This document shows positions 1 to 64,000 of a DNA stretch of 64,000 bases, one piece after another. The DNA is from Amphiscolops sp. MND2022. Lineage: Eukaryota. The position numbers were made by a program, and so were the translations under genes. The number at the start of each line of letters is the position of its first letter. The first letter of the stretch is position 1. The notes under the pieces are model-generated. The model did not search any database and was not told where the DNA came from. It saw nothing but the letters and a program-made list of their open reading frames with translations. The stretch covers positions 35,342,001 to 35,406,000 of the forward strand of contig OZ076409.1 in NCBI GenBank assembly GCA_964187785.1, given 5' to 3'.

Positions 1-634
1 TGACAGGTACTTCGACAACAAAGAGCAAGAACGAGCAAAAACACGGGCGCGCTGCCATGACAGAAGCCAGAGACGGCAAGAACATCCAAAAATAGACTCT
101 TTTTGAGGTGCTAACACCGGTTTTATCGATTTTCAGCATTATGCTACCCTATGTAGCGGAAACCGTAAAAATGAGTCTTTTCGCCTAAAGATCCTTGTTT
201 GGTGCTTGGAGCCCCCGCGCCCCAGCTTGTAGCTGTGTGGTTTGCCATATTCGTGCTTGTTTTCATGTATTTTCAGTGATTTTGGCTGTATTCAGTAGCG
301 CTAGCGCTAGTTTAGATCTTAGTCCCCAATTTTAGATCTTATTCACATGTCACTCTGGAACTGAAAATTTACCTTATTCGTGGCATTGTTTTTATATGCT
401 AGTTAAGCGGTGGTCTTTAGAGAGTCAGAAAGATGCCCGTTATTATTAGCAATCAAAGACTAGGACCGGTTGGACAGTATTCGTCGAAGCACTCGCGGCC
501 CCGGGACGTATTTCACCCCTGGAGGCAAAATGGATCTGTGGCGATGGGCGCCTGTCCCGAGCGATTCACCCATTCCTGCAGGTTCCTCCACCTCTGTTAA
601 CGCGTTAAGCGACCGATAACAGCTTGCCGTTACA
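1..634 (+). repeat. 5' LTR (partial)
   Basis: Colinear with 14239-14872 with roughly ten substitutions seen by eye; ends AGCTTGCCGTTACA. Confidence 0.96.
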
Positions 635-649
635 TGAGACCTCATTTTT

Positions 650-666
650 TGGCGACCACAGAGGGA
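650..666 (+). promoter_or_regulatory. Primer binding site, probably tRNA-Arg
   Basis: TGGCGACCACAGAGGGA is complementary to a ...TCCCTnnGTGGTCGCCA tRNA 3' end like that of animal tRNA-Arg(TCG); lies 15 nt after the LTR end. Confidence 0.75.
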
Positions 667-3600
667 TCGCTTCCGATTACTGCCCTATTATATGGTTTTG
701 AAATTTCCGACCCCCTGGTATGGGACGCCAAGAACGATTGGACTCTGGAAGGAGACGTTTACCCTGAATTTTTCCAAATTTTTTAGATGTTATGACGTTG
801 TATTTTGGTGTTTTTCCAGTCTTTCAGGGGATTTTTCCGAGTACTTTTGGTATGTTTTGATAACAGATACTTGTTGACAGATATCGTCTAAAATTGCAAG
901 GTTCCCATCAGCGGGTATCTTTTTTGCAGGTGAAGAGGACCGTAGCACGTGGCTACGGGTGTTTAACAGGTTTTTTGAGCTATTTTTAGCCATTTTATGC
1001 CATGCAAGAAGGTGACTGGTGGATGGTCAGCCACGAGCCAGCGAGGCGGCAGAGGGGTCAAATCGTGTGTTGCCTACTTCCTACTCCCATTTCTCGTGGA
1101 TACGTACTAGAGGTATGGTTTTTAGTGGACAGCAAGTACAAGAGCAGACGATGCTAATGGTCTAAACCGCGTGTCTCTATCTGGTCCAGATGTGGAGAAA
1201 AAGCGTGGTGAACATGTACCCCCTGTGACCAGAAGTGTAGCTCAAATGGCCCATGGTTGGCCAAAAAGTTTGAAAAGACACCTTTTTCGACAGGGAATTG
1301 TTTGTTCAGCCTTGTTTTCCTTTGTTGCAGCTCAGTGTGTGCTTTTGCACCTGTTTTCAGTGAAAAAAGTGCGATTTTTAGTGCAAAAGTCGCAAAAACG
1401 TCGTTTTTGGCATTTTTGAGTACTTTTCTTGGTACGAGCGCGAGCGCTCGAAGTATTAGCCACAGCAGTTGCAAAAATGAATAGAAAGCAGCCCAAAACC
1501 TTGAGGGTTTTGCTACATATTGTAACGACAACCGGAAAGACCGTTGGAGACCTTTTTGAGACACATTTTGCATGAAAAAACCCGGTTTTTGGCGAAATTG
1601 GCAAAAAACCACTATGAAATGCCACTGGGAGAGTGCTGGATTGTGATGTAAATGCCTCTTCCGTGCTGCTATTAGTTTGGAGCACACTCCACACTACCGA
1701 AAAGAGGATTTAAGAGAGTTTGTAACTTCTTGGTGAGAACAGGTCGAAAAACCTTGATTTTTGGCGAGTTTCAGGAGTGCCAGAGTACATCATTAAAACC
1801 TCTGGGGCACTCAGTGTTTTCGAGACCTGGGAGCCCTCGCGCTCTCATTTTCTGTTTTTGTAGTGAAAATAACGCGTGGTGGTGAAAACCGCGTGTAAAA
1901 ATTCCCATTCAGTGCTGAGAAAAGTGGAAAAACGCACTGAATTTGATCAATTTTCCACAAAACCGGACTGTCTCTGAGCTAGGGTCGGTTCATCGATTCC
2001 TAAACCCTAGCCAAAAAAGTGGTTGCATTTTCGTAATTACCACCAAAATTAACGTTAGTGGCGAAAATTTTGTGAGCGTATCGGTCACCAAAGTCGAGAA
2101 AAGCTCTCTGACGTTTCGACTTCAGAGAAGCGTAAGAGGACCGAAAAAATCCAAAACTGCAGGACTGTCAGTGCCTTATACCTAACGGGCACCACCAATT
2201 GAGGGTTTAGCCCAGTACTACGGATAGTGGGGCAACACGTTGGTCCCATTTTGCCCGCCGTATCAGTTTCTGAGGTGATCCTCTTGGTCAATTTTGAAAA
2301 AAGTTGTCAAAAACAGTGTTTTTTCGTGTGTAACGTCCATATCGAGTCGAAACCTTAAATAAGCACTCGAGCTTCAATTCGACCATATCAGTGGCATTGT
2401 AGGTGCCCACTGGCATAGACTACTAAGTTTGGTGCCGATCTGTGTGATACTTGTTGAGAAAATAGGAAAAACGTGGCACACAAAACATTTGCGCAAAAAG
2501 GCAGTTTTTTCTTAGTTTTTCCAAGTAACCCGGGCACCTTAGCCGACGGGTGGGGCTATATTGCAGCCCATCATCGTAATCTGTGCTAGTTTCTACGTTG
2601 TTGCAGAGATTTTGAGCTTGCTAGCTTTTTCCAGTGGACCGCAATCTTGAAAAAGACGTGAAAAACAGTGTATTTCGGTACAAAGTGGTACCGCACGTCT
2701 GTACCTAGGTGAAACTGTGTAGAAGAGGCGCAGCTCAAAACTGTGTTCACTTTCGTAAACCTACGTGTACCTAAGATCTGCTGGTCAGTTTTGGGCTAGA
2801 TACGGCGCTTCCAGCGCACACACTAGCCTCTTGAGTGTTGTGGTGCGATTTTTGGAAATCCAAAAATTCTTTGAAATTCTTCCTGTGGGTGACTGGAGAC
2901 TTTTTGCCCTAAACCAGGTTAATTTTCTGGCCCAGTGTGCTTGTGGAAAAGCGCTGTGCAAATTTGAACAGCCTATGAGCCTTACAACGTGTTTTGAAAA
3001 ATCTTGGACGTTGAAAAAACATCAATTTTTTCAAGTCCTCACCGAGACGAGCAGAGGTCCAAATCTTCGAGGAGACCCCCTGCAAGCCTACCAGCGTCTG
3101 TTTCACTATTCTAACAGCGTGGTTGGTGCCCACTGGCAGCGCCTGCCAAGTTTGGGGTCAATTGGTACTGTATCTGTTGAGAAATTGACTAAAACAAACT
3201 GCACAAGAAGGTGCCGAAGAAGTCGAATTCTACGAAGTCTTGTGGGACTGCCTGAACACCTTATTCAAAGAGTGGGGACAAATTGCTGCCCACTATCGTA
3301 ACCAGTGCAAGTTTATCGTATTGTTGCCGAAAAAACGAGCGTGAGCGCTCTTTGCAGTTCGCCAGAATCTGGGTTGACACGTGGAGAACAGTACATCTTA
3401 GAACACAGTGATACCGAACGTCTGTACTGTGTTGAAACTTCACCTAGTCATCTCAGCACAAATCAGCTATTATTCCCGTGTACCTCAACTTACGTGGGAT
3501 TGTGTGATTAATTTTGAAGCCGATCCTGCGTTTCTAGCGTTAGCGCTAGCCTCTGGAGTTTTTTTCAAGTGAATCTGAAAAACCCAAAAAATACCTGAAA

Positions 3601-4652
3601 AACCTCTGACATGTGACTGGATCCTAATACCCCGATTCTGGACTCACTTTTTGGGTCAGTGCATCAATCCGGAAGTGCTGTATACCTTCCAGCACGCTAA
3701 AACCCTTGGAACTAATTTCGACTCTTCTTGGACGTGCATGGTCATGGTTTCAGTTTAAGGTTTCACCGAGACGAAAACTGGGGAAGTGGAAAAAAAGCCA
3801 GTTCTACGTGCTGGAAACCTGTTGAAACCCCTAGTTTGAACTCCCAGCAGTTAGTTCATTGCTGTGCGTGTGATATTTGATCAGTATCGAGTGGGCTGCC
3901 TTGCTGGATCATAGCATTTTGTTACTTGAAGTCGTGATATCCTGTGTATCGTAACGAATTAGATCATTTTTTGCAACTGTCGGCGCACCTTATTGGAAAG
4001 TTGGGATAACATTGCCGTGGACTATTCCTATTAGTGTCAGTTGGTGCACCGTTGCTGAAAGAAGTGAGCTCGAGAGCTCAGCACTGTGGACGAGAGTCTT
4101 TGATTGCATGTGAAAAATAGTGTCAATCTAAACACGGTGATACGGAACGTCCGTACCAGATTTAAATCTTGCCCAGTGGTCTGAATTCTCATTGATTGTT
4201 TTTGTATTGTATCTGGCTGTACGTGTGATCGCGTGACCAACTTTGAGCCCAATACCACGTTTCCGGCACTTGTACCAGCCACTTGAGTAATTTTCGAATA
4301 AAGTTGAAAAATCTAAAAATCGTTGAAAAAGGCTCTAGCTTGAAGCTGGAGACAATCATCAGCTACGGTAGGTTATTTTTCTAACTTGTGCGGCTGACGA
4401 ACCGTGCTGTGTCATTTTTTTACCCAGTACGATTGATAAAACTGAATTTGACTTTGTTCAGACACACGTTTTGAACGGAAATCCCGAAAACCTAGCAAAA
4501 AACTATCATTGTAAATCCTCAATACTTCCGCTGTAAAGTAGGCGGACCCAAAAAGCCTTCATTTTCCAACGGAAGGGACCCAGTAGACCTTCCTGGGTGC
4601 AAACGAGGCAAATCCCACAATTCAAAAAAATTGCCGGCAGGGATCATAGATT

Positions 4653-5492
4653 ATGGACTCCTCTAGGACTTCGAAATTTGATCCTGAACAGTGCAAGTCA
4701 GCGGTGTTGAGTGGCTGCGACGCACTCTGGACTACATCTAACGCTGGAATGAATCCTTCGGAAAAATTCCAACGCCTCTGCTTCCTTTTGAAGGGGGAAG
4801 GGGGCACCAGCGCAGCACAACCAATCGATGAACCGGCCTCGATATCTTCGAACAACGCAACCATGGGCATGGCTCACACGTCGCCTGTGGATCGAGGCGG
4901 GTTGTTCGAGGACAATCATGGTACTGAAGACTCAAAAGATGAATTGATATCTCCCGAACAGTTGAAATTCACGGAGGCGATATCCAAAGCTATAGCTAAA
5001 GAGTTGGCTCCCTTGATCTCCAATCGTGATCAAACCGCTGTTCGACCAACCTTATACAGAGGTTCGAAAGACGGGACTGTTGAAGAGTGGTTGCGCCTGA
5101 TGAAACGGTATCTGGAGCGAGTTCATTCGAATGCTTCACCTGTCGGCAAGGCCTGGGCGATAATCGATCACTTAGGTGATGACGCTCGGAGTTTTATAAT
5201 CAACAAACCGGAGTCCGAACGGGATTCTCACGAGAAGGTGACTACCTTGCTCTCCAGCAGATTTGGGACTGGGAGTAGCCGCTGGCCAGTTAGGCAGGCT
5301 TTCAGATTGCGAAGTCAACTTGAAATAGAGGACCTGATGCAATATCTAGATGCATTGGAGGGTCTGAGGAGTCAGGGTTTTCCTGATGAGCCTATCACAA
5401 CCCGACGCTATGAAATCTTGCATCGGTTCATGGATGGGGTCAGCGATCCCGTGTTGCAACGAACGAGAACTGATGGTAGTGTTTGCGACTGA
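4653..5492 (+). CDS. gag: Gag (capsid-like domain), N-terminal part of an originally continuous gag-pol frame
   Basis: 279 aa ORF with retrotransposon capsid-like pattern (YRGSKDGTVEEWL..HLGDDAR..FRLRSQ..E.LMQYLDALEGLR..GFPD) directly upstream of pol. Confidence 0.85.
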   Translation: MDSSRTSKFDPEQCKSAVLSGCDALWTTSNAGMNPSEKFQRLCFLLKGEGGTSAAQPIDEPASISSNNATMGMAHTSPVDRGGLFEDNHGTEDSKDELISPEQLKFTEAISKAIAKELAPLISNRDQTAVRPTLYRGSKDGTVEEWLRLMKRYLERVHSNASPVGKAWAIIDHLGDDARSFIINKPESERDSHEKVTTLLSSRFGTGSSRWPVRQAFRLRSQLEIEDLMQYLDALEGLRSQGFPDEPITTRRYEILHRFMDGVSDPVLQRTRTDGSVCD

Positions 5493-8400
5493 GGCGTATC
5501 TAGCCGACCCACCTAACGTGGAGTCACTTCGGTTCACTGTACAGGAACTCCAAAGGAGTCGTCACCAACAACAGCCTCGTGACCCAGGGTGCACCGAGAC
5601 TGTACCTTATCAGTGCCTACAGAGCGACCAAGTGCCGGGGTCACCAGTGGCTCCGCAGCATGAATCGCTGCCACCCCTTGCACGCCAGTCGGCGCGATTG
5701 CCGATGCCGGCTGCGTCAGTACACACAGCCCCTGAATACAGACAGACCGCAACCTTAGAGCAATCCGCGCGCTGCTTGCAGAGTGCTTGCGCGAGACGCA
5801 AGCTGGTGGTGCATCGCCCGGAGCATATTTTTGACCCAGATAGTGAGCCCCAGCAAGATGCTGCAGCAGCGGTTCCAGCGCCTGCTGTCCCAGTGAAATC
5901 GTGCACAACTGAGGTCTCTGCAGATTGTCCAACATGGTCAATCCAGTCAGAAACTTTCAGCCCTAGGGCTGAAGAAAAGAAAACGGAGGCAACGCAAACC
6001 TTGTCTACCGTCAGAGACAGGGTATTAATGCTACGTCCAGCTGACCAAGCCACCGTAAATGTTCCATTGACTGTCACGTGTGGCACAAAGCAGGTGCAGA
6101 CCGGTTTGGAGTCCACAACGTTTGACCCTAGTGACCGGACTTTATTGTCTGTACACCTAGTGCTGGCCTCGGAGCAACAAATACGCCCAGATTTGACCTT
6201 GGAAAAATTGAAGCTGGAGTTGGCCAGCAACCCGGCTGTCAAGAGGATCTCCTTGCCACTGCCAAAGGAATGGTACACTGAAGGCGAAGCTAGCATATGC
6301 ACGGCATACTCGCCTGTTCCGGTGCACGCTAACATAGATGGCGTGGACATGAAATTCGATGCTAGCGCGGTAGTAGATGTGTTCCCTCAAGGAGTGTGTC
6401 TAGGGCCACATGAATTACGCTGCTATAGCATCAGCAAGCAGGAGCCCACAGGTGAGGCCCGCATAGATGAGCGTGCGTCGCTCGTGGTATCTTTCGCAGT
6501 GCAAAATGCTAACCCTATTCCACTGAGAGGAATGGTCGACACGGGGTCAGGCGTATCAATCATGAGTTTCTCAGCCTTCAACCGTGTAGCCTTGCAGACA
6601 GGTGTAGCGCTACAACCTTGTCGAATCAACTTGTATGCTGCTAATGGGAAGACGATAAAAACGTTTGGAATAGCGGAGCGTTTGCGCTTCCAGCTAGGTG
6701 TGTATGAACTCGAAACAAATTTCGTGGTCGTTGATGACGCACAGGGCTTGGAAGATTTCTTGCTGGGTAGGAATTTTCTGCGAGCATATAACGTGCTGGT
6801 AGATCTGACCTGCATGAAAATTGTGGTTCGAGCGCCGGCTAAGCCTGTGTGGCATCACGCACACGCCCAGACGAGTGACGAAGCTTTATCCAGTACAGTA
6901 GTTTTGGATCAAGACGTAGTGCTCCAGCCATTTGAACGTGCTGTTTTACGAGCTAAGTTGGTCACTTCAAACTTGGAAGCTTTTGCTTTCAGTAATGTTG
7001 TCATTAACTTTGCAACACGGAACGGATTGCTGAAGAACTCTATATTCGTGGAAGACACTATAGCCACTGTTGGAGAGACAGGTTCGTTCTATGTCTCTGT
7101 TGGCAATCTGACAAGCAATGCCCAGAAAGTGAAGTGCGGCACCATGCTTGGTACTGCTGCGCCAGTACGCCTAGTCTACCATGCAGTCACCCAATGTGCG
7201 CTAGCGCACAAAGGCGAAAGTGACGAAAAATCGGACTCCCTAAATGAGTTCGTCAACAGGGTCTATTCTGAAATGGACCTGAACTCGCATTCAAAATGTT
7301 CGTCGTCGTCGGAGTTCGAGTTTCTCTCCTCTACAGACCCATCGGAGGAGGGGTTGTCAGAGCGCGAGATCATAAAGCGCACTGACCCTGATCTCTTGGC
7401 CCCTATTCCTGGACCCGAATCTCAGTTAGAGGACGTACAAAAATTGTGGGGGCAGACTGCCCGCGACTCGCTGAACAACATCCTTACGGAATTTGATGAC
7501 CTATTCATGAAGCACAAAGCAGACATTGGTCGCTGCACAATAGCCAAGCATCCTGTTGAGTTGGAGCCTGGGGCTACACCGCACCGTGAAGGCGCGAGAA
7601 GAATGTCTCCTGACAACGCGGAGCGCGCCAATCAGGAGGTACGCAATCTCCTGGCTTTGGGCATGATCCAACGTTCGCTATCACCTTGGGCGAGTGGGAT
7701 TGTGATGGTCAAAAAGAAAAACGGGGAGTTGCGATTCTGTTGCGACTTTCGCCCCCTCAACGCTGTCACAATAAACGACGCGTATCCCCTCCCACGCATC
7801 GATGAAAACCTTTCACGCTTGGGTAAGGCCAAGATTTACACTAGCATTGATTTGGCCTGGGCTTTCTGGCAGATACCAGTCCGCAAAGCAGATAGGCAGA
7901 AAACGGCCTTTGCCTGCGAGCTGGGTTTGTTTGAATGGCGACGTATGCCTTTTGGGATGTGTAACGCTTCAGCTACTTTCCAGCGAGCCATAGCGCGAGC
8001 GCTACGGAAAATTGTGAATCGGGAAGGAAGCATGGTGATGGCGTACATTGACGACATCGTCATTGCTACCGAGACAGTCGAGGACCACATGGTACGCTTA
8101 CGCGAGGTATTTGAATGTCTGCGCGAAGCTGGCTTCAAAATGAGAGTCGCTAAGTGCGACTTTATGAAGTCGGAAATCAAGTACCTGGGACGTGTGGTCT
8201 CTGCCGAAGGTATCAAACCTGATCCTAAAGCAGTGGCAAAACTACGCGATTGGGAAGTACCGAGGAACAAAACAGAGATGCAAAGCTTTTTGGGCTTCGC
8301 CAACTATTATCGAGAGTTCATTCCTTGGCATGCCAACCTTGTGGCCATCTTGCATGCTATTACCGGTCTGGGCGCGACTTTCGCCTGGGGGGATGAGCAG

Positions 8401-8625
8401 CAACAGGCTTTCAACGCCATTAAATTGGCTTTGATCGAGGCAACTGCCTTGGCGCAACCGGACTCGGAGGGCGAATTTGTGCTGGACACTGATGCCAGTG
8501 CCGTTGCAATATCCGGCATTTTGCATCAGTGGCAGGGTCCTCCGGGCGAAAGGCGCCTGAGACCAATTGTGTATGGTAGCAAGAAGTTGAATGCCACTCA
8601 AGCGAAGTATGGCTCCCAAGCTTGA
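5386..8625 (+). CDS. pol: Pol part 1: Gag C-terminus, aspartic protease, reverse transcriptase, start of RNase H
   Basis: MVDTGSGVS (protease), LLGRNFL, SPWASGIVMVKKK..RFCCDFR.LN, RMPFG, YIDD (RT), LDTDAS (RNase H). Confidence 0.97.
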   Translation: MSLSQPDAMKSCIGSWMGSAIPCCNERELMVVFATEAYLADPPNVESLRFTVQELQRSRHQQQPRDPGCTETVPYQCLQSDQVPGSPVAPQHESLPPLARQSARLPMPAASVHTAPEYRQTATLEQSARCLQSACARRKLVVHRPEHIFDPDSEPQQDAAAAVPAPAVPVKSCTTEVSADCPTWSIQSETFSPRAEEKKTEATQTLSTVRDRVLMLRPADQATVNVPLTVTCGTKQVQTGLESTTFDPSDRTLLSVHLVLASEQQIRPDLTLEKLKLELASNPAVKRISLPLPKEWYTEGEASICTAYSPVPVHANIDGVDMKFDASAVVDVFPQGVCLGPHELRCYSISKQEPTGEARIDERASLVVSFAVQNANPIPLRGMVDTGSGVSIMSFSAFNRVALQTGVALQPCRINLYAANGKTIKTFGIAERLRFQLGVYELETNFVVVDDAQGLEDFLLGRNFLRAYNVLVDLTCMKIVVRAPAKPVWHHAHAQTSDEALSSTVVLDQDVVLQPFERAVLRAKLVTSNLEAFAFSNVVINFATRNGLLKNSIFVEDTIATVGETGSFYVSVGNLTSNAQKVKCGTMLGTAAPVRLVYHAVTQCALAHKGESDEKSDSLNEFVNRVYSEMDLNSHSKCSSSSEFEFLSSTDPSEEGLSEREIIKRTDPDLLAPIPGPESQLEDVQKLWGQTARDSLNNILTEFDDLFMKHKADIGRCTIAKHPVELEPGATPHREGARRMSPDNAERANQEVRNLLALGMIQRSLSPWASGIVMVKKKNGELRFCCDFRPLNAVTINDAYPLPRIDENLSRLGKAKIYTSIDLAWAFWQIPVRKADRQKTAFACELGLFEWRRMPFGMCNASATFQRAIARALRKIVNREGSMVMAYIDDIVIATETVEDHMVRLREVFECLREAGFKMRVAKCDFMKSEIKYLGRVVSAEGIKPDPKAVAKLRDWEVPRNKTEMQSFLGFANYYREFIPWHANLVAILHAITGLGATFAWGDEQQQAFNAIKLALIEATALAQPDSEGEFVLDTDASAVAISGILHQWQGPPGERRLRPIVYGSKKLNATQAKYGSQA

Positions 8626-11503
8626 AATGTACGCAGCTTATTATTTCATCTTGAAGAATCACAGTTATCTCTGCTCCAGAAAGTTCATCCTTCGGGTTGA
8701 CATACAAGCTCTCTCTTGGCTCAAAACGTATTCCACTGATCAGGCCTTGATTGGTTGATGGGTTATAGCACTCGAGAAGTACCATTTCAAAGTGGAGCAT
8801 CGTCCCAGGACACAGCATAGGAATGCCGATGGTCTCAGTAAACGAACCAATGATTATCGGTGGCAAGAGAAGCATCTCGAGAAGCTGCCAGCTGTAACGG
8901 ACAAATGGAATTTCCTCTCACAAGAGGAGTTTGACCAGCTGCCCGTTGCACCTTGGTTCGATTTGCATGGTCGGGTGATACCCAATCACCCCCAATTGCC
9001 CGCTCACTTGCGGAACACTAAACCAGACCCCACAAATGCAGTTTGTCGTGTTGCACGACGGCGTAAGCGCCGTCAGGCCGCTGAGAAAAGGGAGAGGGCG
9101 CTACGCGCTCCTCTACCTGAGGCACTAGTGCCTACATTGCAAACTCACGAAGACTTCTATCCAGATTATCCTGAGGACTGGATTGACGTCACTGAACAGG
9201 TTAGGCAAGATTACTTGCTGCCTACACATGTGGCAGATATCCCCTCACGCATGACATATTCCCTTGACGAAACAGTGGAGCAAGCCATGGCTTCCGCTCC
9301 AACGGTGGTTAGGCAAGCTGCCCTAGCCATCAAAGACATAGACACGGAACTTCATGAACATGCCAACACGGTGCATGGCATCAAGGATCTGCTTTTGGCG
9401 CAGAATCGTGATGTGCATGTGCTAGCCATAAAGAAGTTGGTAGCACAAGAGTCTATTGATCATGACATTTTTCCTGAAGACGTGCGTGCGTTCGCACGTA
9501 ACTATTACAAGCAGAAAAAAGATCTCCTGTTTGTAAAAAAATTGAATTCTTCGTGTTGAGTATCCACCTTAGCAACGTCCACTGCACAAACGTCCGTGCA
9601 TGATTGTAATGTCACAAATGCACCAGCATGAAATTCTGTTTCGTGCTCATGACGCCATGGGCCACCAAGGCATTGCAAAGGTGGTGTCGCGAATCCAAGA
9701 ACGCCATACCTGGCCAGGTATTCGCCGCAGTGTTGGTCAGTACGTGAGTCAGTGCCTCACGTGCCAGCAAGTACGTGACAGGCCGGGTGACGTTCGGTTT
9801 CACTTGAAAAATATCCAAAGTGGGTATTTCAATGAGCTGGTCCAGTATGATCATCTGAAAAAATGCCCCTCCGATAACAATAACACCGGCATATTGGTGA
9901 TAATTGACCATTTCTCAAGTTTGCGGAGGCTGTACCCTGCAGCCATGAAGATTCCGATGCAGTGACCACGTCTATGTTGCTTCTACAGAAAAGGTTTGCC
10001 AGGCACGGCACGCCTACGCGGATGCAATCAGACAATGCCCCCAACTTGACTGCAGAGGTATCCAATGAGTTCATGAGGGCATCTCAGGTCACAAAAGTTA
10101 CCTCTACGGCGGGTCATCCGCGCACCCAAGGCCTGGTCGAACGACAAAATCGGACTTTGCTGACTTTGTTGCGGGTATTCTGCTCGCGTCGCATGAGAGA
10201 TTGGGACCAGCATTTGGATGAAGTCATGGGAGCGTATAACTCAACGCGCCATGCCACGACTGGGTTTTCACCCTACATGCTGACCCGAGGGACCGAAAAG
10301 GCTATCCCTTTCACTTATCTGTATCCGGAGTTCGCAGCCAGATCATTTGAATCGCATGGAGCTCATGTGGAGCATATTCTTGCTCGCCAGCAAGAGATTC
10401 ATGACTTGGTGCGTAGGAACACGCATCAGGCGCAACAACGTCAAAAGCTGAAGTATGATCGAGCTATTCGTGCAAACGCATACAATGTGGGAGACCCCGT
10501 TTGGGTCTTCTGCCGCTATGTGCCTCAAAAGGGATCACCGAAGCTGATGAGAGCTTGGCGTGGTCCGCACAAGGTTGTCCATGTACTACAAGATGGCCGC
10601 GTGTATATCCTAGACTCAGGACAAAAAGTGCACTTTGAGCGGCTGAAACCTCATCATGGTGGCCCGACGGAGTTTGTTCCGCTACCCTCGGGGAGTGGCG
10701 AAGTGGTCGTTGTAATGGATCCTGAGCCTGAGCACTCTGCTGAGGAGATCCCAGATGACTGCTCGCAACCCTCATATCGTGAGGAAGAACCGCTGTCTAA
10801 AGCATCAGATGTATCGCTACCGTCAAGGAGACGCCACTGGATGGACACCAGGTTGCGTACTAGACTGCGAGCTGGAGGCAGTCGTCTCCACTATCAGCAA
10901 TTTGACTATTCCAGTTCCGACCCAGAGCGTTCGCGCTCTGACGACTTGCTGTCAGATGCCCGAGATCGTTCCGAGGCTGAACCTTTGGCGCTATTTGAAG
11001 CTTCAATGCCTCCCGATGAACAACCTCGATCATTGGAACCTGCCAATGACTACGAGTTTCCATTCCTATCTGAACCTGAAGGTATTCCGGAGGTACCTCA
11101 ATCGCAAGATATTCCCGTTGCAACTGGAGAAGCCGACGTATCAATAGCGGGTACATCTGCTCCTCTGTTGACGAATCCTACATTGACGGATGTGCCTATT
11201 AGTATTTCCCAATTGGCGAATGGTACCTCCAACCTCCAAAACACTGAAATCCGTGACACCGAGTTATCCAACACCAACGAGCCAACTGCTCGGAACAATG
11301 TCTCCAGCACGCGTGGTAGGGGCAGATCGCGAGCTGCTCTATCTCGTTGTTCGACACGAGCAACAAACTCCCGGTCGCAGAACGTGAGCGTGCGCGCTCA
11401 AAGGACTCCCAGTCGCAGAGGACATCCTCGAGGACGACCTCCTCGGAGGCCACGAGGACACACTATTTCTTCACGGCAAACAGCTCGTGAAATTGACACA
11501 TAG
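8626..11503 (+). pseudogene. pol: Pol part 2: RNase H end, linker, H2C2 zinc finger and DDE integrase, broken by frameshifts and stops
   Basis: EHRPRTQHRNADGLS (RH end); HDAMGHQG..CLTC zinc finger; IIDHFS, QSDN, GLVERQNRTL (rve core); W.GPHKV..VHFERLKP; split over ORFs 8792, 9600 and 9962. Confidence 0.93.
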
Positions 11504-12997
11504 CCATCAATTACATCGGATTCTGACACTGATGCGCCCACCGCGCAGCTTACATCCGATGTTGACCAAGGCGCTACTCAGGTTAACCCGCACTATGGCT
11601 TACGCCGGAATCGAGTACCTCGATATCGATGTGGAACCTGTGGGTTTCGCGATTGCACTAGTGTCATGGCTCTGAACAAATCGCCCACTACCCCACTTGG
11701 ACCTGTGAAAGCTACGGTGGATCCAAAGCCTCAACCTTTTATCCACAATGGTAAGCTTCTTGTCAGTCGCGTTGTCATCCGAGCAGAAAAGACATACACC
11801 GGTCTAGAAAGAAAATGTATCTTCCCTGTGGATGTCGTGCTGGAAGAAATATCTAAATCCAAGATTGCTGAGGAACCTTGTCCCCGCTTCAAGGAGTGGA
11901 CGAGCGATCTCCTTGGATTGAAATTCACACTTGCCGTCACAGTGCCTCCTGTCACTCCTAACATTGTATTTGGACCTTTCAATTATGAGAGGGAACCCAT
12001 TCAAATGGTTCGCTGTATTACCGCTGACCTCCTATCTGACAAATACGGCATCACCTGTCAGCCTGGTGAAGTGTATCGCCCAGCCCAAAATTGGTGGTTG
12101 CTTTTAACTGCCCCACATGCTCACTCTTTGGTCCAGCCTGACAGCTTGCGGAGCTGTCTAGAGAGTTTGCGGACTGTTGTCACTGAGGAACTCATTTTGT
12201 GCTTCCACATCGTAGATCTTCATCGTGGAAAACTACGGTTCCGATTGTGGCTAGAGCTGATTATCACTTTGTTCGCCCGCTTCCCCCGTATCCGCCTTTT
12301 GGATGATTGGACCCATTCCTTTACCGAGCCTGTAACGATCCACACTGCACTTGGTACCCTGGATTCATGGTCAACAGCAAATGTGGATAATCAGTCTCTG
12401 TCGAGTTCTGTCTGGCAGGATCTATCTGCTATTCGTGGACAGAACCATATAGACCCAGCTGATGAAAAAGGCCCCGGACGTCAGATTGTGTTTCCTGGTG
12501 CCCTACGACCGAATTTGGTCGATTATATTGTTTACGACCAAACTGACTTCTTGCAGGTGCAGGGCCACGTATCAATTTGCTGCCCTGCAGACCTTAACAC
12601 CAATTCTGCTGCCTTGCGCTAGATTCTTCGCGAGTGTGGCAGCGACAAAAAATTCCAACTTCGCCCAACAGTTGGTGAAGTCCTAACTCTCCCATCCTCA
12701 TTGTCTTTAATGGATAGTCAGCTTATTCACCTAATGATAACACGCCCCTCCCAGCGTTCACCACAAATCACCGATGACTTTTTCTTATGCTTGGAGCACT
12801 TGAAAGCTTCATTATTGTCCACCGAAACCCCTGATTTTCACTTCCCCATAGTGGACCCCGAGCGCCCACTTCGCAGCTTGGACAATTTTTATCATAGTGT
12901 CATGGACGTTTTTGCAGGAACTGATATCACTGTACTTCTGCATGATCGCGTCTATGTCTCCATTGCCAGTATTGAACAACTTCCCGGCATCACTTAG
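11504..12997 (+). pseudogene. C-terminal Pol extension: CxxC motif plus two TARG1/Poa1p-like macrodomains, with an in-frame TAG at 12620
   Basis: Same frame as ORF 9962-11503 across TAG 11501; ORFs 11666 and 12701 are in frame across TAG 12620; residue pattern resembles OARD1/TARG1 twice (see findings). Confidence 0.65.
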
Positions 12998-14084
12998 CTT
13001 CAACGTAAAATTTTTTGGTTAATTTTCTATTTGCTATCCTGATATCTCATGCTTGATACGCGATGCTTGTTACTTTCTGGTAGCATGCGTTGAAATCCAT
13101 TGCCCAGGCCACACTCCACTTCTTTTCGCGGGGGGAAGGGGTGTCTTCAACGCCCAATCCATTCTCTCGCATTTTTTGTTAGTCATTGCTATCTTTATAT
13201 TAATGGAGGTGCTCAACGATTAAAGCCCGGGTAGCCACAGTGCAATAAATAACCCAAAAACTCTACATGTATTGCTACGCCCGAAAGGTGCTATTTTCGT
13301 TTTTTTTTTCCAAGATTTCCAGAAGTTTCTCCAGATTCCAACGTGATATCCGGAGAAATAAGGAGCGCGCGCGATCCTGATCTGCAAATGGCAAGATTTG
13401 ATCTACCTTTGTCTGCTTTACTCCAGTGCTAACTCTTACGAGCAGTTCGTAGTTTGCTTCTGATGCGCTCCTTGACAGATGCTACTGAACTCTATACAGG
13501 TATGGAGCTGCACATCAGTGCGTGTTGCCCAAACCAAGCCGAACTGTAAAAAAACGTATCAAAGAAACAGCTTTTCTTCCTTTTAGACAGTGGTTTTACT
13601 GCTGAAAAGAAGTTTTAGAGAAAAGAACTTTTAACTGTGCTGCAAACTGAATTTTTATTGCCGTGGAAAAGATGTTTTGTTGAGAACCACGTGCGCTTTG
13701 GAGCGTTAGCGCTCCGTAAAAGAAATTTTAGATGTCCAACAACCAAAGTGCTAGCAGGATCCTATTTAGACTTTTGCAGAAAACTCGTGCTAAAAAAGTG
13801 GTGCTTTTTTTATTGATGTTTGGAATCTTGGATTTGATCAATTTCAAGGTGCATTTTTGAGTACTGGTTTTCTAGCTCTCGAGCTAGCTCTGTTTCAACA
13901 GTTTCTGGACGATGCAGGTTCTCTGGATGGCTAGAAGCAAGACCTCATGGTTGCCCAATCAGCAAAAGATGACAGTGCCACTGGACCGTTGCAACATCAC
14001 CAGTTTGAGACCCCCGTGGATTGCACTCATGATGTGGCGATGTATTCAATGCCAGCCTCGCCGCATGACAGGGACGTCATGCAT

Positions 14085-14100
14085 AAAGCCCGGGGAGTGA
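14085..14100 (+). promoter_or_regulatory. Polypurine tract
   Basis: AAAGCCCGGGGAGTGA immediately precedes the TGTAAC start of the 3' LTR. Confidence 0.75.
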
Positions 14101-14872
14101 TGTAACGGCAAGCTCTGGTACAGCAATATCAACCGATTTTGCAACTTTGACATGTTCAGAAATTTTGGTAAAAATTCTAATCCGATGTGTGACGTGGCAC
14201 TGAGCATGTGATTGCTTTTTTCGCTGTTTCCACGAAATTGGCAGGTACTTCGACAACAAAGAGCAAGGACGAGCAAAAACACGGGCGCGCCGCCTTGACA
14301 GAAGCCAGAGACGGCAAGAACATCCGAAAATAGACTCTTTTTGAGGTGCTAACACCGGTTTTATCGATTTTCAGCATTATGCTACCCTATGTAGCGGAAA
14401 CCGTAAAAATGAGTCTTTTCGCCTAAAGATCCTTGTTTGGTGCTTGGAGCCCCTGCGCCCCAGCTTGTAGCTGTGTGGTTTGCCATATTCGTGCTTGTTT
14501 TCATGTATTTTCAGTGATTTTGGCTGTATTCAGTAGCGCTAGCGCTAGTTTAGATCTTAGTCCCCAATTTTAGATCTTATTCACATGTCACTCTGGAACT
14601 GAAAATTTACCTTATTCGTGGCATTGTTTTTATATGCTAGTTAAGCGGTGGTCTTTAGAGAGTCAGAAAGATGCCCGTTATTATTAGCAATCAAAGACTA
14701 GGACCGGTTGGACAGTATTCGTCGAAGCACCCGCGGCCCCGGGACGTATTTCACCCCTGGAGGCAAAATGGATCTGTGGCGATGGGCCCCTGTCCCGAGC
14801 GATTCACCCATTCCTGCAGGTTCCTCCACCTCTGTTAACGCGTTAATCGACCGATAACAGCTTGCCGTTACA
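14101..14872 (+). repeat. 3' LTR, 772 bp
   Basis: TGTAACGGCAAGCT...AGCTTGCCGTTACA 14-bp terminal inverted repeat with TG..CA ends. Confidence 0.97.
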
Positions 14873-17429
14873 TTTCAAACACACGGTTCCGCAACTCCAA
14901 ACCAAACACTGCGAGAAAACAAACAACCCAGAAACATACAATTTTTTCCAAGCCAGCAACACCCCTCTAACACTCACTAAGAACTATTGACCGTCAAGTT
15001 GAATGCACGCTATAAAAAGAGCTAAGCGCAACCAACATGCTCCACAGTTCAAATTTCGAGAACTGATTCGAGTATGTTACAAAATCTAATTGCATTCATG
15101 ATGTCTTATCATAAAATTATCTCATATTACAATGGCAAGTTCCCCTGGAACATGGATCATTGAGCAGTATCCCGTTCCAATAGACAATAAAAAGAAACAG
15201 CTGGAATTTGTCTCTACTGTGACGACTCCGACACCTGCATTCACAGCCAACCTTTTCACTGCAAATGGCAAAAAGCCACACAAATTCCCCGACAAAGTCG
15301 TTTTGGCCAAATCAGAAAAACAACAACGAGTTTACATCAAAAAGAAACAAGATGTATAAGCCATGACGACTTGAGGGTAAACCGAATATGGCCTAAAAAT
15401 GGAATACAACAATTTTCCGAAGACTTTCACCTCAAGCACTGAAAATGGGAGACAAACTTCACTCGACCCACAGTCTTGTCGAAAACGACGACGACGAGGG
15501 GGTGAGAGATGAAGAAGAGGGTCCTGCTGAAAAAGAGGGTTTGTGGGTACGATCTTCTCATCGGCTGAAGGCTCCTCACAATCTTCAGATTCATTCCCAA
15601 ACAAAGCTGCAGAAATTGCGGCAGCAATATTGGAATACAGACAAATCGCTTATCTTGGCCATATACGCTTTGACGCTTCTTTTTATCAGTAAGTTAATTG
15701 ATTTTCTGGACGCTGGAAGACAACCTAGAACCTCTCATCCAGTCTTCAATCAATCAGCAATAGCCACAACCAAATCTTCACAATTTGTTTATCACCTAGT
15801 AACCTTAATCGACCTACCCACAATACGCGACAATTAATGGAACAACAGACTTGCAGAGGAAACACCTTTGAAGAAACAGCATGAAGTGCTATGTTCTACT
15901 AAAACCATATACGTTGAAAAACCTCGATTCAGCGCAGATTTGAATAAGCTGGGAACGGCCCAAGTCGTCTCCTCGCTCAAGGTTTAGAAAATTAAAAAAT
16001 GTAAGGCAACGTGTTTTCAACTGGAGACAACAAATTCCATTTTGCTCCACAAAAAAAACATCTCAAAAATGAAACACTGAGAAAAAATTCAAAAACTACT
16101 CTAAAAAATTTTTGATGAAGGTGTCCGGTAGATCGAATAGTGCTGAAAACCCTAAGGAATCCTCTTTGCTGGCAAAACATGCCCTTTCTAGTCAAAATTG
16201 AAAATTGTTTTGAAAAAAAAAACAAGTTTAAAACAGTCGCATGAAAAAAACCTCACTCTTGAAAAAAAACAACGTTCGGGTAAATCGTGCTGAGAAATCC
16301 TAGTTTAAAGACGCAACACTGCCCAAAATGTAAAAGAAGTGACCCTTTGGGCTTTTAGAACACCCATTTGTTGCGAAAAATAAAAAAACCGAAGGGGACC
16401 TATTGGAGAAATTTCAACCATTTACTATTATTCAACCATTATTCTTGAGAAGAATCCACAAAACTTTTCCTCATCTGTTGAAAATTTTGCACTACCAATA
16501 TTATTCTGTGAATTCTTCGGCCAAATTGGCGGCACTTTGAAATGCACTTTTTCCTCATTTCTTGAAAACATTTTGGTAGTCGCAAAAGCCTTTTTTCCTC
16601 GATTCTTGAAAAAAACCAAAGTTCTCCGATTGGCGTCGTAATGTTCCAAAAAATCTCACAAAGCCAAAACATTAAGAAAAAGTTTTAGTCAAGTGAGAGA
16701 CAGAAAATAACGTCATTCTGCTTCTCAGACACCTCTATAGTCTGCTCTTTCTACGAAACCGCCGGCTAAGAACTCACTTGACTTCAACTTTCATTGCATA
16801 AAAAATTATTCTGGGACAGCAAATGACAAATGTAGACATTCGAAAACCCCGTTCTGAAAAGATAAACATTGACAGGTCCTTTGAGATTCATACCTGCGCA
16901 AAAAAATCAGAAACTAAACCCAAACAATAGTGTTCTGTACTCAAAACACCCTTTATCAGTCTAGACGTACGCCCATTTGGCCTCCAAGCTCTGAATTAGA
17001 CAATGCACAAGAATAAGAGACCCTTGACCGAATAGAAAGACTGAGCGTATGCATGGCCCAATTGAGGATTCACTCAGACCCACAACTAAAGCACAGAAAC
17101 TCCAACTTCTCGATAATTGTTCCACATAACTGATATCAATCTGTTCGGAAAAAAACTAAAAGGTCCATTTAAACTGCTCTGCAGTACTGTAGAAGAAGCC
17201 TTGACTTTTTCAACAAATCTATGATCTATGAGCAACCATCAAGTATCAGACTGCTATGGATGATCCACTTCACAGCACTTCGAAACAGTTTCTCGATAAG
17301 ATTTCAACAAATATGTGCTAGCTGCAGGAAATCATTCCGACTTAATCCATATGGGACAAACATTTTCCCTGGAACCCACTTCTAGGTCTGCTGCAAAACT
17401 AACCACAGCGATCCAGCTCAACAACAATA

Positions 17430-18204
17430 TGTAACGGCACCCTCTGGTACAGCAAAATCAACCGATTTTGGAATTGTGACATGTTCAGAAATTTTGTCAA
17501 AAATTCTAATTCGATCTTTGACGTGGCACTGAGCATGTGATTGCTCTTTTCGCTGTTTCAACGAAATTGACAGGTACTTCGACAACAAGAGCAAAGATCG
17601 AGAAAAAACATAAGGCCATCCGCCCGAACAGACGCCAGAGACTGCAAAAACCACTGAAACTAGACTCTTTCGAAGGTGCTAACCTTGATTTCAGCAGTAT
17701 GCTACCTTAAGTAGCGAAAACCGTAAAAATGAGTCTTTTCGTCTAATTCACAAATCTGTGCCTGTGGTCCCCCAGCTTGCGAGCTGAATGTGGATGTTGC
17801 CAAATCGCTGTTGTGGACGAGATTGCTGTAGATTGCTATACATTGTTGTAAGTTTATGGCTACTTTGACAACTTTAGATCTTATTTCGCAATTTTAGATA
17901 TTATTCCACAAGTCACCTTGAATAACGAAAATTTAACATAATTCTTTTTGGAACGTTTCTAAAGGCTGTCGAAGTAATAATTTCGAAGAGAAAGCGTAAT
18001 TCGCGCTACTGGCAGCAATTAAAGTCTTGATCAGGCCGGCGAGCACTTCACAAGAAGCGGAATCCTCCTCTGACGGGACAGTTTTTACCCGAAGGAGGCA
18101 AAATGAGCTCGTGGTCATGGGCGCCTGTCTCGGGCAAATACCCATACCTTGTGTTCCTCCAACTCTAATGGTTACGGCGACAATGGTGAGAGCTTGTCGT
18201 TACA
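17430..18204 (+). mobile_element. Solo LTR, diverged relative of the 14101-14872 LTR
   Basis: TGTAACGGCA...AGCTTGTCGTTACA, 775 bp, colinear similarity to the 3' LTR; flanked by ATA/ATA. Confidence 0.92.
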
Positions 18205-19976
18205 ATAAGGAAGGAACGTTTCAAGTCGGCGGTATAGCTAAGGCTCATGAAGCGCAAAGTTTTTAAATCATGCTCAGGACGTTTTTAATGGAAAACTCTT
18301 GGAAAAACTTCACCCAAAGGAAGCCTCCGCTGCTCAAGAAAATGCTTCAACAGTTCGGATAAAGCGTGCTGGGACAAATATGGGACTGTCCTCCACCTCC
18401 TCGGTAAAACGCAATATACCGTTCGGATATATCGTCAAAAAGTCGGCTATAACGCTCCACTTCGGATTTTACCTCGAAAAGTTGGATAGTGAACCATTCA
18501 GAGTGAGGCTGTCAAAAAGATAGTCCCAGTAATAGTGGGGCCTTTTTTTAAAGTAAAGAGCCCACTAAAATGTCCCTTCGATATGAGAGGTGAAAGTAGC
18601 CACCGTGGACGAAAATCAGCAGATGATCTGTCTCATTAATTACACACCCCATAGCCTCCCCGGGAAAACTTCTTTACCACGCGAAATGTTTTTATTCAGA
18701 GATGTTTTCCTGAACAATGTAGTAGTTTTCCTGAACACAGTAGTAATCCAAATTAAAATCCTACCTCAGTCATTTGCACTAAAAACTTCCCCTCCTTTTA
18801 CCCACTCATTTTACTAACTCATTTTTTCCTTAAGTTTTCGCCTGCCAATGGGTGAGCAGTCGCGAAATGACTAACGATTTTACTAAGATTGTTAAGTGCA
18901 ACAATACAGTTTATATCAGAAGAACCCGAGCTAAAATAAACCAGGATTAGTACTAAAAAAGATCGAAGCTAAAGATGAATCGCGGAAGGATGAAATGACG
19001 GAACATTAGTAAAGTTCAGCTAGATTGAGAAGACGCAAAATTGAAAAATTCTATCATATACCCCAGAAATTCAAAATACAAAGCTAGTTGTGATTGGTAG
19101 CGTGTAAATCATATTGAAGTGCTTGGCTACTTGAATACCGGCCGCGCGGCTTTCAGGTCATTGTTTTGCGAAAAACAACAAGACCTTCAATTAAACCGCT
19201 ATCTTCTCGTTCCTGTCTTAAGGAAGTTTCCATTCCCGCTTCGCTTACAGTCTCTGTCCCCTTTATCCCTCTATTAGTTTTCACATTCCGTACTCGCTCT
19301 CACTAGTTTCTGCTTCAAAATCGATTTGGAATAATTGCTTTTTGTTTGCAATCTTTCACAAGTGCTCAAACCTCCTTTGGGTTATTTGTCTAATTTAAGA
19401 GCGTCCACTCCAGTCTGGTTTCTTGCCTGGCCAGTGAGTAATATCTTAGACTTTGCCGTGGAGATTGCTCACTTTCCTATTTTCTTAGCAATTCCTCTCT
19501 TAGAATATTTTCCGTTGATTTCAATCTGGCGGTTGACGAAGGTTTATCTGGGAACATTCCTTTATCTCTAAACCAGAGTTGACGAACATACAGTGTTAGC
19601 AAAAATAACAAACTTGTGTCTTACAGTTTGTATTTGAATACCTAAAATCTTTCCTCTAGAGGTTTTCTTGCTATTCAAAGCTCAATGAATCAGGACACTG
19701 AAACTATAATTTTTGCGTTTGGCTTGTCATAGATCCATACCGTTTTTTGCTTGGTGCTTGTTGAATATTTTATCCCTAAAAATAGGATGTTCCACCACGT
19801 TTTACATAAGAATCATTATACCAGTGTTTGATTCTGTGAAGGTACATAATAACTATTGAGAGTGTAAAGAATAGCGTAGAGTCGTTTCACGCTGGAATAT
19901 ACCGCTCCAACATGTCAATGGATTAGACACTGTTATACGTTAGTAAAATTCCCTAGTCCCAACAACTGCTTCCCTT

Positions 19977-20700
19977 TCTAACGTCAGCCAGTCGATGTTG
20001 CAAAATTTCGTTGAAGATTTCAGAATGTTCGATATCAAAAATTGTCACAATAAAAATGGCCCACCTAGCAGGTACTGAAAATCGAGAAGGAAGACAGAAA
20101 AGGTGCAAAACACCCCCACCCAGCCCGAGAGAGAACACCCCGCCATAGAGATATCACCGAAATTGCCGTGTGGTGCCATCCCCCTCACGTGTGGTGGAAG
20201 ACGTCCCAGCTAACAGCAGAACCCAAAGAATGGCCCAAGAGATAAGGAAACTCAGAAGTTTGTAACTTTGCATGTGCCACCTCGCAAGTCCAAGACTCGC
20301 TGACACTGACGCCTGCTGTTTCCTTAGTCTGTTGTACCGTATTTGTGGTTTTTGCAGGTATTTGGTGTTGTTTGATCCCTATTTCACTTATTTTAGATGT
20401 TATTCCGATAATACAATGTACTTTAGCTGAACACCTGTTTTTGGACCTCGAGAGGATGTAGGAAGTCGCAGGAACCCTAGGAAACGTTTCTACGTGCTTT
20501 TGTGACCTGTCCGGACTTTGAGTGCACGTCGAATCGGAGCTCTAAAATGAAGAGCTTCCTCGACACCAGAATAGTCCCCCTAGCAGATCATTTGGGATCA
20601 AAAACTGATGTCTACGATTGCAGTAAGACAATGGTCTCCTGTTCAAGCAATCTAGAGATTGTCCCAGTTCTAGGATGTACGCTACAATCTTGACGCTACA
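19977..20700 (+). mobile_element. Solo LTR of a second family
   Basis: Degenerate inverted termini TCTAACGTCA...TGACGCTACA; 3' part similar to 46690-47222; flanked by CTT/CTT. Confidence 0.7.
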
Positions 20701-20949
20701 CTTAAACAACTCAGCATAAATACTTCCTTAACGCTTTGTCTACACAGAGCTCTTTTGTACAAAATATGACTTGCACGTACTCACACAGCTTTATTTGTGC
20801 GCACGTACATGCAAGGCACTTCCTTTTCAATTTTAAACAGAGTTGTCTATTCTTAGCAATTCTATTTTGATAGAAGTAAAGTCGCTCTAAGGTACTTTGC
20901 CAAAAGCTATAACAGCTAAGCTTACTAATACTGATAACAACTTGTTATA

Positions 20950-21322
20950 GGTATGGATTAAAAGATGAAGCAACAGCTAATATGAAACTCTAACAAAGTT
21001 CAAACTAACTACACCTAGCAACCAAATTGTATATGCGAGATGATACATTCGCAACTGATTCAGGAGTAGTTTATTTACATCCAACAACAGGAACAAACTG
21101 GGTTCTATTCGTTTATAGTTTTAACTTCGACTCTTACGGTTTCCCACCTCTAAGCAATATCGAAAGTGAAATTTAAAAAGGTTCTTATTCAGAATATCGA
21201 ATTCAGAAAGACGACAGTTATTGCGCAGCCTACTGTTCTTTGTTTTATATCTCACAAATATTTTTGGCTTCAAAAATGCAGCTTTAAATGTATACCATCA
21301 AACGTTCGAACGTAATAAATGA
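20950..21322 (+). pseudogene. Adenain-like cysteine protease (copy A)
   Basis: YGLKDEAT, LHPTTGTNWV, FDSYG, QKDDSYCAAYC match the copy C protease; contains stops. Confidence 0.85.
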
Positions 21323-21513
21323 AAAAAGTAAGAGTTGTTCAATCGAAATAAAAACTATTTCAAGAACAAAAACCCAATACAGCAACGCTTGCTTCGCATG
21401 TAAAGAAAAAGTTGTCGAAAGATAGACAAAATTTTACAAACAACATAGCTGCAAGTGGATTTAAACAATTTACAGTACCCGAAGCTTAGAAGAAACATTT
21501 TTTCTTATAATAA

Positions 21514-22070
21514 ACGGATATATCAAACTTTGTAACTTATGATGATAAAATCTTTTTGCTAAATAAAGCAAAATCTGATTTGGATATTGTTGAAAAAGCC
21601 TTATCCAAACCTCAGGAAACTCTAGAGTTTAAAATAAAGAACGTGAATTTTTCCATTTAATATTCTGTTGGAATTGCCTGAAAAATGGATGATTGGAGTG
21701 ATTAGTCTGGAAGCCTATTCTACATTATATAGTATTTCCAGCAAAAACAACTCATTCCAGATACAACTAACAGACGAACAACTTAGTGGTATTGATACAA
21801 AAACAACATCAATATTAACAGCATCATACCCCGTTACATTTATTTCCGAACTTAATTAAGTCCTAGGATTCGGGATTCACAAATCCACACCATACAAAAG
21901 GAACTCCTAAATAAGAAAAACCAGTTAAGATTATAACCACAGACAAAGTTCATCTGAAGTGCGATTGTGTAGATGGTTCAATTGTTAATGGCGTACAAGA
22001 ACAAATTTATTTTCATTATATTTAGGTGCACCTCCCTGATATAAAATTATAAAAGAACTCAATATTGTTT
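21514..22070 (+). pseudogene. Minor capsid/penton protein (copy A)
   Basis: ELPEKWMIGVISLE and TTDKVHLKCDCVDGS, homologous to 49213-50300. Confidence 0.8.
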
Positions 22071-22164
22071 AATAGTTATAATTTTAGTTTTGATTAATTT
22101 GTTTAATCGTAAATAATTGATTTAATTTTAAGAATTTTCTCTGAAAACTTTTTCTAATAATAGA

Positions 22165-22560
22165 GCTTCAATAAATTTAAAAGTAGTTCATATTGTCTTG
22201 GTGGCAGACACTACCCAAACCATGAATAGCCGCGGAGATTTTACTCAAAATAAAAAAAACTGACATGCCAGTAAATCTACTTGTGGGTATGTGTTCGACT
22301 TGTAAAAGAAAAAAGTCACTTATAGTAACAGATCAAACAATACAAGCGGATGGATTGGGTAATTTTTTTGTTCACTTGGCAAAGCAGCAAAACATGTTGA
22401 AGAGAAAATTTTAAATAATCCTGGAAGAGCATTATAGCTCGCAGCAAATATTGGAACTGCAGCAGCAAGTAAAAAACCTAGACTTATTGCATCAATTGCC
22501 TCTGATATTATAAAGTTTGTTCACCAAGGGAAGGGTATATATTTTAAAAAATTAATTAAA
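22165..22560 (+). pseudogene. Small basic Cys/GxG virion-type protein (copy A)
   Basis: Homologous to 50313-50714 (CSTCKRKKSL, QADGLGNFF, AANIGTAAASK). Confidence 0.8.
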
Positions 22561-22619
22561 TTACAGCTTCGCAGGCCATGCTGTAAGTTAAATAGTATTT
22601 TGAATGATTAGTAATTAAA

Positions 22620-23620
22620 TAATTTTTTTCTGTTCATATTCGTGGTGATTTAGAAAAGTTGACAAATTGCAACAAACATTTAGTTCTTGAGAGCTGAAAG
22701 ACTAAAATAAAAACTCGGGAAGCAAGACTTCCATTACGATATGGAAGAAGTTTTCGAACCCGTTACCGAAAACCAGAAACAAAACCAAATCCAAATTCAA
22801 CTACAATCAGATAAGCAAATACAAACCTACGTGATACTACTCAAACTACAACACAAGCAATCAAAAATCAGACAAGAGCAATACAAGAACCTGGTCAAAA
22901 TTTTAATGAAAAGTTGCACTGCTCAATCGAAAAAAGAATACGAGAATATGATGCACTATCTACTCGTAATAATCAAAATGTCACCAATTTGGTTAATTCT
23001 AACCTAGTGGTTAGTTCCATAGTAAAAACAGTTTCCAACCTTCTCAATGATAAAAATAGAAGTCACTTTAAATTGGAACCGGTTGAAGGAAGTTCCAATT
23101 TATTCACAAGTAACCTCACTAATCCTCAACAAGTACAAATCAAAGGATCAACGATGACTTTCCATATTATTAAAGGTAACCCAATTAATTTATATGATCC
23201 GGATTTTTCATATTTTATAACTAATACACAATTTGATAAACAACGTCAAAACAAACAACTAATTTTTTATTTTTTAAATATGAAATACATCATAAACTAT
23301 GGGGATGAAAAATCAATGAGATATTATTTTATTAAAGATTTGATTCATCAATAGAGGTATCAACCTGTTTCAGGAAGTGGATTGGGTACCAAAACGATAA
23401 ACCACCTTTCTCCAAAGCCTTTCTCCAATTTATATCTTTCTTCCATCTGATCCAGAAGAGCTAGTAGATCAAATAAACCAAATTTATTTTGAAAAAGTAG
23501 GAGGAAACGAAAATTCCCAACTCAATGAACAAATCATAGCAATTACAGATACGCTCCTGGAATAAGATTGTAATACAATAAATCAACATCAAAACATGCA
23601 AAGACAGATTATGTGAAGCC
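22620..23620 (+). pseudogene. Homolog of copy C 50756-51690 (gasderminX-like C-terminus)
   Basis: GKQDFHYDMEEVFEPV and PSDPEELVDQIN..YFEKVGGN. Confidence 0.75.
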
Positions 23621-23648
23621 AGCAAAGCTGCATTACAAGCATTTCAGT

Positions 23649-24533
23649 TTAAAAAGGACCTGTTGCTGGATAAAAGATTTTGTATTCTCTGTAAGATTCG
23701 TTACAAACTCTACATTTTTGACCATTCTTATCTTCTAACCTTTTTATTTCTAAATATTTATACTTTTATTTCCAGGTTTCCCTGCATAATATTTCAGGTT
23801 CATCATAAAACATATCAAAACGTGCAAAATCTCTGTCCATATGTACTACAATTTTCAATGCTTGTTGAAATGAAATCAGTCGATTCGGAATGTTTCTATT
23901 GTTCTTTTGGGTAAATCAAAGGAATAGTGTGACAAATAACAAACATCCAAATCATTATGTCTTCCTCTAGTAAAACAATGGATCTATTAGTGTTTTATTA
24001 CTATCCAACATATCATCAAACACTACACAACAATTTTGATAATCTTGTTTGTTCTATCTTTTAGATCTTCTTCCACTGAAATGTCTTTTATTTCTATGTT
24101 TGTATTATGTTCGCGATTCCTCGTAATGATACAATCAGTTGTTCAGGGTTAACCAAAGGAATATATTTGAATTTGTTTAATAACAATTGGGTCTTTCCAC
24201 AGACTGATCTAATTGTTCCATTAATATTATTTTCATTATGCGAAGCCAGCGTTGCTGTACTGTAGGCGCTTTGCATAATATTCGAATTCACATAATCTGG
24301 CTTCGCATGAAGTTTTATATATTTTTTGATGAATACGGTTTATTGATTTCACTTTTACAGTACTCATATTTTATTCTTTTATTAAAACATTCTATACACG
24401 TACCATACAATTTATTATTTTCCTTGTTACCAAAATATGTTTTCAATATTCCACAAACTTTACACCTCTTTTTGCTACCAAAATTATCACAAATTGGTTT
24501 TCCACTACTTTCAGGACAAACTAGACAACTCAT
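23649..24533 (-). pseudogene. A32/FtsK-like packaging ATPase 1 with N-terminal Cys clusters (copy A)
   Basis: Minus strand reads SVCGKT (Walker A remnant), VFDDML, FTRGRHNDLDV; homologous to 52026-52983. Confidence 0.85.
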
Positions 24534-24631
24534 TTGTTTAGTAAAAAACACTAAACAATTCACTAATCCTCTTTTATTTGAGCAGTAAGCAGGGGTCTCA
24601 CACTTGGTAATAATCTTAGTGATCACTAAGA

Positions 24632-26150
24632 CTAAAGCTTAGTGACTAAATCACTAAGAATAATTTTGGTACTATATACCACACCTGTCTGACTGAGTAT
24701 ATAATAATTTCTTCGAATTCTCTTTAAGTCTTTCTGAAGCAGTGTTTGTTGCATCCTTTCTACATAGTTCTCTATTTTGGATTCCTCCACTTTTATTTCG
24801 TTATGTTTGCAATAATACACATAATAACAAGCTATGCTGTATTGTGTAATTTCAATTGTCTGGTCTGACATCTTCTCTAAAAAGAATTTCATCTTGTTGT
24901 AATCCTCGCCAGTAAAAAATAACTTTGATAAGCAACGTAATCCACTTGTTGCGCCTACAAAAATCGTCACGAATATTCGTATTTTCAAGTTTAGTACCAG
25001 TTTTGAACAAACTGCCAGATCATCACAATCTGCCATTATTTGATGACTTGCTTCATTTTTGGTACCAGTCACGAGTATCTTTATTCGTACTTCTTGGATT
25101 TTTTGTGTCAATCAAAACAATTTCCTTTGATATAAAATTGAATTAATTTAAAAAGATTATTCAAAATCAGCGGACCAATCAGAGAGCAGCGGCAAAAGTG
25201 TCATTATAGCAGCAGTGTTGGCGTGGAATCCAGGACAAGCACTGTCGTGGAATCCAAGAAACGCTTAACATCAAAGAGAAATTTTGTCCTGGATCCCACG
25301 ACTTTTCTCAATTTTCGTGTCCCGGATTCCACGAAAATCAGCGAAAAGCTTGCCTGTGCACTGTAATGGTATATCACTTTATTATTGTGGTTTAGTATTT
25401 TGTAATTCTGTGATCTAGTATCAAATTCTCTTGTACCATAATCGATCAGACCGCGGTATTGTTGTAATTTATATAATATTCCGTATTCGCTACCTCTAAT
25501 TGAACAGTAGGTTTTAATTAGGACTTCAAAAAATTATCTGGATTATTTATTGTAATATATAACTTTAAGTCGTTTTGCCTCACTGCTGGCAGGGTGTCTT
25601 TAACATATTGTGCAATATTCATTATTTGTATATTATGATGTCTACCAAACCAGAGTAAGCCTTCTACCTTGGTTTAAAGGTTTTTATATGCACATGGGTT
25701 GTCAAAAATTGTCGTTTTATTAGCAAGTGATTCACTTTTATTTTTTTATTGCAATAATTCTACATATCGGTTATCATGAAACTCATCCGCATCGCGACGA
25801 AATAGTATATAATCAGGTTTTGTTTGAACTAGGTACTAATTCAAGAACCTAGTAATCCCCAACCCACTACTTCCGAACTTTGAAAAGTGACACTTCGTAC
25901 TTGTAATTGGTGGAGTAGGTTCTTGTTGTTCTTCTTGGTTTGTCAAATGAAAGTATTTGAATCCTTTAAATTGTTTTAGATTTTCATAAAATTTTTTATA
26001 CCATCCAGGGCGAATACAATACCAACATACTGCAAATATACATAAAAATATAAATACTGAGATGACAATATACAGCAAAACTGGCTTCGCATAATTGGAA
26101 TATTTAGGCCCGTGCTTTGAAACTAAATAATTCAAACAATCATTATTCAT
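24632..26150 (-). pseudogene. Second A32-like ATPase with N-terminal hydrophobic helix (copy A, unit 1), interrupted by a ~0.4 kb insertion
   Basis: LLYIVISVFIFLCIFAVCWY, FGSSGLGIT, FGRHHNIQIMNIAQY; homologous to 53126-54132. Confidence 0.75.
24950..25360. mobile_element. MITE-like insertion in ATPase 2 (duplicated near 27815-28225)
   Basis: Absent from the copy C homolog; contains inverted GTGGAATCC/GGATTCCAC motifs and TCAGCGAAA like the 63 kb repeats; boundaries approximate. Confidence 0.55.
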
Positions 26151-26270
26151 TGATTTCGAAAAAAAGGTAAATTATTTTCAACACTATTACTACACATGCA
26201 AAGCGCTTGGCATGCGATTCACAGTATGACATTATATCACAGCTTCCTTATCGAGAATAAAAAAATCCAC

Positions 26271-27193
26271 ATTAGTGAATCAATAAAAAAATAAAGAAAT
26301 TGCTAAAGAAATATTCCCTCCTGTAACCAAGAAGTTTCAAAGAATTCAAACACAAACTCACTATAAAGATGAAAGTTGGAGTACTTTTCTGATAGATCGG
26401 TTCAGCCTAGCAAAATACAACAAAAACTGCAAGTTTGTTTTCACAATAATTGATAACCATACTAAATATTCATGGGCGATTTCTCTCAAAGATAAGTCCG
26501 GAAAAAGTACAACAACTGCATTAGAAAGTTCTATAGGAAAAACGAGAAGAAAACCTGATGAAACTAGGTCAAATAGAGGAAGAGTTTTATAAGAAAACAT
26601 TTTAAAATTTTCCTAATGAGCACTACAATCAAGTTTTTCAACTCATTTAGGTTTGAAAGCTGTTTTTTGAACAATTCGATAGAACACTTGTGGACGTAAT
26701 TAAAGAACCAATGTATGTTAAAGGTGAAGCTTGTTGGCCGAATCATTTGGAAAATGCTTTAGAGAAATATAATAATCTTGTCCATGGAACTACCAAGATG
26801 CCATCATTTGAAATGTCAGCGAATGATAAACTAATACCAAACTAATACTAATAATATTTAGTAGTAACAATAATACAACAAATCTGGCTTCTCATAATAA
26901 AATTAAATTACCTAAATTCAAAATGGGAGGTTTCGTAAGAGTTCCTGTTATGCGAAATTTAAACAGTAAAGGTTACACAACTATCTGAAACAGAGAACTT
27001 TTAAAAATACACAGCATCAACAATACGCAAAGTGCCTCCAGTACAAGTCCGGTAATTTGTAGTCTAGAAGATGAAAACGAAAAAAACTATTCAAGGAAAA
27101 TACCATGAACAAGAACTCTTAGGATATACTTCCAATTTTAAATCTAGTTCTAAAACACAAGAGAGTATGAATATTTTCCATAAATGGGAATAA
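26271..27193 (+). pseudogene. Polinton rve integrase (copy A, unit 1)
   Basis: QTHYKDESWS, TIIDNHTKYSWA, colinear with 54147-55004; frameshifts. Confidence 0.9.
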
Positions 27194-27495
27194 AATTCTA
27201 AAAAGAACGTTGTTTCGAATAAAGAATTGTATGTTTTCATTGAAAGATAAATATGCTATGGATAGACCTGTTCATAAAATTGATTTTATAAAATATAGAC
27301 CAAATAGCTTAGCTACAATCACTAATAATAGTTTGTATATTTCTATCGGTTTCCAAAGAGTAGACGCATATATATGTTTACAAAACTCCTACTTATCATT
27401 TTAACTTGAAGTGTTTAAAATCGATGATACAAGATATGCCGATGGTGATGAAATAGCACTGACTAACTTGGTAATAATCTTAGTGATCACTAAGA

Positions 27496-29012
27496 CTAAA
27501 GCTTAGTGACTAAATCACTAAGAATAATTTTGGTACTATATACCACACCTGTCTGACTGAGTATATAATAATTTCTTCGAATTCTCTTTAAGTCTTTCTG
27601 AAGCAGTGTTTGTTGCATCCTTTCTACATAGTTCTCTATTTTGGATTCCTCCACTTTTATTTCGTTATGTTTGCAATAATACACATAATAACAAGCTATG
27701 CTGTATTGTGTAATTTCAATTGTCTGGTCTGACATCTTCTCTAAAAAGAATTTCATCTTGTTGTATTCCTCGCCAGTAAAAAATAACTTTGATAAGCAAC
27801 GTAATCCACTTGTTGCGCCTACAAAAATCGTCACGAATATTCGTATTTTCAAGTTTAGTACCAGTTTTGATCAAACTGCCAGATCATCACAATCTGCCAT
27901 TATTTGATGACTTGCTTCATTTTTGGTACCAGTCACGAGTATCTTTATTCGTACTTCTTGGATTTTTTGTGTCAATCAAAACAATTTCCTTTGATATAAA
28001 ATTGAATTAATTTAAAAAGATTATTCAAAATCAGCGGACCAATCAGAGAGCAGCGGCAAAAGTGTCATTATAGCAGCAGTGTTGGCGTGGAATCCAGGAC
28101 AAGCACTGTCGTGGAATCCAAGAAACGCTTAACATCAAAGAGAAATTTTGTCCTGGATCCCACGACTTTTCTCAATTTTCGTGTCCCGGATTCCACGAAA
28201 ATCAGCGAAAAGCTTGCCTGTGCACTGTAATGGTATATCACTTTATTATTGTGGTTTAGTATTTTGTAATTCTGTGATCTAGTATCAAATTCTCTTGTAC
28301 CATAATCGATCAGACCGCGGTATTGTTGTAATTTATATAATATTCCGTATTCGCTACCTCTAATTGAACAGTAGGTTTTAATTAGGACTTCAAAAAATTA
28401 TCTGGATTATTTATTGTAATATATAACTTTAAGTCTATTTGCCTCACTGCTGGCAGGGTGTCTTTAACATATTGTGCAAGATTCATTGTTTGTATATTAT
28501 GATGTCTACCAAACCAGAGTAAGCCTTCTACCTTGGTTTAAAGGTTTTTATATGCACATGGGTTGTCACAAATTGTCGTTTTATTAGCAAGGTATTCACT
28601 TTTTTTTTTATTGCAATAATTCTACATATCGGTTATCATGAAACTCATCCGCATCGCGACGAAATAGTATATAATCAGGTTTTGTTTGAACTAGGTACTA
28701 ATTCAAGAACCTAGTAATCCCCAACCCACTACTTCCGAACTTTGAAAAGTGACACTTCGTACTTGTAATTGGTGGAGTAGGTTCTTGTTGTTCTTCTTGG
28801 TTTGTCAAATGAAAGTATTTGAATCCTTTAAATTGTTTTAGATTTTCATAAAATTTTTTATACCATCCAGGGCGAATACAATACCAACATACTGCAAATA
28901 TACATAAAAATATAAATACTGAGATGACAATATACAGCAAAACTGGCTTCGCATAATTGGAATATTTAGGCCCGTGCTTTGAAACTAAATAATTCAAACA
29001 ATCATTATTCAT
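27496..29012 (-). pseudogene. Second ATPase (copy A, unit 2)
   Basis: Duplicate of 24632-26150. Confidence 0.75.
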
Positions 29013-29132
29013 TGATTTCGAAAAAAAGGTAAATTATTTTCAACACTATTACTACACATGCAAAGCGCTTGGCATGCGATTCACAGTATGACATTATATC
29101 ACAGCTTCCTTATCGAGAATAAAAAAATCCAC

Positions 29133-30055
29133 ATTAGTGAATCAATAAAAAAATAAAGAAATTGCTAAAGAAATTTTCCCTCCTGTAACCAAGAAGTTTC
29201 AAAGAATTCAAACACAAACTCACTATAAAGATGAAAGTTGGAGTACTTTTCTGATAGATCGGTTCAGCCTAGCAAAATACAACAAAAACTGCAAGTTTGT
29301 TTTCACAATAATTGATAACCATACTAAATATTCATGGGCGATTTCTCTCAAAGATAAGTCCGGAAAAAGTACAACAACTGCATTAGAAAGTTCTATAGGA
29401 AAAACGAGAAGAAAACCTGATGAAACTAGGTCAAATAGAGGAAGAGTTTTATAAGAAAACATTTTAAAATTTTCCTAATGAGCACTACAATCAAGTTTTT
29501 CAACTCATTTAGGTTTGAAAGCTGTTTTTTGAACAATTCGATAGAACACTTTTGGACGTAATTAAAGAACCAATGTATGTTAAAGGTGAAGCTTGTTGGC
29601 CGAATCATTTGGAAAATGCTTTAGAGAAATATAATAATCTTGTCCATGGAACTACCAAGATGCCATCATTTGAAATGTCAGCGAATGATAAACTAATACC
29701 AAACTAATACTAATAATATTTAGTAGTAACAATAATACAACAAATCTGGCTTCTCATAATAAAATTAAATTACCTAAATTCAAAATGGGAGGTTTCGTAA
29801 GAGTTCCTGTTATGCGAAATTTAAACAGTAAAGGTTACACAACTATCTGAAACAGAGAACTTTTAAAAATACACAGCATCAACAATACGCAAAGTGCCTC
29901 CAGTACAAGTCCGGTAATTTGTAGTCTAGAAGATGAAAACGAAAAAAACTATTCAAGGAAAATACCATGAACAAGAACTCTTAGGATATACTTCCAATTT
30001 TAAATCTAGTTCTAAAACACAAGAGAGTATGAATATTTTCCATAAATGGGAATAA
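29133..30055 (+). pseudogene. Polinton rve integrase (copy A, unit 2)
   Basis: Duplicate of 26271-27193. Confidence 0.9.
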
Positions 30056-30091
30056 AATTCTAAAAAGAACGTTGTTTCGAATAAAGAATTG

Positions 30092-31310
30092 TATATTTTC
30101 ATTGAAAGATAAATATGCTATGGATAGACCTGTTCATAAAATTGATTTTATAAAATATAGACCAAATAGCTTAGCTACAATCACTAATAATAGTTTGTAT
30201 ATTTCTATCGGTTTCCAAAGAGTAGACGCATATATATGTTTACAAAACTCCTACTTATCATTTTAACTTGAAGTGTTTAAAATCGATGATACAAGATATG
30301 CCGATGGTGATGAAATAGCACTGACTAACTTCGGACTCATTGCCTTTTTTAGTGAGGCTAAGGTGACAAATAGTTCCGGGAAACACCCTGACAAAGTTTA
30401 TAATTTACACACGGTAAATTTAAAAAACAACATTTTACCTTCTCAACAACAAACCAGAGAACTGTTGTATGGGTTTGAAGAATCAGAAGCCATCAGATAA
30501 TTAGAACTAAAAACGAACAAACCTTAAAAAGGAACCTTTTTGTGATAATTAGGTTGCGTGACATGTTTGGATATGCTGACCAGGAAGAAAATTACTTATG
30601 GATTGGGTTACAAACTCAATTTAAAACGTAAAAAACATGATTCGTACTGCAGTAGGTGCTGCAAAAATAGATGTAAAAAATAGTGGTTGGTATATTCCAC
30701 ATTATACACCTGACTTAGAAAACCAACAAATTGTGTTGGTTCAAATATTGAATAAAGATCCAACTGAACTACAATATAAAGAATGGATTGTTTTTAGAAA
30801 AGAAAAAAGCACTAATAATTATTATTGTGCCTTTGAATTGGAGAACGCTGGTGAGGTTACTCCTACTTTTGTAATGGTTTAGTTTCAATCTAGAAAGAAA
30901 ATCGATTCACAAGCGCATGACAAAGCAACATTTGATAGAATTTCTTTTTTAAATGCTGTTTGTTAAATAGGATCAGAAAAATATGCTGTTGATGGAATAG
31001 AATATGATTATTCAAAAGATAAATATGATAAAGCTCATTAAGAAATTGAAAACTATTTTGTACATCACACTGAAACTAACATTTTGCCACCATTTATTGA
31101 TGTTCAGAACTTTTAAACAAAAGTTCATCTATATGTATTTGACTTATCCAAACGTAAAGATCATATTGCAAGTCAACCTATTAATTTAGGATTTAAATTT
31201 AGTGCCAACATAAATGTAGCGGACTATACAAAACAACTTATGCCCTGATCCTAAGACGCAAGCTGATAAGTATCAGCAGTGATGGACAAAGGCCTTTTGA
31301 TGTTTTGTTC
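30092..31310 (+). pseudogene. Double jelly-roll major capsid protein (copy A); a 5' fragment is also at 27230-27465
   Basis: FSLKDKYAMDRPVHKIDFIKY, DDTRYADGD, GWYIPHY, colinear with 56449-57675. Confidence 0.85.
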
Positions 31311-31439
31311 ACACAGACATATTCATGATTCATGATATCAATTTAAAATTAAAATTGTATAAAACATTGAACAACAAAACGAAAATAAAATATTTTAGGT
31401 ATAGACATAGACATATTCATGATTCATGAATTTTTTTAT

Positions 31440-34400
31440 TTCAAAAACTCTACCCGATCATATATCAGTTTTAAAACTGTTGATAGGTTTTTCTTTTAAA
31501 TGCCATGTATATCAAGAAAACTTCTTCATCTGTTTTATTTTCTGGTAATTTTTTATGATACAAAAGTATAAACTTCAAACAACATAGACATGGACAATCG
31601 CCTTGTTGAGTGTGTTTATCACATAGTGAGTTTTCTATTGGATTTATAAACAAGCGCTCATCATCGAAGGTACTACAAGTTACCTTTTTTTGTGTCTGAA
31701 CGGTTAGGTTGTGTGCTTTTGAACGAATTGAATAATTTGTTGACTCGGTTGTTTCAGAATAAAATTGGAGATTATATAATTTTCTAAATTAGGAGCTTTT
31801 TGTATTCTCTTTTGCTTCGAATGAGTTTTGGTGCCGGGGGTTTGCGGGTCCTTGGTCCCGTACAGCAAAGTTGGCTTCGCATATGAAATGCTATATGATT
31901 TATATCTTAATACTACAATTTCAGTCAATTCAATTATGGTCGATGTCTCTAATTTCGTTTTCCCTATTACTTTTTCATTTTTACAATCATATAGCTCATG
32001 AGATTTATCTAATTCGCTGAAGTCAAAGTTCTGAGGTGAAAAATTCCATGTCTTTTATAAGGTCCTCAGTTTTACTACTTAAAACAAATGAGTCTGTATC
32101 CACATAATGAAATTGCACCCTATTACCCCAATAGGCTAAAAATATATCATAAGAGACTTCATACAATATCAATTTGAACAACTCTGTCACACTAAAACCA
32201 AGGTTATGAAAAACGGTTTTGTCTTTATCAAACTTGTACACACTGACCGTGGAGTAGTAATCCGCAAAACCTTTTCCATTGTCTTGCCGAAGAAGGCATT
32301 GTTCATGGTTTTATAAGGTCTTTTTCAAAGTTAGTTTTCGCTACAATGCGTTTTTGATAATTATTTTCAAGGTATTATTTTTCTACACAATGTATTTTGC
32401 TAACCAAAGTGATTGGTTGAATTGTCAAATTGAGTGTACTTTTGTTCCTTTCATTCCCATGTTGATGTAAATCTTGATTATCCTATAATGTGTCATATAT
32501 TTAGTTTTATTGGTTACATCTCACATAAGTTTTGATATTGGTTTGTAATAGGGACGTTTTACACTATTCATATAAGATATAAGTAACTATGGACTCACTT
32601 TTGTTTGAGAAAAGCGCAAAGGAAAGTTTTTTTATTTTTTTAAATTTCAATAAGTGTTGTAAATTGATTAATGTCTAATTTTTCAAAATCACCACTCGGC
32701 AAAGGCTGACTCATTGCCCACCCATATAGATTATTTGCATCATTGTATAAAGGTTTAGTGTTTTCATCAGATTTACCATGCCTATCACGCATCACACTAG
32801 ACACACCACCACGAATATTATTTACTGAAAATATTAATAATTCTTTATCTTTCATATAATCTAACTTTTTATTTGTGAACCTCAAGACAATCACCCATGT
32901 AATACCTGGTGCTGAGTAACTGTACAACGGATTAATGCCACACAATAGAGGAGACTTCTCAACAAAGTTCTAGAACACGTCAGTTAGTTGAGGAACATCC
33001 ATTTTTAAGTAAAACATAGTAAGTTGTTGTGGTGTTGTAATGTTGTATTTTTTAACTATTTCACTTGTACGGGATAAATCACTTCACACGTGTAAGGTTG
33101 TTTTAATGTGGACCAATAGTTTTTTTGGTTAGATTATGGGGATCTTGGAAATTTTCATGACCGAATTTTTCATATTGATAAGCTAGTTTTTCTTGAACAA
33201 ACCATCAGTTGAACCCTCGGAGTCCATACATTTGAGAGTGTCCAGAGATGCTATTGGTTTTTGTAGACTAGAAGGTAAGAATCTGTTTGAATCCAGGAGT
33301 TGTAAGGAGACTATTTGTAGATTAACATAGTTTTCCATTGACTTTGGAAATATTTTTGGTTCATACCCCATTATGAAAGCTTGTGTTAAGAGTTCTTCAA
33401 TTAAAAGATGACAATCATAACCACTGAAAATATGGAAAAAATAGGACCAAAACTTGATGACTTTTGTTTACAATTTAGATTACACCTATTATGGGCTGCT
33501 TCTTTGTACTTACCGGTAAGACGAACGTGATCTCTAACTTTAGCAGTATTCGAATCAAAAGGTTTTTCCCACACAGCAAAGCTGGCTTCGCTTATCCAGC
33601 ATGTTGTAGACACTTCAAATTGTTCTTATTCTTCAGGACTCCTTACAAACCCATTACAGTTTTTGGCGCGTGAAAGTGGTATATTTGTTTTGAAATACTC
33701 AGATGCCATTTTTTCTAAATTAAACATTTCAGTTACAAACCATTTAACACAATCAGTTCCAGAATAAGTGTAGTATGCGGAGCCAGCTTTGCTGCATGCG
33801 GAGCCTGCGGAGCCAGCGAAGCTGTATTGATTTCCAAATGGTGAAAATAAATAATAGCCAACAGCAATTGGGTTTGGTTTGAATAAAAAGTTGGGTTTAT
33901 TAGGCTTATTTAGAGGCTAGTTAATACAGTCGAAATCTACATATACTCTAAAAGGGAGTGGAATTTTCATATTGTTGATTTATACATCTTTCTATATGAT
34001 CAATTGGAACTGGGTGTGCACTCGAGGTTGTTAAACATCTCCTACATACATGGTTAAAATGTGAACTTTTATTAATTAAACAGTGTAACTTTGTAATTTG
34101 AATAAAAAGTTGGTTATATTAGGCTTATTTTGAGGCTAGTTAATACAGCCAAAATCTACATAGACTCTAAAAGGGAGTGGTATTTTCATATCCGGGTGTG
34201 CACTCGAGGCTGTTAAACATCTCCTACATACATGGTTAAAAAGTGAACTTTTATTAATTAAACAGTGTAACTTTGTAATTTTTGGCATTAGTAATTTTCA
34301 TACAATAATCAGTCTCTTTGTGTTTGTTTGATCATAGTTCGTTTTCAGTGGATTGATGCCAAACTGTTCCCATTACGATACACATCCCGGTAAAATGGAC

Positions 34401-37400
34401 TCCAGTCTGGCAGCGTAATCTGTGTAATCCGAAAAATGGTCATTCAGCGTCATTCACCTAAAGGTCATTCACCTATTATGGGCTGCTTCTTTGTACTTAC
34501 CGGTAAGACGAACGTGATCTCTAACTTTAGCAGTATTTGAATCAAAAGGTTCTTCCCACACAGCAAAGCTGGCTTCGCTTATCCAGCATGTTGTAGACAC
34601 TTCAAATTGTTCTTATTCTTCAGGACTCCTTACAAACCCATTACAGTTTTTGGCGCGTGAAAGTGATATATTTGTTTTAAAATAATCAGATGCCATTTTT
34701 TCTAAATTAAACATTTCAGTTACAAACCATTTAACACAATCAGTTCCAGAATAAGTGTAGTATGCGGAGCCAGCTTTGCTGCATGCGGAGCCTGCGGAGC
34801 CAGCGAAGCTGTATTGATTTCCAAATGGTGAAAATAGATAATAGCCAACAGCAATTGGAATTGGTTTGAATAAAAAGTTGGGTTTATTAGGCTTATTTTG
34901 AGGCTAGTTAATACAGTCGAAATCTACATATACTTTAAAAGGGAGTGGTATTTTCATATTGTTGATTTATAGATCTTTCTATATGATCAATTGGAACCGG
35001 GTGTGCACTCGAGGCTGTTAAACATCTCCTACATACATGGTTAAAAAGTGAACTTTTATTAATTAAACAGTGTAACTTTGTAATTTTTGGCATTAGTAAT
35101 TTTCATACAATAATCAGTCTCTTTGTGTTTGTTTGATCATAGTTCGTTTTCAGTGGATTGATGCCAAACTGTTCCCATTACGATACACATCCCGGTAAAA
35201 TGGACTCCAGTCTGGCAGCGTAATCTGTGTAATCCGAAAAATGGTCATTCAGCGTCATTCACCTAAAGGTCATTCACCTATCATGGGCTGCTTCTTTGTA
35301 CTTACCTGTAAGACGAACGTGATCTCTAACTTTAGCAGTATTTGAATCAAAAGGTTCTTCCCACACAGCAAAGCTGGCTTCGCTTATCCAGCATGTTGTA
35401 GACACTTCAAATTGTTCTTATTCTTCAGGACTCCTTACAAACCCAATACAGTTTTTGGCGCGTGAAAGTGATATATTTGTTTTAAAATAATCAGATGCCA
35501 TTTTTTCTAAATTAAACATTTCAGTTACAAACCATTTAACACAATCAGTTCCAGAATAAGTGTAGTATGCGGAGCCAGCTTTGCTGCATGCGGAGCCTGC
35601 GGAGCCAGCGAAGCTGTATTGATTTCCAAATGGTGAAAATAGATAATAGCCAACAGCAATTGGAATTGGTTTGAATAAAAAGTTGGGTTTATTAGGCTTA
35701 TTTTGAGGCTAGTTAATACAGTCGAAATCTACATATACTTTAAAAGGGAGTGGTATTTTCATATTGTTGATTTATAGATCTTTCTATATGATCAATTGGA
35801 ACCGGGTGTGCACTCGAGGCTGTTAAACATCTCCTACATACATGGTTAAAAAGTGAACTTTTATTAATTAAACAGTGTAACTTTGTAATTTTTGGCATTA
35901 GTAATTTTCATACAATAATCAGTCTCTTTGTGTTTGTTTGATCATAGTTCGTTTTCAGTGGATTGATGCCAAACTGTTCCCATTACGATACACATCCCGG
36001 TAAAATGGACTCCAGTCTGGCAGCGTAATCTGTGTAATCCGAAAAATGGTCATTCAGCGTCATTCACCTAAAGGTCATTCACCTATTATGGGCTGCTTCT
36101 TTGTACTTACCGGTAAGACGAACGTGATCTCTAACTTTAGCAGTATTTGAATCAAAAGGTTCTTCCCACACAGCAAAGCTGGCTTCGCTTATCCAGCATG
36201 TTGTAGACACTTCAAATTGTTCTTATTCTTCAGGACTCCTTACAAACCCATTACAGTTTTTGGCGCGTGAAAGTGATATATTTGTTTTAAAATAATCAGA
36301 TGCCATTTTTTCTAAATTAAACATTTCAGTTACAAACCATTTAACACAATCAGTTCCAGAATAAGTGTAGTATGCGGAGCCAGCTTTGCTGCATGCGGAG
36401 CATGCGGAGCCAGCGAAGCTGTATTGATTTCCAAATGGTGAAAATAGATAATAGCCAACAGCAATTGGAATTGGTTTGAATAAAAAGTTGGGTTTATTAG
36501 GCTTATTTTGAGGCTAGTTAATACAGTCGAAATCTACATATACTTTAAAAGGGAGTGGTATTTTCATATTGTTGATTTATAGATCTTTCTATATGATCAA
36601 TTGGAACCGGGTGTGCACTCGAGGCTGTTAAACATCTCCTACATACATGGTTAAATAGTGAACTTTTATTAATTAAACAGTGTAACTTTGTAATTTGAAT
36701 AAAAAGTTGGGTATATTAGGCTTATTTTGAGGCTAGTTAAAACAGCCAAAATCTACATAGACTCTAAAAGGGAGTGGTATTTTCATATTGTTGATTTATA
36801 CATCTTTCTATATGATCAATTGGAACCGGGTGTGCACTCGAGGCTGTTAAACATCTCCTACATACATGGCTGAAATGTGAACTTTTATTAATTAAACAGT
36901 GTAACTTTGTAATTTGAATAAAATGTTGGGTTTATTAGGCTTATTTTGAGGCTAGTTAATACAGTCGAAATCTACATATACTCTAAAAGGGAGTGGTATT
37001 TTCATATTGTTGATTTATACATTTTTCTATATGATCAATTGGAACCGGGTGTGCACTCGAGGCTGTTAAACATCTCCTACATACATGGTTAAAAAGTGAA
37101 CTTTTATTAATTAAACAGTGTAACTTTGTAATTTTTGGCATTAGTAATTTTCATACAATAATCAGTCTCTTTGTGTTTGTTTGATCATAGTTCGTTTTCA
37201 GTGGATTGATGCCAAACTGTTCCCATTACGATACACATCCCGGTAAAATGGACTCCAGTCTGGCAGCGTAATCTGTGTAATCCGAAAAATGGTCATTCAG
37301 CGTCATTCACCTAAAGGTCATTCACCTATTATGGGCTGCTTCTTTGTACTTACCGGTAAGACGAACGTGATCTCTAACTTTAGCAGTATTTGAATCAAAA

Positions 37401-40200
37401 GGTTCTTCCCACACAGCAAAGCTGGCTTCGCTTATCCAGCATGTTGTAGACACTTCAAATTGTTCTTATTCTTCAGGACTCCTTACAAACCCATTGCAGT
37501 TTTTGGCGCGTGAAAGTGATATATTTGTTTTAAAATACTCAGATGCCATTTTTTCTAAATTAAACATTTCAGTTACAAACCATTTAACACAATCAGTTCC
37601 AGAATAAGTGTAGTATGCGGAGCCAGCTTTGCTGCATGCGGAGCCTGCGGAGCCAGCGAAGCTGTATTGATTTCCAAATGGTGAAAATAGATAATAGCCA
37701 ACAGCAATTGGAATTGGTTTGAATAAAAAGTTGGGTTTATTAGGCTTATTTTGAGGCTAGTTAATACAGTCGAAATCTACATATACTTTAAAAGGGAGTG
37801 GTATTTTCATATTGTTGATTTATACATCTTTCTATATGATCAATTGGAACCGGGTGTGCACTCGAGGCTGTTAAACATCTCCTACATACATGGTTAAATA
37901 GTGAACTTTTATTAATTAAACAGTGTAACTTTGTAATTTGAATAAAAAATTGGGTATATTAGGCTTATTTTGAGGCTAGTTAATACAGCCAAAATCTACA
38001 TAGACTCTAAAAGGGAGTGGTATTTTCATATTGTTGATTTATACATCTTTCTATATGATCAATTGGAACCGGGTGTGCACTCGAGGCTGTTAAACATCTC
38101 CTACATACATGGCTGAAATGTGAACTTTTATTAATTAAACAGTGTAACTTTGTAATTTGAATAAAAAGTTGGGTTTATTAGGCTTATTTTGAGGCTAGTT
38201 AATACAGTCGAAATCTACATATACTCTAAAAGGGAGTGGTATTTTCATATTGTTGATTTATAAATCTTTCTATATGATCAATTGGAACCGGGTGTGCACT
38301 CGAGGCTGTTAAACATCTCCTACATACATGGTTAAAATGTGAACTTTTATTAATTAAACAGTGTAACTTTGTAATTATTGGCATTAGTAATTTTCATACA
38401 ATAATCAGTCTGTTTGTGTTTGTTTGATCATAGTTCGTTTTCAGTGGATTGATGCCAAACTGTTCCCATTACGATACACATCCCGGTAAAATGGACTCCA
38501 GTCAGGCAGCGTAATCTGTGTAATCCGAAAAATGGTCATTCAGCGTAAGTTAGTCAAGACAGTCTATGCCTGACGATGTAGCTGTGGCAACGCGCGTAAT
38601 GGAAAATAGTGTAAATTAGTCAAGGCACGTAGTTAGTGAAAAGTGGAAGTTATTCCAAAAATATACTTTTTCGTATTTCAGTAAAAATTTTGACTAACTT
38701 CCACTTATTGCAAGTATAGCGATCTAAATTTGCAAAAAGTGGAATGCGGTCAAAGTTTGACCAACTTACACCATGTTTATATGCATTCAAAACTCAAGGT
38801 TCATTTTATTCCAATTCAAACCACCACATCGTAAAATAGTCAACGTAAACGATGATTCAACAAAAAGTGGTTATCATTGCTAAGCTGTACCATGCATAGT
38901 ACGTTTAAATTGCATTCAATGCAAGTTGCGCATGAGTACACGTGTATTTGATTCAGCATTTACGTGCAGATAAACTACCTTGTAGCTTCTAATGAGCACA
39001 GTTATAACAGTTGATTGATCTGTCACCGACCGGGTTTCCTCTTCTAAGGAAAAACATTTTCAAAGCAGCCCTCATCAATAGTTGCTCAACTAGTTTTAAT
39101 TGTGGTCCCTGTCGTGAGCAAAGCACGGTCACCGGAATGATCGGTTAACGAATTGATCAACTTGTTATTCTGGTCTGGGTATTTTGAGCCAGGGTATTGA
39201 CAAGGACTAATTTTGATCCCTGTAGTGAGCAACATCAAGAAAAGTTGTAACAAATAATCTATACGAAGTTGAAACTTTCTCGACCGAGAACAACAGTTTA
39301 TGGATTACCAATCATGAATTATTGAACTAAAAACGAAGTTTGGACCATATGCCTTGTCCCCCCCCCTCAGATAAACAATGTTTGAGCTAGTGAGTTCAAG
39401 TACATTTATATTTAAATTGTTCAAATTTTCAAACTGGGGAATATCTTGACTTTCCATAGGGAATTCTAAATCTCCATAACACAAAGTATGCTCATGCATA
39501 TCATATTTTGAAGTTCTATTTTTATTGTCTTCAACTGGGTAAAGTTTAGCTACGATACACCACAAAAAAACTAAATTGATCATTAGTTTTTATGTTAATA
39601 AGTGATTTTTTGTTCTTATATTTTGTAAGAATCATTATATGAAAAACATTGAATACCATTGATTTTATACATTTCTATTATAACAACAAAACGCAAACAC
39701 GGAAAACCTGATCCTTCCAATGCTTGTTCATCTAATTGATGCATTAATGTGTTGTGAATATTTGCATAATCTTGATTCATGTGTATGTAGTTTATATCTA
39801 ATTTTACCCATTTATGAAATGAATGTTGTTCTCCATTAACATTTTTTGTAAACTTAGCTAGATAACTTACATGAAAGTTAAGTTTGGGAAACATACTCTC
39901 GGATAAAATGTTTCTCACTAGTTTTTCTAAATCTTGACTTTCGAGGCCATTTTTGCCTATATTATACGTGATGTGTGAATTTTCGTCATGAAATAACCCG
40001 AAAGTTATAATGTTTTGATTTCTGTGATTATTGCTAATTGATCTCTGGATAATGGATCTTTGGACATGTGCCATAGATCGATAGTGCCTTATTCTATCTG
40101 TTATATATTTATTACAATCTTCACACCACTATCTAATGTGGTGGCCTCCTTGTTCATCTGAACTTAGATGTGTTTATTTTTCTGACAGGGACATAAATGA
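31440..40200 (-). pseudogene. polB: Protein-primed DNA polymerase B (copy A), interrupted by the tandem array and a ~1 kb insertion
   Basis: YNDANNLYGWAM, YVDTDS, RDHVRLTGKY..AHNRCN, LEGSGF; N-terminal part resumes at ~39370. Confidence 0.9.
33484..38547. repeat. Nested tandem array of a polB fragment plus ~190 bp foreign sequence (five units)
   Basis: Unit starts at 33484, 34471, 35276, 36081, 37324 (periods 987, 805, 805, 1243), with an internal ~219-bp subrepeat. Confidence 0.93.
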
Positions 40201-40559
40201 GTTGCATTAATAAACGATAATCTTGATTTAGAACTTGTAGATGTCTTACGGATTTCAAATAATGCGATCTCGCAAAACTTCTATAATCGGAATGACAACC
40301 ATTACAAAACTCCTTTTCTTTTTTTTAAAAAAAGTATTCTATTAAGAAGTATCTATTTTTCTTCAATTGATGGAAGTTAATTTTAATTTCGTTTCTCATC
40401 TTAAAATTGAATAAATTAATTATAAGAAACTGTTTGGCTTATCACGCTTGTCTGTATGCGAAGCCAGATGATGCGAAGCTAGCGTTGCTGTATCACGCTT
40501 GTTTGTATTATTGATGATGCTATTTTGTGTACCGAGAATTTTTTCATACACATTCCCAA

Positions 40560-41033
40560 ATCGATGATATTTTGTCATCTATATGATTATCTTTTAGACT
40601 AGTGGCATGAAAGTGTCTGAAGTCATCAAGTGTCTTCTAAATACAAGCATACATCTTGATATAATTTTGCTCCGTTTTCTTCAACCAAGAGAAACAAATT
40701 TTAAAAAGTATACGGGTTGCACAACCGGCTCCTGCGGCAATGGGAGCAACTATAATGCACTCGCCAATAAGTGATAATGTAACGGATGTTGAAATGTTCC
40801 TATTATTGTAAGACCATCTGTCGAGTTAACTAGGGTATTTTTAGCTTGTATTTTTTATATTTTTTCGTATATTTTTTTCTTCCAGTGCATAAAACTTCAT
40901 CTTCATCATGATATTTTGACCAGAATCTTTGAAATTAGAAACTTTGCGAATTGCCTATTTATCTTTGATTCTACATCAAGAGATCCCTTATCGCTGGACA
41001 GATAGGGTGCAGAAAGATAGAATTTTTGCTTCA
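40560..41033 (-). pseudogene. Hydrophobic membrane-type Polinton protein, homolog of 55799-56322
   Basis: Minus strand reads STSVTLSLIGECIIVAPIAAGAG, matching STAITLSVTGVGLIVVPIASGIG; starts at TAATAAATG. Confidence 0.7.
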
Positions 41034-41225
41034 TTTATTATAAAAAAACTCTTTTCTCTAAGCTTCGCATTATGAAAAAACCAGTTTTATTCTAATCATT
41101 CATTCATATTAAATGAAATTAAGTTATATTCGTTGGTGTTAACTTCATTCTGGGTTTCATATCACTTATTTCCATATAGGAATTTTTTTCAATGACTTCA
41201 AAGTACTTTCCTGGGTAGAATATTC

Positions 41226-41890
41226 TCACTCAGACAGATAATATTCACCATGTGATATTATTGTTCCATGCTTTTCTAATAAAAATGTCTCACCAAAAGT
41301 TAGATAATTTGCAATTGCGTGATCTTTGTTGAGGAAAGAATCGAAAGAATATTCGTCATAAAGCAGTTGATTTATGTTGTTAGTTATATTATTTTTATTT
41401 TGATCTAGTCTATTAAGAACTATATATATTTCATCTTCAATTACAATCATTCTAGCCTGACACGGACTAGTCATACACTGTAAGTTATTTACAGTTAGCA
41501 TTTCAAAACTGTTTTTGTTGATTGAATCTAGTACTTCATTTAATATTGTAGTTCTCTGTTCCGTGAAATATTTTTCATATATTCTTTCAACAGATTTATG
41601 GTTTTTGAAAGGTCTGAAAACCGGGAATAAAAATCTTTCATTAATTTTGAATACGATAAATCATTCTGAATTTGTTCTGATAATTCAGAGTTTACAATAC
41701 AGCAAAGTTGGCTTCGCATGTTTGCCAGAATTCTTTCATCGATTACTTTTTCTTGATCTTCTGATAAGGAATCTAATTCCTTTTTGCAAATCTTCAATTG
41801 GTTTGGAATGGGTTATTTGGGTAATTTTTTTTTATCATATCTTTTATGTCATATCTTTCATCATATCTTTTTTTGTCATGATATTCCCTC
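41226..41890 (-). pseudogene. Unknown Polinton-associated ORF remnants
   Basis: ORFs 41226-41501 and 41540-41797, AT-rich, carry the Polinton-associated mini-hairpin insert at 41699; no counterpart recognised in copy C. Confidence 0.4.
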
Positions 41891-43569
41891 ATTTTTAGCT
41901 GTTCACTAGAAAATCAAAATATTTGAAGAGACATTTATTAGGATGAAAAAGTTGAAATTCAAGAAACTTATCTTTCAGGTTGCTTTCTCACATGGGTTTC
42001 AAAGTATGCAAAGCGCTTCGCATGAAAACTTGTGTGTGACAAATGTTGTTCACAAGGTGTACATTTTTGTTATGCGAATCGCTTTGCATACAGCAGAGCT
42101 GTCTTCGCATGAAGCGGGTTGCGAAAAAACCCGAAAAACCCAATTTTTCATATGTTTGCTAACCTGGCAATCAGTGGATTCAAGATATCAAAAAAAGTTT
42201 GGAACAAAAAATGTGTGTATGAAGATTGTCTAGAACTTTGATGCGCTGAGTCGGTATCGTAGGATAAGCCAGTTTCGAGAAAAACTAGAAAAACTCAATT
42301 TTCACATCTCTCTCATCACTTGGTAGTCAGTGGGTTTTCAGTACCGAACTGAAATTTGGTGGCGAGACGTATTTTCGGACGCCCTACGTTTTTGCTTTTA
42401 TAAGTCATCACGCTAAAACTAACGGTTGAGCAAGTTCCTTTGATCTTGCAAGATTCAAGGTTAACCCTGATCTCAACACCTGTTCGGGTCACATACAAGC
42501 TGAGTATGCCATAAGAAAGATCGTATATGAGACTGGAACTAATTTACAAGTGTTACTTGTCTTACTCCAACCATTTTTAAGAAAATTGAGAAACACCCAT
42601 TTTTCACACCTGTTTTCTCACCTGCTAATCAGTGGCTCTAAGATACAGAAACTTTTTTTTGATAAAAGTGTAACTTGTTATTGTCAACTAATTTGATCTC
42701 CTGAGTCAGTCTCGAGAAATTAGTGAAAACTCTTTTTTCACACCTGTTTTGGCACCTGGTATTAGTGGGTTGATGTTAAAGAAATTGTTCAGAAATAAAA
42801 TATGTGAAACTTTTCCATATCGACAACTTTTGTTCGTGTGGACGTTGTCTAAAATTATTTCCTGTTGAGATATTGAGCAATTTAACTTTTCCTTGTATTA
42901 AGATTAGGTATAAAATAAAACGCGGATTCCATCGACTATATTCCATGTGCTACAGACGCTGCCACATATTCCATGTGTCCACCGCTCGCAAATTAACTAC
43001 ACAGGATTTTACCTCCAACTGGTTAAATCACTATAGAGCGCCAGTTTATGTAACACACAATTTTTCCACTCCCGAAAGTGTGTCCTGGTAAATCTCACGT
43101 TGCCAATACTAATAGAAAGCGGGGAAAGGATGACAAACCCTTTTAAGCAATAGTAACTTGTATGTAAAAATAATACACTAACTTCCTCATATACCCACCT
43201 CTGCTAACTGCGAAATTGAATGTGTGGATATTCTTGGTTAGAAAGAAAGATTGGAGGATGTTGGTTAGAAGCGAACCCCAAAGACTCCGCAAAAGTTTCA
43301 ACTTTAGACTTATGTTACGACCACTAAGCCAGGGTAGTCGAATGATTGTTGGTTTTCATTTTTTTATGAACCAGTCATTTTTTCTATTAGATAGCTATCT
43401 TATTCCTGAGAAACAGCGTTGTTATATTTTCAAGCAATTTTCCAACAGTTGCGTTTTCAACTTGACTTCGCACAGTATTGAATGGGCACAATATTGAAAG
43501 CAAGTCTTTCATTAAAATCTATCATCTTTCACCATTTGAGGTTATGTGAATTTTTCCTTTATGGCAAAA

Positions 43570-43817
43570 GATCCAATGAAAATTTTTGTTCAGCGAATTT
43601 TTGTTGTTAACTTTTTAGTAGTGAAAAAAAGCCAATTTTCGATGATTTGTTTTGAAAATATGCTTATTTTAACAGTTTTACTAGTCCGCGAAAGATACAG
43701 CAACGCGTGTTAGTAAATTTTATTGTTGTGAAAAACAGCTAATTTATGATGATTTGCCGTGAAAATATGATTATTTTAACTGCAATAATGATTTATGACG
43801 GCAATTCCCCTACTACT
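43570..43817. repeat. Right terminal inverted repeat of Polinton copy A
   Basis: Similar to 61898-62480 (AATGAAAATTTTTGTTCAG, GATGATTTG..TGAAAATATG) and ends CCTACTACT. Confidence 0.8.
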
Positions 43818-46689
43818 AAAGAAGTACCGTATTTATAAACTTTCCTGCAAAAATAGCTATCTTTACGTTTTTGGTACCATAGTTAATCAATTTTTCACAA
43901 CAATTTTTGAACGTCAATAGGCATGCCTGGATTCTCAATAGGCATTTTCTCAATGTCGGAAACACCTTTTTCACGCTGAAACGATAACAGATCAATGTCG
44001 AATGGTTGACAAAAGTGTAATTCCGACACAAGAAACTCGCCAATTACTTTTTTATGGAACACGCAGCCTAGTTGGTGCTCTTCTAGATGTCACTGAAGCA
44101 GTGTTCTAACTTTCTTCAAATTTTGAAACCTTGAAAGCATTCTGCAAATAGATCAAGAGCTAGTACTGATAATGATGATATCTTTAGCTTTTTTGATATC
44201 CTCCTGTCGGAAGTTCGGAAACGGTTGAAACTATTTAGCTTTAGAGTCTAGTGCTACAATCTGTTACAAGATGAGTTCCAAATGTCCGACAATCAAATGC
44301 AATGTATGATGTGACTACTGCCATGTGTCAGCGTTCCCAGCCAGTAGCTATCATTTCACGCTTTATGTCAGAGAAAAACGAAACCTTGTCGGAAATGGAT
44401 TGGACAGAGACTTCCTTTGAAGTGCTCAAGATGTACATGTCATTTTGTCCGCACCAGCGATTGATGCAATTCAAGGCGTTAAACTTAGAATAGAAGACTT
44501 GCTAATTCACTCTAGCAAAAATCATCGTGGAGGCTAAGAACCTATGAAGACAAACTTATGAAGCAAAAACAGGAACGCCATGATTTCCATTTTCATTTGT
44601 ACACTCGTTGAAACTGTTCGAAAGCTTGAAGTTTTTCTATGGGCTACCAAGGGCTTCTTAAAATGTAATGAAATTATAAAGAACCTGTCCTGTCGAATTT
44701 TTGACAGCTACGTTCGCAGTTAGCATTAGGAAAATTACAAAGTACACAAAAAACCTAAAATTGAGCAAAATTGGAGTTAAAAACTTCGGTGGGGTGTTGG
44801 ATTTGAAGTTTCGGTGACATCAATATAGCTCATATAATGGTTGAACTCGACTTTTTATTTTCCTTCCTTCCAAATGTGGGAAACTAAAAATACTAATTCA
44901 GCCCTGTTTCGTTTCGTTCTAATTCGATATGTTCCAACTTAATACCCAAATGCTAGATGTTCGTCCACAGATTTCAACTACCAAAGAAATAAGTTCGGAA
45001 TTTTTTATTGGAGAGCGCCTCACGTCAAATTGTCCCAAAATGAAACCAAAATACGCGTAATTTTTACACCCTTTGGTCATGTTATGCAATGTTTGTACTG
45101 TTGAGTGCTTTGAGTTCAAATGCAAACAAATAATGACATATTTACCCTACATTTTTTCAGAGAAACGTGATATGTTCAGTCTAGTGAATGTCCCGTAACG
45201 TCCATAAAAGCAATAATTCTCAAAATATTGTTCGTTATACCAATCTTTGGTAGGTTTTGAAAATTTTTTGGTTATGAAACCAGTTTCATTCTGAAAAAGG
45301 CCCAAATTACAAAAAAGTGTGAGACTTTTTAAATTTTCAATCGTTTCACGTAACGTTAGGATGTTTCCGCTGGTAGGGATATCCACTGAATTGAACAACA
45401 AATTCAGTTAGCTACTTAACAACAGATAATTAGCTCCTTAGCATAAATACTTATGGAAGTTGTTTTTTGGAAAAAAATGTCGTCGCTGTAATAGTTCGGA
45501 ACGGAAAAGAACCCTGTTTTCAGCAGGCGTTTTGTAAATGTTTCGCTCGGAAACACATCATCCTATTAGACCACACAATTTGTTGACTTTGTTCAGACAG
45601 TAATCTATAAGCTCTCTAAATTGGAGGAATTGTCCAGATGTATACCTAGTCTTTTCCGAATCTTTTTGTATATTAACTTTTTTGAATATGGTACTTTTGA
45701 AACAAGAAGGCCAGTTTTTTTCAGGAAGGCCTTCATTTAATTCAAATACCAGGTGAGTTCTTCAATTACAAGTGGACAGCATTTCAGAATTCCAATGCTT
45801 ATGCCATCGTCGCCACAACTTTTTGAGTTCCCATCTTTATGAAAGTCTTAGCTACTTTGGCCCAATCTGTTGGATGAAGTACAATGGTGATTTGATTTCG
45901 ATTGATCGAGGAAAAAGGCTTAGTTTCTGAATGTTTGGCTGACGGAGGAAAAATAATTTTTGGGTTGTTTAAGCTCAAATAGGGCTGTGCATAGTTGTTG
46001 TTGATTCTTTTTACAACCAAGAGTTTTGTAAACGATGAAAATTATTGTTTTTTTCTCATGATGTTATTTCCGTAAACCTTTTTGCACCATTTGTGTAGTA
46101 GTCACATATTTTTGTTTGAATACTTCAACGGATTGTTGTTTCTGTTTTTAATCTCGTTACAAGTTATCATAGAATCGCCACAATTTTTTTTCGAAGTCGG
46201 TGTTACTTTTTGGTTCAAAATCGCGAATTCCGAAAGTGTTTGCAGACAAGCGTTTCATAGTTTTCGAGCTCTCAGTAATTCTCAATGTTTCTAAATTGAG
46301 CTCAGCAGACAATATCAAGGAATGAAGTATGTTTTTACACATCGATAGAAACTTGTTGTTTGATCCTAATGTTTCTTGTCTGTAAAAAAATACAGTTTTA
46401 CACTTTATTCCTTACGTCGGTGAAACGTACAATAGAGCGTAGTTTACATTAGAAGCTTTTCGAGTCAGCATCTTGAGTTGATTCGAAACAAAAAACAATG
46501 AACTTTAGACATTCTCTCCCACTAGTAGAGAAGGAATATTTTTGTTTTATTGTACTTGTGTTCTATGCCAGTGAACCCTAATTGAGAATAAAAGCAAACA
46601 AGCCAACTACCCACTCAAAAAGTTGTTTGGAGCTTTCAGCTCATTTCTATCTACTACGCTTGTTAAATTCTTGCGACAGCACCTTGATA

Positions 46690-47222
46690 CCCCGCTATCC
46701 CTGATTCAGAGAACCCCGGAAATGCCAGACGATATTGACGGAACATCCTTTAACACCCAGTGTTGTGACATCCCCGCCAAAACGTCTCAACTGAGAGCAG
46801 AAAAGCGGAGGTTCACGAAACCCAGAAGCACGGAAGCAAGTTGCAATCTACCTATGGACTGTTCCAAAGGAGAGTGCTGAAAATATCCGACCTGGTAAGT
46901 TTTGTGCGGTATTAAGGTTGTTTTGCAGATATATGATGATACCAGATCTAGTAGATCACCGTTCTAGACGATCTTAATCCGATAATTTAATGTATTTCAG
47001 CTAGGTGCCTTTTTTGGACTTCGGAAGCATGTACGAAGTCGCAGGATCCCTGGGATTTTTTACAGGCTCGTGGGACGTGCCCGGGCTTTGAGATTGCCGG
47101 CACGTAACCACGGAGCTAGTTCTGGAATGAAAAACCTCCTTGACGTAGGAAAAGTCCCTGGGAGACCTTTTTTGGAGAAAGCCTAGCAGTTCTATGATAA
47201 ACGCTGCTAGCTTGACGTTACA
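46690..47222 (+). mobile_element. 5'-truncated LTR fragment related to 19977-20700
   Basis: Shared blocks (TTTTTGGAC..GAAGTCGCAGGA.CCCT) and terminus TTGACGTTACA. Confidence 0.65.
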
Positions 47223-48036
47223 TATTTTTAAAAATTTGACGTAAGTTTTGGACCAAAATGTAGCCTATAAAATGTTTGTACAGTTTATGAAATCATGTAC
47301 TCTGTATTGGGTATCAGTTCTGAGATATAGGGGATCAAAGATGAAAAACAGTCAAGAATGCGGTGTTCAAAAACTATGAAGTCGATTTTGAAAAATGGTT
47401 TAAAAATATAGACCAGGATCTTGCGGAACTTTTAGCGAAAACATGGTGTCCATATCTGTTCTGAATTTGGAAAAAGTTGCCTCAAAAGTTTGAAAATTTG
47501 GCACATGTGAACTCTGCGAAAAAACTCCAGCATATGGGCTTTATCGCAAAGCTCGAGCGGCAAAAAACTCAATGATATGGGCATCTCGCGAGCTCCACGC
47601 CCCGAAAAAAAAGAAGGCGTTTCTAGAAGATGCACAGGAAGTTATCTGGTGACAAATTAACTATATGTCTGTCTAGCACAAGGGCTACTAGGACAAGAGG
47701 GACAAAATATCAGAGGACGATCATTAGATCACAAAGTAGTTCATTGGTGAAGGGCATTGAGAAGAAAATTGTAAAAAATGTTTTAACATAAAAAAAGTCT
47801 TCAAATGTCTACCAACAGAAGTTGATCCCAAAAACTTGGATGGTAGATTTGAAAGATTTGTACCAACAATAGGGAACAATGTGTCGAACTAAAAGATTTT
47901 GGTTAGTACAGAAGGCGACATTAGTACCGATAACAAGATCGATCAATATAAATTTCACGTTTTAGTAAGTACAGAAAAGTCGAACCAAATAAATGATTAG
48001 TACAGAAAATGTATGATATACCGATATTTGTATATC

Positions 48037-48535
48037 AGTAGTAGGCTATTTCCCGATATATGGCACAACAAAAAAAATTGTTTAAAAATAACATATTTTC
48101 AAGATAAATCATCTAAAATTAACTTTTTTTTATACTAAACGTTAAAAAATAACATATTTTCAAGGTAAATCATTAAAAATTCCTGATATATGGCATAACA
48201 AAAAAATTGTTAAAAAATGACATATTTTCAAGGCAAATCATCTAAAATTAACGTTTTTTTATGACTAAATGTTAAAAAATAACATATTTTCAAGATAAAT
48301 TATTAAAAATTCCCGATATATCCCGTAATAAAAAAAATGTTAAAACTAACATATTTTCAAGGTAAATCATCTAAAATTAACGTTTTTTTCACAACTAACT
48401 GTTAAAAAATAACATATTTGCGAAGCAATTCACACCGAAGGAGCTCCACTTGCAAAACGCCAGCGAAGCTGTATCAAAAATAGCGTTTTATCACAACTAA
48501 AAAATTGACAAAAGAAAAATCAATAAACAAATTGT
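48037..48535 (+). repeat. Left TIR (~500 bp, internally repetitive)
   Basis: Reverse complement of 61900-62480; repeated AACATATTTTCAAG.TAAATCAT units. Confidence 0.95.
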
Positions 48536-48571
48536 TCCAGTGGAAATTTTTGTCATAAAAAAAACTAATAA

Positions 48572-49015
48572 ATGAACTGTTTGTCATTCCAAGAATTTGT
48601 TGAAAAATATGGATTAAAAAACGAAGCAACTTCCAATGTAAAAATAAAAGAAATTCTTGATACGCTTTGCGCCTCCTGTAAACTAATAATCCCAGCAGGA
48701 ATTTACATGAGAGATGATAAGTTTACAACAGATTCAGGAATAGTCAACTTACATCCAACTAAAGGAACACATTGGGTTATGTTTACGCAAAGCGCCTCCG
48801 GTACAAATCAAAATTATTTTGATTCATATGGATACCCACCTCCAACTAATATCCAGAATCAAGTTAAAAAAGGTATCTATTCAGAATATCAAATCCAGAC
48901 CAACGACAGTTATTGTGCAGCATATTGTTTGTATGTGTTGTATCTCACAAATATAATTGGCTTTAAAAATGCAGTACTAAATTTATACCATCAAATTTTC
49001 AAATCTAATAAATGA
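48572..49015 (+). CDS. Adenain-like cysteine (maturation) protease
   Basis: GTHWV (His), YFDSYG (Asp), QIQ..DSYCAAYC (Gln/Cys); intact 147 aa. Confidence 0.93.
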   Translation: MNCLSFQEFVEKYGLKNEATSNVKIKEILDTLCASCKLIIPAGIYMRDDKFTTDSGIVNLHPTKGTHWVMFTQSASGTNQNYFDSYGYPPPTNIQNQVKKGIYSEYQIQTNDSYCAAYCLYVLYLTNIIGFKNAVLNLYHQIFKSNK

Positions 49016-49209
49016 AGAAAATTAATAATTATTCAGTTCAATATAAAATCATCTCAGAACAACCCAATCAAAATCAGCCAAATACAGCTTCGCTGGCTTT
49101 GCCTGAGTCTGCAAAAAATAATCTGAATCCGAAAAAGAAATTATCAAAACAAAACCAAGAATTTATAAACAAGATATCCGCAAGTGGATTTAAACAATTT
49201 TTCTCCTAA
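49012..49209 (+). CDS. Small basic protein of unknown function
   Basis: 65 aa, TAATAAATG start, conserved in copy A (21319-21490, ends IAASGFKQF). Confidence 0.65.
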   Translation: MKKINNYSVQYKIISEQPNQNQPNTASLALPESAKNNLNPKKKLSKQNQEFINKISASGFKQFFS

Positions 49210-49212
49210 TAA

Positions 49213-50300
49213 ATGGATCTATCAAATTTTGTAACCTATGATAAAAAAGAATCTCTTTTATTGAGTATTGCAAAATCTAATTTGGATATTGTTGAAAATA
49301 CTTCATCCAAACCTCAGGAAACTCTAGAATTTAAATTGAAAAAACAAAAAGAATCTTTTTCATTTGATATTCCATTGGAATTGCCTGAAAAATGGATGAT
49401 GGGAGTAACAAGTTTAGAAGTATACAACACTGTATACAATATTACTGAAAAGAATACCAAGCTTAAAATACTTCTCAGAAAAGATCAAATTGATGTACTT
49501 GGACTTGACACTGAATTAATAAAAAAGGTTGAGTATTTATATGAAACATCTGATAATAAAGGAATCTCTAATATAGAAAAAATTAATAAACTTATAGTTG
49601 ATAATTATACGAATAAGAAAAAACGAGGTCTAACTCAAGAAGATTTTGATACTTTAACAGAAATAATTAATTTATTTATATTGAGAATACTAAAAATAAT
49701 AAAGGATCTCTCAATATAATTCTTCCTGAATATTTGATTTTTATAGATCATGTTAAAATTGAATTAACACCAGGAGTATATGAATTAACTGAATTAAATA
49801 ATGCTATTAAGGAAGAAATTAGAAGAGGTGGTGATTATTCCCCAGTTGATACAGAATCATTTAAAAAGATTGAACAAACAAAAACTAAAAAATTAGTTTT
49901 ATATATTGATTTCAATATACAAGCCGATACAATATCAATGAAGTCAATATTTTCATCATCAAACCACATTATATTCAACTCCGAACTTAACACCCTTTCA
50001 GGATTTACAAAAAAGAAATATCCAAGAGGAACCCATAAATCAGAAAAACCAGTTATGATAACAACCACAGACAAAGTTCATCTGAAGTGTGATTGTGTAG
50101 AAGGTTCAATTTTATTTTCTTTCAATTTAAGCGCACCTCCCGGATATAAAATTATAAAAGAACCCAATATTATTTTGTATAAAAAAATAAACAAAACAAG
50201 GTTAGATAGTATTCAATTTTTCCTTGAGGATAACAATCATAACCCAGTTGATTTCAACTCCGAAACATTAACATTTACAATTCAAATCATCAAGATTTAA
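49213..50300 (+). pseudogene. Minor capsid/penton protein (frameshift near 49690-49735)
   Basis: LPEKWMMGVTSLEVYNTVYNI ... VHLKCDCVEGS..PPGYKIIKEP..LY..IQFFLED.NHNPVDFNSE, typical of Polinton single jelly-roll mCP. Confidence 0.82.
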
Positions 50301-50312
50301 TCTTAATAAACA

Positions 50313-50714
50313 ATGAGCTTTAGTAAATATAAAAATGATTCATATTGTGTTGGTGGAAAACATTATTCCGCTACCACAAATATTCGTGGAGTTATTACTC
50401 AAAATAAAAAAACAGGAGCACCTGTTAAATTAATAAGAGGTACTTGTTCCTCTTGTAAAAGAAATAAATCACTTATTGTATCTTATCAAACAATTCAAGC
50501 AGAAGGATTGGGTAATTTTTTTAAACATTTAGGCTCCGCAGCCAAGAATGTCGGAAAGAAAATACTCAATAATCCTGGAAGAGCTTTAGAACTCGCAGCT
50601 AATATTGGTACAGCAGCAGCAAGTAAAAATCCAAAACTTATTGTCGCAACTGCTCCTGATATTATAAAATTTGTTCATCAAGGAAAGGGTTTATATCTGG
50701 GTAAAATTCATTAA
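50313..50714 (+). CDS. Small basic protein with YC..H / CxxC motif and GxG sites (putative virion core protein)
   Basis: Intact 133 aa; conserved in copy A; QAEGLG and QGKGLY resemble protease-processing sites. Confidence 0.7.
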   Translation: MSFSKYKNDSYCVGGKHYSATTNIRGVITQNKKTGAPVKLIRGTCSSCKRNKSLIVSYQTIQAEGLGNFFKHLGSAAKNVGKKILNNPGRALELAANIGTAAASKNPKLIVATAPDIIKFVHQGKGLYLGKIH

Positions 50715-50755
50715 TTAAATTTAAATATTTAATTATTATGATAAATAAATAAATT

Positions 50756-51690
50756 ATGTATTCAATTCATAATCGAGATGATTTAGAGAAATTGAAAAAA
50801 TTGCAAGAATCAAAATCTTTAATAAAAGCTGAAAGATTAAAACAACTCCTGGGGAAGCAAGATTTTCATTATGATACGGAAGAAGTTTTTGAACCTGTTA
50901 CAGTAAAACAGGCTGAAGCTACTAAAAACCAGAAACAATTATCTGAAAAACAAATACAAGCGCTACGTGATTCTTCTCAAACAGCAGTACAAGCAATAGA
51001 AAATCAAACACAGGCTATTCGAGAATCGAATAATGCTTTGAATAAAAATTAACAAAAATCTATTAAAGAATACGATGAAATTACTAACCGTAATAATCAA
51101 CTTATTACTAACTTAGTTAACTCAAACCAAGTTGATTCTAGTATCGTTAAGACAGTTTCTAATTTGCTTAATGACAAAAATAAAAGTCAATTTAGTTTAG
51201 AACCCGTGGATGGTAATCCAAATTTATTCATAATTAACCCTATTAATCCTCAACAAGTACTAATTAAAAATAATACACTAACCTTTTTGGGTAGTGGTAA
51301 CAAATACATTTTAAATGATCCGGATCTTTCATATTTTATAACTAATGCACAGCTAGACACACATCCACAAAACGTGAATCTAATTTATTCTTTCTTATAT
51401 GATATGAAATATAATATAAATTATGGAGATAAAAAATCAAAGAGATATTATTTCATTAAAGATTTAATAAATCAATATACATATCGAGAGATTCCTTATC
51501 AACTGTCCCAATTGGGAAGTGGAATAAAATTTGTTTATTTCCATCTGATCCAGATGAACTTGTAGATCAATTAAAACTACTTTATTTTGAAAAAATAGGA
51601 GGTAACGATAACTCTATGCTAAGAGAACAAATCATAGCAATTGTTGATAAATAATTACAGTACCAATGCATTACAACAAGTCAACACTAA
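50756..51690 (+). pseudogene. Coiled-coil protein with adintovirus gasderminX-like C-terminus
   Basis: After GSG the frameshifted tail reads PSDPDELVDQLKLLYFEKIGGND..EQIIAIVDKL, resembling the DPNEL..RL...AGN pattern; stop at 51050. Confidence 0.65.
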
Positions 51691-51761
51691 AATATACAAA
51701 GCACCTTCGATATTATTTCAGTCTAAAAAGTTATTTAAATATAAAAATTTTTTATAAATAA

Positions 51762-52019
51762 ATGGAGAATCAATCTGATAATGGAATCTTTGATAAGGGA
51801 ATCTTTGATATAATGAAAGAAAATGATTATCCATCAAAGGATAATCAATTGAATGAATTGAAAAAAGAAATTCAAGAATTGAGAAAAGAAAACTTTCAAC
51901 TTAGAATAATGTTGGAAAGTCTATCAGAAATGATTTGGAACTGCTTCGAACAACTAGGACAAAAACTAGACAAAGATATGAAGAACCTAAAAGAAGAAAT
52001 TATGTATTCAAAAGATTAA
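51762..52019 (+). CDS. Small acidic coiled-coil protein
   Basis: 85 aa, TAAATAAATG start, heptad pattern LNELKKEIQELRKEN; not seen in copy A. Confidence 0.6.
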   Translation: MENQSDNGIFDKGIFDIMKENDYPSKDNQLNELKKEIQELRKENFQLRIMLESLSEMIWNCFEQLGQKLDKDMKNLKEEIMYSKD

Positions 52020-52025
52020 TTTTGT

Positions 52026-52983
52026 TTAAAAAGGATCCGTTTGTGGATTAAAGATTTTATACTCTGGATTAGATTCATTACATATTTTATACCTACTCCC
52101 ATTCTTATCTTCTAACCTGTTTATTAATAAATAGTTGTATTTTTCTTTCCATGCCTCTCTGCACAAACTTTTAAATTCATCATAAGACATATCAAAACCA
52201 GCAATATCTCTGTATATATATTCAACATCTTTCAATGTTTGTTGAAATAAAATTATGATATTACTATTATTGCGTATGGTGCGTTTAGGCAAATCGAAAT
52301 ATGATTGTGTTAAATAATAAACATCTAAATCATTATGTCTTCCTCTAGTGAAAATTGGATCTATTAGTTTTTGATTGCTATTCAGCATATCATCAAACAC
52401 AACACAACAATTTTGAAAATCTTGAAAACTTTTATCTTCTAGATGTTCTTCTATTACTATGTCTTCTAATTCAAAATCTTCATATTGATTTGGAGATCTA
52501 GTTATTATATGTATTTCTTTTTTTTATCATATATTCGAAATATAGTAATTTATTCATTAATAAATGAGTCTTGCCACAAAATGATGGGCCAACTATTATT
52601 GTTCGATTGAACATAATATTATCATTATTATCATTATGATTTTCATTATGATGATTTTCATTAGTATAATTTTCACTAATATGATTTTCATTATTATGAA
52701 TTATATTATGAATATTATTTATAATTTTATTATCATATAAATGCATCTTCTCTATAGGACATCTTTTTAAATGTTTTGATAAATAAATTTTATTGAATTC
52801 CTTATTACAGAATTCACATTTTACTTTTTTAATGAAACATTCTATACATGTACTATACAATTTACCGATTTTATATTTGTAATAATCTGTTTTCAGTATA
52901 TTACATTCTTTACATCTTTTTTTATTACTACAATCATCGCAAATTTAAGTTTCACTATTTTTATCACAAATTAAACACTTCAT
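52026..52983 (-). pseudogene. A32/FtsK-HerA packaging ATPase 1 with N-terminal zinc fingers and Asn/His-rich linker
   Basis: IIVGPSFCGKT (Walker A), VVFDDML (Walker B), FTRGRH..YYLTQSYF..IRNNS; frameshift near 52520. Confidence 0.92.
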
Positions 52984-53125
52984 TTACTTAGTAAAAAAAT
53001 CACTAAGTCGCTAAGCAAATCACTAAGAGCATGATGTTTTAAGTGTAACCTTACGTGCTTAGTGCTCAAATATTGCTCTTAGTGAATTTGCTTAGTGATT
53101 TTTTACTAAGAAATCAGACACATTT

Positions 53126-54132
53126 TTAATTATTTTTACTAAACCTGATTGCCTGATCAATTATAATTTTTTTAAATTCCTCTTTAAGTGAGTCTGAAAT
53201 TAGTGGTTGTTGCATTCTTTCGATGTAATTGTCTATTTTAGATTCCTTTACCTTGATTTTATTTTGTTTACAATAATATACATAATAATAAGCTACATTA
53301 CAAGGTGTTATTTCAATTGTTTGATCTGACATCTCTTCTAAAAACACCTTGAGTTTGTTGTATTCGTCACCTGTAAAGAAATAACTTTCATATTTTACAT
53401 AATCTTCCGGACTCCATTTATGTTTAGTTGTATCATATACTACTTGGTACTTATGACTAAGTATTTTATACTTTTGTGATCTAGTATCAAATTCAATTAC
53501 ACCAAATTCTAACTGACTACGATATTGTTTCCACCTTAATTCTTTGATTGAATAAGTTTGTATTATGGTTTCAAAGAAACTATCTGGATTATTATTTGTT
53601 ATAAAGATCTTAAAACAATTCTCTCTTACAACAGGTAGAACATCCTTTGCTTAGTGTGCAAGATAAATAACTTGTATATTATGATGTCTACCAAACCGGA
53701 ACAAGTCTTCTACTTTTGTTCTAAGGTTTTTATATACACTTGCATCGTCTAAAATTATAGTTCTACTAGCAAGTTTGTCTATTTCAATTTTTTCTAACTG
53801 CAACAAAGGTACATAATTATCTTTAAACTCATTTTCATCTCTACCGAATACTATGAAATTTGATTTAGTTTGATCTAAATATTATTTGAGGAAACTAGTT
53901 GTTCCTGAACCACTAGTACCATAAATTAACATATGACTATTTGTATTTGTAATTGGTTTAGATGGAGATATTTCTTCAAGTTGATTAGTTAAATGAGATT
54001 TTTTAAATCCCTTGAATTGTTTTAGATTTTGGTATAATTTTTCGTAATGTCTAGGTCTAATATAATACCAATAAATATATAAAACTATAATGAAAATTAC
54101 ACAAAAGAAACCTTTATAAAATTTTTATTCAT
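53126..54132 (-). pseudogene. Second A32-like ATPase with N-terminal transmembrane-like helix
   Basis: My translation: GFFCVIFIIVLYIYWYY...HMLIYGTSGSGTTSFLK*..IILDDA..LFRFGRHHNIQVIYLAH*..VRENC; has stops and a frameshift, so mostly missing from the ORF track. Confidence 0.8.
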
Positions 54133-54146
54133 TTATTAGGAAATAA

Positions 54147-55004
54147 ATGAGTGAAAAGAAGAAGGAATTTGCTAAAGAAATATTCTCTCCTGTAATTAAG
54201 GAGTTTCAAAGAATACAAATACAAACTCACTACAAAGATGAATGTTGGAGTATTGATTTAATTGATCGCTCAAGTTTAAGCAAATACAACAAAAACTACA
54301 AGTTCATTTTCACAATAATTGACAACCATACTAAATATGCATGGGCGATCCCCATCAAAGATAAAACCGGAAAAAGTACAACAACTGCATTAAAAAGTCT
54401 TATCGAAAAAACAAAAAGAAAACCGGTTAAAATATGGTCAGATAGAGGTAAAGAATTTTATAATAGAACATTTTTGGATTTTCTAAGAGAACGAAACTTT
54501 CATATTTATTCAACTCATTCAGATTTAAAAGCTGTTTTTGTTGAACGCTTCAATAGAACACTTTTGGATTTAATCAAAGAACCAATTTACATTGAAGGAA
54601 AAGCTTGTTTGTTGAATCATCTTGATGCTGCTGTGGAAAAATATAATAATCGTGTTCATGGAACTATTAAGATGACACCTTTTGAAATGGTAACTAACAA
54701 TCAACTAATACCTAACAAAAATAATTTTGAAAACAAACAACCCAAATTTCATGTGGGAGACTATGTAAGAGTTCCTGATAAACGCAATTTATATAGTAAA
54801 GGTTATACAACAAATTGGAATAGAGAACTTTTTAAAATACATAAAAGTAATTCAACTAACCCAGTTACGTATGGTTTAGTAGATGAAAACAACGAACAAA
54901 TAGAAGGAAAATATTATGAACAAGAACTTTTAAGAAGTATATTCAACTTTAAATCTAACAACAAAACGTTAGAAAGTATGAATATTTTCCATCGTTATGA
55001 GTAA
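54147..55004 (+). CDS. int: Polinton retroviral-like (rve, DDE) integrase
   Basis: WSIDLID, IIDNHTKYAWA, WSDRGKEF, KAVFVERFNRTL, KGYTTNW, GKYYEQEL; intact 285 aa. Confidence 0.96.
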   Translation: MSEKKKEFAKEIFSPVIKEFQRIQIQTHYKDECWSIDLIDRSSLSKYNKNYKFIFTIIDNHTKYAWAIPIKDKTGKSTTTALKSLIEKTKRKPVKIWSDRGKEFYNRTFLDFLRERNFHIYSTHSDLKAVFVERFNRTLLDLIKEPIYIEGKACLLNHLDAAVEKYNNRVHGTIKMTPFEMVTNNQLIPNKNNFENKQPKFHVGDYVRVPDKRNLYSKGYTTNWNRELFKIHKSNSTNPVTYGLVDENNEQIEGKYYEQELLRSIFNFKSNNKTLESMNIFHRYE

Positions 55005-55021
55005 TTATATTTAAATAAATA

Positions 55022-55603
55022 ATGTCAATTCATAAAATTGGTTATAGTGCCGAGAGCCTACAAAAAGATAAGATTGAGAATTTTGAAAAAGAATTTGAAT
55101 CACAAACCAAATTAATCAACCTAAAACTTAATGATATGCAAAGCACCATAAATGGTATGACTGATAACCTACAAAATACCGAAGGCGCCTTGCGTGTACA
55201 AGAAATTAATTTTGATGATGGTGAAACCAAGGTAGTAGTCAATGCAAAGTTATTCTTAGACATAAATAAAAACATAGAAGACTTGAAAATCAACCTGAAA
55301 TACTTAGAACAAGATGTTAAAAATAAATTTTTAGAAAAGAAAAAAGAAATATTTTTGGATGCTGCCAAGTTAGTGGAAGAACAACAAACCAGTTTACGTA
55401 ATCATTTTGAGAGAAACCTTATTTCGGAATTGGAAAAATGTAAAAATCAAGCAGTCAAAGATACTATTCAATTACTATACAACAAAGGATTGTTTGACTC
55501 ATTTGAAAATAAAGACCAAATATTCCAGTCGTTTTTGAACTTTACAGATGAATACTTGCTTGGAAAATACGGAACAGAAATAAAGACATCAGATGGCGTA
55601 TAA
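55022..55603 (+). CDS. Unknown coiled-coil protein
   Basis: Intact 193 aa K/E-rich ORF; absent at this position in copy A. Confidence 0.65.
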   Translation: MSIHKIGYSAESLQKDKIENFEKEFESQTKLINLKLNDMQSTINGMTDNLQNTEGALRVQEINFDDGETKVVVNAKLFLDINKNIEDLKINLKYLEQDVKNKFLEKKKEIFLDAAKLVEEQQTSLRNHFERNLISELEKCKNQAVKDTIQLLYNKGLFDSFENKDQIFQSFLNFTDEYLLGKYGTEIKTSDGV

Positions 55604-55798
55604 TATTTATCTGATTTAGATTATTCAACGAGAGAAGATATCGTGTATTCCTTAAAAAAAGATGAATACAAAGATATTGTTGATCCTAAATATAGAATGA
55701 AACTAACCGATACTGAGATTAATTTTATACTTTTTGAAAACTAATTGGTAAAATTTAAACTAAATACTTTAGAAAATTAAGTTTTTATTTGAAATTAA

Positions 55799-56322
55799 AT
55801 GAGTGAAAAATTGTACCCATGTTTACAACCAAGTGATAGTCTTGATTTGCGATTGAAAGAAATAAATAGTTTTAATATTTCAATTCAAAATATAAAAGAT
55901 TTTCAAAATTTTAATAATCATGAAGCTAAAAAGTATAAAAAGAAATCTAAAATATACAAGCTTATAAACGGTTTATTTCAATCTATTGATGGAGTTTTAT
56001 TATTGGGTGTTTCTTCAACTGCTATCACATTAAGCGTTACCGGAGTTGGACTTATTGTGGTACCCATCGCGAGTGGTATAGGTGCAGGAGTATCCATAAT
56101 CAGTAAAATTCTTAACGAATCCCTGAAATGAAAAAAGAACATCACAATATTAAAAAATTTACTCTTGCTGGTAGAACACTACATGATTTCTGTAAACTAC
56201 ATTCAAAATGTATAGAAGACAATAAAATTGATCTGAATGAATACAACAAATTAAAACAAACATACGATGTGTATAAAAACAATAAAACTAAACTAAATTC
56301 TGAGTTTACTTTTTTAGGATAA
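55799..56322 (+). pseudogene. Membrane-type protein with Gly-rich hydrophobic hairpin (frameshift at ~56128)
   Basis: LYPCL..RLKEI..GVSSTAITLSVTGVGLIVVPIASGIGAG..EDNKIDLNEY; homolog at 40560-41033. Confidence 0.7.
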
Positions 56323-56448
56323 TTTTATTTATTAAAAATGATATAAATATAAAGTTCAAATCATCATCATAAATATTTTTTCTATACAAACCAAAGGTTT
56401 ATAAACTAAAAGTTTGTGCAGAAAAATTGAATATTTTTTCTTATTTAA

Positions 56449-57675
56449 ATGGAAATATTTTCATTGAAAAATAAATATGCTATGGATAAACCTATTCATA
56501 AAATTGATTTTATTAAATACTCACCTAGTAGTTTAGCTACAATTAATAATAGTAATTCAAATATTTCCATCATCTTCCCCAGAGAAGATGCATATATTTG
56601 TTTACAAAACTCATACATATCATTAGAATTGGAATTTCTTAAAAACGATGATACAAGATATGCAGATGGTGATCAAATAAGCTTGGTCAATTTTGGACCC
56701 GTTGCTTTGTTTAGTGAAGCTAAGTTAACTACTAGTTCGGGCAAGCATTTAGAAAAAGTTGATAACCTACACCCGATATGTTTAATGCATGAACTTTTAA
56801 CATCTAATCAACAAACAAGTCAATTGATGTACGGATTTGAAGAATCACAAGCAACTAGAAGACAAGAACTAACAACAAACAAAACAGAAAAAGAAACCAT
56901 TTTTGTTAGAATAAAACTAAAAGACTTGTTTGGATTTGCTGATCAAGAAAAAATAACTTATGGATTGGGTTACAGTCTCACATTAAAACGTAATAATAAT
57001 GACGACCCTATCATCAGGGACAATGGTGTTGATGCTGCAAAAATTGATATAAAAGATATAGGTTGGTATATTCCACACTATGTTTCTAGCTTAGAAAACC
57101 AGCAACTCGTGATGGATCAAATATTAGACAAAGATCCAACTGATTTATTTTATACAGAAAGAGTTCTTTTTAGAAACGATGTTAACACCAATAACAATTG
57201 GACATTTGAATTAGGCAATAGTGGAGAATCAACACCAACATGTTATTGTTGGATTTCAAGCAAGAAATAAAATTGATTCACAAACACATGATAATGCAAT
57301 ATTTGATCGACTTCCAGTTAGTAATGCTGTTTGTAAAATAGGATCAGAAAAATATCCCGATGATGGAATAGAATGTGACTACGATCGCGACAAATATGAT
57401 CAAGCATACTGTGAAAGTGAAAACTTTATCACTTAAAAAGTGAAACTAACATACTCAACCCGTTTATTGATTTGCATAAATTCAGGACAAATTATAATTT
57501 TTATGTATTCGATTTATCCAAACAAATAGACCACATCGGGAGTCAACCTGTTAGATTAGAATTTAAATTTAATGCTGCCATTGATGTAGCAGATTATATA
57601 GCTTATGCCCTTGACCTAACACCCAAGCTGATAAGTATTAGTAGTGATGGACAAAGGCATTTTGATTTATTATAA
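56449..57675 (+). pseudogene. Double jelly-roll major capsid protein (frameshifts near 57240 and 57430)
   Basis: ~408 codons over ORFs 56449, 57221, 57472; patterns LFSEAKL, IGWYIPH, VIVGFQ, KYP, YVFDLSKQ..VRLEFKF typical of Polinton MCP. Confidence 0.85.
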
Positions 57676-57750
57676 GATTATATCAGTAAATAAACTTTTT
57701 CATAAAATTGATTTTATTATATAAATTTATGAAAAGATAAGGAATCTCTG

Positions 57751-57840
57751 ATACCAAAGGTGCTTTGCATACCAAAGGTGCTTTGCATACCAAAGGTGCT
57801 TTGCATACCAAAGGTGCTTTGCATACCAAAGGTGCTTTGC
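57751..57840 (+). repeat. Five perfect tandem 18-mers ATACCAAAGGTGCTTTGC inside a 32-bp palindrome
   Basis: Read directly; arms ATAAGGAATCTCTGAT / ATCAGAGATTCCTTAT. Confidence 0.97.
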
Positions 57841-57951
57841 ATATCAGAGATTCCTTATTTAAAAATACATGACTACAGCTTATAATATAATAAGCTGATA
57901 TGATAAATAAATTTATAAAATAATATTTTTGTTTTTATAAAATGAACATAA

Positions 57952-60900
57952 TTATAAAACATGTGCTCGATCACTTATCAACTTCACAAGTAGTTGATGG
58001 GTGAGTGCTTGTTTCCAACACCAAACATTGAAATAACATTCTTCATCTGCTTTCTTGCTACCGTCATCATTTATAGTTAATTCTTTATAATACAAACCAA
58101 TTAATTTCAAACAATATATACAAGGACAATCACCTTTTTGTGTGTGTTTATCCCATGGTAAACTTTGTATTGGATTTATAAACAAACGTTTATCGTCAAA
58201 AGGATTCAAACACTACTTAGGTTGTTTTTCAACTGTAAGGTTGTGTAAATTAGATCTAATTGATATATTTGTAGAACTTGATGTTTCTGAATTAAACAAT
58301 GAATTCTGATATTCTTCACATTTGGGAGCTTTTTGTATTCCTTTTTGTTTAGCTTTTTGAATACTTTTGTAACTAAAAGAATATGACTTTGATCGCAATG
58401 CTATAAAACTATCTAACACCAAAACTGGACTTGTTTCAATTTTCATTTTTCCTATAACCTTCTTGTTAATGGGATTATATAATTCAAGAGATTTATCTAA
58501 TTCACTGAAATCAAATTCATTTTTGTTTTCTTGTAAAAAGTTTTTTTAGTTCTTGGTGGTTTGTATCAAAACTAAGTATGAAAGAATCAGTATCCATGTA
58601 GTGTAGTTGTACTTTTTTTGCCAATATTGTTCTGAAGTATGATAATAAAATTCATACATTAATAGTTTACTTAATTTTAACACAGAGAACCCCAAATAAA
58701 TTGGTTTATCAAAGACTGTTTTTTCTTCATCAAACTTGTACACACTAAACTTAGAATAATGATCCATGATTCCTTTGAAACTTAACTTGGATTGTTTTTT
58801 TATTATTTGATCTATTTGAGAATGATCAATGAATTCTAGATTGGTTCTATCTCTTACATTTTCCATTGCCTTACCAAAGAAAGCATTGTTCATTAATTTT
58901 AACAGGTCTTTTTCAAAGTTTGTTTTTGCTACTGTGCGTTTTTGGGTGTTATGATCAATGTATTTTGCTAACCATGGACTTTGCTTGAAGCGGTAGATGA
59001 TATGTATCTTCGTTACTTTCATCCCTTGGTTAAGATGAAACTTAAACATCCTATAATGTATCATATATTTCGATTTATTGGTTACATCACACATAAGTTT
59101 TGGGGTTGGTTTGTAATTAGGTTGATTTACATTATTCATAAAACTTGAGAATAAGTCTGGATCTGCTTTTGTTTGATACGGACAAAAAGGAAAGTTTTTT
59201 GTTTTTTCTTTAATTTCAACAAGACATTCTAAATAACATTCTTTAAAGTAGCCAAATTCATTATTGTCTGGAATAAATCTCAAGTCTTCTACTATTTGTT
59301 CTAGTATATACTCTTCTGGTAGTTGTAGTTTTTCGAATTCACTTGTAGGAAGGTATTGACTCATTGCCCATCCATATAAATTATTTGCATCAATGTATAA
59401 GATTTGTTTATTTTCGTTTGATTCAACAAATCGATCTCCCATTACGTTTGAGATGCCTCCCCGTTTATTGTTTTCTAGAAGTAGTAGTAGGTCTTTATCT
59501 TTTATAAAATCTAACTTTATATTTGTTAACTTTAATCCAGCTTTCCATGTATAACCAGGTAGAGAGTAACTATACAAATGATTAATTTTATATTCTCGTG
59601 TAGAGCTTTCCACAAAATTTTCAAATACATCAGCTAATTGAAGAACATCCATTTTTAAATATAACATAGTTAATTCTCTTCCATTTTTAATTTTATTTTT
59701 ATCAATTAATTCTTGGGTTCTTTTTATATCATCGACTGATGTATAAGATTGTGTTAATGTTGACCAATAATCTTCTTTGGTTAGATTAAGTGGTTTACCG
59801 AAGGGGCTTTGCGTATCAAAATTATCCAAGTTAAAATATTCATATGGATAAGCTAACTTCTTCCTAAATAATTTATCTATAAATCCATTTTCATCCATTA
59901 CAGGTAAGCTGTCTAAACTCTTACCTAATTTATCTAAACTACTACTTAGAAAACGGTATGAATCCAGGAAACGTAAGCAACCTACTTGAATTGATACATA
60001 ATTTTCCATTGACTTTGGGATTATTTTTGGTTCATACACCTTTTCGAAAGCTTGTATTAAGAGTTCTTGAAATATGAGATGACAATCATACCCAGAAAAG
60101 TTATGGAAAAACATAGGAACAAAACTTGATGACCTTTGTTTACAATTTATGTTACATATAATATGAGCTGCTCCCCTGCATTTTCCTGTTAGGTGATCAT
60201 GATCTCTTACTTTACGTAATTCGGTACCTTCAGTAAAAGGTTGTTCGCAAATCCAACACTCTTCTGCAAGTTGAAATGATTCTTCTTCTTGAGGAGTTAT
60301 TTCTAATTCTAAATTTGTTTCAAAATATTTTGATGCAATTTTTTCTAAAGTCAACATTTCAATCACAAACCAACTTTTACAATCTAATCCAAAGTATGAG
60401 CTGTAATTATTTCCGAATGGTGAAATCTGATAATATCCTACTGCAATTGGAATTTGTTTAAATAATACTTTGGGGTCTTTTTGAAGTTGATTAATACATT
60501 CAAAATCTGCATATACTCTTATTGGTACAGGAACTTTCATATAAAAATCTTCGAACTTTAACTGATTCTTCCAACTGAATGTGATATTAGTTGGTTGTTG
60601 ATTTATACATCTTTCTATGTGGTTGTTTAGAACATCGTTTGAATAAAATGCAGTAAAACATCTCCTACAAACATGTTTCATGTGTGAATCTTTATTTATT
60701 AAACAATGTAACTTTGTAATTAAACAATAGTGATTTTTATATAACATTAAATCAATTTGTGGTTGTTTGTAATTTTCGTTAATATAAATTGGTGTTAAAA
60801 CATTTCCAGTGAGTTCAAATACATTCATACCATGACCTCTGATATTCGATTTATTAAGTCTTTCAAATTTGGGAATGTCTTTAACTTTCATAGGGAATTC

Positions 60901-61750
60901 CAATCCTTTTAGGTTGAGTTTATTCTCATGCATTAAATATTTTGATATTCTATCTTTGTGATCCTCAATAGGATATTAAAATGCTAGGATACACCATAAA
61001 AAACAATATTGATCATTATTCTTTATATTTATAATTGATTTACTATCCTTATATTTTCCTGGTAACTCAATGTATGAAGATGCTTGAATATCTCTAACTT
61101 TATATATTTCTAATATAACTTCTTCTATTTCTTGAAATTGAAAACCTGATCCTTCCAATTGGATTTCGTCTAATTTCTCTATTAATGTGTTATGAAGATC
61201 TTGTTGCCAACCGAAGGTGCTTTGCATGTTGTTATACGTTAGATCTGATTTTATTCATCTTTTAAAAACTTCTTCTTCTCCATTAACAATTTTTGAAAAC
61301 TTAGCTAAATAACTCAATTGATATTTATATCGGGGAAAATAATTTTTACTAAGTAATTCATTTATGTTATGTTCAAGAATTTCAGTAGGATTTACTTTCA
61401 GTTTAATGTATGTGTTTTCATTCACAATTGTATTTACTCCATTACCGGAGGGCGGTACAGCTGTACCGAAATCTGTAATACCGTTTTGTTGACGGTTTTG
61501 TAAATGAGTTTCACTCTGGAAATGTCTTGTTTTATCAGATATATATTTGCCACATTCTGCACACCATACTTTTTTATTTTTATTTTTATGTTCATGTGAA
61601 TTTAAATGAGAATTTTTATCTGATAAGACATATATAAATTACATATATTACAAAAATATTGCCCTAATTTTTCTTGATGTTTTACTTATTTATTATGAGC
61701 TAATTTTAAAACTTTTTTATAATATAAACCACAAATATTACAATATTCCA
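57952..61750 (-). pseudogene. polB: Protein-primed family B DNA polymerase with N-terminal zinc fingers and an EndoVII/HNH-like insert
   Basis: YADFE (exo), RDHDHLTG..AHIICN (EndoVII-like), HNFSGYD, YIDANNLYGWAM, KLMNNAFFGK, frameshifted YMDTDS; 795 aa core ORF 58546-60933. Confidence 0.95.
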
Positions 61751-61899
61751 TTTCTATTTATTAAAGAAAAAAAAGTTTAATTAAAAATTTTTCAATAATA
61801 ATTTTTCAAAAATTAATGAAAAGTATTTTAATTTTCTTACCTGGGGTTCTAGGTGCGAAAATTTGCCAGATATAAAAGTTGTTTCAAGAATAAAAATAA

Positions 61900-62480
61900 T
61901 GAAAATTTTTGTTCAGTGATTTTTATTTTGTCAATTTTTTAGTTGTGAAAAAAGGCTAATTTTAGATAATTTGCCTTGAAAAAATGTTATTTTTTAAAAG
62001 TTAGTTGTGAAAAAAACGTTAATTTTAGATACAGCTTCGCTGGCGTTTTTCGTGATTTGCCTTGAAAATATGTTATTTTTTAATAATTTTTTTTATTACG
62101 GTAAAAAAAACGTTAATTTTAGATGATTTGCCTAGAAAACATGTTATTTTTTAACAGTTTATTTTTTATTTTGTTAGTTTTTTAGTTGCGAAAAACAGTT
62201 AATTTTCTAATGATTTACCTTGAAAATGTTATTTTTTAACATTTTTTTATTACGGTAAAAAAAAACGTTAATTTTAGATGGTTTGCCTTGAAAATATGTT
62301 ATTTTTTAACATTTTGTTTTGTTATGCCATATATCAGGAAGTTTTAATGATTTACCTTGAAAATATGTTATTTTTTAACATTTAGTATAAAAAAAGTTAA
62401 TTTTAGATGATTTATCTTGAAAATATGTTTTTTTAACAATTTTTTTTGTTGTGCCATATATCGGGAAATAGCCTACTACT
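61900..62480 (-). repeat. Right TIR
   Basis: Reverse complement of the left TIR with different subrepeat count; ends CTACTACT. Confidence 0.95.
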
Positions 62481-62969
62481 TATATCGAACAACTTTAATT
62501 TGGTTTTTAAAAAAAAAAGAAAAAAGGAATTGTCTTGCGACGCGCAGGTGAACAAAGAAGATTAGTACAGGAAGAACGTAGCAAAGGAATACTGGAAAGA
62601 AAGACGAAACAATCGTTCCAGTTTTAGAACCAGTGAGTTGCATTAGTTGATGTATTTCATAATACGTATATGTAGGACGGGCAGTCGAGTACTTTGAACT
62701 AACACAGAAGTCTACAGAGAGTCAGGTCTAATAAAGAACAACTTGAATTAAAAAAAATCATATGCCGGTGTGAGCTGGTATATGAATCGAATGGAATGAA
62801 ATACCACTGGTAAATACTGGTTAATACCACAGACGCGAGTATATACGTCTAATACCTTGACTACAATATTAGAGGTAATGGATGTGAATAGAAGGTTAAG
62901 ATGAGAGTCATATCCACCCCTAGAGTGAGTGCATTACAGTTCCAACAGTGGGTATTTGGAATTTTTGCA

Positions 62970-63260
62970 GTAGATTTCGCTAGTAAGCAGTTTTAGAAAG
63001 CGTGCAGTGTTATCCACTGACAAATGCTGTTACGTTGCAGTCGATTCCACTTTGCCGGCGATTTCTCCGCAGTGAAATTCGCTGCAATGCATTGGATTTC
63101 ACTATGAAATACCTTAAACATTCGGATCTTGCAGTGGATTCCAGTAAACACTGCCGTGGATTCCACTGAACGCTGCAGTGGACTCCACCGATGGCCGCAG
63201 TGGAATCCACTATTGGCTGTAGTGGTCTCCACTGCAGTGTTTCAGTGGATTTCACTGAAT
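62970..63260. repeat. Foldback repeat of GTGGA(A/T)TCCAC units (MITE-like)
   Basis: Periodic GCAGTGGATTCCAC motifs in both orientations. Confidence 0.65.
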
Positions 63261-63600
63261 TCTTTCAATACCAACCTACAAACGTTATCAACCATCGTAA
63301 AGAAATGGAGTTCATGTACTTCAGTGCCTAAAAAGTCTTCCTTCACGGGTTCAGTTTTGAGAATGAGAAACATTTTCAGAATCAGCAAATGTCACAAAAA
63401 GAAGGATTCAGAATTTCTTCATTTGGTTTAATATTATTCCAAAAGAGTTTTTGTCAATCAATTTATACAGATACTCGCACTGCTTCACCACTTTACTTTG
63501 ATTGTTTTTTTTCCATTATTTGATTGAATCACAGTTGGCATCAAAATTTCACACACAGCTCTTGCTAGTTACTTAGTTATACACATATACCTAGTTACTT

Positions 63601-63952
63601 TATTTCGCTGAAACTTGCAGTGGATTCCACTTCAGCTTACAGTGGATTCCACTCTGGCTTACAGTCAATTCCACTCGTTGTGCAGTCAATTCCACAAGTT
63701 GAAAAGTGAAATCGACTGTACCCAAAAGTGGAATTGGCTGCAAGCCAAAGCGGAATCCACTGTAAGATGAGGTGGAATCTACTGCAAGTATCAGCGAATT
63801 TCGCTGAAAGTTGGAATAAGCTGACGCGATCGGTTCAATTCAGCTGGCAGTGAAAGCAGTAGATTTCGGTGCAGGCATTTTTGTATATTAGCTAGATATG
63901 TTAGTGGAATCCAAAACAGGCTACAAGGGAATCCATTCAAAATCAGTGAAAT
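63601..63952. mobile_element. Foldback MITE-like element(s)
   Basis: 63604-63798 is a ~195-bp imperfect palindrome (TTCGCTGAAACTTGCAGTGGATTCCAC / GTGGAATCTACTGCAAGTATCAGCGAA), followed by a more decayed second unit. Confidence 0.7.
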
Positions 63953-64000
63953 ACATACATAACATTACGTCAATGGATTTCGGTGACTTAATAGCACAAA

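Follow-up and report, generated by a model that had tools for sequence, protein, structure and literature searches.

Macrodomains have been captured by LTR retroelements before. Some Pol proteins of animal retroelements are annotated with Poa1p-like domains, and macrodomain-carrying epsilon-like endogenous retroviruses of fish were reportedly described by Basta et al. in 2009. The available part of one account presents the macrodomains of these fish elements as additional ORFs (PMC4977317). As far as that text goes, the locus described here shares with them the capture of a macrodomain by an LTR retroelement, but the carrier is a Gypsy element and not a retrovirus. For a TARG1-like domain at the C-terminus of a Gypsy integrase we found no report in the literature covered, a coverage outside which most subscription journals as well as Repbase and GyDB fall. 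The position itself is familiar from chromoviruses such as MAGGY, where, according to the available parts of two sources, a chromodomain at the C-terminal position of integrase serves target tethering (bioRxiv 10.1101/2021.11.30.470311; PMC13524379). Our element likewise carries an extra domain at the Pol C-terminus past integrase; in contrast, its tail comprises ~500 residues and begins ~300 residues from integrase, and Pfam detected a chromodomain neither in the window frame (hits up to E 1) nor in intact relatives, the beta-rich extension at 11735-11947 being without an assigned fold. Tandem macrodomains in a viral polyprotein that have lost the glycine motif are found in the SARS-unique domain (SUD; Mac2/Mac3) of coronavirus nsp3. 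The available parts of PMC2674928 state that the SARS-CoV SUD macrodomains lack the glycines, do not bind ADP-ribose and bind G-quadruplexes, and those of PMC5864081 likewise back this precedent. SUD took up nucleic-acid and protein binding, and its likeness to the Gypsy tail is by analogy only: it belongs to another macrodomain class, matches weakly in structure (Z 6.4-7.7) and has an independent origin.

By structure, the closest described protein is TARG1 (OARD1/C6orf130; 4J5R, 4J5S, 2LGR), the best match of our domain 2 and the top or tied match of domain 1. It differs from the domains found here by a sequence identity of only 16-18%, by Lys84 (here mostly Arg), Asp125 (here absent) and both glycine loops (here replaced), and by the tandem arrangement and fusion to a retrotransposon Pol. 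DarG (5M3I, 5M3E), Poa1p (6LFQ) and the BT1257-type protein (2AFC) represent the same compact ALC1-like fold class, but they score lower against domain 2 (VIA Z of 14.5, 11.4 and 13.0, respectively) and gave no profile hit; the catalytic Lys is moreover not kept in the window subfamily and no toxin partner is present here.

The window, a stretch of 64 kb, opens inside the 5' LTR of a Gypsy-type element, and the matching 3' LTR occupies 14101-14872. Both LTRs and the order protease, reverse transcriptase (RT), RNase H and integrase identify a Ty3/Gypsy element, for which we assigned the following features:

1-634 (+): 5' LTR, cut by the window start, ending in an inverted terminal repeat
650-667 (+): primer-binding-site-like TGG tract, ~15 nt past the LTR, judged from its context
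4650-5471 (+): capsid-like part of Gag, frameshifted here and in one frame with pol in intact relatives (tblastn of intact relatives)
6520-6783 (+): aspartic protease (PF13975, E 1.5e-7)
7708-8190 (+): reverse transcriptase (PF00078, E 7e-36)
8386-8800 (+): RNase H with a frameshift near 8612-8616, end approximate (PF17919, E 8e-17; tblastn)
9621-10660 (+): integrase with zinc finger, core and SH3-like C-terminal part, end approximate (PF17921, E 8e-17)
10661-11425 (+): low-complexity linker, first half acidic, second half basic (net charge in four intact tandem relatives)
11426-11440 (+): AT-hook-like core, PRGRP (RGRP census in relatives)
11501-11503 (+): in-frame stop of the window copy only, open in relatives and not a family feature
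11630-11662 (+): Cys cluster after the basic stretch, degenerate in the window copy, putatively metal-binding (motif census)
11735-11947 (+): beta-rich extension packed with domain 1 in one predicted unit (structure model)
11948-12307 (+): macrodomain 1, predicted shortened TARG1/DarG-class fold (VIA and Foldseek on the model)
12308-12385 (+): strand and helix closing the domain-1 unit, then flexible linker (secondary structure of the model)
12506-12949 (+): macrodomain 2, predicted full-length TARG1-like fold (Foldseek and VIA on the model of relative P0003)
12620-12622 (+): second in-frame stop of the window copy, inside macrodomain 2 (frame reading)
12950-12997 (+): conserved C-terminal extension and terminal Pol stop (C-termini of 94 relatives map to this bin)
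14092-14100 (+): short purine-rich tract before the 3' LTR, putative polypurine tract (sequence context)
14101-14872 (+): 3' LTR, 772 bp, with a 14-bp inverted terminal repeat (LTR comparison)

The forward frame 9908-12997 is interrupted by just two TAG codons, at 11501 and 12620; its closing stop lies at 12995-12997. This agrees with the original prediction, which had followed the integrase frame through both TAGs to 12997; the motifs it quoted for both domains and the Cys motif are present, and its domain limits match the structure-based ones listed above. By aligning intact relatives onto the window we additionally observed frameshifts near 5461-5471, 8612-8616, 9513-9556 and 9911-9944, the last of which interrupts the integrase. 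Because of these frameshifts besides the stops, the window element is a dead, decayed copy and not a read-through gene. Hits to rve were weak in the window integrase and full in intact relatives (Pfam). Despite the four internal frameshifts and two stops, the LTR pair is 98.6% identical (626 of 635 columns, over the available part); this high identity next to a broken interior may reflect trans mobilisation of an already defective template, or assembly errors. The coding region has a GC content of 51% and the window beyond 16 kb one of 32%. A related LTR remnant, 81-84% identical to the 3' LTR, lies at 17430-17935, and no tRNA gene was found in the 64-kb window.

Next, we used natural relatives to analyze the fusion of the tail to Pol. 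A search with the tail gave 146 relatives among 6444 candidates, falling into identity groups of roughly 80-94%, 50-59% and 36-47%, and a search for longer forms, run on 4681 candidates, gave 63 proteins, the majority being Gag-Pol polyproteins with lengths of 2500-3100 residues. The relative P0507 (~94% identical) is a single frame of 2770 aa that runs from Gag through RT and integrase into both domains, and one open frame was found in intact relatives from four tandem subfamilies and from a sister clade with a single domain. An RT motif and the macrodomain(s) share one frame in 54 tandem proteins, many of them near-identical copies of one subfamily, and in 6 single-domain proteins (among 515 collected). 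The placement of the domains past integrase in one Pol protein, as originally predicted, is thus seen in intact copies. The prediction had named fixation of the stop at 11501 in all copies as the sign of a separate ORF. In a BLAST comparison (324 matches, 321 proteins) this site was spanned open by 72 matches with no protein ending there, and the site of the stop at 12620 by 168 matches, with two distant proteins ending nearby. Gene-called proteins are open by construction and broken copies are under-counted; what the counts demonstrate is that neither stop is fixed, and the number of intact copies does not follow from them. A separate downstream ORF, or the neutral relic of a captured gene, is hardly credible on these data: the stop before the domains in the window copy and the fast divergence of domain 2 would fit it, but the motif columns are invariant with few indels across 14 lineages, intact relatives have the one open frame described above, and P0507 largely refutes it. 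Programmed read-through of the two TAGs was considered and rejected, as relatives are open at both sites and the window copy also has the four frameshifts.

Several other parts of the polyprotein were recorded alongside. The 4-kb leader between the 5' LTR and gag (635-4649) matches none of the N-termini of 9 intact relatives, and ~240 extra N-terminal Gag residues found in some members of the same subfamily are absent from the window copy. PNMA hits in the Gag of relatives were weak (Pfam); in the 3106-aa relative P0396 the Gag region is duplicated, with two PNMA-like and two zinc-knuckle hits. The interval between protease and RT contains a beta-rich stretch (~6850-7200) with weak CBM-like hits, and the same interval of a sister protein gave weak herpes dUTPase-like hits; the stretch is possibly a degenerate dUTPase fold. 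RNase H and integrase are separated by an unannotated spacer of ~250 residues (8800-9556), which shows 43-65% identity among tandem subfamilies and is longer in the sister clade. In the sister-clade polyprotein P0444 the integrase is truncated and a GDSL/SGNH-like domain (E 8.8e-7) comes after it; this may be a nested or chimeric call. We found no relatives of the tail in viral contigs. Metagenome contigs contained no relative by profile; a single-query search gave one chimeric-looking contig of 1 kb, in which a fragment of a distant domain-2 relative (L001:793-1056) is joined to bacterial-looking Lon/Clp (by eye), and this contig is probably an assembly chimera.

To describe the folds we modelled domain 2 on the natural relative P0003, which is 93% identical. 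The model has a mean pLDDT of 72 with two lobes of high confidence, and domain 2 corresponds in it to residues 281-428, i.e. 12506-12949 in the window. This model matched TARG1 with a Foldseek E-value of 9.8e-11 and a TM-score of 0.82, and with a VIA Z of 16.6 (rmsd 2.9, 137 aligned residues). For domain 1 the stop-free window stretch 11723-12391 was modelled directly (pLDDT 90.8, pTM 0.85). Residues 76-195 of this model matched TARG1 (4j5r) with a VIA Z of 13.3 (rmsd 2.3, 111 aligned) and a Foldseek E-value of 2.4e-5; another VIA run gave a tie of TARG1, DarG and 2AFC (Z 11.5, 11.4 and 11.3). The fold matches of the domain-1 unit leave the beta-rich extension 11735-11947 uncovered. Domain 1, shorter by ~25 residues, could be aligned along no more than 111-119 residues. 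An hhalign comparison of the two domains showed them to be homologous (probability 91.9%, E 6.9e-7). In a PDB search with a profile of natural copies TARG1 was the only significant hit (E 0.011), and after adding the sister-clade domains it was the top hit with E 1.5e-7 over 138 profile positions, an E-value that places the match to TARG1 beyond chance. A PDB search with the single sequence of domain 2 gave 0 hits, and Pfam gave no macrodomain hit in the window frame, in the tails of 56 relatives or in intact polyproteins. In the ESM Atlas, domain 2 returned unnamed clusters first and Macro/ThsA_Macro clusters at 0.87-0.88, which we take as leads only; for the domain-1 unit nothing usable was returned. 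Taken together, both domains are predicted to adopt macrodomain folds of the TARG1/DarG/Poa1p (ALC1-like) class, and the original prediction of tandem TARG1/Poa1p(DarG)-like macrodomains is borne out at the level of these models and the profile.

For the ligand pocket we transferred TARG1 numbering by profile alignment and PMC6397177 to 14 hand-picked lineage representatives, one stray domain-1 row being dropped. In domain 2 and the single domains the adenine-contacting Asp20 is kept in 14 of 14 lineages (166 of 172 copies), and the position of Tyr150 is His in 13 of 13; Asp20 is not evident in domain 1. The phosphate-binding positions are changed throughout. Gly41 is never Gly and Ser35 never Ser; Gly43 of loop 1 is Ala in 12 and Arg in 2 representatives and Gly in none. 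The GxG phosphate loop is replaced in all 14 by an Asp-x-x-Arg loop, with Asp at Gly121 (14/14), Glu (11), Asn (2) or Gly (1) at Gly123 and Arg at Leu124 (14/14), and this loop is also kept in domain 1. Of the catalytic residues, Asp125 is absent in all 14, and Lys84 is Arg in 12 lineages, including the window subfamily, and Lys in 2, hence basic in every one; these two lineages retain Thr-Lys, Thr83 of TARG1 being kept. Domain 1 has Ala or Ser at Lys84 in 226 of 233 copies and Tyr at Gly123 in 211 of 233. The motif columns are invariant and the domain is nearly indel-free across the 14 lineages. Thus, of the features that define a TARG1-type ADP-ribosylhydrolase, Asp20 is present, and Lys84, the GxG loop, Asp125 and Gly43 are not. 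The published TARG1 pattern (PMC6397177) matched none of 517 collected proteins. This census agrees with the earlier statement that neither the TARG1 catalytic Lys nor the glycine-rich GCGLD motif is conserved.

With the phosphate-binding glycines and Asp125 replaced and Arg at Lys84 in most lineages, these domains are unlikely to hydrolyse or bind ADP-ribose in the canonical way. The available part of PMC5928194 reports that G43E and G123E in TARG1 abolish ADP-ribose binding and catalysis and leave RNA binding. An active ADP-ribosylhydrolase with changed chemistry is very improbable, as the loss of the glycine loops should block substrate binding and neither Asp125 nor the published pattern was found, although two lineages do retain Thr-Lys and SCO6735, a protein of the same class that has Gln where the catalytic Lys would be, is active (PMC9967889, available part). 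This activity and the invariant residues ringing the old cleft call for caution against over-reading the loss of the site.

The original prediction had also suggested ADP-ribose readers or decoys. This part is weakened by the census (non-Gly at Gly43 in 14/14 and at Gly123 in 13/14 lineages, with domain 1 more eroded) and survives as a remodelled form that we regard as rather unlikely: an adenine nucleotide (for instance an ADP-ribose end, PAR, or ADP-ribosylated DNA/RNA) would still be a ligand of domain 2 and of the sister clade's single domain, with Arg side chains taking over from the backbone amides, and this binding would direct integration towards such marks or titrate a PARP-based defence. 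Asp20, hydrophobic residues at 21/22, His at Tyr150, a basic residue at Lys84 and Arg at Leu124 surround the old cleft and are invariant across lineages whose RTs are only ~60% identical. SIRT6-dependent ADP-ribosylation silences L1 in mammals according to the available part of PMC4695847, and the fish endogenous retroviruses mentioned above carry macrodomain genes (PMC4977317, available part). However, both phosphate loops are without glycines, with an acidic residue at Gly121 in 14/14 and mostly at Gly123 (11/14), where G123E abolishes binding in TARG1 (PMC5928194, available part), and domain 1 spans only 111-119 aligned residues with Ala/Ser at Lys84 and Tyr at Gly123. In an unlikely, more specific form, ADP-ribose-guided integration, the domesticated TARG1 would read ADP-ribosylated DNA or chromatin, as marks of damage or defence, and so choose the insertion site; Asp20, the basic residue 84, Asp-x-x-Arg and the C-terminal His would form a new nucleotide-mark pocket working with the AT-hook.

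In order to place the tandem arrangement we searched with the RT and found the sister clade (~57-62% RT identity), whose Pol ends in one domain (e.g. P0457, P0476). This domain scores 75-88 bits against domain 2 and 13-16 bits against domain 1. We built an RT tree with FastTree (45 rows, midpoint root; P0394 was left out because its coverage was short). In this tree the tandem subfamilies form one group with a support of 0.997, and the tandem and single-domain clades together are separated (1.0) from named Gypsy proteins of frogs, fish and pseudoscorpions. The domain is absent from all 22 such proteins taken from the RT search (best i-E 0.96). As the sister clade ends in one domain, the tandem likely arose by duplication after one capture, an order of events that we infer. 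Both domains diverge faster than RT and integrase: between subfamilies identity is 83-95% for RT, 70-90% for the integrase core, 43-68% for domain 1, 36-49% for domain 2 and 37-47% for the linker. The distant members P0204, P0218, P0331 and P0168, which lie on short contigs, suggest more than one host.

The linker between integrase and tail (270-360 residues) has a net charge of -15 to -22 followed by +8 to +18 in four intact tandem relatives. Of the 126 tandem relatives with enough upstream sequence, 123 carry RGRP no more than 130 aa before the Cys motif, and this core with basic flanks corresponds to an AT-hook; the Pfam AT_hook profile responded only weakly (E 0.2 in 3 of 56 relatives). 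AT-hooks bind the minor groove of AT-rich DNA. The Cys cluster reads CxxCGxxxCxC in relatives (census of 162 proteins). The single-domain sister clade has an acidic linker without AT-hook and without Cys cluster, so the domain must at first have been used independently of both. In the tandem lineages domain 2 has a net charge of -4 to -9, and that of domain 1 is close to neutral. The original prediction had contained neither the frameshifts nor the conserved AT-hook core nor the single-domain sister clade.

From the observed single frame, domain order, residue replacements, motif conservation and single-domain sister clade we propose that the tail may be a non-enzymatic tether holding integrase on host DNA or chromatin, a reading to which we give about as much credence as doubt and whose functional steps are all conjectural. 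An ancestor would have captured a TARG1-class domain whose phosphate loop had already changed to Asp-x-x-Arg; the change would predate the split of the tandem lineage, since single and tandem lineages share the loop. The tandem lineage would then have duplicated the domain and gained the AT-hook and the Cys cluster. After protease processing the tail would remain attached to integrase, the AT-hook would grip AT-rich DNA, and new surfaces of the pseudo-macrodomains might bind nucleic acid or a host chromatin protein, as the tandem macrodomains of SARS-CoV nsp3 do, so that the tail would bias or assist integration like the chromodomain of chromoviruses. In favour of the tether, the AT-hook core is kept (123/126) inside a linker of only 37-47% identity, and by analogy the position after integrase is the site of tethering chromodomains. 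Against it, the residues Asp20, His at Tyr150, the basic Lys84 site and Arg at Leu124 are invariant around the old cleft and would suit a structural role and a remodelled ligand pocket equally well; the acidic domain 2 and near-neutral domain 1 do not favour direct nucleic-acid binding; the sister clade is without the AT-hook; and domain 2 diverges nearly as much as the linker, its conservation being far below that of RT, a pattern that relaxed or conflict-driven evolution would give likewise.

The long low-complexity linker would also suit an accessory protein released by the protease, which would cut the linker and let the tail act away from integrase, where it would bind the element's RNA or a host factor of silencing or translation, or have a role inside the particle. 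The fast surface divergence agrees with this, and precedents come from TARG1, which binds RNA outside its pocket (PMC5928194, available part), and from SUD, which binds Paip1 according to the available part of its literature. We consider release quite unlikely, as we found no cleavage site, the presence of an AT-hook suggests a role on DNA and Pol products are made one to one with integrase.

Irrespective of the choice between the tether and these readings, the tail adds a new module class to the short list at the targeting position of LTR-retrotransposon integrases. It represents a macrodomain that was captured, had its phosphate loop rewired, persisted in lineages of deep divergence and great abundance and was then duplicated, and the single-domain and tandem clades with their Lys/Arg variants form a natural series for macrodomain use in a transposon. 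Pfam misses every copy tested, and therefore similar tails may hide in other genomes. If the pocket did read ADP-ribose, ADP-ribosylation would be tied directly to transposon target choice or defence.

Downstream of the element, the AT-rich region 22000-61000 contains Polinton/adintovirus-like remnants. We observed a broken protein-primed-polymerase-like frame with an endonuclease VII hit at 58546-60975 (-), an rve integrase at 54147-55004 and a double-jelly-roll capsid-like frame at 56449-57270; ATPase-like and protease-like frames in the same region were assigned by eye. Duplicated segments and tandem arrays of 805 and 219 bp occupy 33400-38600.
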